A DNA stretch of 64,000 nt. It comes from Mobula birostris (Eukaryota). The stretch is from assembly GCF_030028105.1 (NCBI RefSeq), contig NC_092384.1, forward strand, positions 3,949,665-4,013,664, in the 5' to 3' direction. This document shows, in pieces, positions 1 to 64,000 of this stretch. Made by a program: the position numbers and the translations under genes. Below the pieces are notes generated by a model. The model was not told the origin of the DNA and searched no databases. It worked only from the letters and a program-made list of their open reading frames with translations. The stretch's first letter is position 1. Each line of letters opens with the position of its first letter.

Positions 1-59
1 GATTTATCTGCCTTCAATCCCTTCAATTTACCTAACACCACTTCCCTACTAACATGTAT

Positions 60-905
60 TTCGCTCAAAGGTTGTTGTGGTGGGAGATTTGAATTTCCCA
101 AATATCGAATGGCATCTCCCTAGAACGAAGGGTTTAGGTGGGGTGGAGTTTGGTAGGTGTGTTCAGGAAGGATTCTTGACATAATATGTAGCTGAGCCTG
201 CAAGAGGAGAGGCTGTACTTGATCTGGTATTGGGAAATAAACTTGGTCAGGTGTCAGGTCTGTCAGTGGGAGAGCATTTTGGAGATACTGATCACAATTC
301 TATCTCCTTCACCAAGGCATTGGACAGGGATAGCAACAGACAATTTAGGAAAGCGTTTAATTGGAGTGAGGGGAAATATGAGGCTATCAGGCAGAAACTT
401 GGAAGAATAAATTGGAAACAGAAGTTCTCGGGGAAATGTACGGAAGAAATGTGGCAAATGTTCAGGGGACTTTTGCGTGGAATTCCGCATAGGTACGTTC
501 CAATGAGACAGGGAAAATATGGTAGGGTACAGGAACCGTGGTATACGAAAGCTGTTGTAAATCTAGTCAAGAAGAAATGAAGAGCGTAGGAAAGGTTCAA
601 AAAACGAGGTAATGATAGAGATCTAGAAAATTATAAGGCTAGCAAGAAGAAGCAAGAAAGAAATTAGGAAAGCCAGAACGGACCATGAAAAGGCCTTGGC
701 GTACATGATTAAGCAATCTCCAAGGGATTCTACAAGTATGTGAACAGCAAAAGGGTAAGACGTGAGAGCATAGGACCAATCCACTGTGACAGTGGAAAAG
801 TGTGTATAGAACGGGAGGAGATCACAAAGGTACTTAATGAATACTTTGCTTCAGTATTCACTATGGAAAATGATCTTGGCGATTGTAGGAATTACTAAAA
901 TCAAG
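60..905 (+). mobile_element. CR1 LINE ORF2 fragment (endonuclease end/linker), degenerate
   Basis: GNKLGQVSGLSVGEHFGDTDHNSISF matches the intact CR1 ORF2 at 53000+ in this window; stops and frameshifts. Confidence 0.85.
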
Positions 906-2917
906 GCAAGAGGCCGAGGATGAAGGAGTAATGAATCTCGGAGAGAAGTCATTTTTTTTTTTTCACTGCTCGGGGTAAAGAGGCTAGACTGCGCAGGCGC
1001 GTGACGTAGACCGCCAATGGTTTTAAAAAATCACCACCATATACAGTGGGCAGTGGACTGAGATGGAGCAGAGTGGGACAGCTATGGCTCAACAGACTAC
1101 GGCATGAACAGGCACAGGCGAGGGTAGGTTCCGCTAAGTTTTGTTTTGTTTGTTTAGAGTAGAGAGACTGCGAGGCAAGGTGTTGAAATGCTCCTCTTGC
1201 AGGATGTGGGAAGTCAGGTGGTCTCCCTGACAACGACACTTGCAAGAAGTGCATCCAGCTGCAGCTCCTAACAAACCGCGTGAGGGAACTGGAGCAGGAG
1301 CTGGATGACCTGCGGATCATTCGGAAGGATGAGGTGTATATGGATAGTAGCTTCAGGGAGGTAGTTAGGCCAAAGGAGCAGCGCACATGTAATTGGGTTA
1401 CTGTCATGCGATGGAAGGGGAAAGGGCAGGCAGAGCAGGGTTCCCTTGTGGCCATTCCCCTCAACAACAAGTATACCGATTTGGATACTGTTGCAGGGGG
1501 AATGACATATCTGGGACAAGCTGCGGCAGTCGGATCTTCGGCACTGAGTCTGGTTCTGCAGTGCAGAAAAGAGGGTGGAAGAAGAGGAGAGCGGTAGTGA
1601 TAGGGGACTCGATAGTTAGAGGTACAAACAGGAGGTTCTGTGGTCATGACAGAGACTCCCGGATGGTTTGTTGTCTCACCGGTGCCAGGGTCAAGGATGT
1701 CTCTGATCGCGTGCACAGCATTCTGAAGTGGGAGGATGATCAGCCAGATTTCATGGCGCACATCGGTACCAATGGCGTAGGAAGAAAGAGTGAAGAGGTC
1801 CTAGAGACCGAGTATAGAGAGCTTGGTAGGAAGTTAAAAAGCAGGACGTCAAGGGTGGTAATCTCAGGATTGCTACTTGTGTCACGTGCCAGTGAGCGCA
1901 AGAATAGGATGCTCTGGCGGATGAGTGCGTGGCTGAGGAGCGGCTGTAGGGGGCAGGGTTTCTTATTCCAAGATTATTGGGAACTCTTCTGGGGCAGGTG
2001 GGACCTGCACAAGAGGGACGGGTTGCACCTGAACTACAAGGGGACCAATACCCTTGCAGGGAGGCTTGTTAGCCCTGTTGGGGAGGGTTTAAACTAGATT
2101 TCCAGGGGAAATCTGAGTGCCAGAACAGATAGCGGACCGCGGGTGAAAATAAATGATGTTAGAAGTTCATGCAAACTCACAAATAGAAGGGTTGTGTGTG
2201 TTGGTAATAATATGAGGTCTGTCTATTTCAATGCAAGGCGTATTGTGGGGAAGGCTGACGAACTGACGGCGTGGATTGACACACGGAATTACGACATTCT
2301 AGCCATTAGTGAAACTTGGCTGCAGGAGGGGCAGGACTGGCAGCTTAATATTCCAGGGTTGTCATAGCAAGGGATTTTAATTTTCCACATATTGATTGGG
2401 GCTCCCATACTGTTAAACGTCTAGACTGGTTAGAGTTGGTAAAAAGAGTTTGGGAAAGTTTTCTAAATCAATTTATAGAGGTACCAACTAGAGAGGAGGC
2501 AATATTAGATCTCCTATTAGGAAAGGAGCTAGGACAGCTGACGGACGGGTGTGCAGGGGAACACTTTGGTTCCAGTGATCATAACACCATTAGTTTCAAC
2601 TTGATCGTGGATAAAGATAGATCTGGTCCTCGGTTTGAGGTTCAAAACTGGAAAAAGACCAAATTTGCAGGATTGAGAAAGGATCTAAAAAGCGTGGATT
2701 GAGACAGGTTGTTCTCTGATAAGGATGTGATTGGTAAGTGGGAGGCCTTCAAAGGAGAAATTGAGAGTGCGGAGTTTGTATGTTCCTGTCAGGATTAAAG
2801 GCAAAGTGAATAAGAATAAGGAACCTTTGTTCTCAAGGGATATTGGAATTCTGATAAAGAAGAAGAGAGAGATGTATGACATGTATTGGAAACAGAGCGC
2901 AAATAAGGTGCTAAAGG

Positions 2918-3263
2918 TGTTACGTAACCGGCAACAATGAATATTAATCGAGACAGGTTTTGTAAAAACCAAACATTTATTAAACACGTATAAACGATAA
3001 GGAAAAATCAGCCGTTCATCAACGCCACTCAACTCTGGTTCTTAAAGCGTTAAATGTTAAAGTAGTTCTTAAAGCGATACAGTCAGATACAGTTGTTAAA
3101 GCGATAACTTCGAAAGTCCAACAATTTTACACATTCAATTGGGAGAGACTTCTCTGGAGAACGATTTCTTCACCGACGCATCTTTACTGCCGGTTCTGTC
3201 CACAGGATTCCCGATACCGAAAATAAACAGTTTAAATCGACTGCCCTTAAATTCGAGAGAGAG

Positions 3264-3298
<35 letters not shown>

Positions 3299-6200
3299 AC
3301 ACGAACCTTTTTGCATGAACTGATTGCGCTATTGCAACAGTTATCTCGATGCAGGTACTTCCCCAACGAAGTCTCAATAAGGTGGATTATTTATTAAACT
3401 GCCAAACGATGCCGACTTCTCTCGATCCTCCACTTCGATGAATTCATCACTCTCCCTTCAAAACAGTCGGAATTGAGTAAATTGGTACTCCCAGCCACAA
3501 ATTCCCAGTCCAAATGCAGTATCTTGTAAGAGAATGCACCTTCCGTTTTAAAAATGAAACTGCGTCACAAAAACAAACACGCAACAGAAACGGAGGCACA
3601 ACACGTTCCACCTGGAAATCTGCAAACTCAAAACCCTACTGCGTCACCTGAGTCGACCCTTATATAGTCACGGGGGGCACATGTCATCACGTGACCTCAC
3701 ATCGGCGGGAAAATCACATCGGGTGACCTCCAAAAGACCATTACATCATTTTCACAAAAAAAAACAGATATCCTTGAGCATGTAACACCTCCCTCCAAAA
3801 ATAAATTGGTCTCTTGAAGAACAAAAATTTAACAATATATACAGAAAAAATACAAAGATATAAAATTTACAAAATACACAATATATACAATCTTATCTTT
3901 CAGCTCTTTACAAACTAATGTACAATAGGAGTGTTACAAATGATAAAATATCTCTCAAAAAAAAAATTTTCATTGTACATTTAACGTGTAGACAAACAGT
4001 CAGCGATCACACCATCTTTACCCTTGATATGAGTGATCAAAATATTGTACTTCTGTAACATTAGACTCCAATTTAATGATCTTATATTTTTGTTTTTCAT
4101 CTTACTTAAAAACACTAATGGATTGTGATCGGTATAAACTGTGAGCGGTTTATGCGTAGAACCAACAAACACTTCAAAATGTTGCAAAGCTAAAACAAGA
4201 AATAACAATTCTTTTTCTATTGTTGAATAATTTTTTTGATGGGCATTAAATTTCTTAGAAAAATAAGCTACCGGACGATCAACTTCATCACCATCATCTT
4301 TTTGAAGCAACACTGCTCCTGCAGCTTTATCACTAGCATCTACAGCTAACGAAAATGGTTTTTCAAAGTCAGGAGATTTAAGTACAGGTTGACTACATAT
4401 TATAGCTTTCAATTTGTCAAATGCCACCTGACAAGACTCTGTCCAAACAAACTTCTCATTCTTCTTCAAGAAGTTAGTTAATGGAAGAGCAATATTTGCA
4501 AAATCCTTACAAAATTTTCTGTAATATCCTACCATACCGAAGAATATTCTGAGGGATTTTTTTCTACCAGTGGGAGTGGGTACTTCCAAAATTGCCTGAA
4601 CTTTTGCTTGAACAGATGCTAATATCCCCTGATCCACAATATAACCAAGGTAAATCACTGTGGCATGACCAAATTCACTTTTGGATAAGTTAATAAGTTA
4701 AGTTAGCTTTTGAAAGTCTCTCAAATAATTTCTCCACCGCCGCAATACGTGCTTTCCACGTATTATTCCCTGCAACCAGATCATCAATATAGGCATCTGT
4801 ATCTTTTAATCACTGAATCACGCCATTAATCATCCTCTGAAAACTACTTGGTGCATTCTTCATCCCAAATGGAAGAACATTATATTCATATAACCCAGAT
4901 GGGGTTGCAAATGCTGAAAGCTCTCTACCTCTATCCGTCAATGGAACACACCAATAACCTTTTAACAAATCAATTTTTGTAAGGAATTTGGCCTGTCCAA
5001 CTTTATCCACACAATCATCTACTCTAGGGATTGGATATGCATTGGCCTTTGTCACAGCATTCACCTTCCTATAATCCGTACAAAACCTAATACTATTGCC
5101 TGGCTTAGGCACCATATCACACAAAGAACTCCAATTCGAATTAGAATATCTAATAATATCATTTTCCAACATGTACTTAATTTCTTGTTCAGCAAGTTCA
5201 CATATTTCCCTGTTCATTCGATATGGATGTTGTTTTATGGGTTTTGCATCTCTCACATCTGTATCATGTGTAGCTACATTGGTTCTTCTAGGGACGCCTG
5301 GAAATAAATCTCTGTATTTAAAAATTAACTGTTTCATCTACTCTCTCCATTCCAGCTGTAAATGAGCTAATTTTTCATCAATGTTTTCCAGAATTTTTGA
5401 ATTTGGCAACCTGGCTGAAATAATGCTGGGTTTAAAATGAGTTTCAGATGAATCCTCTAGTAAGTTGTCATCAAGATCAGACTCATTATTAATTACAACA
5501 GTCATATTAGCAACTTCTCTTTCTTAATACAACTCACCAAATACAGGAATTGGTTGCAGTGGTGCCACTGGAGTAACCTGATTAGGTTTACCAACAATTT
5601 GACATATGTGACTTGTTCTACAAAACATTGCCACATCTTGTCTTAAGCTAGGCCAATAAAAATGTTTAGAAACTTTGTTCATAGTTTTCTTTACCCCTAA
5701 ATGACCACCCAAAGGAATACTATAAGTCATAGTCAAAATCTCATTTTGGTAAATTTTAGGAACACCAACTTGATGATTAACTTCCCATTCCTCACTAGCA
5801 AGAATTGTAGGCGATTTCCACTTTTTCATTAATACCCCCTTTTCAAAATAATATCCATCTGTTACTTTTCTAATTTCACTATCTGGAAGAGCTTGTTCTT
5901 TTGATTTAACTATCTCAGGATCCCTACCCTGCTCTGCTATCATCTCCTTCCAAGATAGAGACAAATCTTCCTGATCAGACTTACCACCAAAATCCTGATC
6001 AAATAAGGTAGGTAGGAAAGTTTCTGATTCATCCTCAAAATTCAAATCTTGATTTGAACTGTCATGGGTAACAACCACATCCTTTACATCAGTCTTTTTA
6101 GCCATAGTTTGTGTTACAACACAGGAAGAATCTGTGTTAGGATCCCTCTGTGGTTCCTCAGAATTTGAATTTATTGTCAAATACACTTCAGGAAAAACTT

Positions 6201-6962
6201 GTCCACCTGCTGAATCATTCCCTAATAAAAGAGAAACATCAGTCACAGGTAAACTGGATTGTAGTCCTACTTTAACAACCCCTGTAACTAATCCTGACCT
6301 TAAATTTACTCTATGTAAATGTACTGGCATAAGGGCACTCCCTACTCCTCTTATATAATTTACCTCACCAATGTCAGACTCAACACTAAACCTTAACACA
6401 CTATCTAATATTAGTGATTGGGGGGGAGAGGGGGGGAGAGGGGGGGGAGAGGGGGGGCAGAGAGAGAGAGCACTTTTTGCATGAAATCATTGCGCTATTG
6501 CAACAGTTATCTCGATGCAGGTACTTCCCCAACGAAGACTCAATAAGGTCGATTCTTTATTAAACTGCCAAACGACGCCTACTTCTCTCGATGCTTCACT
6601 TCGTTGAATTCTTCACTCTCCCTTCAAAACTGACGGAATTGAGTAAATTGGCACCTCCAGCCACAAATTCCCAGTCCAAATGCAATATCTTGTAAGAGAA
6701 CGCACCTTCCGTTTTAAAAATGAAACTGCGTCGCAAAAACAAACACGCAACAGAAACCGAGGCACCACACGTTATACCTAGAAATCTACAAACTCAAAAA
6801 CCTACTGCGTCCTCTGAGTCGACCCTTATATAGTCACGGGGGGGGGGGGCGGCACATGTCGTCATGTGACCTCACTTCGGCGGGAAAATCACATCAGGTG
6901 ACCTCCAAAAGACCATTACATCAATTTTCACAAAAAAAACAGATCTCCTTGAGCATGTAACA
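2918..6962 (-). mobile_element. Gmr1-like Ty3/Gypsy LTR retrotransposon (INT before RT-RH), internally deleted
   Basis: TG...CA termini, 4-bp TSD AAGG (2914-2917 / 6963-6966); LTR 2918-3787 and truncated LTR about 6471-6962; PPT 3788-3796 (GGAGGGAGG on minus). Integrase zinc-binding region GHLGVKKT...CRTSHICQ (5524-6399) precedes RT (4810-5337, YIDD just after) and RNase H (3981-4658). Confidence 0.9.
3255..3296. repeat. (GA)n microsatellite within the LTR
   Basis: Direct reading. Confidence 0.95.
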
Positions 6963-8138
6963 AAGGAGTATAAAAATTGCAAAAAAATACTTAAGGAAGA
7001 AATCAGGAAGGCTAAAAGAAGACATGAGGTTGCTTTGGCAGTCAAGGAGAAGGATAATCCAAAGAGCTTCTATAGGTATATTAACAGTAAAAGGATAGTA
7101 AGATATAAAATTGATCCTTTTGAAGATCAGTGTGGTTGGCTATGTATGGAACCAAATGAAATGGGGGAGATCTTAAATGTTTTTTTGCATCTATATTTAT
7201 AAAGAAACTGGCATGGGGTCAATGGAAATAAGGCAAACAAGTAGTGAGTTCATGGAACCTATACAGATTGAAGAGGAGGAGGTGCTTGCTATGTTTAGGC
7301 AAATCAGAGTAGGTAAATCCCCAGGACTTGACAGGGTATTCCCTCGGACCTTGAAGGAGACCAGTGTTGAAATTTTAGGGGCTCTTACAGATGTATTTAA
7401 AATGTCGTTATCTACGGGTGAGATGCCGGAGGATTGGAGGATAGCTCATGTTGTTCCGTTGTTTTAAAAAGGCTCTAAAAGTAATCCGGGAAATTAAAAG
7501 CCGGTAAATTTGATGTCGGTAGTAGGTAAATTATTGGAAGGGGAACTAAGAGATAGGATATACAAGTATTTCGATAGACAGGGACTTATTAGGGAGAGTC
7601 TACATGGTTTTGTGCATTGTAGGTCGTGTTTAACAAATCTGTTGGAGTTTTTTAAGGAGGTTACCAGGAAAGTAGGTGAAGGGAAGGCAGTACATGTTGT
7701 CTACATGGACTTCAGTAAGTACTTTGTCAAGGTCCCGCATGGGAGGTTAGTTAGGAAGTTTCAGTCGCTAGGTATACATAGTGAGGTAGTAAATTGGATT
7801 AGACATTGGCTCAATGGAAGAAGCCAGAGAGTGGTAGTGGAGGATTGCTCTCTGAGTAGAGGCCTGTGACTAGTGGTGTGCCACAGGGATCAGTGCTGGG
7901 TCCATTGTTATTTGTCATCTAGGTTTTCAGAGCTTGCAGCGGGATTTGGACCAGCCAGAAAAATGGGCTGAAAAAAATGGCAGATGGAGTTTAATACAGA
8001 CAAGTGTGAGGAATGCACTTTGGAAGGACAAACCAAGGTAAAACATACAGGGTAAATGGTTGAGCACTGAGGACTCCTTCCAAATTCCCTAAAAGTGGCG
8101 TCACAGATAGATAGGGTGGTAAATAGAGCTTTTGGTAC

Positions 8139-9269
8139 TGTCATGTACCCCCTGACGGCGATAAAGAAACCAGCAGAAATAGAAAACACTTTGGAGTCCA
8201 GTATTGCTATTAACTAATAATATTTATTAGTAACTACGCAATACAGTAACATAAATGTAGATAACATGTTAGCAATGATTTCATATATATATAATTAAGT
8301 CAGTAAATGTGGAAATATATATATATAGTATATGAAAAAACAAACTTCTTTAAGTCTAGGGGTAAAATATACAGTCTTACGATGATGAGTAAAGTTCAGT
8401 TCAGTTCGTGGTATTGAGTTGAGTAGTTATGGACAGAGAGAGAGAGAGAGATGTGAGTCTTCAGTTGAGCTGACGCCATCGATCTTCTGGTTATCCTCTG
8501 AAATCATTTAAATCCCACCGACTGTGACCACAACAAAGGGGACCGGTTTTCTGTGGTGGAGCTATCAACCCAGGCAAAGGTTGGGCACATGGACAACTCC
8601 CCACTGGTCACTGCCTTTTCTTTTCACTGCAATAGCCACTGATCCATCTGCCTGATCATTCCTTCAGAAACCCACTTTTTCTGCGGGCACAACAAAGCTC
8701 ATTCAGTGTCCAAAACATGTGTCTGGGCTCTATATTATCTGACCTATTTATCTCACCATACTGGGTACTAACTGTCAGTCAAATAACTCCTCCTTCCTGT
8801 GTCTGTGTAAGAAATGTACCAGCAGGCAAATGTCCTTTGAAGTATCAACACGCTGCCGAAAAACCATAACGTCGATTGTTCATCAAATAACGCCGCCCTC
8901 GATCACCATAGCAACTTAGGAGCTGCTTGGCTCCAGCTCAGTGCCCTAACATGACAGTCCAAAAGTTATTNNNNNNNNNNNNNNNNNNNNNNNNNNNNNN
9001 NNNNNNNNNNNNNNNNNNNNNNNNNNNNNNNNNNNNNNNNNNNNNNNNNNNNNNNNNNNNNNNNNNNNNNNNNNNNNNNNNNNNNNNNNNNNNNNNNNNN
9101 NNNNNNNNNNNNNNNNNNNNNNNNNNNNNNNNNNNNNNNNNNNNNNNNNNNNNNNNNNNNNNNNNNNNNNNNNNNNNNNNNNNNNNNNNNNNNNNNNNNN
9201 NNNNNNNNNNNNNNNNNNNNNNGGGGTAATCGAGCACAGTTCATAGGGGTAATTCAGAACCCCGTCACA
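8139..9269. mobile_element. LTR insertion (solo LTR or collapsed element) spanning the assembly gap
   Basis: Starts TGTCAT, ends GTCACA, flanked by 4-bp TSD GTAC (8135-8138 / 9270-9273); interrupts CR1 RT. Confidence 0.75.
8971..9222. other. Assembly gap (252 N)
   Basis: Run of N. Confidence 1.
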
Positions 9270-9906
9270 GTACATTGACCTTTATAAATCAAATTATTCA
9301 GTATAGGAGTTGAAATGTTATGGTGAGGTTGTATAAAACATTGGTGAGGCCGAACCTCGAGTATTCTGGGGAGTTTGGGTCACCAAATTACAGGAAGGAT
9401 ATTAATAAGGTTGAAAGAGTGCAGAGAAGGTTTACAAGGATGTTGCCGGGGCTTGAAAAACTGAGTTACAGAGAACGGTTGAATAGCTTAGGACTTTATT
9501 CCCTGGAGCTTTGAAGAATGAGGGGAGATTTGATAGAGGTATATAAAATTTTGATGGGTATAGATAGGGTGAATAAAAGCTGTTTTTTTCCACTGCAGTT
9601 AGGGGAGAAAAAAAACAAAGGACATGGGTTAAAGGTGAAGGGGAAATGTTTAATGGGGAATATTAGGGGTCTTCTTCACACAGAGAGTGGTGGGAGTGTG
9701 GGATGAGCTGCCAGATGAAGTGGGAAATGCGGGCTCACATTTAACATTTAAGAAAAATTTAGACAGGTACATGGATGAGAGGTGTAAGGAGGGATATGGT
9801 CCAGGAGCAGGTCAGTGACACTAGGCAGAAAAATGGTTCAGCACAGCCAAGAAGGGCTAAGAGGCCTGCTTCTCTGCTGTAATGTTCAATGGTTCTATGG
9901 TTCTAC

Positions 9907-11550
9907 TTACAGTGGACTGAAAAGCTTAAACATGTAGATATTAAGGAACAGGATGTGCTGGAGCTTTTGGCAAGCATCAAGTTGGATAAGTCATCGGGAC
10001 CGATCGGGATATACCCTGGTCTACTGTAGGAGGCGAGGTAGGAGATTTCTGAGCCTCTGGCGATAATCTTTGCATCATCAATGGGGACGGGAGAAGTTCC
10101 GGAGGATTGGAGGGTTGCGGATGTTGTTCCCTTTTTCAAGAAAGGGAGTAGAGATAGCCCAGGAAATTATAGACCAGTGAGTCCTACATCAGTGGTTGAT
10201 AAGTTGATGGAGAATATCCTGAAAGGCAGGACTTATGAACATTTGGAGAGGCATAACATGATTAGGTATAATTAGCATAGCTTTGTCATAGCCAGATCAT
10301 GCCTTACGAGCCTGATTGATCTTTTAAGGATGTGACTGAGCACATTGATGAATGTAGAGCAGTAGATGTAGTGTATATGGATTTCAGCAAGACATTTGAT
10401 AAGGTACCGCATGCAAGGCTTATTGAGAAAGTAAGGAGGTATGGGATCCAAGGAGACATTGATTTGTGGATCCAGAACTGGCTTGCCCACAGAAGGCAAA
10501 GAGTGGTTGTATACGGGTCATATTCTGCATGGAGGTCGGTAACCAGTGGTGTGCCTCAAGGATCTGTTCTGGGACTCTTACTCTTCGTGATTTTTATAAA
10601 TGACCTGGATGAGGAAGTGGAGGGTTGAATTAGCAAATTTGTCGGTGACCCAAAGGTTGGGAATGTTGAGGATTGTATGGAGGGCTGTCAGAGGTTACAG
10701 CAGGACATTGATAGGATGCAAAGCTGGGCTGAGAAAAGGCAGATGGAGTTCAACCCAAATAAGTCTGAGGTGGTTCATTCTGGTAGGTCAGATATGATGA
10801 CAGAATATAGTATTAATGGCAAGCCTTCTTGAAATGTGGAGGATCAGAGGGATCTTTTTGTCTGAGTCCATAGGATACTCAAATCTGTTGCGCATGTTGA
10901 CTCTATGGTTAATAAAGCATACGGTGCATTGGCCTTCATCAATCCTGGGTTTGAGTTTAAGAGCCGAGAGGTTATGTTGCAGCTATGAAGTACCCTGGTC
11001 AGACCCCTTGGAGTACTGTGCTCAATTCTGGTTGTCTCACTACAAGAAGGATGTGGAAGCTGTAGAAATGGTGCTGAGGAGATCTACAAGGATGTGTCCT
11101 GCATTGGGGAGCATGCCTGATGAGAGTAGGTTGAGTGAACTCTGTCTTTTCTCCTTGGGTGACGGAGGATGAGAGGTGACCTGATAGAAGTGTATTATAT
11201 GATGAGTGGCATTCTTCATGTGCATAGTCAGAGGCCTTTTCCTCTGGCTGAAATGGCTAGCACGAGAGGGCACAGCTTTAAATGCTTGGAAGTAGGAACA
11301 GGGAAGATGTCAGGGTTAAGTTTTTATTCACAGAGAGTGGTGAGTGCATGGAATGGGATGCTGGTGACGGTGGAGGAGGAGGAAATGATAGGGTCTTTTA
11401 AGAAACTCCTGGATATGTACATGGAGCTTAGAAAAATAAAGGGCTATGGATAACCCTAGGTAATCTCTGAGGTAAGGACATCTTCGGCTCAGGTTTGTGG
11501 GCCAAACGGCCTGTATGGTGCTGTGGGTTTTCTATGCTTCTATGTTTCTA
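9907..11550 (+). mobile_element. 5'-truncated CR1 LINE (RT and 3' UTR)
   Basis: [51 protein letters not shown]; ttctatg tail 11530-11550. Confidence 0.9.
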
Positions 11551-11559
11551 AATACTGTC

Positions 11560-12400
11560 TTACACCGTCTACTCATTCTGCTCTTTAAGACTAGGTTGGG
11601 GAGTTATAGCTAACCCCGAAATGATCACCCACCAAAAGATCTGACATCTGACCGGGTTAATTGCCTCGTACCAGTTCCAATATAGCGTATTCTCTAGTTG
11701 GCCTATGTATGTACTAGTTTCCTCAACACACGTAGACATTCTATCCCATATAATCCATTGCACTGTGCAGATGCCAGTCAATATGATGAAATTTGAACTA
11801 ACCCATGAATTTGAACTAACCCATGAACTAACCCTGTTAATTTTGCATCTTTCCAAAATCTACCTCTGATCTACACCTCAGTGCCTTTGTTGCTATTGAT
11901 GGTAGTGGCGATATCTTTTGCGTACTCCTAAAAAAAGTGATGGCACCTTTCCAGGTAAGGACTTTCACCCACTCCGATTCAGTTTACGAACACATTTTTA
12001 GATAAAATACCTAACTGGTTATGCATCTCCTCCATCTCTTTTACCACCCACTCAAACATCAAGACCCCGAAACATCCAGCAGAATCCCTGCCATTGTGAC
12101 AACCTTAACTCACTAATGGACACAATATTGTAGTTTCATGCTCGAGTTTCATCACTCTTGTACTGATACTTCTCGCGTTAAAACCGACTGCGTCGAACTA
12201 ACTGCAATTATGCCAATTAATTGCAATTAGTCTTCGTTAGTCTCTCCATATTACTTTGCTTTACATACACAGATTTCTGCACCTTGACTTGTTGTCTTTT
12301 GGAAAAAATCGAGACCATTCCATGAACTACTTCAAATTCAGTCCGTGGCCAAGTCCAAGAGGGTGGGACTGCGACTGAGGCAACCGGGCATCAAAGAGGT
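11560..12400 (-). mobile_element. Degenerate CR1 fragments (ORF2 N-terminus and ORF1)
   Basis: WYEAINPVRCQIFWW resembles alternative-frame translations of the other CR1 copies; heavily decayed. Confidence 0.55.
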
Positions 12401-12550
12401 AGCACTGGAGGAGATTAGCACTTGTGCTTGTCCAAAAGGCTGAAGACTATTGATCACTTTGAGGATGTGAGTGAGTGTAGTAGGATGGGCAAGCAATCGA
12501 ACCCTTACTGTGGATCATGGATCATATTAAGAGGAAACAGAGAAGAGAAA

Positions 12551-13126
12551 TTAGATTATGAGAATGATCAGTCCTCTTTTATTGTCATTTAGAAATGCAT
12601 ACATGCATTAAGAAATGATACAATGTTTCACCGGATGATATCACAGAAAACAGGACAAACCAAAGACTAACACTGACAGAACCACATAATTATAACGTAT
12701 AGTTACAGTAGTGCAAAGCAATACCATAATTTGATGAAGAACAGACCATGGGCACAGTAAAAAAAAAAGTCTCAAAGCCCTGAGTCGATCGACTCCCGAG
12801 TCCCTGATAGCAGGCAGCAGCAGGGAGAAACTCCCTGCTATAAACCTCCAGGCACCGTCAACTTGCCGATACCTTGGAAGCAGCCGACCACAGCCGACAC
12901 TGAGTCCATCCGTCCGAAAACTTCGAGCTTCATACCAGTATCTCCGATACAGCCTGCCGAGCGCCTTCGACCTCTCCCCGGCCGCTGAAACACGCAAAGC
13001 CAAGGATTTCGGGGCCTTCAGCTCTGGAGATTCCGGTTCCAATGTTCCTCCGTACTCTCACGTCTGTTCTGATTTCATCAATTCAGAATTGTGCACGGTC
13101 CCCTACTTGACGGATAACAGATATCT
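12551..13126 (-). mobile_element. Unclassified non-coding retroposon/LINE 3' UTR, copy 1
   Basis: Highly similar to 63219-63614 (opposite strand); shared 3' end ...ctcataatctaa, different 5' extents. Confidence 0.65.
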
Positions 13127-13822
13127 AATGTAGTTGTAATTAGGGATAGTATAGTTATGAGAATAGGTACAATACTCTGTCTCAGCTATGGAGAAAATTA
13201 CGCTCTGTGTTGTCTGCCTCGTGCCCAGTTTCAGGACATCTCATCTGACAGGCGGGGACCTTTGTACTGAGACGGCAACAATCCGGATGTTACAGTCCAT
13301 GTGAATTCCAATGATGTTGCAAGAATGAGCAAAGATTTTCTGCTAAGGGGATTTGACCCAAATTAGGGACTAAATTAAAATGTATAGCCAAAATTATAAT
13401 AAACACTGAATACTTCTTTGAGTTAGTGATAATTTGCACAGGGTAAATAATTTCTCAGAACTATATGCGTGGCTCAAACATTGGTATTTTCGAGTAGGTT
13501 TAAATTCCTGCGGTATTAGAACCAATACTTGAGAAGGAAGGAGCTTATTCGATGTGATAGGCTCCGCTTGAGCTATGTTGGGTCCAGGATCCTGTCGAAT
13601 CACATAAGTAGGTCTGTGGCTAGGGCGTTAAACTAGTGGTGTGTTTACTGGTGTGTTTCAAAGCTTTTTGAGAATTAGGGATCAAATTAAGGGGTTGGAG
13701 ACTGTGGAAGTCTACAGAATAATAAAAAAAAGAAAAAATGTTTAGGAAGGCATAAGAATTTAACTTCTAGTAGCACAGAGACAACATTGTAAAGACTGAT
13801 AAATACAGGGTGGAAGACTTTA

Positions 13823-15440
13823 CAGTGGTATGCAAAAGTCTGGGCACCCCTGGTCAAAATTTCTTTTACTGTGAATAGTTAAGTGAGTAGAAGATGAACT
13901 GATCTCCAAAAGTCATAAAGTTAAAGATCAAGACATTATATTCAAAATTTCAAGCAAGATTAGTGTATTATTTTTGTTTTGTACAATTTTAGAGTAAAAA
14001 AACGGAAAGGGGCACCATGCAAACGTTTGGCACCCCAAGAGATTTTAGTTCTTAGATAACATTTACCAAAGTCTCAGACCTTAATTAGCTTTTTAGGGCT
14101 ATGGCTTGTTTTCAGTCGTTGTTAGGAAAGCCCAGGTGATGCAAATTTCAAAGCTTTCAAAATACCCTAACTCCTGAAACCTTGTCTCAACAATCGGCAA
14201 CCATGGACTCCTCTACACAGCTGCCTAGCGCTCTGAAAATTAAAATAAATGATGTCCACAAAGCAGGAGAGGGCTATAAGAAGATAGCAAAGTGTTTTCA
14301 GGTAGTCGTTTCCTTAGTTCGTAATGCAATAAGAACTGGCAGTTAACAGGAACAGTGGAGGTCAAGTTCAGGTCTGGAAGACCAAGAAAACTTTCCGAGA
14401 TAACTGCTGGTAGGATTGCTAGAAAGGCAAATCTAAAACCCCATTTAACTGCAAAAAGCATTCAGGAATATTTAGCAGACTCTGGAGTGATGGTATACTG
14501 CTCTACTGTGCAGCGACACCTGCACAAATGTGACCTTCATGGAAGAGTTATCAGAAGAAAACCTTTCCTGCGTCCTTACCACAAAATTCAGCGTCAGAAG
14601 TTTGCAAAGGAACATCTAAAGAAGTCTAATGCATTTTGGAAACAAATGGACTGATGAAGTTAAAATAGAACTTTCTGGCCGCAATGAGCAAAGGTATATT
14701 TGCAGAAAAAAGAATGCAGAATTTCATGAAAGGAACTCCTCTCCAACTGTTAAGCACGGGGTGGTTTGATCATGCTTTGGGCTTGTGTTGCAGCCAGTGG
14801 CACGGGGAACATTTCACTGGTACAGTGAAAAATGAATTCTATTAAACACCAGCAAATTCTGGAAGCAAACATCACACCGTCTGTTAAAAAAAAGCTTAAG
14901 AGGAAAAGAGAATGGCTTCTACAACAGCATAATGATCCTAATCACACCTCAAAATCCACAATGGACTACCTCAAGAGGCGCAAGCTGAAGGTGTTACCAT
15001 GGCCTTCACAGTCCCCCGACCTAAACATCATTGAGAATCTGTGGACAGACCTCAAAAGAGCAGTGCATGCAAGACAGCCCAAGAATCTCACCGAACTAGA
15101 AGCCTTTTGCAAGGAAGAATGGGCGAAATTCCCCAAACAAGAATTGAAAGACTCTTAGCTGGCTACAGAAAGCGTTTACAAGCTGTGATACTTGCAAAAG
15201 GGGGTATTACTAAGTACTGAACATGCAGGGTGCCCAAACTTTTGCTTCAGGCCCTTTTCATTTTTTTTTGTTATTTTGAAACTGTAAAAGATGGAAATAA
15301 AAAGTAATTTGCTTAAAATATTAAAGAATGTTGTCATCTTTAACTTTATGCTTTTTGGAAATTCGGTCATCTTTTACTCGCTTAGCTATTCACAGTAACA
15401 GAAATTTTGACCGGGGTGCCCAAACTTTTGCATGCCTCTG
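13823..15440 (+). mobile_element. Tc1-like DNA transposon, full length (1618 bp), IR-DR type TIRs; transposase pseudogene 14203-15220
   Basis: TA flanks; TIR CAGTGGTATGCAAAAGT.../...ACTTTTGCATGCCTCTG with inner repeats near 14010 and 15225; GRPRKLS, WTDE, SPDLNIIENLW motifs; frameshifts; QQDN changed to QQHN. Confidence 0.92.
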
Positions 15441-15442
15441 TA

Positions 15443-16125
15443 TATCTGTATGGACTTGCTGGTGTCTTTGGTAACATGCCGAATCTCTTCAAACTCCTAA
15501 TCAAATATAGCCTCTGCCATGCCTTTTTTGTAACTGCATCGATATAGGACATAGAACATAGAATAGTAAAGCACAGTACTGGCCCTTCAGCCCACAATGT
15601 TGTGCCGACCCTCAAACCCTGCTTCCCATAAAAGCCCCCACTTTAGATTCCTCCATATACCCGTCTAGATATGATGTGGGCAGGATAATATCTCAAAGAT
15701 ATTGACACCCAGGAACTTGAAATTGCTCACCCTTTCAGCTCTGATCCTTCTTTGAGGACTGGTGTATGTTCCCTGGGCTTACCCTTTCTGAAGTCTGCAA
15801 CTAGTTCTTTGGTCTTACTAATGTTGAGTGCAAGGTTTCTGCTGTGACGCCACTCAACTAGCGGACATAGTTGTCTCCTTTACGCCTTCTCGTCAACGTC
15901 TCAAATTCTGCCAACAATAGTTGTGCTGTCAGAAAATTTATAGATGGGATTAGAGCTGTGCTTAGCCACATACTTATTGGTGTAGAGAGAGTAAGGTACA
16001 CATCCTTGATGTGCGCTAGTGTTCATTATTATCGATGTGGAGATGTGATTTCTGATCTGTACAGACTGTGGTCTTCCAGGAGGAAGTATGGAATCCAGTT
16101 GTAGAGGGAGGCACAGAGGCCCAGG
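15443..16125 (-). mobile_element. Rex1/Babar-like LINE RT fragments with a CR1 3' tail inserted (about 15547-15668)
   Basis: NTSAHQGCVPYSLYT...IYKFSDSTTIVGRI and KKAWQRLYLIRSLKRFG. Confidence 0.7.
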
Positions 16126-19075
16126 TGTCAATCCGCTTCTCTACCAGAGGATTTAGGTTCAGACCAAGGAAATAATTGTCAAACACAGTTTACTTAGAAG
16201 TACATACTGCTTATTAGCGAACTTGCGTCTCAGTCCGCCTCACAAAGCCAGGGAAAATCTGCAACCCAAGTGCGCCCCGAATACTGTGTGGAGCTGCTGT
16301 TAAACAATTCGTTATCACCTGCATACTTTGATAAGTGTAGACAGAGAAGTTTCCTCGTGCAGCAAACACTGCTCTGTTCATGCAATATTCTCAAAGCACG
16401 ACTTGTCCAGCTGCCAGTAAGTCAATGAGGAATTACCCTTGTTATTCTGCGTATAATTCCTCTCTCGCTCCTTTGTCATTCCATGACAACTAAGATGATC
16501 AATGTCAGGATTATTGTCCATCTTAAATTTCATATTCATGTAAGAAGGGTGCATAGTAACCCTTGGGATAAGCCAATGGGCTTTCCATGTCATCGTAGTC
16601 TCCATCCTCATCATTTGCACTTCGGTCTTCCTGAGGTCCCCCTTCCTTCCGGGGGACTGTTTGTAGAAATATCCCTGTGAGTGTAGGGCAAAAGCACCGG
16701 CTGACAAGGGGCCATAAACATAGGAAAAGTGCAATACGTATGAGTACTCCTGCGATGATGATAGCGTAATGTCGCATTATACCGCTCCATCCTGCGATGA
16801 TGATAGCGTAATGTCGCATTATACCGCTCCATCCTGTGATGATGATAGCGTAATGTCGCATTATACCGCTCCATCCTGCGATGATGCCACTGAAGGGCAA
16901 CAACCTCCTTTTAAGCTAAAGCCATGTAGGTCGACGCCGATTTTCCAGATTTTATTTTCCGCCTTTTGATCGTGAACGGAGAGATAGGTAATGTTTTCTG
17001 TTTCATCTGGGATGTTGGTGCAGCACTTTTGTCCTATAACGGCACATGCACCTCCTTTTCCAGCCAGAACAAAATCGAGGGCCTGTCGGTTCTATAAATC
17101 AGTCTGTTGTAGCACCATCATTTCAGCGGTGATGGCCGTCACCTGATCCTGGACGCCATCCATGGCCTTAGCGGTGCTATTGGCCATCTCCTCCAAAACT
17201 AGGGCCAGGTTGATGAATTCCCTTGACTAGCAAGCCGCCCTGTAGAAGGGGAAAGCTACCATCCAGAAGCGCTCTGATTGTGAGATTCCTCGCTTTTGCT
17301 GTAGGAGGGAAGGATGCTGGTCCAGGGTTTTCAGCATTCGCATGTGGGCTACAAGGTAAGCCAGGAAGCAGCATCCCATCCAATTTCTGCTCCCTTGTTG
17401 GGTGTCCCATCGGCTAGCTGTCTCTTCTGTGAGGCATAAGCAGACCCTATCCCCGCAAACCCATTGAGTTACTTTAAATGACGCAAGTGCTATTACCCAG
17501 AAAATAAGTCCCCTAACTTTGAAATTAGAGTACCAAATAGTATTCGCTGGTTAGTCAGATCTGACAATAATGGAGGGCCATATTGTCTGACCTCCCCATC
17601 GAATGGCTTTTTCCAGCAGGGGGTGGAGGGGGACGATTGTATAACCATCATCACAGTGTCCAATCACATCACTGGTGCAAGTTTAGGCCTTACTAGTCTG
17701 AGTGTCATTATAAAAGGACCAGAGTGACCGTTGTTCATTGCTGTTCAGCGTAATGGCTATTAGGGGAACACCTATCTACCCATGGGGAGGTATCGCTGCA
17801 CATACCCAACAGGTAGTTAAGTTTGTTTTCCCAGCATAACTATTGCAAAGCGACAGGAAGTTGTTTGGCTTGGATACAAGTGCTTAACATTACAAGTATA
17901 GACAGTAATAGTTCAGTCATGAATGTACACGTTTGACGCATCCTAGATATATCCATTTCAGAAGTCCTTGTAGCCTGACTGCCTTCGGAGAGGTGAGTAA
18001 CACTTGGTAGGGTCCTTTCCAGTGAGGTTCAAGCATCTTTCTAAGATGGTTCTTACGAGAACAAAGTCTTCTAGGCGAACTCGAAGTTCATTTTTCAGTT
18101 CCTGTCCTTCCGCATGGACCTCCTTCACTTGCGAATCCAAGACCTGGAGAGATTTGGTTCGTGCCAGGATATACCCTATAATTTCATTCGATATTTGATT
18201 CAAGTCCATCTCAGCTCATTTCGGGGTCAGAAAGACAGCCTTCCAGGGAGTTCTTAACGGTGTGCCATACACTATTTCGGCTCCTGGCAGACCATGTTTG
18301 ATCTGATAACGAGCTGTCATCTGAAACAAGACTATTGTTAGCACTTTGAACCAATTTTGACAGGTTTCATGCCCTAGTTGGGCCAATTTGTTTTTCAGCA
18401 TCCCTCTCGCCCTTTCAATCAGCCCGGCAGCCTACGGTCTGTGGGGGAAATGGAATGTCTGTTTAATACACAGAGCCTGGCACAGTTGGGTATTAATCTC
18501 ATCCACAAAATGAGGGCTATTTTCAGATACAACTTGCTCAGTTACCCCGAATCTGGGGACGATTTGCTTCAACAAACTATGCACCACGGTATCGGCTTTG
18601 CTATCTGTGGTGGGATATGCTTCAATGTATTTACTAAACACATCAAGAATTACAAGAATACTTATAACAGTTCACGCGCAATAATTGGATAAAATCGAGT
18701 TGTAGTTGGCACAAAGGGAATCTTGGCAACGGTGAATATCCTTTTGGGCATGGGATGTTTTTTCCTGGATTATGTTTTTGGCATATCAGACATTGTCTGG
18801 CAACATTATCTGCTACTTTCTCCGGATCCGGGCTCCACCATGATTCCAAACATTGTCTTACCATTCCCTACTTGTCAAGGTGAGTATTAGTATGTACAAA
18901 ATCTGCAATATAGCCCAGTATAGTTTCAGGTACGCAGACTTGATGGGCACGGGTAAGCCTGACGTCCTTGGTCGCTGAGTAAAAACATCCAGCCAATTCC
19001 CAGGTGGATTTCTCTTTTTCCGAGGCGTCCCTCTAAATCACGCAATTCAAGGTATCACTTTTGATTCGGAAAGGG
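16126..19075 (-). mobile_element. Endogenous retrovirus remnant (integrase - env - probable 3' LTR), gamma/epsilon-type env
   Basis: Integrase: CLICQKHNPGK, LQLDFIQL, SKYIEAYPT, RFGVTEQVVSEN (18216-18864). Env: CWVC (17800-17811), QQKR/GISQSERFWMVAFPF, ISD L*NRQALDFVLAGKGG, CX6CC (17020-17046), TM/cytoplasmic ORF 16523-16903. LTR about 16126-16457 is tentative. Confidence 0.88.
16749..16886 (-). repeat. 42-bp tandem repeat, 3 copies plus 12 bp, in ERV env (GWSGIMRHYAIIIA)
   Basis: Units start at 16749, 16791, 16833; one mismatch among them. Confidence 0.97.
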
Positions 19076-19464
19076 AGGTGCAGTTCTTCCCCAGCGATCC
19101 GTCACTTAGCAAACGATCAGTGCGCTGGTACGAGCAGCTTGTTTCGCAGCTGAGTTAGTATTGATCCACACTCTAAATTCATCCTCCTGACCTATAATAC
19201 GCCTAGCATTGAAATACACACACTTCAAACTATTGAACCCATCAAACAAGTTATTTCGATTTTGCCTTTTAGTACTTGCTCTGGCAGTTAACTTCCGGTC
19301 TGATGGTTCACTTACTGACCTGGTGGTCCGGTTCCCAGCTGACCCGCACCACTCCCGCACAGCAAAACAACTTTAATCCTGAACTGAGTAGCATTCATAG
19401 CATTCACAAATCTCCCGGCCAGTATATGGGTTCCCCTCCAGTTCGGGTTCACGTCAGGCCGCCG

Positions 19465-21230
19465 TCATGGCAAGCTTCTTGAACCGATCTTTTTGGTGTG
19501 CTCATCGTACGGAGTATCTTGGGCACCTGTAATTTGCCGCATTTCAAAGCCATCCTCAATATACTGTGTTAAGTTCAGGACTTGACCGCAGCAAGAGCGG
19601 CCTGGCCTGAACCCAGCTTGGTCTGGTGATGGAAGACCTTCGACTAAGGGGGATATGCTTTTCAGTATGAGTCGGTCGTAGAGTTTATAGAGGGTACAGA
19701 ACAAAGAAATCGGTGTATAGTTTTTCGGAATGTTGGGGTCTTTATTGGGTTTTAGGAGAGCAACAACTTTGGCTCTTCTCCATTTTTCGGTATATTTAAT
19801 GACCTTAGGCAACAGTTAAAAAGGGACGGAAGCCAGTGGAGTGCTTTAAGTCCAAGATGTTTAAAGAATTCATTAAGAATCCCATCTATGCCAGCAGCTT
19901 TGTTGGATTTTAGCTGTGATACTTCATCCTTTAATTCTTCTAGGGTGAGAGGTGGGAAGTTGTTATTCCCGTTTGACAGAGCTGACTCCATCTCTTGATG
20001 TTGCTTTTACTTTTGCCTCTATTCCTCGTTATTTGGTCGACCATTTACTATCAATTAGTGGACAACCTGATTGGGTGTTACGGCAGCAAATCTCTGCAGT
20101 GGTCTATTGTCTGAGTTGAGTTTCCGAACAGTTTACCATGCCTTCTTACTGTTCTTGGTCATATCTGCGTTTTCTATCAGTTCCTGCCAATGTTACTGTC
20201 TCTCTTCGCTTAGCAGGGAAGAACTGACCCTCCCATTTCAATTGTGTCCTGACCAAATGGATCTTGGTCGTATAAGTTGACATACTCATCATAACTTTGC
20301 TGGATATCACTAATCAATCTCTGAATATATTTGGTTCTGCAGCCTCTAGGTATGTGCTGCTTTGCTACTTTCCAGATTAGACGGACAAATTCATCCTAAT
20401 AATCAGGTTCTGTTGGTATGGCATCGATAAGTTGATCAAGGGATTCTGCGAAAGATATCCAATTCACTTTTGTCAGATTACATCTTGGTAAGTATTTTGA
20501 TGGTACAGGTCTCAGAACTGGAAGGGATTCTATCTAGACTGGACGGTGTTGGGATTTGGGTATATGTTGGAGGCTGTTCGTGAGAAGAGGTTGGAGCTTG
20601 CCGAGGTAACAAAGGCAAGGTCTGCGCTGTATCCTTTTCTCCATCTGACACTTGTGAAGGTAGTGGTGTCCTTTGATTTGTATGGTAGCTCAATGCTGTT
20701 GTTTACAGCCCATGATACAACTTGTTCTCCAATTGCATCGTCATCTGCATATCCCCAGTGGGTACTATGGCTATTAAAGTCACCAATAATGAGGTACATT
20801 TTGTTCTAGAGATCTAGATTAAGTGGCCACATGAATGGTTCGGGTGGGGGGGGGGGGGGTTGTAGACCGAGATTATATTTTTGCGTTTTGTTTCAACTTT
20901 CAGAACTTCCATTGAACCAGCTTGGATGTTTGCTGTGCTCATTAATATAGATTTCTCTTTAACAACGATTGCACTTCCATAAGTTTGGCTAAGGCTGTCA
21001 ATAGCCAAGTGCATTTAGAGACACATAGGGTTGGTTGTTTAGCCTATGAGTTTCTTGTATGCACAAGATGTCCAGTTTTAAGTTTGCCAGGATTTCTGCT
21101 TTACTGTGCTGAAGCCTTCGGTGTTGTGGCTAACCATTTTCATGATTTCCAGTGGGCAGAGGGTTTATCCTTTTACCACCCACTTGGTCTGGCGTGTAAT
21201 GTCAGGATTGGTCTCCTTTCGGATTAACAG
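19465..21230 (-). mobile_element. Vingi/Ingi-like non-LTR retrotransposon (APE endonuclease + RT N-half), internally deleted
   Basis: SHNTEGFS, DILCIQETH, IIGDFNSHSTHWGY, RWRKGYSADLAFV, KVVALLKPNKDP...QAGFRPGRSCCGQVLNLTQYIEDGFE; no ORF1 seen upstream. Clade assignment from motif recall. Confidence 0.65.
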
Positions 21231-21261
21231 GGTCACGTCGTGAACGTTTTTGACTCGACCC

Positions 21262-22410
21262 CGGCAGTGCTGTAAATCTAAATGTTTACTTGCAACAAGA
21301 AAGTGTTGCGAATTCGTGCATTAAGAGCTCTACTGTCAAAATAAAGGCAAACGTAACGATTTTGTTTATGGGAATTCACAATTCCGAGTACATACTAATG
21401 GAGGCATACCGCATCTCCGCGTGAAAATGCAAAGAAGCTGCTCATATGGGCCCACATTCGTGCTGCTTATTAAAGTTAAAACAGGTGAAGGAATTTTAAA
21501 CTGAAAGTTCTTAACACTGACCTGTAGTGATATGTTAACGCTGAGGAACTTGAAGCTGATTATTCTTTCTACAGCTGGCATTCCAATAAGGACTAACGAG
21601 TGTTCCCCGGAATTCTCTTTTTCTGAAACAAACAGTAACTTCCTTGATCAAGTTGATGTTGAGTGCAAGGTTTTTGTCCTGACCTCACTCAATCAGCCGA
21701 GATATCTTCTTCCAGTTCGGCTCCTCTTCGCCATCGCCATCCGAGATTGGCTTCTCCGTTTTACTTAGCCATATAAACTACCGTGTAAAGAGAGCAAAGC
21801 AATGATCAAAGCACTCATCTTTGAGGTGCGCCTGTGTTTACTCTCAGCAAGGAATCAGTTGATTAATTAATGGTCCGTTGACAAAGTGGGTTAAATTCTC
21901 TTTTGTATGCAGATGAGACATGATGTTTGATCTTCATCTGGATAGTTGCGTTAATTTGGGGTTCTCATATTTAACTGTCGTTTATTCTTAGGGACACTAC
22001 TCTGTTTTCGAGGATGGTTGTGAAGAGAAAGCATTTTAGGATGCATATCGTATACATTTCTCTGAAATTAAATTGGACCTTTGAAACTTTGACCTTTAAC
22101 TTCCCCGTAATTCTGTCTTCAATTGAATGTTTTGCCTGCTTTCCAGGTGCATATTTTAGATCACTTTGTAGAGGCCAAACATTTACATGTCCCATATGTC
22201 CGAAGGTTGGTTAGAGTCACTTCTGACATAACTCAATGCATCATAATACCACCTTCTTAAATATATTCAATTAATTATCCCATACAAATTACTAAGTAGC
22301 AACCACGGCAGAATATGGCGTGGTTTTCAATACCTTTGTAACATCTGCAAATGTAAACCTACCGATTTCTGCATGGAATAACGGTGAAGGATGGTCGTAC
22401 GCTGGGAACA
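21262..22410 (+). repeat. Old segmental duplication, copy A (paralog of 57548-58530)
   Basis: Colinear similarity through a decayed Rex-like fragment and adjacent unique DNA, roughly 70% identity by eye. Confidence 0.8.
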
Positions 22411-23989
22411 GTGAACAAAAAGGGCCATGAAATGAATGTAATCCGTGGTATTTTAAAATAAAGCGGTGGAAATGTATTTAAAACGCAGTAACGGAAAACC
22501 TCTCCTACGTATCTCTTTAATGCAAAATAACCATGTCCAAAATGGTAAACGTTGTCTTTCCCATATCTGTAGTCAAAAGCACTGATGGCGTGAAAACAGC
22601 TCATTATGGGGACACGAACATGGCCCAGTAAAATTTATTTCATGGCAGAGAAATACTTCAGGCTTTAGTTGGATGTGGGTATTTACTGTAAGTAAGACAC
22701 AGAGAAACTGTGCTTGTTCTTTTATTTATGCTTCTAGATTCCCTGTGACCCAGCATACAATTAACCTATTTGCTCCCTGTAGTGTCCTGATATAGAATCA
22801 TCCCTGCTTGCTGTCAAATATAAAGTCGACAGATATAGACTATTCAGACCAGTATTTTTGTTTAGTATGCTAATTTAAATCATATTCCCAAACAGTTCCT
22901 TTTCCAAAAATAAACTAATAGAACTCAGGAAGAATCTTCATTTCAAACGACAAATGATATAATGAACAAAATATCATCATATGCTGCAGTTCGCCCGAAA
23001 TGAAAGCTTGCCGACATGGCTTGTGCATTTCAAAGCATTAAAATGTAGATTGGAATTGATGTTTGGTGTGTTTAGGTTCCTGTTGCCAGACAATTAAAAG
23101 TGGCGCGTGCATGTTTGTCTTTCCGAAACATCATAAGTTTATTTTTTTTTTGTGTTGTTTCCTGATATTTCTGAATCTCCTAGGTCCTCTTAATCGCTAA
23201 GGTAGCTTTAGTATTAGAGAGCCAGTTTTCCGATATTATCTAAATATTTAGGCGTTTCATTCATCCAATGCAGGGAAGGAAAATAATGGATCTGTTGTTC
23301 CTTATAGTCTTCCGAATATTTCAATTACATATCTTCCTATTAGGAGCGAAGTTACTTTGCCAGAGGAGTAACGAACCAATCAGATCAAGTTGGTGACGGG
23401 GGGCAAATGTCCAGACATATTTACAAAGCATGCGATTGTTAATTTTTGGTTAAGAAAACCGATTTCTACTTTTAATTATCGGACAATTTTTTTCTAAAAT
23501 AAGTCAAAAACGCTATATATCCGTGTTACGATAATGCAGGACAATCTAAGCCGTTGAACAGAAATGAAACATTGCAGTTTTACATTCCGTTAAACTTACT
23601 GAGTGATTAACTGGCGAGCTGCCAAATGGCGCGATTCAGTTTGTAGCAGAAAACGAACGCAGATCTTCTTCAATGTCCTCTTCTTTGGTGAAATGCATTC
23701 ATCACTAAAAGATCACCTAGCCTATATCATTACCTTCGCTATGTTCCCAGTAACAGTAATCCACGTCCGCATACTCACCATCTGTATCCCCGAAGCAGAC
23801 TCCAACCGTTTTCTACCGCTTTCCATGACAGCATGAATTTCAATTTAATCCATGCAAAATGTGCTATATCCACTTTTATCAGAAAATTAGGAGAACAATG
23901 TTCTCACAATTTCCCTACATGGAAAGAATGACGCTCTCTCTCTCTTTCACGGTCGGTAATTTGCAGGGGTAATGCTAACACCTGCAGTC

Positions 23990-26130
23990 CAGAAGAAGGA
24001 TTTTCAGAATCGATTCAACGACTTAAACCTAATGGGGAGCGAGAATTCGAGGAGCAAATTTGTAAGGAGATAGCAGATCTGTAAGGAGATAGCAATTTTC
24101 CTGAGAATATTGGTTCCCATTTTATGCTCACAAGTGCCTTCCTAGTATCATGATATTTCCCTCTACCCCAATTTTTTTCCCAATTTTCCGCTGCTATCCC
24201 TCGCCCGCTCTCTAGTAACAGAGATACAGTTGTGACCACTACCTCCAAAATGCTCTCCCACTGAGTGATCTGGCACCTGACCAGATTCATTTCCCACTGC
24301 CAGATCCGTTCCAGCCGCTCCTCTAGTTGGCGTATCTACTTATTGTGTCAGGAAACCATCCTGAACACACCTAACAAATGCTACTTTATCTAAACCCACT
24401 GCTCTAAGGAGATGCCAGTTAGTATTCGGAAAGTTAAAATCTCCATTCACAACAATCCTATTATTATTGCACCAATCCAGAATTTGCCTCCCTATTTGCT
24501 CCTCGAAATCCATGTTACTACTGGTGGCGGAGGGGTGGGGCGGGCTGTAGGATACACCCACTAGAGTTATTGCCTCCTTTTTCATTTTGACTGCCGCCCA
24601 CACTGACTCAGTAGGTAATCCCTCCATGGCTTCTTGCTTTGCTGCAGGTGTGACACTAACCCCGATTAGCAATGCCATGTCCCCACCTCTTCTGACTCCC
24701 TCTGCCCTTTTTTTAGACATATAAAGCCTGGCACACACAGCAGGCCCTTCCTGCCCCTGAGATATCCAAGTCTCTGTAATGCCGATAACGTATTGATCCA
24801 CGCTCTACGTTCATCCGGCTTGTTTATGATACACCTTGTATATAAATAGACACATCCCAAACCTTCAGACTAAGTGTATTTTTGCTGTATCATCTGCCTA
24901 TCCTTTCTCATAAGCTCCCTACAAACTGTACGCCAATTTCCCATCCTCTTCCTCTTCACTTCGGTTCCCACCTCCTGCAAATTGAGTTTAAACCCTCCCC
25001 AATAGCATTAGCAAACTTCCCTGCCAAGATATTGGTCCTCTTCGGATTCAAGTGCAACGTGTCCTTTTTGTACAGGTCACACCTACTCCAGAAGAATTCG
25101 CAATGATACAGAAGTCTAAATCCCTACCCTCTTTTCCAATCCTTCAGCCACGCATTTTTCTGCCACCTCATGCTATTCATATACTCACTGTCGTGCGACA
25201 CAGGCAACAATCGCAAGATTGCTACCCTTGAGGTCCTGCTTCTCAGCTTTCTTCCTAGATCACTGTATTCTGCTTTCAGGATCCCTTCCCTTTTTATACC
25301 TATGTCATTATTACCAATATATACCATGACATCTGGCTGCTCACACTAGCATTTCAGGATATTGTGAGCACGTTCAGAAAGATCACGGACCCTGGCACCT
25401 CAGAGGCAAATTACCATCTGTGTTTCTTTCTCGCGCCCACAGAATCGCCTATCCGTCCCTGTAGCTGTAGAGTCCAATATTAGTTTGCCATTCGCTTCCA
25501 TCCCCTATTCTTCTGAGCTACAGAGCCAGACTCAATGTCAAAGGCAGGACCACTGTTACTTCTCCCCCAGTAGATTGTCACCACAACAGTACTCAAAATG
25601 GAGACCTTATTGTTAAGGTGGACGGCCACATGGGTGTTCCCCACTAAACTACACTGTCCCTTACCTCTCCTTTACAGTCACCCACCTATCTGTCATGTGG
25701 CCCCCGTGTAACCATCTGCCGGTAGCTCCTATCGATTACCCCTTCACTTTCCTTAACAAGCCGAAGGTCATCGAGCTGCAGCTCCAGTTCCCTAATCCCT
25801 ACTATAAAGACCTGCCTCTCTATGCACCTGGTACAGATGTGGCCCTCAGGCAGGCTGGAAGTCTTTCGCATATCCCACATCTGACACCCAGAGCAGAAAT
25901 TTGGCCTTGCAATCATACCCACTATTCTTATATTGCAGAAAAAAGAGATATGAAAGTAATGTAACTCTTTAGCTCGCCTAGGCCTGACCTGGCCCAAGCC
26001 CCGGTGTGCCAAAACCTTACTACTCCGCTTCACATTACTCCGTCGACCACTCCTCTAAGCACTGTTTTCCTTTTATCCAGGAACCTTCTAAGTGGCCTTG
26101 CACAGTGACGAGCTGCGGCGTCTGCGCACT
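23990..26130 (-). mobile_element. Degenerate CR1 LINE 5' half (ORF1 + endonuclease)
   Basis: CSGCQMWD...CTRCIE...RELELQLDDLRL, YVIGITETW, GDFNFPNTNW. Confidence 0.85.
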
Positions 26131-26159
26131 TTTCCCAATCGAACCTGCATTTGTAGCAT

Positions 26160-27085
26160 TGTAAGCTCTTTTGGTCACCTTATCTAAGAAAGGATATGCT
26201 GCTATTAGAAAGGGTCTAGAGGAACTTCACGAGAATGATCGCAAGACTGTAAGGGTTAATGTATGAGTTACGATTAATGACTCTAGACCTGTACTCGCCA
26301 GAATTTAGAAGAATGAGGGACTGTCTCATTTAAGTCAATCGAATATTGAAAGGCCTTGATAGAATATTTCCTGTTGTGGAGTGTCTGTGATCAGGGGACA
26401 CAATCAGAATAGAAGGGTCTACCTTTAGAATAGAGATGAGGAGGAGTTTCTATAGCCAAGAGGCGTCACTAGGTTCGGATATTGCCCAAGTGCAGAGTGA
26501 CAGTCTCTAAGGCGGGTCGATAGTTCACAGACTTAAATGCGAACAGTATTACAGGGAGAAGAAAACAATAAACACTAGGTCAAACAGGGCCGTTAACTAA
26601 AACTTTCAAATGGAAAACGAAGCCTACACTACGGCTGAAAAGAACAACTAAATATTAAACGAATAGCGGTAGTCTTCAGAATCAGTTAACTTGACAGTCC
26701 AATTTCTCAGGCAAGGTCCAATGCAAACAGGCAGCGAAGTCTTGCTATCCTGTGCCCAAGTCTCGACATACACTACGACGACAAGTATGGCATTAAATAC
26801 TGTCACAATGAAATAATAAGCTGCCCCATGCATATTCATATGAGCCTTATCGACTGCGTGGTTGTGACGGGGAGGGGATGGTGCTTCTTTGGCTTTGATT
26901 GACACAGACAGCAGTGGAGGCGAAGGCATTGGTTACATTTAAAATGGAGATTGATAGATTTTGGATTAATAAGGGTATCAAAGGTCACGGAAACTGGAAA
27001 ATGTGCTTGAGAAGCATATCAAATCAGCCATGATGGAACGATGAAGCAGACACGATCAGCCATTTGGCTAATTCTCCTCTTATGG
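26160..27085 (+). mobile_element. Old CR1 3' end interrupted by a solo-LTR-like insert
   Basis: CR1 3' sequence (gatgaggaggagtttctatagcc...gcagtggagg) is split at 26464-26869. Confidence 0.65.
26464..26869. mobile_element. Solo-LTR-like insertion (406 bp)
   Basis: Perfect 6-bp inverted termini CGTCAC...GTGACG (variant of TGTCAC...GTGACA); splits a CR1; TSD imperfect. Confidence 0.5.
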
Positions 27086-27689
27086 TGTTATATCTCTTCT
27101 CTATTTGCCTTAGACTTAGATTATTATTTTCATGAAACAAAAGCATACAATTATTCTTGGTAATGTTTTCTGCTCTCCTGATTTACAGGTTAATGGGATA
27201 GAAGAAATGCAAGAGAGAAAAATGCACTTTAGAGAGAAATCAGGGTAACTAAAAGAGAGCATGAGGTTGCCCTGACAGACATGGTGAACTACAATCACAG
27301 GATTTGCATTATTAACAGCAAAACGACAGCAAGGATCAAAATAATTCCCTTTGTAAATAAGCGAGATTGTCATGGAGCAGAAGGACACGGTCAAGATCTT
27401 ATATTATTTTGGTGTCTGATTTTACTCAGGAGCCAAACACAGAGACTACAGAATGGAGCCAAAATTTATCTAGCCAGCCCCAAGTGATTATATAGCTATA
27501 TTAATAGCTGAAGGATAGCAAGGACCTAAGATATCCTTCTTGTAGATCAGCGACGTCATCACAGAGCAGAAAGAGATAGGAGTGATCTTATATTATTTTG
27601 GTGTCTGAATTTACTCAGAGACAACAAACACAGAACTGAGTCAAAAGAGTTGTCTGTGCACGGATGCTAGCCGGATAATATAAGAGAAG

Positions 27690-28245
27690 TACTTGCTGTC
27701 TTGCGGCGAATTAGGATTGATAAATTTCCAGGCCTGGCAATGTGTCCCATCTGACTTTGTGGGAGCCTCGTGCAGAAAAGTTGGTAACCCCAAAAAATAT
27801 ACTTAAACTGCTCTTATCTATGGTTCACTTGCCAGAGATCTGGACCTGCATTCTGGCTGGTTGTGTCACCATCTGGAATGGGGGAGAGGGCTGTTGCACA
27901 GGGCCGAAAGAAGTTGCAGAGGGTTTTAAATTTAGACAACTCTATCTTGGGTAGTAGCCTACAAAATACCCAGGATATCTTCAGGGAGCAGTGTCTCAGA
28001 AAGACAGCGTTCATTATTAAGGCCCTTCAGCACCCAGGGCATGCGCTTTTCAAACTGTTACCATCAAGTAGGAGGTACAGAAGGCAAGAGGAACACATTT
28101 AGCGTTTCAGGAACAACTTCTTCCCCTCTGGCATTCGGTTCCTAAATGGATATTGAACGCTCAAACTCTACTTTTATAATATATAGTATTTCTGGTTTTT
28201 TGAGCGATTTAAATCTATTAAATATAAATATACTGTAACTGATAT
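27690..28245 (+). mobile_element. Rex1/Babar-like LINE 3' fragment
   Basis: KLQRVLNLDNSILG...HPGHALFKLLPSSRRYR. Confidence 0.7.
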
Positions 28246-28249
28246 ACTT

Positions 28250-29275
28250 ATTTATGTTCCACTAGGATTAGGGTTCCCCTGGTTCACACCTACCACCCCA
28301 CCAGCCTCCAGGTCCAACATATTATTCTCTGTAACTTCCGCCACCTCCAACGGGATCCCACCACTAAGCACATCTTTCCCTCCCCTCTCTCTCTGCTTTC
28401 CGCAGGGATTGCTGCCTACGCGACTCCCTTGTCCATTCGTTCCCCCCCTCCCCATTCCTCCCCACTGATCTCCCTCCTGGCACTTATCCGTGTAAGCAGA
28501 ACAAGTGCTACACATGCCCTTACACTTTCTCCCTTACCACCATTCAGGGCCCCAGACAGTCCTTCCAGGTGAGGCGACACTTCACCTGTGAGTCGGCTAG
28601 GGTGATATACTGCGTCCGGTGCGCCCGATGTGGCCTTTATATATTGGCGACACCCGACGCAGACTGGGAGATCATTTTGCTGATCACCTACGCTCTGTCC
28701 GCCAGAGAAAGCAGGATCTTCCAGTGGGCACACATTTTAATTCCACATCCCATTCCCATTCTGACATGTCTATCCACGGACTCTTCTACTGTAAAGATGA
28801 AGCCACACTCAGGCTGGAGGAACAACACTTTATATTCCGTCTGGTTAGCCTCCAACCTAATGGCATGAACATCGACTTCTCTAACTTTTGTTAAAGCCCC
28901 ACCTCCCCCTCGTACCCCATTGGTTATTTATTTATATACACACATTCTTTCTCTCACTCTCCCTTTTCTCCCTCTGTCTATACCCCTTGCCCATCCTTTG
29001 GGTCCCCCCCCTACCTTTTCCTTCTCCCTAGGCCTCATGTACCATGATCCTCATATATCCCTTTTGCCAATCGCCTGTCCAACTCTTGACTCCATCCCTC
29101 CCCCTCCTGTCTTCTCCTATCATTTTGGATCTCCCCGTCCCCCTCCCACTTTCAAATCTCTTACTAACTCTTCCTTCAGTTAGTACTGACAAAGCGTCTC
29201 GGCCTGAAATGTCCACTGTACCTCTTCCTAGAGATGTTGCCTGGCCTGCTGCGTTCACCAGCAACTTTGATGTGA
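28250..29275 (+). mobile_element. Penelope-like element, 5'-truncated (GIY-YIG endonuclease + tail)
   Basis: LYIGDTRRRLGDHFADHLRSV...THFNS...LEEQHFIFRL; tail with a decayed hammerhead at about 29180-29217. Confidence 0.9.
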
Positions 29276-29455
29276 GTTACTTATTTATGTGTTATTATTA
29301 TTTTATTTGTTTTTTAATCTGTATTATGTATTGCTTTGTAGGGCTACCTCTAAGGTAACAAATTTCACGTCACATGCCGGTGATAATGAGCCAGATTCTG
29401 GACCTGAAGTTACTGAGATGGTTAAAACATTGGCTGATTGGTAGTAGGCAGCTAG

Positions 29456-32400
29456 TGTCAGGGCGCTGGAGCAGTGATCCAATCGCAAACCCAGTACTGT
29501 GCACCCGGTGATATTATTTGAGTAACAAAACCCGAAGTGCTAATGAAATCGGCGTCAAAGTTCAGGCAGAAATTAAAACAGCCAGAGAAATCCAAAAACC
29601 AGAATCAAGCAACAGACAGTGTCGATATTCAGACAGACAGAGTAGAGATACGCATGCTGGAAAGACTCAGAAAAATTCACAGGCACAATCTGGCAACATG
29701 CAAGTACAAATACACTGAGCAATAAACAGAGAGGTACATGATAGGTGGAGCACTATGTGGCAGAAGTGTCAGCAAAACAGGTAATAATGAGAAACAGGTG
29801 AGAGGTGGAGTACTCAGTAATACAGGGCCCAGGGTAGAGAAAGAGCGGGGACAGGAGCACTTGGGGAATGATAACCAACCAGAGCACATGGCAATACAAA
29901 ACCACAGACTATCGGCAAGGTGAAAAACACGCAAAAAGACAAAGTTCAACTGGAGGTACTGACAATAACCACCCCCCTCACCCCCTCCACAGGCAGCTTC
30001 TGGCATCACGGCAGGTAGAGCTGGTTGCTGGCGATGTCAGTCCCTGTTGAGAGAGGGGTCTAGGATGTTACGGGCGGGGATCTAGCACCTCTCCTCAAGA
30101 CCGTAGCCCTCCTAGTCCACAAGGTGCTAGAGGCCACGGCCCCGGCGACGAACATCCAGCAGTCGATGCATCGTGAAGGCCTCTGACCCATCGATGATCC
30201 GTGGGGGAGGGGAGAGTTTAGAGACAGGACACAGGGGTGGCTCATGAAAGTCTTGATGCGGGACACATAGAAGGTGGGATGAATGTGGCGGAGAGTGGAG
30301 GGGAGCTTGAGGCTGGCAGCAGAGATTGGAGGGGAGCTTGAGACGGGCGGCGGGGAGTGGAGGGGAGCTTCAGACGGGCGGTGGAGAGTGGAGGGAAGCT
30401 TGAGACGGGCGGCGGGGAGTGGAGGGGAGCTTCAGACGGGCGGCGGAGAGTGGAGGGGAGCTTGAGACGGGTGACAGCAGGGCTGATGACTTTCGCAATG
30501 GGAAAGTGGCCAATGAAGCAGGGGGTCAAGCTTGCAGGAATCTACCTTTAGGGGCAGGTCTCAGTTTGAAAGCCGCACACGCAATCCCTGGCGATAACGT
30601 GGGGCCTTGGAGCGATGGTGGTCAGCTTAAAGCTTGATCCTAGCAGAGGCACAGAGAAGGGCAGACCGAGTGTGCCTCCACGTCCGCTGACAACCGAGGA
30701 TGAATGCCTCTGCAGATGGAACGCCAGCCTCCTCCTCCTGGGCAGGAAACAGTGGAGGTTGGTAGCCAAGACCCCACTGGAAGTGGGACAGACGGGTATC
30801 GGATGAGAATATATGGCTGCTGTCACCACGCAGGGGGGTTCTGGGAGACCAGACACCGCAATACGGTCTCTAGCTGTTGGTTGGCCCGCTCGGTCTGCCC
30901 ATTGGTCTGTGGGTGGAATCCTGAAGACAGACTCAGAGGCGCCCAGAAGATTACAGAATGCCCTTCAGAAGTTGGCTGTGAATTGAGACCCCCCCCGTCT
31001 GACACAACATCTACAGGTAAACCATGCAATTTAAAAACATGCAGTACTAGTAATTTGGTTGTTTCTTTGGCTGAGGGGAGTTTAGATAAAGGAATGATGT
31101 GTACAGACTTGGAGAAACGATCAACTACTGTGAGAATGGTGGTGTTACCATCTGATGGGGGAAGACTGGTGACAAAATCCAAGACAATGTGGGACGAGGG
31201 TCTCTCGGGGACGACAGGGGTTGTAACGGACCAGGAGGTGACCAGTTAGAGTTCTTGCCTTGAGCACAGACCGAGCAGGCTGAGACGAAGTTGCGGATGT
31301 CATCTCCCATGGAGGGCCACCAGAACCGCCGACTGATGAAGACCTGAGTACGCTTGGTTCCAGGGTGACAGGATAACCGGGAAGAATGACCCCACTGCAA
31401 TACCTGTGAGCGGGCAGAGCTGGGAACATAATCACGGTTAGTGGGGCATTGACAAGGGGCTGCCTCGCTCTGTGAGCAGCTCGCACAATGGATTCAATGT
31501 CCCATTGTGCTGCACCCACGATACAGTGAGCAGGGAGGATGACATCGGGGACCTCAGGGGTCTCAGAGGAAGGAAATCTTCTGGAACGGGCATCAGGTTT
31601 TCCATTCTTGGAACCAGGGTGGAAGGACAGAGTAAAATTGAGTCTTGAGAAAAATAGGGACCAATGAACTTGACGGGAGTTGAGACGCTTGGCGGTACGA
31701 ATATATTCCAGATTCTTGGGATCAGTCCGGACCAAGAATGACACTTTGGGTCCGTCCAGCCAATGCCTGCACTCCTCCAGAGCTAGCTTCACAGCCAGCA
31801 GCTCCCGGTTTCTGACATCGTAATTCCGCTCCGTGGGAGTGAGGCAGTGAGAGAAGGCGGCGCAGGGATGTACCTTCTGATCCTTGGCCGAGCGCCGAGA
31901 GAGAACAGATCCTACGGCAATGTCAGACACATCCACCTCCACAATGAACTGCCCGTCGGTGTCAGGTTGAATTAGGGTGGTGACAGAGGTGACGCTTTCC
32001 TTCAGGTCAGGGAATGCTTTTTTCAGCAGCAGGAGACCTGCAGGAGTATCTGACAGCCGATGAGGCAAGAGCAGTGAGTGGTGCAGCCAGTGTACTGTAA
32101 TTTCTGATGAAGCGGCGATAGAAGTTAGAAAAGCCCAAGAAGCGTTGCGACTCCCAATGCGTCAAGGGTTGGGACCATTCGACCACCGTCTTGACCTTCT
32201 GTTGGTCCATCTGAATGGAACCGCCTGAAATTACATACCCCAGGAGGAAAACGGTATTGTGATGAAACTCACATTTCTCAGCCTTCACAAAGAGCTGGTT
32301 CTCCAGAAGGTGCTGGAGAACATTGCGGACGTGCCCTGTGTGTTCAGCAAGTGACTTAGAGAAAATCAAAGTATCATCGAGATACAAAAAAGCAAATTGC

Positions 32401-34990
32401 TTCAGCATGTCCCTGAGAACATCATTTACCAGGCCTTGGAAGACGCTGGGGGCACTGGTGAGACCGAATGTCTTGACCAGTTACTCGTAATGGTTTGAGG
32501 TGGCGTTGAAGTCAGTCTTCCACTCGTCCCCTTTGCGGATGCGGATAAGATGGTAGGCGTTACGGAGATCAAGCTTGGCGAAAACTGAGGCTCCTTGCAG
32601 TAGTTCAAATGCCGACGTCGTGAGCAGAAGATAGTAACGGTTCTTAACAATGACTTCATTCAGTCCCCGGTAATCAATGCACGGACGTTTAAGGAGCAGT
32701 CCTTCTTTTCAACGAATAAAAAAAACGGCATCAGCAGGGGAGGAAGACGGCCGGATGATGCCTGTAGCTAAAGGCTCATGAATGTACTTACTCGTGGCTT
32801 CTGTTTCGGGTACGAACAGGGAATACAGGCGGAGATGTGCCAGGCAAGAGGTCAATGGCGCAGTCATATGGACGACAATGTACTCAGGAGGGATGGCGCT
32901 AAGGTACGGAAATTCCTCAGGGGAATCTTGCCTTGGTGGAGGCAGTGGAAGTGACAGAATGGGCTCCAGCCTACAATCAGTAGATTGAGCCAGTCAATGT
33001 GGGGGTTGTGTTTAACTAACTAGGGATGGCCCAGGACAATGGGAGCTTGAGGAGAGCCAATAACATAAAGGGTTAACGGTTGATAACGGTTGCCGGATAA
33101 ACTGAGACTCACGAAGGTCATGACATGGGTGACGTTAACCAGTCTCTGACCGTTCAAGACGTTGGCCACCAATGGTGACTGGAGAGCAGACGTGGGATTC
33201 GCTATTGGGCAGCCTAGCAAGAATCGATAAAACGCCCCTCTGCACCAGAATCGACTAAGACGGAGACCGCTCGGCGTTGGACGCCCCACTGCCGATAAGC
33301 AGGTATGAGAGTGAGTGGCGTCCAGGAGGGCCGGACAAGGATCACGTTCATCAGTACTCCTCGTCCTACTGGTGAGGGCTTGGCTTTTCCTGGTCAGGTG
33401 AAGATGAAGTGGCCTGGTTGTCCGCAGTACAGACAGGAATGGGTGCTGATTCTCCTTTGTCTTTCAATCGGCGTCAGCCGGGTACGGTTAACCTTCATAG
33501 CTTCGGACTCTGGAACGGGAATTGTAGATGGGGGCAAACGGCACGGCACTGTAGACTGATGAGGAGCTTGAAGCTCACTTAATGCCCCTAGGGAAGCTTT
33601 GGAACCCCTCCCACTGCGGCATCAATACGGATGGCCAAATCCACCAGGGCTTCAAAGGTGGCAGGAAGGTCCTGGGTAACCACTTCACCTTTGATGTCTT
33701 CGGTGAGGCCATTCAGGAAGGTGTTGTACTTTGCCTCCGAGTTTAAGCCGCTGGAGGTGCCTAGGGTCTGGAACTCTATGGCGTAATCTGACACAGATAG
33801 CGCCCCTGGTGCATGTGCAGCCTTTCACGGGCAGCCTCTGTCCCATGTTTGGAGCGATCAAACACTTTTCTCAACTCTTCAGAAAATAACTGAAAACTAC
33901 TGCAGAAAGGTGAGTCTTCCTCCCAGAGAGCTGTTCCCCATTCTCTCACCCGACCGGACAGTTGGGTGATGACGTAAGCCACCTTGGCTCCATCAGTCAG
34001 AAGGGCTGTAGGTTGTAATTCAAAGATGAGGATGCACCGGGAAAGAAAAGTGCGGCAGAGTTCACCTGAGTGCTTTTCTGGAGGAGGCAGACGGGGTTCT
34101 AGGACGGGAGGAGTCAGCGAGAATGCGAAGGGCGAAGCGGAAGATGCAGCCACAGAACGTCAACGGGCGCTCTGAAACAGCTGGAGTGAATGAGTCTGGG
34201 CCAAAAGATCGGCTATATTCGCAGAAAGCGACTCTACTGCCCTGAACACGGAGTCCAGCTGGTTCTGGTATCTCGCCAGCTTCACTTCCTGCTGTTCCAG
34301 GGCAACTCTCAGACGACCGGCGTCTGCTGGATCTTTTCTGGCCAGATTGTACTGTCGGGGCACTGGATCAGGAATCCAATCGCAGACCCAGTACTGTGCA
34401 CACGGTGATATTAATTGAGTAATAAATCCCGAGGTGCAAACAAAGTCAGCGTCAAAGTTCAGACAGAGATCAAAACAGCCAGAGAAATCCAAAAACCAGA
34501 ATCGGGAAACAGGCAGAGTCGATATTCACAAGGACAGAGTACAATTCTGCGGTGCAAATAAAGTCAGCGTCAAACTTCAGGCAGACATCAAAACATCCAG
34601 CGAAATCCACACCAGGATCGAGAAACAGGCAGAGTCGATATTCAGACAGACAGAGTAGAGATATGAATGCTGGAAAGTCTCGGGAAATTCCACTGGCACA
34701 ATCTGGCAACAAACTATTGAAAACACAGGACTTGAATACATTGAGCAATAAACAGAGAGGCGGATGATAGGTGGAGCACTATGAGACAGAAGTGGCATCA
34801 AAACAGGTAATAATGAGAAACAGGTGAGAGGCGGAGTACTCAGTTATACAGGGGCCGGAGTAGAGCAGGGGTGGGGACAGGAGCACATGTGGCATGAGAA
34901 CAAACAAGAGCACATGGCAATACAAAATCACACAGTGACAGCTAGGGGTAAAACACACAAAAAGACAAAGTTCAACTGGAGGTACTGACA
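29456..34990 (-). mobile_element. sushi-like chromoviral Ty3/Gypsy retrotransposon, full length, defective
   Basis: LTRs 29456-29964 and 34353-34990 with TG...CA ends; 5-bp TSD GCTAG; PPT after 29964; gag EPRLPPPEKHSG...WGTALW; [12 protein letters not shown]; RNase H NYDVRNRELLAVKLALE; integrase MDFVTSLP...[13 protein letters not shown]; chromodomain-like RLLDVRRRGRGL near 30100-30180. Confidence 0.93.
30287..30471. repeat. 31-bp G-rich tandem repeat x6 inside the Gypsy integrase C-terminus
   Basis: Unit GGCGGAGAGTGGAGGGGAGCTTGAGACGGGC read directly. Confidence 0.92.
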
Positions 34991-34995
34991 GCTAG

Positions 34996-36045
34996 AGAGA
35001 ATTTTCTGGTTGGTTGCTAGTGAATAGTGTTGTTCCGCAGGGGCTGATGCTGTGTCCTCTGCTTTTTATGCTGTTTATCAATGACTTAGATGACAGAGTA
35101 GATGGCTTTGTTGCCAAGTTTGCAGATGATATGAAGATTGGTGGAGGGGCAGGTAGTGTTGAGGAAACAGGTAGGCTGAAGAAGGACTTAGACAGATTAG
35201 GAGAATGAGCAAGAACGTGGCAAATTAAATACAATGTTGGAAAATGCATGCACTTTGGTAGAATAAATACATGTACAGACTATTTTCTAAACAGGGTGAA
35301 AATCCAAAAATCTGAGATGCCAAGGGATTTGAGAATCCTTGTGCAGAATACTCTAACGGCTATCTTGCAGGCTGCGTCGGTGCTGAGGAAGACAACTGCA
35401 ATGTTAATATTCATTACAAGAGGTCTAGAATACAAGGACAGGGATGTGATTGCGAGGCTTTATAAGGCACTGGTGAGGTCTCACCTTGAAATTGTGAACA
35501 ATGTTGAGCTCCTTATCGAAGAAAAGATGTGCTGGCATTAGAGGTGGTTCAGAGGATGTCCACAAGGCTGATTCAGGTACTGAGACGGATACCATACAAG
35601 GAAAGTTTGATGGCTCTGAGTCTGTACTCGTTGGAAGTAGAACAGATTGGAGCGGAGGAGATTCATCTTGAAACCGTTCGAATGTTGAAAGGCCTAGACA
35701 GAGAACATAAGGAACAACCGTTTCCCATGGCGAGGGTCTCTAGGACAAGGGGACACAGGCTCAAGATAGAGGGGCGTCAATTTAAAACAGAGATGCGGCG
35801 AAATTTCTTTAGCCAGATGGTGGTGAATTTGTGGAATTTCTCACCATGGCAGATGTGGAGCCCAGGTCGTTGGGTATCTTTAAGGCAGAGATTGATTGGT
35901 TCTTGATAGAACACGGCATCAAATGTTACAGATAAAAGCCGGGGAGTGGGATTGAGGAGAGAAAAAAAACGATCTGCCATGACTGAATGCGGAGCAGACT
36001 CGATTAGCCAAATAGCCTAATTCTGCCCCTATGTCTTACGGTCTT
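34996..36045 (+). mobile_element. CR1 3' fragment (host of the sushi-like insertion)
   Basis: VPQGLMLCPLLFMLFINDLD...KFADD; continues from 29405-29455 across the TSD. Confidence 0.85.
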
Positions 36046-36069
36046 ATTCATTCAGCGACCCGCTGAACT

Positions 36070-37920
36070 TATGGTCCCTCTGTGCAGTACCCTAAAATGC
36101 AATATCCCTAATCAGGTGCTTGACTGGTCAGTGAGCATGACCAGAATATTCGATTATACCAAAGGAGAACTTACCCACGCGGCTGTCCTGCTGCACCCGC
36201 TCGCCAAGATACTTATAGGTCGGAGGCATGTGGCAGCTGCTCGCCTTCTTCAGCAGCCAGATCTGACCCACCGAAAAAAAAGTTCAACATGTTTGACCGT
36301 GCGCTTCTCAATCTCCTATCTTGTAGTTTCCCATTTTCGTTTCTAGAGGGTCGCAATTTGACAAAGTTCGTTGACCATAAACCCCTCTTGCCCAAGATGG
36401 CCAAAGTATTGCATTTCTGGTCTACGCGGCAGCAACCCCACCTACCATCCATATCCGAGTTCACAACTGATAAACAAAATATCAAAGGGAAAAATAATGC
36501 CGTTGCTGATTGCCTCTGGCATTCAGCCGTTGAAGCCATAGCAATAGGAGCCGACTATGCCGGCATGCAGCCGACCATGCTACTGACCCAGCGGTCCAGC
36601 CTTACTGAACAGCAGTCAGGGGCTTGTGTTTGGCCGACACTAACTTGTGCGAAGCTGGAGTTGCTCTCCTGTGCGATGTCTCAACAGGTTGCCCTCGCCC
36701 CATAGTGCCCACAAGCTGGAGGCGGACTGATTTTAACTTCATACATGGCCTCTCACTGTGTGTGGCCCAGACTTAGACAGGACGTGTGTGATGTGATTAT
36801 GGTGCAGCCTGTGTGGTACGGCAGTCAAAGCGTAAGTGCCACTGGCTCCTTTTCAGGTCCCTGACCGTGTCCATGTCTACCTTGTTGATTGGTTTCCTCC
36901 TTTCCACGGTTTCACGCATATCGTTACCATGGTAGACCGTACCACCGGATGGCTAGAGGTCGTCACTCTAACATCAACGATGGCTGCAGATGTGGCTCGG
37001 GAGTTCATGAGCACCTAGGTACTCGGTTTGGCACTCTACCTAATATTTCCTCTGACGTCGGTGCCCAATTTATATCAGATATCTGGGCTGCAATGGCCCA
37101 GAATCTCGGCGTTAGGGTATATCACACCACGGCAGTTCAATTGCCTTTTCGAGCGGTCTCACACTCGTTAATAGCTGATATGACGGTTTTCCATATAGAT
37201 GTGTCCGCATAATCGCCTCCGCGTCTGAATATGTGTCCGTGTCTGAATACGGGTCGCCGTTACGACTGGCAGCTAATGGCATTCCTGACACCTCCCCCGC
37301 CTGGTCGGCCTGTCAACAATGTTCCACCCTCCACAGTAAACTGAATTGCTGTACACCTATTTCTACTTCGCATCATGGCGTCCAGCACTAGATGATTCCT
37401 GTTGTCCTACATTCCGCCTCCTTTGTTTTCGTCCGCCATGATGCACAGCAATATCCCCTTGGTACCCTTTACGATGGGCCGTTCCGCGTTCTTGAATGGA
37501 GATAAAAGACTTTTGTTATAGCTAAGGGGCGTGAACCTGAATGTGTTTCGGTATATCGCCGTAAACCGGCCCAACAAAATCTGTAGCATTCCGCTACCAT
37601 GCCCCTGCCGTCACGACATGACCACTAACGTGTCCACAAACCTCTGGACGAGCCGGAGCCACCTACCGATCCTCTTCCCAGTGAAAATAGGATCCGAGCC
37701 AAGTGGCTCGTCCCAGCTCCGGACTTCCTCACAGTGCCGGTTTTACTGAATTCTGGGGGGATGATGATGTTGTGTACAATAATGTAATTGATGGAAACCT
37801 ACATAATTCACAGCCACCGACACTGAGTGCACTGTAAGAGGCTGGTCTGACGTGAAGATAATAATTACGTAAAGGATTGTGACTGCGCTTTTGTGTCCAG
37901 TGTTTGGATTGCAATATGTC
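36070..37920 (+). mobile_element. Degenerate Gypsy pol remnant (RNase H-integrase) with PPT and short 3' LTR
   Basis: DHKPL...KGKNNAVAD, TMVDRTTGWLEV, ISSDVGAQFIS; PPT-like ctggggggga near 37753-37761. Confidence 0.75.
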
Positions 37921-38984
37921 ATTTATTACAGTTCTTCTTAAACATAATGTCGTTTTATTTGCGAAAATCTACAAAACCATAAATGCAGTAGTAATAATTG
38001 ATTAAAACGTTTTCATATTTGATTAGTTCGTTCCTGCATGAACTGCCATGCTCTACAAACCTGGGGATATATTGTTTTCTGTTCAGCATGTCTGACTTAG
38101 GTAGACGTCTTAGCCCAAGCCAATTTCAGAGTGACGTATGTAGGCTTTTGATCTCCTCCGGATAGCGTAAACTGAAAATTATTAGAATTCTGTTATTATA
38201 TTTCCATCAATAAAATGCATATCTTTTAAAACTAAATATCCGACAATATCTCAAAAAAAAATCATCATAGCAACACACAAAACGCCGATAACAATGAGAA
38301 GCCCGTTTTAATTCCGAACTTGCTTTTCCTTTCGTGAAACAACCAAAAAGCAAAACTGCTTTATCTGCTTCTACGGGTATCTCGTAATAATTGAAGATGG
38401 GTGATCGAGAATAACAAAGAAAATTTATTGATCACTTGGGTTATTTAAACATTTTACCCGATGCTTTATGAAGATGGTAGCTGTGCGCCTCAATATTTTT
38501 CTTAATTAGTTCCGAGACAAGTAAAACAGGAGTGATACACAGGGCAGTCATTTTTTTGTTTCACTTTCAGGCTGCATGCCAATTGTCCGTCAATTGTAAC
38601 CAGGAGAATTTCTTTCCATTTTTTTTTTCTGCGTTTATGTTTCAACTGTATACCACACTCCTATCTCTATCACCCCTGAAACATCTATGTCTCTTGTTCC
38701 TCCTTCTCCCAGCACTCAGGTCCTGAAGTATTTCACGCCTCTTTTTCAATCCCTGTTTCATCTTATGAGAATTACCTTCCCTAATTGAATAAATTTTATT
38801 TTCTTGCATTTTCCTGGCTTATTCGAAGATTGCTATAGGCTGTTTTTACAATATTATACTTTTCGGTTTTAAATCGAATTGCCGAGTAGAGTAATACCCT
38901 ATCAAACAAATTCAGCGTATTATGTCTACTGTACTCCTTTCAAGCTTGTGTATTTACACAGGCACCATGAGCGCACTACCTGTC

Positions 38985-39780
38985 AGAATCAGAATCAGGT
39001 TTCATATCGCCTGCATATGTCATGACATTTATTAACTTAGCCGCAGCAATAGAATGCATAGTAATAGACAGAAAGAAGGTATACTGCATAAAGAGTATAT
39101 ATCTTAAATATTTAAATTAAACAAGCGGTGTAAAAAAAGTAGAATTAAAAAAAGTAGTGATGTAGTGTTCATGGGTTCAATGTCCATTCAGAAATCGGGT
39201 GGCGGAAGAGAAGAACCTGTTGCTAAATCTTTTAGTGTGTGTCTTCAGGCGTCTGTACTCCCTTCCTGACAGTAACAATAAGAAGAGGGCATCTCCTGGG
39301 TGAGAAGGGACTTTAATAATGTATGCTCCTTTTTAATGTACCGAAACTTTAAGATGACCTGTGTACTACGGAGTCTAGTGCCCATGATGGAGCTGCCTAA
39401 TTTTACAACTCACTACAGGTTACTTCGATTCTGTGAAGTGCCCCCTCCCCCCCCCATACGAGGTGGTAATGCAGCCAGTTAGACTGCTGTCCACGGTATA
39501 TCTGTAAAAAATTACCAGTGTCCAGAATCAGTTCATTTATGTTACTGACAATGAGTGCAATTTTGTTGCTGCGACACCACATCTGGCATCTCTCGCTCCT
39601 GTGCGCCTTTTCGTCTTTTCGTCTCCATCTGATATTCAGTTACAATGGTTGTATCATCAGCAATTTATATATGTCATTTCAACTGTGCCTAGCCACACAG
39701 TCATGGATGTAGAATAGAATAGATCAGTGGGCTAAGTACACATCCCTGAGGTGCGTCTGTCACTCAGTCCCGTCAACCAT
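38985..39780 (-). mobile_element. Degenerate Rex1/L2-like LINE 3' end
   Basis: (CTGATT)n-type tail at 38985-39000 on the minus strand; decayed RT-end sequence. Confidence 0.55.
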
Positions 39781-39949
39781 TGTCGGTACAAATAATTTCG
39801 AAATTCGGATTTCTGTGATTACCTCTTTCTAATCAATAAAGCGTATTAGTAATACGGCTTTCATTCTTCATTATACGGTCTACACCCCTGACTGATCAGA
39901 AATTGATTTGACCTCTTATGTGCCAATATATGCATTATTTACAATCCCA

Positions 39950-42620
39950 TTCTCTAGTGCACTTTTAAAAATTCATAATATAACTCGTATTTCGTATCGT
40001 AACAAAGTGAAAATGTCCCATCGCTGCTGATATTCCCCTTGTCATAGTTGATGAAACGACGAGGATCGCACACTCTCTCACATGGGCATTAAAATTCCCC
40101 TTCAAGTTATTCCCTGTTGCATTGATACCCTTGTTATATGGGAAATGTGCTTATCATATGTGTTTTATATGCCTCTCCTACTTTTATATAGATCTATTAG
40201 GCTTTTCCTTAGCCTCAAGCTCCAGAGTAAACAAACCCCACCAATTCAATCTCTCCACACAACTATGGTATTCCAATCTAGGCAATACTTTGGTGAATTT
40301 TCGATGCACCATTTTCAATACAATCCATACATTTCTATAGTGTGTCGACGAGAAACATACAAAAAACTGCAAACAATGTTCTAAACTTTGTCTAACTAGC
40401 GTTCTCCAAAACTGCATACTCTTATATAGGTGATCTATGAAAGCAAGCATTTTATATGCCTTCACCATCCAATCATTTATCAGGCAATTATGGAAAGGCA
40501 CCCTTCGAATCACTCTTTTCATTAACATGCAGGACTGTCCTAACATTTGCACTATGGGCACTACTGTTACTTAGCTTCCTAAAATACATCACTCACACAG
40601 AATGATTAAATTACAACCACAAATAGGCCCGGCTGTAGTCGAATTTCCAGTGCTAATCTCCAATCCATTTCTTCACTTAACATATGAAATACCATCACTT
40701 GTCGGCTATCCCTGCCCATTAAGCTTGCACCGCTATGTTAGACGTTGAAGGCTACATTTCAGAGAGCGGGAAAAATCTGGCAGATGATGCACAACTTTGG
40801 TCAAGGTCGTTAGCTTTTAAAGAAACAAAGTGAAGATCAGACATTAATTATATGTGGATATTTTACAGCACGCTGTTTAGCAAGGCGACTTCGGAGTGTT
40901 TGTGCATGAATCGCAAAATGCGACTGGAATGGATTAAGAGGTTCTGTTGTGCGAGATTCCCTGCTGAAGGAATAGTATATTTATCAAGTTGGAGAGTGAA
41001 AGAATTAATTTTGAGAATAATTACCAGAGTCTGGAGCCATAAAAGTACGAGTACAGTGGCTCTGATAGATTGGATGACACTTCAAAAAGCGAAAGAGAAT
41101 GTCAAGAAAGCATCAGTTATCCTTTGCTGTCCAGAGCAAATGGAACAATATAACTTGTTTGGCTCAATTATAGATCTTCATTATTAAATTGATAAGTTAG
41201 TAACTTTATCTATTATTGTCACATGTACGGAACTACTGTGGAAATAAAACTTAATTTGCCAACCATACATATCAGTAAAAGTTAAAAACCGAAGCAATTG
41301 CAGAATAAACTGTCGCACAGTGCGGGCAAACAATAGGATGCCATAACGAGCTAGACTGTCTGGTCCAGAGTCCACCTAAAGGACCTTCAAATTGTCTTTT
41401 AAGAGCGGGAGACAAACTCTCCAGGAATCTGCTGTTACATGCTTCCAGACTTTGGTATCGTGACGGGCGGAGTTGCAGCAGAAGAGAAAATTATCCCTGT
41501 TCATTTGGCTATTGTACAAGACATCGGGAAGCGTAGACAGAGTCCATGGAGATGAGGTTGGTTTCCCCGATATGATGAGGTCTGTACACAGCTTCTGAAG
41601 TATAGATAGCATTAGGACAAAGAAGAAGTAATACAAAAACGTGGGAAGGCCTGGAAAGTTTGACAATTGGGGGCAGTTTAGAATTCAGCAGAATTATTAT
41701 AAAGGTGGTGAAGGCGTAAGTGGAAAATAACAACACAAAAGTTGAGGGCCTAATGGTCTACACCCCAGAATACGTAAGAAATTGGCCCCAAAATAATTGG
41801 TGGTTACTTTCCAGAATTTTATGGAGTCGCTAGAATGCAGAACAGTTTCGCAGGACTGCAAGACCCAACATATAAGCCCGATATGTAAACTATAAAATGC
41901 AATGAAAGCAGGGAATTGTAGATAAGTGGGTGGAAAAAATGTTGCAAAGGTAGCCTTGGAGAACTTGATGGGGAGAGCTAAAAGCATGATCTATTAAAGC
42001 AAAGTTATGTTTAAAATTTATAGTAAGTCATCTTTTGACAGTATAGCTGGCAAATATCATTCAGAGAATTAATTATTTCGTGTAATTACAATTCCGAAAC
42101 ATTTCAATAACATCCCACAACAGAGCTTGGTGCAAAATTAAAACTTGTGGTATTAGAGATTTATTAAAATGTTAACCATGATCGAGAATGAGTTGGCCAA
42201 AAAGGAACAGAGCTTTTTGCCCCAAATGGAAAAAGGTGCCTAGTGAGGAACCACAGTGAACATGCTGGGATTGCAGTTATTCAGCGTATATGACGATCAA
42301 TTCAATAAGAGGATTAAATGGAATCCATCCAATATTTGAGGACAGCATAATGTTGTGTGAGAAAGTAAGCCTTGAGAACGAAACCAAGAAACTCCATACT
42401 GAGAGAGTGTAGAGATATCTAGCAGATGACGGAAAAATCCAAATAGATTAACTTTGGGGCTAAAGACAAGGGAAGTAATTTTGTGAATACTAAGTCAATA
42501 GGAAAGGCAGAGCTGAATGTTGGCAACACACACAAAAGATTGCTTGGCCTGTTGAGTTCCTCCAGCACTTTGTGTGTGTTGCTTGGATTTCCAGCATCTT
42601 GTTGATGAATGTCAGCACGC
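39950..42620. mobile_element. Mosaic of very old CR1, Rex-like and Penelope-tail fragments
   Basis: MVKAYKMLAFI...WRTLVRQSLEHCLQF (40184-40561, minus) and PTSSPWTLST (41376-41666, minus), among others. Confidence 0.5.
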
Positions 42621-43499
42621 AGCCAAAACTTGGAACGTAAGAGGGAGATAGAGTGCTTATCTTCCTCTCAGGAATAGTCCAATAAGCCACTAGGCAGATC
42701 CCTCTGCAATGGTACACCTTTATCTGACCGCAATTTCAATACCGTGGGCAGTCTTGGACTATTTCCTGCTCAAAGTTCTTCTAACTGTTGAGGGCGTTCA
42801 GTGGAAGTTCAAGAGATTAATTCCTGGTTTATGAGCTTTCTCTGGAGTTTAGCATCATGACAGGGGGTTTCATATGTGGTTTTAAATTGACAGGTCTAGA
42901 AAGATGTGATGTAGGAATGATGCGCTCAATGGAGAGGGAGGCCATTGCAAAATGGAGAAAGGAACCTAAGACCGAAGTCATTGCACTTCGTCGGAGCGGA
43001 TTGAAACTGTGCAGCTCTTAATATCTGCAATTTCTGGAATCACAATCATTAAATATATTCAAAATAGAGCAGATATTGTTGTAGACCGAGACAATAACGT
43101 AGGAGTGAAATATTAGTCTTACGAATCGGCGATATTGGGAGTACCTTGGACTGTCATCTGCTAATATTCAGGGGCGTTCAGCATTACGGTTGCATGGGTT
43201 GACAATACCGCTTACCTTCAGTTGCCCTAATACCGTCGTGTAAATCTATCACACAGCCAACAGAAGGTTATCTAGTGGCGTTTGAATGGTTAAATGAATA
43301 CGATATTTAGGAGCACTTTGACCGTCAGAGTTTAAATTTCGGGAGACGCTGCACTCAAGGAGATGAAGCTGATGCGTCACAGGTCGGCCAACTTTTGGAT
43401 TTTTCGAGCAAATGTATAATATCCGAACCAAGTATCCCCTCAAATACTATTGTTTAATTCAACTGCGTAATTATACAATAAATACAAGACCAAAAAAGT

Positions 43500-43609
43500 C
43501 TAGAGTTTAACTCTACCTGTCACAATGAAGGTGAGAATCAGGAAGAACATTACTCCTCTTGCTAGGTAACCGAAATTCTGATCAGCAAATGAATTGTAGT
43601 TGCCTGAAT
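43500..43609 (-). CDS. IgSF VJ-C1 receptor, candidate terminal TM exon (DSGNYNSFADQNFGYLARGVMFFLILTFIVTGRVKL*)
   Basis: Acceptor aacgttacag| in phase 1, matching the C1 donor; hydrophobic run with an intramembrane Arg and a short tail; stop 43500-43502; ATTAAA at 43453-43458. Gives a 255-aa L-V-C1-TM protein. An internal G|GTAGAG donor at 43517 is also possible. Confidence 0.65.
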
Positions 43610-43881
43610 CTGTAACGTTAATCATAAATTTAGTGATGAGCTTTAAATTGCATACGGCATTTAAATTGCAACTCAGTCAAATATTTCATCATTTCACAGT
43701 ATTTTGCATAATATTAGATTATGACTGTTCGGGCGAGATAAACATACAAAGCTGTTTTCCCATGGTTCAGTGTGTTAGGATGCTGTCTAGTGAATATCTG
43801 TAGAAGGCTGTGAGTATTGTATCGCATAGACCTGCTTTGTTCAGAAAGTCGAAACGTAGCCGAGATTCCCTGTTTTGTGTA

Positions 43882-44686
43882 GGATGTTGGTGGCAAAAAT
43901 AGGAAAACAGATTATTATCTGAATGGTGGCCGATTAGGAAAAGGGGAGGTGCAACGTGACCTGGGAGTCATTATACACCAGTCATTGAAAGTAGGCATGC
44001 AGGTACAGCAGGCGGTGAAAAAGGCGAATGGTATGCTGGCATTTATAGCGAGAGGATTTGAGTACAGGAGCAGGGAGGTACTACTGCAGTTGTACAAGGC
44101 CTTGGTGAGACCGCACCTGGAGTATTGTGTGCAGTTTTGGTCCCCTAATCTGAGGAAAGACGTCCTTGCCATAGAGGGAGTACAGAGAAGGTTCACCAGA
44201 TTGATTCCTGGGATGGCAGGACTTTCATATGAAGAAAGAATGGATGAACTGGGCTTGTACTCGTTGGAATTTAGAAGATTGAGGGGGGATCTGATTGAAA
44301 CGTATAAGATCCTAAAGGGATTGGACAGGCTAGATGCAGGAAGATTGTTCCCGATGTTGGGGAAGTCCAGAACGAGGGGTCACAGTTTGAGGATAAAGGG
44401 GAAGCCTTTTAGGACCGAGATTAGGAAAACCTTCTTCACACAGAGAGTGGTGAATCTGTAGAATTCTCTGCCACAGGAAACAGTTGAGGCCAGTTCATTG
44501 GCTATAGTTAAGAGGAAGTTAGATATGGCCCTTGTGGCTACGGGGGTCAGGGGGTATGGAGGGAAGGCTGGGGCGGTGTTCTGAGTTGGATGATTAGCCA
44601 TGATCATAATAAATGGCGGTGCAGGCTCGAAGGGCCGAATGGCCTACTCCTGCACCTATTTTCTATGTTTCTATGTTTCTATGTAC
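43882..44686 (+). mobile_element. Young CR1 3' end, antisense within the Ig gene
   Basis: Uninterrupted 170-aa C-terminal ORF2 (43949-44461); (TTTCTATG)3 tail. Confidence 0.92.
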
Positions 44687-45332
44687 TCTGAGACTATGAG
44701 ACGTTGTGTGACTTGTGCACGCCCAGGAGTTTAAAACTATTCGTAGTTTTCCCTTCTGTACCGCGGGTGTAAAGAGGGTGCGAGTTTTCCTGAAGCGGGT
44801 AATCATCGTCCTTGTCAAGTTTACATTGAGGACAAAGTTATCTGCCTGGCGCCTGGCCTCGAGCTCTTCCAAATCCACTGGGCACTTTGAAATTTATCTG
44901 AAAATAACGCTAGGATACCCTAAGGTCGATTAATTCGCCGTGACCGAGCAGTGAAAAAGGATGTCCGTTCCGACTGAGTTTCACGTTGTCCAAAGCCGCC
45001 ATTCCTTCGTTTTATCTTATATTTTTCATTCAGGACCTCGCTGCTGTTTTTAAATATTTGTAATCCAGCACTCCGCTGATCTAATGACTTGTTAGTTGTT
45101 TTTATCTTCTCTCTAAAGCACTATACGTTGTGGGAGATCAGTGCGTCCTTAAAATCATCACAGAATATAATTGATAAGATTCGTCTACGTAGAGAAAATG
45201 AATTAGGATTGGGGTTGTTGTACATTGTAATAGCTTCACAGTCATTCTCGCAGACTGTAGAATCATTCGCAGAATTACGTTACTAATTCAAATCAATCAA
45301 TCCAAATTTGTCAGAAGCAATGTTAACTTACA

Positions 45333-45478
45333 TTAACTATGTGATATTTTGGAACAGCATGCGTATCCAGAGGCGACATTAGATAGGCCTCGGGGTTGTG
45401 ACAGTTGATTAAGTAGTGCATTACTTTGGTGCGTATACTGCTGGTGGCTGCTCCCTGATACCACGGATTTTTGTTCTA
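45333..45478 (-). CDS. Candidate cytoplasmic exon after the Lys-TM exon
   Basis: Acceptor tactttctacag|; 47 open codons in phase 1 (VEQKSVVSGSSHQQYTHQSNALLNQ...SHS*). In phase 0 it starts with an immediate TAG. Confidence 0.25.
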
Positions 45479-45951
45479 CTGTAGAAAGTATGGCCACTAG
45501 AACAGGCAGATAAATAACGGTGACGGTGTCTTAGCTATCTCAGTTACACAAGGAACCCCATCTTCTGCGTTTCATTCTTATTTCAGGATTCTGTTTTTCT
45601 TTGTTTCAGGGAACGTTTGCATCCCAATAAGAGACAGTGTCATCGAACCTAAATCACAACGTCTTAGCGGTCTTGAAGGTATACCCCCTGTGTGTTTTAA
45701 GGGGTGGTGCATTGTCTCGAACCTGTCGTCACAATTTCAAAATCAAAGGGCAGATGTTGCCATGTTGTTAACAATTCTCGGGCGCTAACCTGTTAGATGA
45801 TCTGCCCACGGCCCAATACTTAGATGCATTCACAAAGATGGCACACACGCGCCTTTAATTTGCCTTCACACCGAAGATTCAAAGTCAAAGTCAGTCGAGG
45901 TTATTGCCCTATGCAAATATACCTGTATTCACAAATACAGAGAAAACTTAC

Positions 45952-46049
45952 CTCCATTGTCATCAGAGGGACATGCGATCTTGAATGCGGCGTTCGCAAT
46001 AAAATAAGAATTTTTAGAACAGAGAACAGAAGGTGAGACCAAAGGAGTT
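45952..46049 (-). CDS. Candidate alternative TM exon (ELLWSHLLFSVLKILILL...)
   Basis: Acceptor ttttgcaccaaacag| phase 1, in frame with C1; perfect G|GTAAGT donor; hydrophobic segment with Lys. As assembled it is 98 bp and exits in phase 0, possibly 1 nt short. Confidence 0.45.
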
Positions 46050-46169
46050 CTGTTTGGTGCAAAATCATCAAGGGGTCAGCGTTTGCCTGATCTGTACTAA
46101 TCGGGGTTTTGAAAGCTAGTTCATCAAAAAGAAGTACTTATTCTTAAACTCGGTACTGCTGCTACTCAG

Positions 46170-46800
46170 CCTCCTGTAGCTCCCAAACAGGAGATAATCT
46201 GCAGCAACACACACAGAATGCCGGAGGACCTCAACAGGTCAGGCAGTATCTGCGGAAAGGAATAAACAGTCGATGTTTCAGGCCGAGACCCTTCTTTAGT
46301 ACAGAAAAGGAAGGTAGTTGGGGAGGGCAGAATAAAAAAAAATAGGGGAGGGGAAGGAGGATAGGCAGCTGGCATAAAAAGATACGGATCTGGAGAAAAA
46401 GGAATTTGATAGTAGAGGACAGTGGATCACAGGAGGAAGGGAAGGGGTGGGGGCACCCAGAAGAAGGTGCTAGGCAGGTGAGAAGGCGTATGAGCTAGAC
46501 TGCAGAATGTAAAAAGAGCGGAGAGAAGGAGAAAGTTGGCGGAATGAGAAATCGATATTCATGCAATTAGGCTGCAGGCTGCCCAAACAGAATATAAACC
46601 GTTGCTACTCCACCCTGAATATCGCTTCATCCAGACACAAGAGGCAATGGATCGACATGTAGGAATAGGAGTGGGAATTGAACTTAAGTATTTGGCCACC
46701 GGGTAGTTCCACTTTTGGCGGATGGAACAGAGGTGCTCGACAAAGCAGTTTCCCGCTTAATACTAGTATCGCCATGTAGATTAATGGGGAGAGACGAATG
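46170..46800 (-). mobile_element. Degenerate Penelope-like 3' fragment in the C1-TM intron
   Basis: Similar to the GIY-YIG end and tail of 58576-60270; decayed hammerhead at 46266-46301. Confidence 0.7.
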
Positions 46801-47404
46801 GGCAAGCAAATAATGGAGAGAGCGTTCACTATACTTCACCTTTTATTAGGATTGTGCTTCTTTTTCTATAACCTTGCAATTTATATTTAATATGATTTTG
46901 ATGATTGCTGTGCATCTGATGCTGCTGCAGGTAGTATTTTCATAGCACTATAACGTCTACTTTGGCTTTGATATTTAACTTAGACATTGCTCAGTTTCAC
47001 CGATATTGATAGAATCATGCAACGTTATATTAGTGCAGAAAATTTGACAGGAAGGTGACGTATAAGATGCAGTCATATGGAAAGACAGGACAGGATTCAA
47101 TGAAACATTGAGGTCCCATTCCTTATGTCCTCAGTATCTGACTTATGTGGACTTATATATCCATATTTTTTTTCATAAATGATGGATGCCACCTATAAAA
47201 CTTATTAAACAAGATTTACCTATCAGTTATTATTATTCTTGGTGATGGAGTTTCCATTCTTTTAAATTTCTAAGCTTAATACATTTTGGAGCTTGCCGTT
47301 TTCATTTTCGCAACAAAGGTACAAGTAGATTGCAGATCATCAACTCATACAGTATTCGTACATAAAGTATGGACAGCCAAACGAGTGCAAAATGTTTAAC
47401 GTAG

Positions 47405-47410
47405 TTTATT
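47405..47410 (-). promoter_or_regulatory. Candidate intronic polyadenylation signal AATAAA after C1 read-through stop
   Basis: tttatt on + strand at 47405-47410, 30 nt past the in-frame TAG (47441-47443) reached when the C1 donor is skipped. Confidence 0.35.
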
Positions 47411-47457
47411 GTGAACCGCTCAGATGCTAAATACACGGAGCTAATAACTGATCTTAC

Positions 47458-47760
47458 CTGGATTGTAGAAAATGTAGCTGATGTTGGCAGGGTTTGGAAG
47501 AGCGACGTGAGAAACCTGGCAGGTATAAACTGTCCCGTCCTCCACAGGCTCAGTCTCAGTCAGGCAGCTTGAAGCCTCGTACAATCCCGCAGTTGTCTTT
47601 GTTTTGATAGGCTGGACTTCAGGTATAATATCTGAGCAATTCTTGTACCAAGTTATGTTCAGACCTTGCGGGAAAAACGCAGCGGTGTTACAAATAAGAG
47701 CCAGGGTGACTGATTGGTTCTTAGGCAGCATAACCATCAGACGCAGCGGGGTTGGAGGAT
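47458..47760 (-). CDS. IgSF VJ-C1 receptor, exon 3 (C1-set domain)
   Basis: Acceptor ttttatttctag|, donor G|GTAAGA, 303 bp, phase 1/1, open. C1 hallmarks LALICNTAAFFPQGLNITWYKN and YTCQVSH; sequons NQS, NIT, NCS, NIS. Confidence 0.92.
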
Positions 47761-49536
47761 CTAGAAATAAAATGTTTTTTTTTTAGCAACACAAAGCTTT
47801 TAACAAATTTGAAGTAAATTACATTGCAGCATCAAAAAATAACTTCATGGAATGACAATTGTCCTTCAGTTTTCTTCTGCCGAGAAGTTAGAACTTTTTA
47901 TTTAAATGTTTAACTTGTTTTCTCTGTGATATTCATTCCCTCCAAACCCAACTGCCTTTCTTTTAAATTTGATTGTTGAATGCTTTGTTTTCATGGGTCA
48001 CGCCAACTTGTACATCGCTTGCTATTTCTAGATCTTGCGGAACTAAAAGAGAGGTAGCTACAGACAAAATGAATGGAACGCTGAGCTTCATGTACAAAAG
48101 TTCAGATTCAAAGCATTAAATTGAAAGTTACATTGCCCCGTTTTTGATTATAATTCGGTGACCCAACTGAAGGAAGTTTACTTCTTTATAATAGTTCAGC
48201 AGGTCAATTTGAAAATTGCACTCTCACTGATTGTTAATTAGAGTACCTAACCAGGGGACAAGGTTTATTGATAAATAAATCCAGATGAAGAACACGGTTC
48301 AGTAAGAAGAATTGTTTATCAAAGAGAAAAGAGAGAGAAAAAAAATGTTTCTGCAATTCGAAAACCTTTTACCGAACCAAAAATACTGACACAGAAATTA
48401 TTCAGACTACGTGAAAGGTACAAATCCCTTTCAAGTTGTATTCCCATCATGGATTTGTCATTGTCAAGCTCCATTTACAATAGTTCACACAGAATGTGAG
48501 CTTGAGATGCAAAGACTCAAGTAACTTTGCGCCCACAATCATCACTCTATATGTGTGATCGTACCGTCGTTTCTCATTCTGAAAATAAGAAGGATCCATG
48601 TAATAAATTTCATAGATCATCATTGCATTATCAATCATTCAGTCTTTCAAGTCCAAGCATTTTCCAGGAAAAAAAAAACAAGAGTGTGATCAAATCATAC
48701 ACTTCAGGAAAATATGTGGCAGCAATGAAGCTGGTCCAGGAGAAATGCACACATACAATGAAAGAAGCGCTGTACTTGTGAGATGATATCAGAAGTCTGG
48801 ATGGAAAAAGAATCTTGGCCTTATAGATTTATGTGAGGCTGAGATAGGCCGGATGGCCAGAATTCTCGTTTTCTATCCTGTGGCAGGTGAGTCCAGAAAG
48901 AAAAGGCACTTTGTAACGGCGGAAATTTAGAAACGTTATGCGTTCGTTTTTGCCCCACATAGAGGCTGGTGCCACAACCTGTAAATTGTACCGAAACTTG
49001 ATGGGAAGGCTCAAGCAAGTATAAACCGAAATCAGGCAAATCAAATTCAGCTGGACCGTTTCTTTCTACGACACGTCTACGATTCCGTCATTCTATGCAC
49101 TTAAAAAAAATAATAAATAGTCTCACTGAGCGCGAGCATATTCGACACCACAAATAGAACCTCTTTCAACAACGTCGACAGGTTGTCTATAGTGTGCACA
49201 TTGGATATTACAACAGCCTCCCATTAGCATTTCATCAATAGGATTAAAACTGCCCCAGACTGCAGTCATTTTACTATCCAGGGTAGGAAAGCCATGCCGC
49301 ATTTACTGATCAAGCACTGTCACTTCTGACCCAGATGGCTGCTTGAGAATTTAGGAAGTTACCCATTAGCTACATAGTATGCTTCTAACAATCATGGATC
49401 ACTAAATCAGCTCGGCAGTAATGTTGGTTTTCCTAGTAACGCCCAAATCCATTAGATAGAGAAAGCACAAAACATTTTACACAAGGGGAGCGAGCGAATG
49501 GGACAGACAGACCTCGCCTGGTCCTCTGGCACTCAC

Positions 49537-49845
49537 CGTAAACCATCAGCTTTGTACCCGTCCCATTTGAAACTGTGGCGTGTATCAACCGGCAGAAATA
49601 AACCCCGGCGTCTTCTGCTGTCACAGCATTAATCTGTAAGATGGCACTTCCCTGGCTTAGGAAATATGAATAGATTCTTCTGTCGAGTCTCTCGTCCAGG
49701 TAACTGTCTTCCCCGTCTCTCCACCAATGCACTCTCACGTATTTATGGGGCAAAATTGGAAAGATGCAGTAAAGTTTTGCCGTGTCACCTCTCGTCACCG
49801 TAACCTCGGGATCTTGCCTCAAGGTGAACGCAGAATTACCTTTGG
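49537..49845 (-). CDS. IgSF VJ-C1 receptor, exon 2 (V-set domain with joined J-like segment)
   Basis: Acceptor tttcccaacag|, donor G|GTGAGT, 309 bp, phase 1/1, open. B-strand Cys (KLYC), C-strand Trp (VHWW), DAGVYFC, J-like NGTGTKLMV. Confidence 0.93.
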
Positions 49846-50043
49846 CTGTTGGGAAAGCATTAAACACAAAATCAAATATCTAGTCCGGAAAATACACAGA
49901 GGATTACGCAAATCATATGAAATTGGCGTTCAACGAAATACAAAAAAAATACAGCTACATTGATAGAAAATAACAAATGAAATGCAATATTAAATATTAC
50001 TCAGTTGAATATAAAATAAGATTGTAGCGAGCGAGAAGTATAC

Positions 50044-50089
50044 CGGTGCCGCTGACATTCAGGATGATCAAAGGCAGCAAGAGTCTCAT
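50044..50089 (-). CDS. IgSF VJ-C1 receptor, exon 1 (leader/signal peptide, MRLLLPLIILNVSGT)
   Basis: ATG at 50089; 46 coding nt (15 codons + 1) of hydrophobic peptide; G|GTATAC donor, phase 1. Typical Ig-family leader exon size. A 198-bp intron leads in frame into the V exon. Confidence 0.8.
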
Positions 50090-50589
50090 TATCTCACAGC
50101 ACAAAACTGAAAGAAACAGTTGAATGAACGAAGTGACAAATGAACAGCGAGAGGGGTGCTACGAGAAAGGTTTGGTTCCAGTGGGCGTGTCAGGCGTCAA
50201 ATCTGCGCACATATTAATTACATCTCTGCACAGCGAAACATATCAGGGGTTGTTACTGGTCACTTGCGAATCTGTGAAGGATGTGCAAAAATATGAATGT
50301 GTTTTTTTTCCTGTAGCTACATTCTCTAATGAGCAGTGTTCTCGTTATGAACATCCTGTCCGAAAGGGCTAATTAAACTGGACGGGATTTTCTTCTCGGA
50401 GGTGTTACTTGCTCAATTTTTTTTTCTCTTTTTTGGTTCATTTAAGAGACTCCTGGATGAATACATGGAGCTTAATAAATAAAGAGTCATGGGTAAGACT
50501 AGGTAGTTCTAAGGTAAGGACATGTTCGGCACAGCTTTGAGCGCCGAAGGGCCTGTATTGTGCTGTGGGTTTTCTATGTTTCAACGTTT

Positions 50590-52090
50590 TTATGATAGAT
50601 TGCTCGAAGCTGATCACAAATTTAATTTCAGACTACTTGTATCACGTAGATATTTGGAGAAGCAGGAAATTAACTTTTTAATGTTTATAATGCGTTTAAT
50701 TGAATGACGATGCTGACACTTGTCATAGTTGAACTAGGCTAAAATGATCTCTTCATGTTTTTCCTTTGTACTCAGTGTCTGAGGCTTCTCGCCTAAGTAT
50801 CTAACAGTAGTCAGCCAGCATTGGTGGACACTAGTTGCCCTGATACAGTTTCTCCATGACCGCAATGACTGGTCAAAACCTTCCACCATGCTCGACACTG
50901 ACGGCGCCAAGATTTGCAGTGAAAAGTCTAAATGGGAATGCAGAAAATGAATCTTTAGTGACATGCTTTATGCCGAGATTGTGAATGTCTGGAGCATGTT
51001 GTTAACCAACTGCATGTAGTTTGGTGTTCTATATTTGCCAAGAAAAAGGATCATCAACATGCGATTTCCTCCAGTACCAGTTGAATTTCTTCGAATTGTC
51101 TGCCATGATGATCTGTTTGATTTGTGGAACACCACAAATTCCTTCCTTAATCTTGGTATCAGCTTTTCTGAGAAAGATCTGCTTGAAAGACTATTGAAAC
51201 CTACGGAAATATCGATATCCTTCACGGAGAGGTTTGTGCCTGCTAACAGCAGATTCCATCTTTGCAGTCTTGAACGCAGTAATTTTGCTTTTCTCTGTGA
51301 CAAAAACCAAGTCTCTGATCAGGTCGTTTAACTCTGATCGAGTTACAGGATAAGGTTCTCTCGGCAGAAAGGGTTCAAAGTCTTTATCAACATCAGTGCC
51401 GTTTTCCATTCCTTGTTCGTGCATCATAGCATCTTCGTCTGCGTCCCTTAGACTCTATGTCTCTAGTAGCTTATGTATTGGAAGAACATCATCATGTGGT
51501 ACAACTGTCATGCTCGAAGGGAGTTTAGGATACTGAATGGAATTATTGTATTTACCAGAGAAACTAGACACACTGGTCAGACAAAAGTAGCATTCTGTCA
51601 CATGATCCTACTGTTCTTGCCACATCATCGGGACAACGAATGCATTGACTTCGGACTCCCTCTGAGCCAAGCTCTAAGATCGACAGCACATGTTGCGCAG
51701 CAATGTGTGGAACCCAGGCTTTGTCATCGTCGCTAATTTACCATGAAAAGTGGCTCATTGGCTTCCTGAATAAGAGGAGCCGTGCTCCGTCTTTGAGATT
51801 TCAGTGTAAGGTCGCCACAAGTATAACAGAAAGTTCTGCGACTATTGAAACTCTGGCGAGAAATTTTGCTATAACAAAAATCCCTGAAAAAACAATTACC
51901 TTATTATAATATATACACAGGTTGATATGCACATCAACATGATTGCAAACAGATATACATGTAAATGCAATGCATAGAACGGCATGTGCGTGATGCGTGT
52001 ATATAATTTCTAAAACCTGTATAAGCATGTGCAGGTATGCCTGGACAAGACCGAAGCTTTCTGCTTACATTGTGGACAACATTTTATTTT
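50590..52090 (-). mobile_element. Chapaev3-like (CMC) DNA transposon remnant; transposase pseudogene about 50734-51890
   Basis: Across frames: FCYTCGDLTLKSQRR, DDDKAWVPHI, VPMMWQEQ*DHVTECYFC, IQYPKLPSSMTVVPHDD, SELNDLIRDL, KAKLLRSRLQRWNLL, MSLKIHFLHSHLDF. Middle of the catalytic domain deleted; TIRs not resolved. Confidence 0.72.
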
Positions 52091-52192
52091 ACATGAATTA
52101 TCAATTGAAATAACAAATATGGGAGATTTCAAACAAATGGTGCGTGATGGGGAAATGTCATAGATATTAATGATCAGCAGCCAAAAGTAATT

Positions 52193-52227
52193 TCTCTCTC
52201 TCTCTCTCTCTCACTCTCTCTCTCTCT
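52193..52227. repeat. (CT)n microsatellite
   Basis: Direct reading. Confidence 0.9.
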
Positions 52228-52399
52228 TTGGTATGTATTTGAATATTGTACCGCAGATGAAATTGCCTTGCAAAAACACAGGATGCAGTATATGATATTG
52301 AAAGAATTTCAAGTTCAATGTTTCATTGAACGGGCGGCTGGATATTCGATTAATGGAAAAGGTAGCCGTTATAAGAAACTGTTAAACTCTGTACTGGGT

Positions 52400-55300
52400 T
52401 GCACCTGAACTTGACGGCGAACAATATCCTTGCAGGTAGGTTTGCTAGCATGGTACGGAAGGGTTTAAACTAATTAAACTAAGGGGGATGGGACTCGGAG
52501 CGATAGAGCAGTGGAAGAAGTGCATGGAGTAAAGCCAGATTTAGAGAGGCTTTGAGGAAACAGAAGCAGAATAAAGGGTGTAGAGGTAGTAAGATAGAAG
52601 GGCTAAAGTGTGCTTACTTCCATGCAAAAAGCATCAGGAACAAAGGTGATGAACTGAGAGCTTGGATACATACATGGAATTATGATGTAGTGGCCATTAC
52701 AGAGACTTGGCTGGCAACAAGGCAGGAATGGATTCTCAATATTCCTGGATTTCAGTACTTTAAAAGGGATAGAGAGGGGGAAAGGGGGGGGGGTGGCATT
52801 ACTGGTCAGGGATACTATTAGAAACGGTGGGTAATTTAGCAGGATCCTCTTTTGAGTCAGTGTGAGTGGAAGTCAGGAACAGGAAGGGAGCAGTTCCTCT
52901 ATTAGGGGTATTCTATAGGCCCCCTGGTAGCAGCAGAGATACCGAGGAGCAGATTGGGAGGCGGATTTTGAAAGGTGAAAAACTAACAGGGTTGTTATCA
53001 TGGGTGACTTTAACTTCCTTAATATTGATTGGCACCTGATTAGTTCCAACGGTTTAGACGGTGCAGAGATTGTTAAGTGTGTCCAGGACGGATTCCTGTC
53101 ACAGTACGTGGACAGGCCGACTAGGGGTAATGCCATACTAGATCTAGTACTAGGTAATGAACCGGGTCAGGTCACAGATCTCTCAGTGGGTGAGCATCTG
53201 GGGGACAGTGACCACCGCTCCCTGGCCTTTAGCATTATCATGGAAAAGGATAGAATCAGAGAGGACAGGAAAATTTTTAATTGGGGAACGGCAAATTATG
53301 AGACTATAAGGCCTGAACTTACCGGTGTGAATTGGAATGATGTTTTTGCAAGGAAATGTACTATCGACATGTGGTCCATGTTTAGAGATCTCCTGCAGGA
53401 TGTTAGGGATAAATTTGTCCCGGTGAGGAAGATAAAGAATGGTAGAGTGGAGGAACCATGGGTGAAAAGTGAGGTGGAAAATCAAGTCAGGTGGAAGAAG
53501 GCAGCATACATGAGGTTTAGGAAGCAAGGATCAGATGGGTCTATTGAGGAATATAGGGAAGCAAGAAAGGAGCTTAAGAAGGCGCTGAGAAGAGCAAGAA
53601 GGGGGCATGAGAAGGCCTTGGCGAGTAGGACAAAGGAAAACCCCAAGGCATTCTTCAATTATGTGAAGAACAAAAGGATGACAGGAGTGAAGGTAGGACC
53701 GATTAGAGATAAGGGGGGGAAGATATGCCTGGAGGCTGTGGAAGTGAGCGAGGTCCTCAATGAATACTTCTCTTCGGTATTCACCAATGAGAGGGAACAA
53801 TATGGTGAGGACAATATGAGTGAGGTTGATGTTCTGGAGCATGTTGATATTAAGAGAGAGGAGGTGTTGGAGTTGTTAAAATACATTAGGACAGATAAGT
53901 CCCCGGGACCTGACGGAATATTCCCCAGGCTGCTCCATGAGGCGAGGGAAGAGATTGCTGAGCCTCTGGCTAGGATCTTTATATCCTCGTTGTCCACAGG
54001 AACGGTACCGGAGGATTGGAGGGAGGCGAATGTTATCCCCTTGTTCAAAAAAGGTAGTAAGGATTGTCCGGGTAATTTATAGACCAGTGAGCCTTACGTC
54101 TGCGGTGGGAAAGCTGTTGGAAAAGATTCTTAGAGATAGGATCTATGGGCATTTAGAGAATCATGGTCTGATCAGGGACAGTCAGCATGGCTTTGTGAAG
54201 AGAAGATCGTGTCTAACAAGCATGATAGAGTTCTTTGAGGAGGTGACCAGGAATATATATGAGGGTAGTGCATTGGATATGATCTATATGGATTTTAGTA
54301 AGGCATTTTACAAGGTTCCACACGGTAGGCGTATTCAGAAAGTCAGAAGGCATTGGATCCAGGGAAGTTTAGCCAGGGGCATTCAGAATTGGCTTGCCTG
54401 CAGAAGGCAGAGAGTCATGGTGGAGGGAGTATATTCATATTGGAGGATTGTGACTACTGGTGTCCCACAAGCATCTGTTCTGGGTCCTCTATTTTTCGTG
54501 ATTTTTATTAACGACCGGATGTGGGGGGTAGATGGGTGGGTTGGCAAGTTTGCAGACGACACAAAGGTTGGTGGTGTTGTAGACAGTGTAGAGGAGTGTG
54601 GAATATTGCATAGAGATATTGATAGGATGCAGAAGTGGGCTGAGAAGTGGCAGATGGAGTTCAACCCTGAGAAATGTGAGGTGGTACACTTTGGAAGGAC
54701 AAACTGCAAGGCAGAGTACAAAGTAAATTGCAGGATACTTGGTAGTGTGGAGGAGCAGAGGGACCTGGGGGTACATGTTCACAGATCCCTGAAAGTTGCC
54801 TCACAGGTAGATAGGTTAGTTAAGAAAGCTTATGGGGTGTTAGCTTTCATAAGTCAAGGGATTGAGTTTAAGAGTGGCGATGTAATGATGCAGCTCTACA
54901 AAACTCTGGTTAGGCCACACTTGGAGTACTGTGTCCAATTCTTTCGCCTCACTATAGGAAGGATGGGGAAGCATTGTAAAAGGTACAGAGGAGAATTACC
55001 AGGACGCTGCCTGCTTAAAAGAGTATGGATTATGTTCAGAGATTGAAGGAGCTAGGGCTTTACTCTTTGGAGAGAAGGAGGATGACAGGAGACATGATAG
55101 AAGTGTACAAGATAGTAAGAGGAGAGATAGAGTGGATAGCCATCGCCTCTTCCCCAGGGCACCACTGCTCAATTCAAGAGGACATGGCTTTAAGCTAAGA
55201 GGTGGGAAGTTCAAGAGGGATATTAGAGGAAGGTTCTTTTTCACGAGAGTGGTTGGTGCGTGGAATGCACTGCCTGAGTCAGTGGTGGAGGCAGATAAAC

Positions 55301-55445
55301 TCGTGAAGTTTAAGAGACTACTTGACAGGTATATGGAGGGATTTAAGGTGGGGAATTCTATGGGAGGCAGGGTTTGAGGGTCGGCAGAACATTGTGGGCC
55401 GAAGAGCCTGTAATGTGCTGTACTATTCTATGTTCTATGTTCTAT
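52400..55445 (+). mobile_element. CR1 LINE with largely open ORF2 (EN-RT)
   Basis: ORFs 53000-54082 and 53937-55046 joined by one frameshift near 54077; KFADD present; (TTCTATG)n tail 55426-55445. Confidence 0.95.
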
Positions 55446-55771
55446 AGCAATTACAGTACGGAAAGAGGCCATCTCGGCCCTTCCAGTCCTTGCATGTCTT
55501 GATATTTTTATTTTATTATACAGGGAGTCAAAGGTTACGAAAAAACAGTTGTGAGCGATAGTAAATCCGGCATGATGGAATCTCAGAGCAGGCTCGAAGG
55601 ACCGGATGGCCTAATTCTACTCAAATGTCTTACGGTCTTGTCGTATTCTAATTCGTTTCTAGTGTTGGACCACAGTTCCGGTTACTGGTTCAGTAATATA
55701 GCCAACATGCTGCCGATTCTCAGAAACTAATATTGAACTTTGATCGTAGGAAGTAGGCACGTGATCATGCC

Positions 55772-55773
<2 letters not shown>

Positions 55774-55830
<57 letters not shown>
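55774..55830. repeat. Compound (CT)n(CA)n microsatellite
   Basis: Direct reading. Confidence 0.95.
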
Positions 55831-55833
<3 letters not shown>

Positions 55834-57029
55834 CTCTAAAAAAGAACAGCGCCCACACGAAAGAGGTAATATCCGGCGATCATGTACGTTTCTAACTGCA
55901 GTACAAACAGAATAAACCAGAGTTTATTGATGAAACATATTTAAAAGTAGAGCCAAATTTTCCCATGCCGTTAAATACAAACAGTTCTTTAATGAATTTA
56001 GCCAGATTTTAATCAGTCTCCACAAAGCCACAGGACTTTGAGATCCTCTGAAGAATTCCGACTGGAAAATTAAACAAAGTGGAGGTGTACTGCATACCAT
56101 TTGGATGAGGCTATGGTGGGGGTAAGTTAGCCGTCGAGGGAAGTGGTGTTCCGATTACTATTGTCGAACATAAAGTACGTGTTGCAACTAAGGCATTAAC
56201 AAATTAAGTTGGAAAGCAGAATTTTTGCCCCGCAGTTATGTAAATGATGAATCCATCTCCAGAGTGCTTTTGATGGTTTTAGTACAACCATCAAGATAAT
56301 TTCCTTCGGTATTTGTCTGTTTCAAATTTGACAATCAGTCTAAATCGTTCGGCTGCAAGTTAAGAATATCAGAACAAAAGAAAAAGGAGCAAGTGTAGTC
56401 CAACTAGCCTGCCTAGATTGCCTAGATTGCATGCTCTTACTTTCCTAAATCTGGGTACAATTCTTTATTATATCAGCTGTTACGAGTGTTTATCTACAAG
56501 TTTTTCATGCTTGTCAACAGCATATTACGTCCACCACTTACATTGTGATTAAACCCTGTGGAAAGACACTTGTAGATTTCTTTTCTCTGCCGGTAATTTG
56601 AATTCAAAGTAGTTCTGAAGAAAGGGTCGATCTGCGTTTTGTTTTTATTTCAGCATTTTTTCTTTAATATGTAGATTGCACATAGGACTGCACGTTTCGT
56701 TGGGGCGGCTGGTGGTGGCGCAGTAATGTTTAATGCTATTTTTCTGAAACATTAACTCCACATCTATCTCTCATATGTGGCCTCGCCTTACACGGTGTTG
56801 TAGTCAGAATTAGAATCAGGTTTAATGTCACCTGAACATGTAGTGAATGTTCTTGTAATACGGCAGCAGTACAGGTTAAAACTTCGAGGCATATGTTATG
56901 CATGTAGAATCCGCCTATTAGAATAGCATGTTGAAATGTAAACATAAGATAGTAGAACCATCTTTTCCCGAGAACCTTTTGAAAACAGATTACAGACAGA
57001 AGTTCAAATGCACAACATTTTACTGAAAG

Positions 57030-57547
57030 TGTCATGGTCCGGATCGGGGTCCCTTTAAATTTACTTTGTTTCTGTTACGATCCGGACCGTTGATTCCCTG
57101 TTTTCCCGTGTCCGTCGGGCTTGATGATTGGAGGCAACTTACTCTCGGCTGAACTGGTAGTTCATAGTCTCCGGCTTTCAGCCGTTCGGCCCGAGAGCGT
57201 TTGCAAAGTCACCAAAGGTATTGCGAGCCAATGTCATCTGGCCGGAGCGAGCCTAGTCTCCCCCTGAAGCGAGTGCCAGTAAGTCGCCTTTCCCGAGCGG
57301 GGCAACCCTGTCAAGTTGCCTCACCCACGGTCTGTCCGCCAGAGAAAGCAGGATCTCCCAGTGGCCACACATTTTAATTCCACGTCTCATTCCCATTCTG
57401 ATATGTCTACCCACGGCCTCCTCTACTGTCAAGATGAAGCCACACTGTGGTTGGAGGAACAACACCTTATATTCCATCTGGGTGGCCTCCAACCTGATGG
57501 CGTGAACATTGACTTCTCTAACTTTCGGTAATGCCCCACCTCCCCAG
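57030..57547 (+). mobile_element. Partial LTR (TGTCATGG start) joined to a Penelope-like GIY-YIG fragment
   Basis: RSVRQRKQDLPVATHFNSTSH at 57316-57531; upstream part LTR-like by its terminus only. Confidence 0.6.
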
Positions 57548-58530
57548 CAGTGATGTAAATGTAAATGTTTACTTGTAACAACAAAATTTTGAGAATGCTC
57601 TCATCCAGAGTTCTAAAGTCAGAACAAATGCAAACGTTCAGATATTATTTATGGGAATTGACAATTCCATATACGTATTAACGGAGATATTTCGTATCTC
57701 AACGTGTAATTGTGATGAAACTGCCTCTTGCGCCATATTTTGCCTGTTTATGAAAGCTAAAATGGGTGAAGGAACTTCAAACTGGAGGTTCTCAGTATTG
57801 ATCTGTAATGAGATATTAACTCTGAGAAACTTGAAGCTGAGTATCGTTTCTACTCCTGTCCTCTCAATAAAGACTGAAGTGCGTTCTCTGCAATTCCCTT
57901 TTCTGAAATGCAGACTAGCTTCCTTGGTCAGGCCGACATTGAGTGCAATGTTTTTGTTGCACAATTACTCAACCACCTTATCTATTTCCCTCCTGTTTGC
58001 CTCCTCTTCGCCATCTCCATTCGACAATGTTTGTTTTTCTCTTGTCGCTAGTCACACAGACATGCTTGTAAATAGAGCAGAGCAAAGGGATAAGCACACA
58101 TCTCTGATGTGCATATTGTATGTGTTCATTGTCGGCAATGAATGGGTTGGTTAGTTAACTATCAGTTCATATATTAGGTTCACTCTGTGCTGTATACTCA
58201 TGAGATATTATGTTTCATCTTCATCTCCATAGTTGGATTAGTTTCCCTGTGATTCCGTCTTCAATTGAAACGTTTTATCTGTAATCCAGGTGCATATATT
58301 TGGTTACTTTGTAGAGGGAAAGCATTAACATGTCCCATATGTCCAAGCTTGGTTAGAGTCACTCCTGACATAACTGAATCAAGTTCTAAATAAATATTCA
58401 ATGAATTACCACACACAAATTGCTGGGTGACGATAATGGAAGAATACGGCATGATTTTGCTTATCTTTTCAGCAACTGCAGTTATAAACCTACCCGTTTC
58501 TGCACGGAACAACGGTATGCTGACCGTTAT
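57548..58530 (+). repeat. Old segmental duplication, copy B (paralog of 21262-22410)
   Basis: See copy A; interrupted on the right by the Penelope insertion. Confidence 0.8.
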
Positions 58531-58575
58531 ATACTTCCATCCCCCATCAGGAAGGTCTCAAAGCTCTACGCTTCT

Positions 58576-60270
58576 TTTTGGATTCCAGACCGAATCAGTT
58601 CCCCTTTACCACCACTCTGCTCCGTCTAGCGGAATTAGTCCTTACTCTTAATAATTTCTCCTTTGGCTCCTCCCACTTCCTTCAAACTAAAGGTGTAGAT
58701 ATGGGCACCCGCATGGGTCCTAGCTATGCCTGCCTTTTTGTTGGCTTTGTGGAACAATCTATGTTCCGTGCCTATTCTGGTATCTGTCCCCCACTTTTCC
58801 TTCGCTACATCGACGACTGCATTGGCGCTGCTTCCTGCACGCATGCAGAACTCGTTGACTTTATTAACTTTGCCTCCAACTTTCACCCCGCCCTCAAGTT
58901 TACCTGGTCCATTTCCGACACCTCCCTCCCCTTTCTAGATCTTTCTGTCTCTGTCTCTGGAGACAGCTTATCCACTGATGTCTGCTATAAGCCTACTGAC
59001 TCTCACAGCTATCTGGACTACTCCTCTTCTCACCCTGTCTCTTGCAAAAACGCCATCCCCTTCTCGCAATTCCTCCGTCTCCGCCGCATCTGCTCTCAGG
59101 ATGAGGCTTTTCATTCTAGGACGAGGGAGATGTCTTCCTTTTTTAAAGAAAGGGGCTTCCCTTCCTCCACTATCAACTCTGCTCTTAAACGCATCTCCCC
59201 CATTTCACGTACATCTGCTCTCACTCCATCCTCCCGCCACCCCAGTAGGAATAGGGTTCCCCTGGTCCTCACCTACCACCCCACCAGCCTCCGGGTCCGA
59301 CATATTATTCTCCGTACCTTCCGCCACCTCCAACGGGATCCCACCACTAAGCACATCTTTCCCTCCCCCCCCCCCCCGCATTCCGCAGGGATCGCTCCCT
59401 ACGCAACTCCCTGGTCCATTCGTCCCCCCCCCCCCATCCCTCCCCACTGATCTCCCTCCTGGCACTTATCCGTGTAAGCAGAACAAGTGCTACACTTGCC
59501 CTTACACTTCCTCCCTTACCACCATTCAGGGCCCCAAACAGTCCTTCCAGGTGAGTCAACAATTCACCTGTGAGTCGACTGGGGTGATATACTGCGTCCG
59601 GTGCTCCCGATGTGGCCTTTTATATATTGGCGAGACCCGACGCAGACTGGGAGACGGCTTTTCTAAACATCTACGCTCTGTCCGCCAGAGAAAGCAAGAT
59701 CTCCCAGTGGCCACACATTTTAATTCCACATCCCATTCCCATTCTGACATGTCTATCCACGGCCTCCTCTACTGTAAAGATGAAGCCACACTCAGGTTGG
59801 AGGAACAACACCTTATATTCCGTCTGGGTAGCCTCCAACCTGATGGCATAAACATCGACTTCTCTAACTTCCGCTGATGCCCCACCTCCCCCTCGTACCC
59901 CATCTGTTACTTATTTTTATACACACATTCTTTCTCTCACTCTCCTTTTTCTCCCTCTGTCCTTCTGAATATACCCCTTGCCCATCCTCTGCCCCCCCCC
60001 CCCCCGTCTTTCTTCCCGGACCTCCTGTCCCATAATCCTCTCGTATCCCTTTTGCCAATCACCTGTCCAGCTCTTGGATCTATCCCTTCCCCTCCAGTCT
60101 TCTCCTATCATTTTGGATCTCCCTTCCCCCTCCAACTTTCAAATCGCTTACTCACTCTTCCTTCAGTTAGTCCTGACGAAGGGTCTCGGCCTGAAACGTC
60201 GACTGCACCTCTTCCTAGAGATGCTGCCTGGCCTGCTGCGTTCACCAGCAACTTTGATGTGTGTTGATGA
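58576..60270 (+). mobile_element. Penelope-like element (RT + GIY-YIG), 5'-truncated, young
   Basis: GVDMGTRMGPSYACLF...FLRYIDD (58578-59450); CKQNKCYTC...VIYCVRCSRCGLLYIGETRRRL (to 59877); one frameshift in a C-run. Confidence 0.95.
60164..60205 (+). ncRNA. Minimal type I hammerhead ribozyme in the Penelope tail
   Basis: agtc CTGACGA agg-gtctcgg-cct GAAA c GTC gact: stem I agtc/gact, full CUGANGA and GAAA core, stem II agg/cct, predicted cleavage after GUC at 60200. Confidence 0.8.
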
Positions 60271-62320
60271 ACTTAATGAGTATTTTGCATCTGCCTTCAC
60301 TGCAGAAGAGACTTAGCAGTGTGCCAGAGGTCTGTGAGTGCCAGGGAGCAAGAGTGAGTGCCATTGCTATTTCAAACAAAAATGCGCTAGGCAACTCAAA
60401 AGCCGTAAGTTCGATACGTCACCTGGACTACAGCCCAGAGACCTGAGAGAGGCTGCTGAAGACATAATGGATGTATTGGCCATGATCTTTCAAGAATCAC
60501 TTGATTCTGGCATGGTCCTGGAGGAATGGAAGATTACAAATATCACATCACTCTTTAAGAAGGTAGAAAGGCAAAAGAAATGAAATTATAGGCCAGATAG
60601 CGTACCCTCAGTGGTTGGGAAAGCGGTCTAATATTAATAGTGTATTATTAAGGCTGAGGCTTCGAGATGCTTGGAGACTAATGATATAATAACTCAAAGT
60701 CAGCATTGTTCCTGTCCAGGAAAATCTTGCCTGACAAATCTTTTAGAGCTCTTCGACGATGAAACAAGCAGGGTGGACAGAGAAGAGGCAGTGGATGACA
60801 ATTACTTGGATTTTCAGAAGGTGTTTGATAAGGTGACACATGTGAGGCTGCGTAACATCATAAAGTCCTATGGCGCAATAAGAAAGATACTGTCATGGAA
60901 AGTGGAACGGCTGGCAGGCAGGAGACAACGAGTGGGAATAAACGGGGCTTTTTCTGGTTGGTTGCCGGTGATTAGTGGCGCTCCTCAGGAGTCCGTACAG
61001 GAACCGCTGCTTTTCACTTTGTTTGTCATTGATTTAGGTAATGGAACTAGTGGCTTTTTGGCAAAGACTGCGAATAATAGGAAGATTGCTGGAGGGGTAG
61101 GTAGTGCTGAGGAACCAATGCGATTGCAGCAGGACTTGGACTAATTGGAAGAATGGGCAAAAAGGTGGCAGATGGAATACAATGTTGGGAAATGTATGAT
61201 AATGCATTTTGGTGAAAGGAACAATAGTGCGGACATTTTTCTCAATGGGGGAAGGTTCAAGCGTCAGAGTTGCAGGTGATCTTGGGACTCCCAGAAGGTA
61301 AATTTACATGTTGAGTCTGTTGTAAAGAAGGAAAATCGAATGTTGCCATTCCTTTCAACGACAATAATATATAAAAGCAAGGAGATAGTGCTGGGGCATT
61401 ATAAGACACTAGTCAAGCCGCATGTTGAGTATTGCCAACAGTTTTGGGCCCCATATCTCAAAAAAAGTTGGGTTCTCATTGCAAAGAGTCCAGAGGTGGT
61501 TGCAAAGAGTCCAGAGATGGTTGCCAAGGATGATTCCCGGAATGAAGGAGTTAACATATGAGGATTGTTCGGCAGCTTTCGGCCTGTACTCACTGGAATG
61601 TAGAAGAATGCGGGGGTGGAGTGCAAATCTCATTGAACCTTCCCGATGTTGAAAGGACGAGATAAAGTGGATGTGGAGAGGATGCTTCCTGTGGTGAAGG
61701 TATCCAGAACTGGAGGGCACAGTCACAAAACTGAAGGGCGACAGTTTAGAACAGAGGTAACGAGAATTTCTTTCAGTCAGAGAGTAATGAATTTGTGGAA
61801 TGCACTGCCACAGACTGCGATTGACGCCATGTCCGTGGGTTTATTTAAGGTGGAAGTTGACCGTTTCCTGATCATTTCAGGGCATCAAGGTGTTTGGCGA
61901 AAAGCAAGTATATGGGATGAGACAGAACCGGGATCAGCCAAGACGGAATGGCGGAATAGACTCGATTGCCTAATTCTGCTCCTATGTCTTATGTTTTATG
62001 GAGTAGAGGTGCAAGGATGTTTCCCATGGTGGTGGAGTCTCGAAGAAGAGCGACAGAACCAGGATAGAGAGTGTCCATTTAAGATAGAGATGCGGAGAAA
62101 TTTCTGTCGCTAGAGGGTGGAGAATTTGCGGGATTTGCTACGATAGGCAGCTGAGAGGCCAGGTCGTTGGTATACATAAGGCAGAGCTTGATAGGTTCTT
62201 GACTGCACATGACATCCAAGGTTACGGGAAGAAGTCCGGGCAGAAAAAAAAAGAATCAGCTAGGATTGAATGGCGGAGTAGAGTCGATGGCCAAATAGCC
62301 TAATTCTTGCCCTGTGGTCT
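60271..62320 (+). mobile_element. Degenerate CR1 RT/3' fragments
   Basis: SCLTNLLELFD...YLDFQKVFDKV; includes a 21-bp in-frame duplication (QRVQRWL x2) at about 61479-61522. Confidence 0.85.
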
Positions 62321-62854
62321 TACTGCTATATCTGCACTGTACTGATGCTGTAAAACAAATTTCACATTATGTAACTGATTGATAATAAAAATGGTTCTAT
62401 ATCTGATTCTGAACTGATTCATTGTATTCATTCGGGTAGAATTCGATAAGCAACTTCTTTGGATATGTGCGTCATGTGAATGTCATGAGCGTTTTACTGG
62501 GAATATATTTCAGTTTATATTTGGTCGTGGATCATAGCGTAAAAATGTAATGGTCTACTTTCAATTTCGAGATTTGGAGTACTTGGGGTCCTCAGAAAGT
62601 CCAAATTCAGAGGATCGAAAACGAATCCTGAAGCCAGCTGGAGTCATTTGGCAGCGGAGACACGTTCCTAGGAAGGATATATGGCTGTTATAGCGGGTCT
62701 GGGTGAGCGTATGTTAGAAAAGTTAACGAGCCGAAGAAATTATAGATGGGGAGCAGTCGGAGAGGGTTTCACTCAACTCCCGTCGAAGAGAATATTTAAA
62801 ATTCTTCAGTGTAAGCATCACTGGAAGAGGCTCCGCAGTAATGAATTTTAAACC

Positions 62855-64000
62855 GTAAAGACGAGAAAATCTGCAGATGCTCGAAGTTCAAGCGACATGC
62901 GCAAAATGTAGGTGGAATGCAAGAGGCCAGACAGCAGCAATAGGAAGAAATACAGACGACGTTTCCGGTCGAGATGTTTGCCGGGGACTAAAGGAAAAAA
63001 GAGATAGTAAGAGATTTGGAAGTGGGAGGGGGAGGCGGAGACCCGAAATGATAGGAGAAGACAGAAAGGGGGAGGAGAGCATCAGAGGAAGATGGAGAAC
63101 AGGCAAGGAGTTATTGTGAGACGGATAGAGAGAAGAAGAAAAAAAATGCATAAATCAGAGGAACGGGGTAAGAAGGGGCCATTAACGGAAGTTAGAGAGA
63201 TCAATATTCATTGCATCATCGGAGAGGCCGGTCAGAGGCTCGAAGTTTTCGGACGGATGGACTCAGTGTCTGCTGTGGTCGGCTGCTTCCAGGGCATCGG
63301 CAAGTTGACGGTGCCTGGAGGTTTATGGCCGGGAGTTTCTCCCTTTTGCCGCCGCTATCGGGGACTCGGGAGTCGATCGACTCGGGGACATTTGAGCCTT
63401 TATTTACCGTGCCCATGGCTTGTTCTTCATCAAATTATGGTATTGCTTTGCACTGCTGTAACTATATGTTATAATTATGTGGTTCTGTCAGTGTTAGTCT
63501 TTGGGTTGTCCTGTTTTCTCTGATATCACTCTGGAAAAACATTGTATCATTGCTTAACGCATGTAAGCATTTCTAAATGACAATAAAAGAGGACTGAGTG
63601 TTCTCATAATCTAAATCAGGTTGGATGCTACCGAGACGGAATATAAGGTGTTGTTCCTCCAACCTGAGTGTGGGTTCATTTTGACGGTAGAGGAGGCCAT
63701 GGATAGACATATCAGAATGGGAATGGGACGTGGAATTAAAATGTGTGCCCACTGGGAAATCTTGCTTCCTTTGGCGGACAGCGCGTAGGTGTTCAGCGAA
63801 TCGGTCTCCCAGCCTGCGTCGGGTCTCGCCAATATATAGAAGGCCACATCGAGAGCACTGGACACATTATATCACCCCAGCCGACTCACAGGTGAAGTGT
63901 CGCCTCACATGGAAGGACTGTCTGGGGCCTAGAATGGTGGTGAAGAAGGAAGTGTAAGGGCAGGTGTAGCACTTGTTCCGCTTACAAGGATAAGTGCCGG
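62855..64000 (-). mobile_element. Penelope-like element running off the window end, interrupted by a retroposon
   Basis: Reverse complement of the GIY-YIG region (63615-64000) and decayed tail (62855-63218). Confidence 0.85.
63219..63614 (+). mobile_element. Unclassified non-coding retroposon/LINE 3' UTR, copy 2
   Basis: Matches 12551-13040; flanked by ATCA on both sides (63215-63218 / 63615-63618); splits the Penelope ORF. Confidence 0.7.

Follow-up and report, generated by a model that had tools for sequence, protein, structure and literature searches.

A five-exon VJ-C1 receptor gene in Mobula birostris, probably an activating-type member of a chondrichthyan paired-receptor family

Described VJ receptors and the gene in the window

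The gene described here lies in a 64-kb stretch of Mobula birostris DNA (the window; all coordinates are positions in it), and SIRP is the named family nearest to it by language-model features as well as its nearest non-chondrichthyan match. Like the window gene, SIRP genes are non-rearranging and encode a V domain that includes a J-like strand and, downstream of that domain, C1-set sequence, and they form pairs of ITIM-bearing and charged-transmembrane (TM) members with near-identical ectodomains. SIRP-β, which carries a mid-membrane lysine and uses DAP12, differs from the window gene, in which an arginine is found at the outer end of the TM segment. In addition, SIRP has a V-C1-C1 layout, whereas tblastn detected just one C1 exon in the window (no second C1), with the TM exon next; SIRP-β showed only 25–26% identity, and its V domain scored 24–26 bits against the family V profile, as compared to 48.5 bits for the V domain of Xenopus NCR3 (NKp30). 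Membership in SIRP was rejected on these grounds, and one-to-one orthology with a SIRP or B7-H6, a case considered in the initial annotation of this DNA, was likewise not found.

PRARP combines a non-rearranging VJ, a C1 domain and a TM segment, an architecture like that of the window gene. Human NKp30 has a TM arginine, as does the window gene, and is not known to have a C1 domain. A shark NCR3 family has reportedly been described by Kinlein et al. 2021. NKp30/NCR3 and the window gene share a single-exon VJ and a GNGT J motif (GHGNGTFLIV in Xenopus, SNGTGTKLMV in the window); however, the Xenopus NCR3 sequences retrieved lack a C1 domain, while the window family has one, and because this C1 exon is present and spliced in, a V-only ectodomain of the NKp30/NCR3 type was rejected for the window gene. 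The V profile matches V domains of antibody light chains, and a TCR scFv, as well as it matches Xenopus NKp30. The elasmobranch genes UrIg and UrIg2 also have a split leader, an unsplit VJ exon and C1-type domains; UrIg, which has three C domains, is a secreted liver product, UrIg2 has 9–11 C domains, and both are conserved single genes (PMC12227049). In contrast, the window gene has one C1 domain and a TM segment and belongs to a multicopy group with ITIM or charged-TM variants; since its single C1 exon is followed by a TM exon, membership in UrIg/UrIg2 (VJ followed by at least three C1-type domains) was rejected.

Exon structure, transcripts and domains

The locus is an intact five-exon gene on the minus strand, with a split leader, a single-exon VJ, a C1 domain, a stalk and TM segment, and a short tail with 3′ UTR. 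Its features are as follows.

50089–50044, minus strand: leader exon, coding part (46 bp), MRLLLPLIILNVSG plus 1 nt; split leader; donor GT at 50043–50042
49845–49537, minus strand: VJ exon, V-set with J-like G strand (309 bp); acceptor AG, donor GTGAGT
47760–47458, minus strand: C1 exon (303 bp) with PPTPL linker and YTCQVSH motif; acceptor AG, donor GTAAGA
43949–44461, plus strand: repeat fragment in intron 3, outside the gene product; 170-aa ORF with no Pfam match
43609–43517, minus strand: stalk and TM exon, DSGNYNSFADQNFGYLARGVMFFLILTFIVT; acceptor acag/AT, donor CAG/GTAGAG at 43517/43516
38171–37935, minus strand: last exon; acceptor ttttcag/T at 38172/38171; 3′ end approximate
38162–38061, minus strand: fossil exon for an ITIM and a second tyrosine motif (tblastn); old frame SGGDQKPTYVTLKLAWAKTST, stop, VRHAEQKTIYPQ
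37959–37954 and 37925–37920, minus strand: AATAAA signals of the 3′ UTR

Each of the five exons is open, with canonical splice sites throughout. The leader, VJ and C1 exons, which the initial annotation had correctly joined in phase 1, are all phase 1 and together encode 219 aa in a single open frame; use of an alternative acceptor within the C1 exon (47664, in frame) shortens the product by 32 aa. The 5′ UTR probably extends to about 50227, up to which a paralogue contig could be aligned. The 255-aa model initially given for the gene continues through the donor of the TM exon, ends with GRVKL and a stop codon, and misses the last exon; because in orthologue RNA the TM exon is joined to a further exon that begins at 38171, we replace it by a model of about 270 aa (270–272 aa in the full five-exon translation), predicted to be a type I membrane protein. 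Translation of the last exon gives the predicted tail (V)YAIRRRSKAYIRHSEIGLG, ending at a TAA stop codon at 38112–38110.

Spliced RNA contigs carry the leader/V joint (50044 to 49845) and the V/C1 joint (49537 to 47760), as well as the joint of 49537 to the alternative C1 acceptor at 47664. For the 3′ exons, RNA support comes from runs X1 and X2, which represent the orthologue in a closely related species (1.5–5% divergent). Their contigs (X1, 1001 nt; X2, 652 nt), which also carry the leader/V and V/C1 joints, go on from C1 to the TM exon and to the exon at 38171; they align to 43612–43511 with two mismatches and an unchanged arginine codon, reach 6 nt beyond the TM-exon donor, to 43511, in frame, and join 43511 to 38170, with a contig piece that reaches down to 37952. 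The orthologue contig also contains an unexplained surplus of 125 nt in the last exon and has GAA at the position of the window's old-frame stop codon; therefore, the orthologue tail may differ from the one predicted here and could re-enter the ITIM frame. In runs X3, X4 and X7, from a species whose RNA matches the sister gene described below, no transcripts of the window copy were found; of the two genes, only the sister gave a transcript, the C1 sequence seen in X3 and X4 is only that of the paralogue, and neither the TM exon nor the last exon had any RNA depth in X3 and X7.

Both extracellular domains scored above the Pfam gathering score (V-set, 1.6e-9; C1-set, 6.5e-10), with the CD80-like C2-set_2 model reaching only 0.034 on the constant domain. 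The G strand YFCRLIHATVSNGTGTKLMVY, with the J-like strand SNGTGTKLMVY, lies within the V exon, and no RSS-like heptamer-spacer-nonamer was found in this exon or in 150–240 bp on either side (0, as compared to 0.39 in shuffled sequences); spliced RNA contigs are colinear with the germline over the V/J region. These observations, together with the split leader, bear out the initial description of a non-rearranging receptor with a single-exon VJ and a C1 domain, and a rearranging Ig/TCR locus was rejected because one exon holds V and J without a break, an RSS is absent and the RNA is germline-colinear. The AlphaFold model of the 95%-identical sister protein (pLDDT 89) had antibody light chains as all of its Foldseek matches listed, so that the window receptor is, as modelled, antibody-light-chain-shaped. 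Among PDB sequences, the best single-domain matches to the V profile were antibody light-chain V domains and a TCR scFv (46–49 bits); matches to the C1 exon included B7H6 chains (1.9e-7), and the best matches to the C1 profile included UrIg2 C domains (105.7 bits over three domains).

The chondrichthyan family and the sister gene

The window gene is one copy of a multigene family, without a common name, that occurs across sharks, rays and chimaera. Homologues were recovered in sharks, rays and Callorhinchus; a genome holds dozens of paralogues, and about ten distinct family proteins lie on single chromosomes of Heterodontus and of Heptranchias. RefSeq labels them inconsistently as SIRP-alpha-like, B7H6-like (NCR3LG1-like), tapasin-related-like or Ig-lambda-like. 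In alignments of 11–35 members, the following features mark the family: the leader is split, V occupies one exon and contains (S/G)NGTGxxLxV, the linker reads PPTPL, and C1 carries YTCxVSH. The window gene has all of these, and its model scored 352 bits against the family HMM. Bird or teleost proteins were not found among the significant matches to the window gene. As the initial annotation had supposed, the window copy is poorly annotated, in that no protein model matched it in our searches, but RefSeq already contains predictions for the family, which makes the gene less novel. Relatives have V-only and C1-truncated isoforms (V-only isoforms are known for paralogues only), and RefSeq uses the name "NCR3-like" for a V-only isoform from a sawfish member of the family.

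Most family members have ITIM-type tails. However, 12 of 58 members are short-tailed with an arginine or lysine at the start of the TM segment, a design found from chimaera to rays; these are scattered in the tree and are often sister to ITIM-bearing members. This repeated occurrence of short-tailed arginine copies beside ITIM copies argues that the family is one of paired receptors.

The sister of the window copy is the ITIM-bearing (LTYVTL) M. birostris protein XP_072135200 (which also has an isoform X2; P0151 and P0001 in our data sets), which RefSeq names "natural cytotoxicity triggering receptor 3 ligand 1-like" and which has an orthology group comprising Hypanus, Leucoraja, Heptranchias, Heterodontus and Callorhinchus. 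The two are sisters in the ectodomain tree (SH-aLRT 99) and are 95% identical over 227 columns; they share 15 of 16 leader residues (the one difference being the codon split across the splice), 101/102 residues (99%) of V, 91/100 (91%) of C1 and 18/33 (55%) of stalk and TM. The exon plan, the alternative C1 acceptor, the stalk/TM exon and the ITIM exon all have counterparts in the sister gene. At the nucleotide level, mismatches between a paralogue contig and the window numbered 1 in 309 nt of the V exon, 15 in 295 nt of C1 and 11 in 184 nt of 5′ UTR and leader. The V exon is thus 99.7% identical and significantly closer to the paralogue than its flanks are (Fisher p = 2.7e-5), suggesting gene conversion between the two copies. 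Most differences in C1 alter the protein (9 aa from about 15 nt), including a G-to-C substitution that creates an unpaired Cys, and fit relaxed constraint as well as adaptation.

Where the two copies diverge is the membrane and cytoplasmic part. XP_072135200 has an uncharged TM segment (YLGTGIILF...) and a 74-aa tail with LTYVTL and TIYAQT; in contrast, the TM segment of the window copy (GYLARGVMFFLILTFIVT) contains an arginine (codon AGA at 43559–43557), which is kept in orthologue RNA, and the predicted tail, VYAIRRRSKAYIRHSEIGLG, is short (about 20 aa) and basic, without ITIM or ITSM. This tail presupposes that the TM exon is spliced to 38171, a junction observed only in orthologue RNA. The fossil ITIM exon is identical to the sister's SEDDQKLTYVTLNMARAKTSTIVRDSEQNTIYAQ at 23 of 34 positions (68%), yet it is out of frame in the predicted mRNA, has proline instead of leucine at the ITIM −2 residue, and in its old frame meets a TAA stop codon at 38099–38097. 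A canonical ITIM is therefore absent from every frame used by the window copy, which combines three activating-type marks (TM arginine, short basic tail, fossil ITIM exon).

A probable activating-type receptor and competing readings

We consider that the window gene is probably an activating-type paired-receptor member in a five-exon VJ-C1 gene, recently derived from the ITIM gene XP_072135200. The window copy would have retained the practically identical ligand-binding V domain of that gene, with the V exon homogenised by gene conversion, and would have gained an arginine in the TM segment, while a small cytoplasmic exon may have been skipped or lost, so that the old ITIM exon would be read out of frame as a short basic tail. 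It may thus bind the same ligand as its inhibitory twin; the TM arginine would recruit an ITAM adaptor of the FcR-γ/CD3-ζ type, leading to activation, while the twin would recruit SH2 phosphatases.

It is rather unlikely that the window copy is instead a duplicate of the inhibitory gene in decay (a young pseudogene), one that is silent in M. birostris, has lost its ITIM tail by mutation and has gained the TM arginine and Cys by drift. The lack of RNA over the TM exon and the last exon in X3 and X7, the paralogue-only C1 transcripts, the stop codon and leucine-to-proline change in the old ITIM frame, the mostly non-synonymous C1 changes with their unpaired Cys, and introns full of retroelements would all agree with decay; however, five open exons with canonical splice sites and a V exon nearly identical to that of the functional sister gene do not, nor does the fact that a sister species transcribes its orthologue and splices it with this TM exon and arginine, nor the recurrence of the short-tailed arginine design from chimaera to rays. 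A still-inhibitory receptor, in which an overlooked small cytoplasmic exon, like one of approximately 41 nt that we infer for the sister, puts the ITIM exon in frame, is improbable. The sister protein does have about 14 more residues between the TM segment and the ITIM exon, and the 125 extra nt of the orthologue contig, which lacks the stop codon, would shift what follows into the ITIM frame; against this, no small cytoplasmic exon was detectable in the window, orthologue RNA joins the TM exon straight to 38170, and the window, even if read in frame, has PTYVTL (a non-canonical ITIM) and a stop 12 codons later, ahead of the second tyrosine motif.

The VJ, C1 and split-leader architecture, the light-chain-like fold with its antibody and TCR scFv matches, and the TM arginine could also be those of a TCR-like chain from an antigen-receptor precursor, paired with a partner chain and coupled to CD3. 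The initial annotation had inferred a single-chain, TCR-like innate receptor; we find, rather than a singular precursor-type gene, a copy with dozens of paralogues in a genome, duplicated recently from an ITIM receptor within a large paired-receptor family, with a stalk that has no cysteine for an interchain bond, V-only and C1-truncated isoforms in relatives, and a Xenopus NKp30 V that scores as high as Ig/TCR V, which makes this reading very improbable. It is equally hard to credit a B7-family ligand (B7H6/NCR3LG1-like) rather than a receptor: while the RefSeq name of XP_072135200 and the B7H6 matches of the C1 exon point in this direction, C1-set fits the constant domain far better than C2-set_2, the J-type G strand and a V profile matching best to Xenopus NKp30, antibody light-chain V and TCR scFv speak against it, and the pairing of ITIM and charged-TM members is a receptor design.

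A wider proposal concerns the family as a whole. Its NKp30-type GNGT J motif and occasional V-only isoforms raise the unlikely prospect that it may be the full-length ancestral form of NKp30/NCR3, from which tetrapod NKp30 would have lost C1; the family would then be a living multicopy descendant of a non-rearranging VJ-C1 antigen-receptor precursor that was already a paired on/off system. In that case, the window would show an inhibitory gene giving rise to an activating one, by a TM arginine, an exon-loss frameshift and V-exon homogenisation.

The initial annotation considered this gene the only host gene in the 64 kb, which is consistent with a Pfam scan of nine of the ten ORFs that reach 180 aa or more; six of these gave retroelement or LINE-type domains, the other three had no match, and a second host gene was not apparent among the nine. 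The shorter ORF at 43949–44461 in intron 3 presumably resembles the C-terminal part of LINE reverse transcriptases. RNA word depth is very high at 44300–44699.

Exon structure and transcripts of the window gene

The VJ-C1 receptor gene of the window lies on the minus strand, with the following exons.

Exons of the window gene (window positions)
50089-50044, minus strand: leader exon, 46 bp, then GT
49845-49537, minus strand: V exon, 309 bp, preceded by ...cccaacag and followed by GTGAGT
47760-47458, minus strand: constant-type (C1) exon, 303 bp, preceded by ...atttctag and followed by GTAAGA
43609-43517, minus strand: stalk/transmembrane (TM) exon, acceptor acag/AT, donor CAG/GTAGAG
38171 (start), minus strand: last (fifth) exon, acceptor ttttcag/T

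As assembled from the sequence, the leader, V, and C1 exons form a single open frame of 219 aa with every junction in phase 1. The V exon matched V-set (1.6e-9) and the third exon C1-set (6.5e-10), both exceeding the curated Pfam thresholds; the V exon also contains the G strand (YFCRLIHATVSNGTGTKLMVY), and no heptamer-spacer-nonamer signals were found in this exon and its flanks (0 vs. 0.39 expected in shuffles). The initial annotation, which had described these three exons as a phase-1 open frame encoding a V and a C1 domain, with the G strand inside V and no recombination signal, is therefore correct at the 5′ end.

Contigs from public RNA runs were aligned to 44300-50299, and a second alignment covered the 3′ exons. 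The joints 50044/49845 and 49537/47760 were both present in RNA contigs, with GT..AG on the gene strand, and the contigs were colinear with the germline over the V/J region, so junctional diversity is absent. In contigs from a close relative (organism A, runs X1 and X2), divergence from the window was 1.5-3% for the V, C1, and TM exons and about 5% for the last exon; these contigs are the orthologue of the window gene. Contigs from organism B (runs X3 and X4) presented only one mismatch to the window in the 309 nt of the V exon, as compared to 15 in 295 nt of C1 and 11 in 184 nt of 5′ UTR and leader, and their differences match the M. birostris protein XP_072135200 (e.g., GTC>AAT, Val>Asn), an ITIM-bearing paralogue referred to here as the sister gene; the organism B contig is thus a transcript of the paralogue and not of the window copy. 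No transcript of the exact window copy was seen in the three organism B runs (X3, X4, and X7; tissues unspecified). Orthologue RNA also uses an alternative in-frame acceptor at 47664, which drops the first 32 aa of C1, including its first cysteine; the same junction, with MVY joined to GLNITW, is found in the sister gene's RefSeq isoform X2 (P0001).

In a tblastn search of the window, the Mobula protein matched the stalk/TM exon and what is left of an ITIM exon. The translation of the stalk/TM exon is DSGNYNSFADQNFGYLARGVMFFLILTFIVT; its hydrophobic span contains an arginine five residues in. Organism A contigs (1001 nt in X1 and 652 nt in X2) continue past C1 and cover this exon, with two mismatches over 102 nt and the same Arg codon; they then leave the TM exon for 38170 and extend to 37952, just beyond an AATAAA, and a fifth exon is therefore placed from 38171. 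This exon is missing from the 255-aa model proposed initially, which read through to GRVKL*. Splicing at the sites present in the window itself gives a predicted product of 270 aa (272 aa if the TM exon extends by 6 nt, as in the orthologue), with a predicted C-terminus of ...FIVT-VYAIRRRSKAYIRHSEIGLG*. Nothing convincing was found in the window, by tblastn and local alignment, for further Ig exons, a second C1, or counterparts of the small cytoplasmic exon and the last exon of the sister gene. Initially, another TM exon, bearing a lysine, had been proposed at 45333-46049; it was rejected, as RNA depth was zero over 44900-46099 in all four runs.

A chondrichthyan family of VJ-C1 receptors

Cartilaginous fishes are the oldest lineage possessing Ig, TCR, and MHC, and their unsplit VJ-C1 genes are relevant to the question of which target the RAG transposon entered. 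Such genes are an active topic in elasmobranchs, with work on UrIg and UrIg2 (PMC12227049) and on the MHC (PMC10751288); these papers cite eight NCR3 genes of the nurse shark along with NKp30 and PRARP. The window gene had been taken for a unique TCR-like relic; the gene is real and the observation behind that reading correct, but it is one member of a large chondrichthyan family. When the V exon was used as query in an exhaustive HMMER search, M. birostris proteins ranked first and were followed by numerous proteins of 245-500 aa from sharks, rays, and chimaera; word-indexed searches with the protein and a family alignment as queries added approximately 50 more; single chromosomes of Heterodontus and Heptranchias each encode about 10 distinct family proteins. 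The RefSeq names of this family are inconsistent and misleading, varying among SIRP-alpha-like, NCR3 ligand 1-like, tapasin-related-like, Ig lambda-like, CD276 homolog, and TCR beta-like.

The closest matches outside chondrichthyans are mammalian SIRP-beta-like proteins (25-26% identity). The family V profile scored 48.5 bits against Xenopus NCR3 (NKp30) V domains, 46-49 bits against antibody light-chain V domains and a TCR scFv in PDB, and just 24-26 bits against SIRP-beta V; the J strand of Xenopus NCR3 (GHGNGTFLIV) has the GNGT motif in common with the VJ-C1 family. The C1 profile matched Ig heavy-chain C domains, UrIg2 C domains, and SIRP. The sister ectodomain was modelled with AlphaFold (pLDDT 89.4); among the 50 Foldseek matches listed for it, only antibody light chains matched both domains. 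Judged by these profile scores and structural matches, the window protein is predicted to be light-chain-shaped and of VJ type; it is outside SIRP, NKp30, UrIg, and the rearranging receptors by the defining features of those groups. PDB searches with single exons or profiles, which are dominated by multi-domain antibodies, confirmed the V and C1 types and do not allow NKp30, SIRP, and B7H6 to be ranked. A V-domain-only profile, run against a set of 5.8 billion proteins in search of named relatives, was uninformative, returning just five family members. The literature searched on elasmobranch paired receptors and on UrIg, PRARP, and shark NCR3 contained no description of the family; one may exist in papers beyond that search, namely Kinlein 2021, Flajnik 2012, Ohta & Flajnik 2015, Flajnik 2023, and Fu 2019.

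Inhibitory and putative activating forms

In most retrieved family members the tail measures 70-150 aa and contains canonical ITIMs (e.g., LTYVTL, LTYAAL, and VSYATL), while 12 of the 58 members surveyed combine a tail of at most 25 aa with R or K at the start of the membrane span. In a tree built from ectodomains only, the short-tailed copies were scattered (12 changes for 12 rows), repeatedly standing beside ITIM copies from the same or related species. The window protein and XP_072135200 were sisters in this tree (support 99, 95% identity); by region, their identity is 99% in V, 91% in C1, 55% in the stalk/TM exon, and 68% in the ITIM relic. At the DNA level, mismatch counts against the paralogue contig showed a significantly higher similarity for the V exon than for either flank (p = 2.7e-5).

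An identical ligand-binding exon, a diverged anchor with an arginine, and an ITIM fossil are the signature of paired receptors such as SIRP, KIR, Ly49, and PILR. An activating copy has probably been derived here from an inhibitory one, with the V exon left near-identical, the TM exon gaining an arginine, and the ITIM exon stranded as a fossil. Receptors coupled to FcR-gamma or CD3-zeta (such as NKp30, GPVI, and Fc-alpha-RI) carry their arginine where the span begins on the outer side; because the arginine of the window protein matches this position, we infer a similar adaptor. Several of the short-tailed members have an anchor of the R-F-x-L...IIVDH type in common. In P0155, P0082, P0173, P0185, and P0141, short-tailed chimaera and shark proteins encoded outside the window, the membrane span opens with R and closes with IIV(D/E)H; this distinctive anchor suggests an old, shared "activating" TM exon type, unlike the recently derived one of the window gene.

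In another frame, the last exon of the window gene reads SGGDQKPTYVTLKLAWAKTST*VRHAEQKTIYPQ, and tblastn aligned it at the 68% identity mentioned to SEDDQKLTYVTLNMARAKTSTIVRDSEQNTIYAQ of the sister protein. This old ITIM frame, which differs from the frame entered via the TM exon, has a proline in place of the leucine at the ITIM -2 position, and is broken by a TAA at 38097-38099. Between TM and ITIM the sister protein is longer by about 14 residues, which points to a small exon in the sister gene; this exon was missing from orthologue RNA and not detectable in the window. Orthologue RNA has GAA at the TAA site (plus-strand 38099 A>C), and the nonsense change is therefore specific to the window species or copy. 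Orthologue contigs from two runs are also about 125 nt longer than the window between 38144 and 38140, which may reflect an insertion, a duplication, or an assembly artefact; a duplicate of the first 27 nt of the last exon was considered as the source, and the window holds one copy only. As the surplus is 2 mod 3, the downstream part would enter the ITIM frame if the surplus is stop-free; taken with the GAA, this means that the orthologue might still bear an ITIM, and the loss of the tail in the window copy might be very recent, or might be plain decay.

Decay would make the window copy a young pseudogene, a reading consistent with the failure to see its exact transcript in X3, X4, and X7, and with differences from the sister gene in C1 that are mostly amino-acid changes, one of which creates an unpaired cysteine. 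That cysteine, at 47636-47638, replaces a glycine of the sister gene (KNCSD vs. KNGSD) and leaves the N-x-S sequon intact. Because of the missing transcript, the 125-nt surplus, the GAA, and the C1 changes, we give the pseudogene some weight while holding it unlikely, and state only as probable that the window gene encodes an activating-type receptor.

The window locus provides no new candidate antigen-receptor precursor. It points instead to a large family of receptors with light-chain shape in sharks, rays, and chimaeras, hardly studied so far and organised in inhibitory/activating pairs; the window gene itself is rather likely an activating-type member of this computationally predicted and uncharacterised chondrichthyan paired-receptor family. 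The route from inhibitory to activating receptor is also known in mammalian KIR, Ly49, and SIRP; its presence in cartilaginous fish argues that paired-receptor dynamics are as old as jawed vertebrates.

Repeats around the gene

Ten ORFs in the window reach 180 aa or more, and nine of them were scanned against Pfam; six carried retroelement or LINE-type domains (Ty3/gypsy-type RNase H and integrase zinc-binding domains, LINE endonuclease and reverse transcriptase, and a GDSL-lipase-like domain) and three had no match. The ORF with the GDSL-lipase-like domain, which scored 29.5 bits, slightly under Pfam's 32.9-bit threshold, may represent a LINE ORF1 esterase.

Retroelement remains (Pfam domains; window positions)
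3984-6399, minus strand: retroelement remains
31148-32068, minus strand: retroelement remains
53000-55043, plus strand: retroelement remains
1393-2094, plus strand: retroelement remains

Intronic repeat fragments at 42400-42599, 44300-44699, 46100-46299, and 39000-39199 presented summed RNA word depths of thousands to hundreds of thousands. This high depth was seen in all runs and both species, and the fragments are probably abundant SINE/LINE-derived sequence present in many transcripts. A run of 252 N at 8971-9222 marks an assembly gap or a masked stretch.
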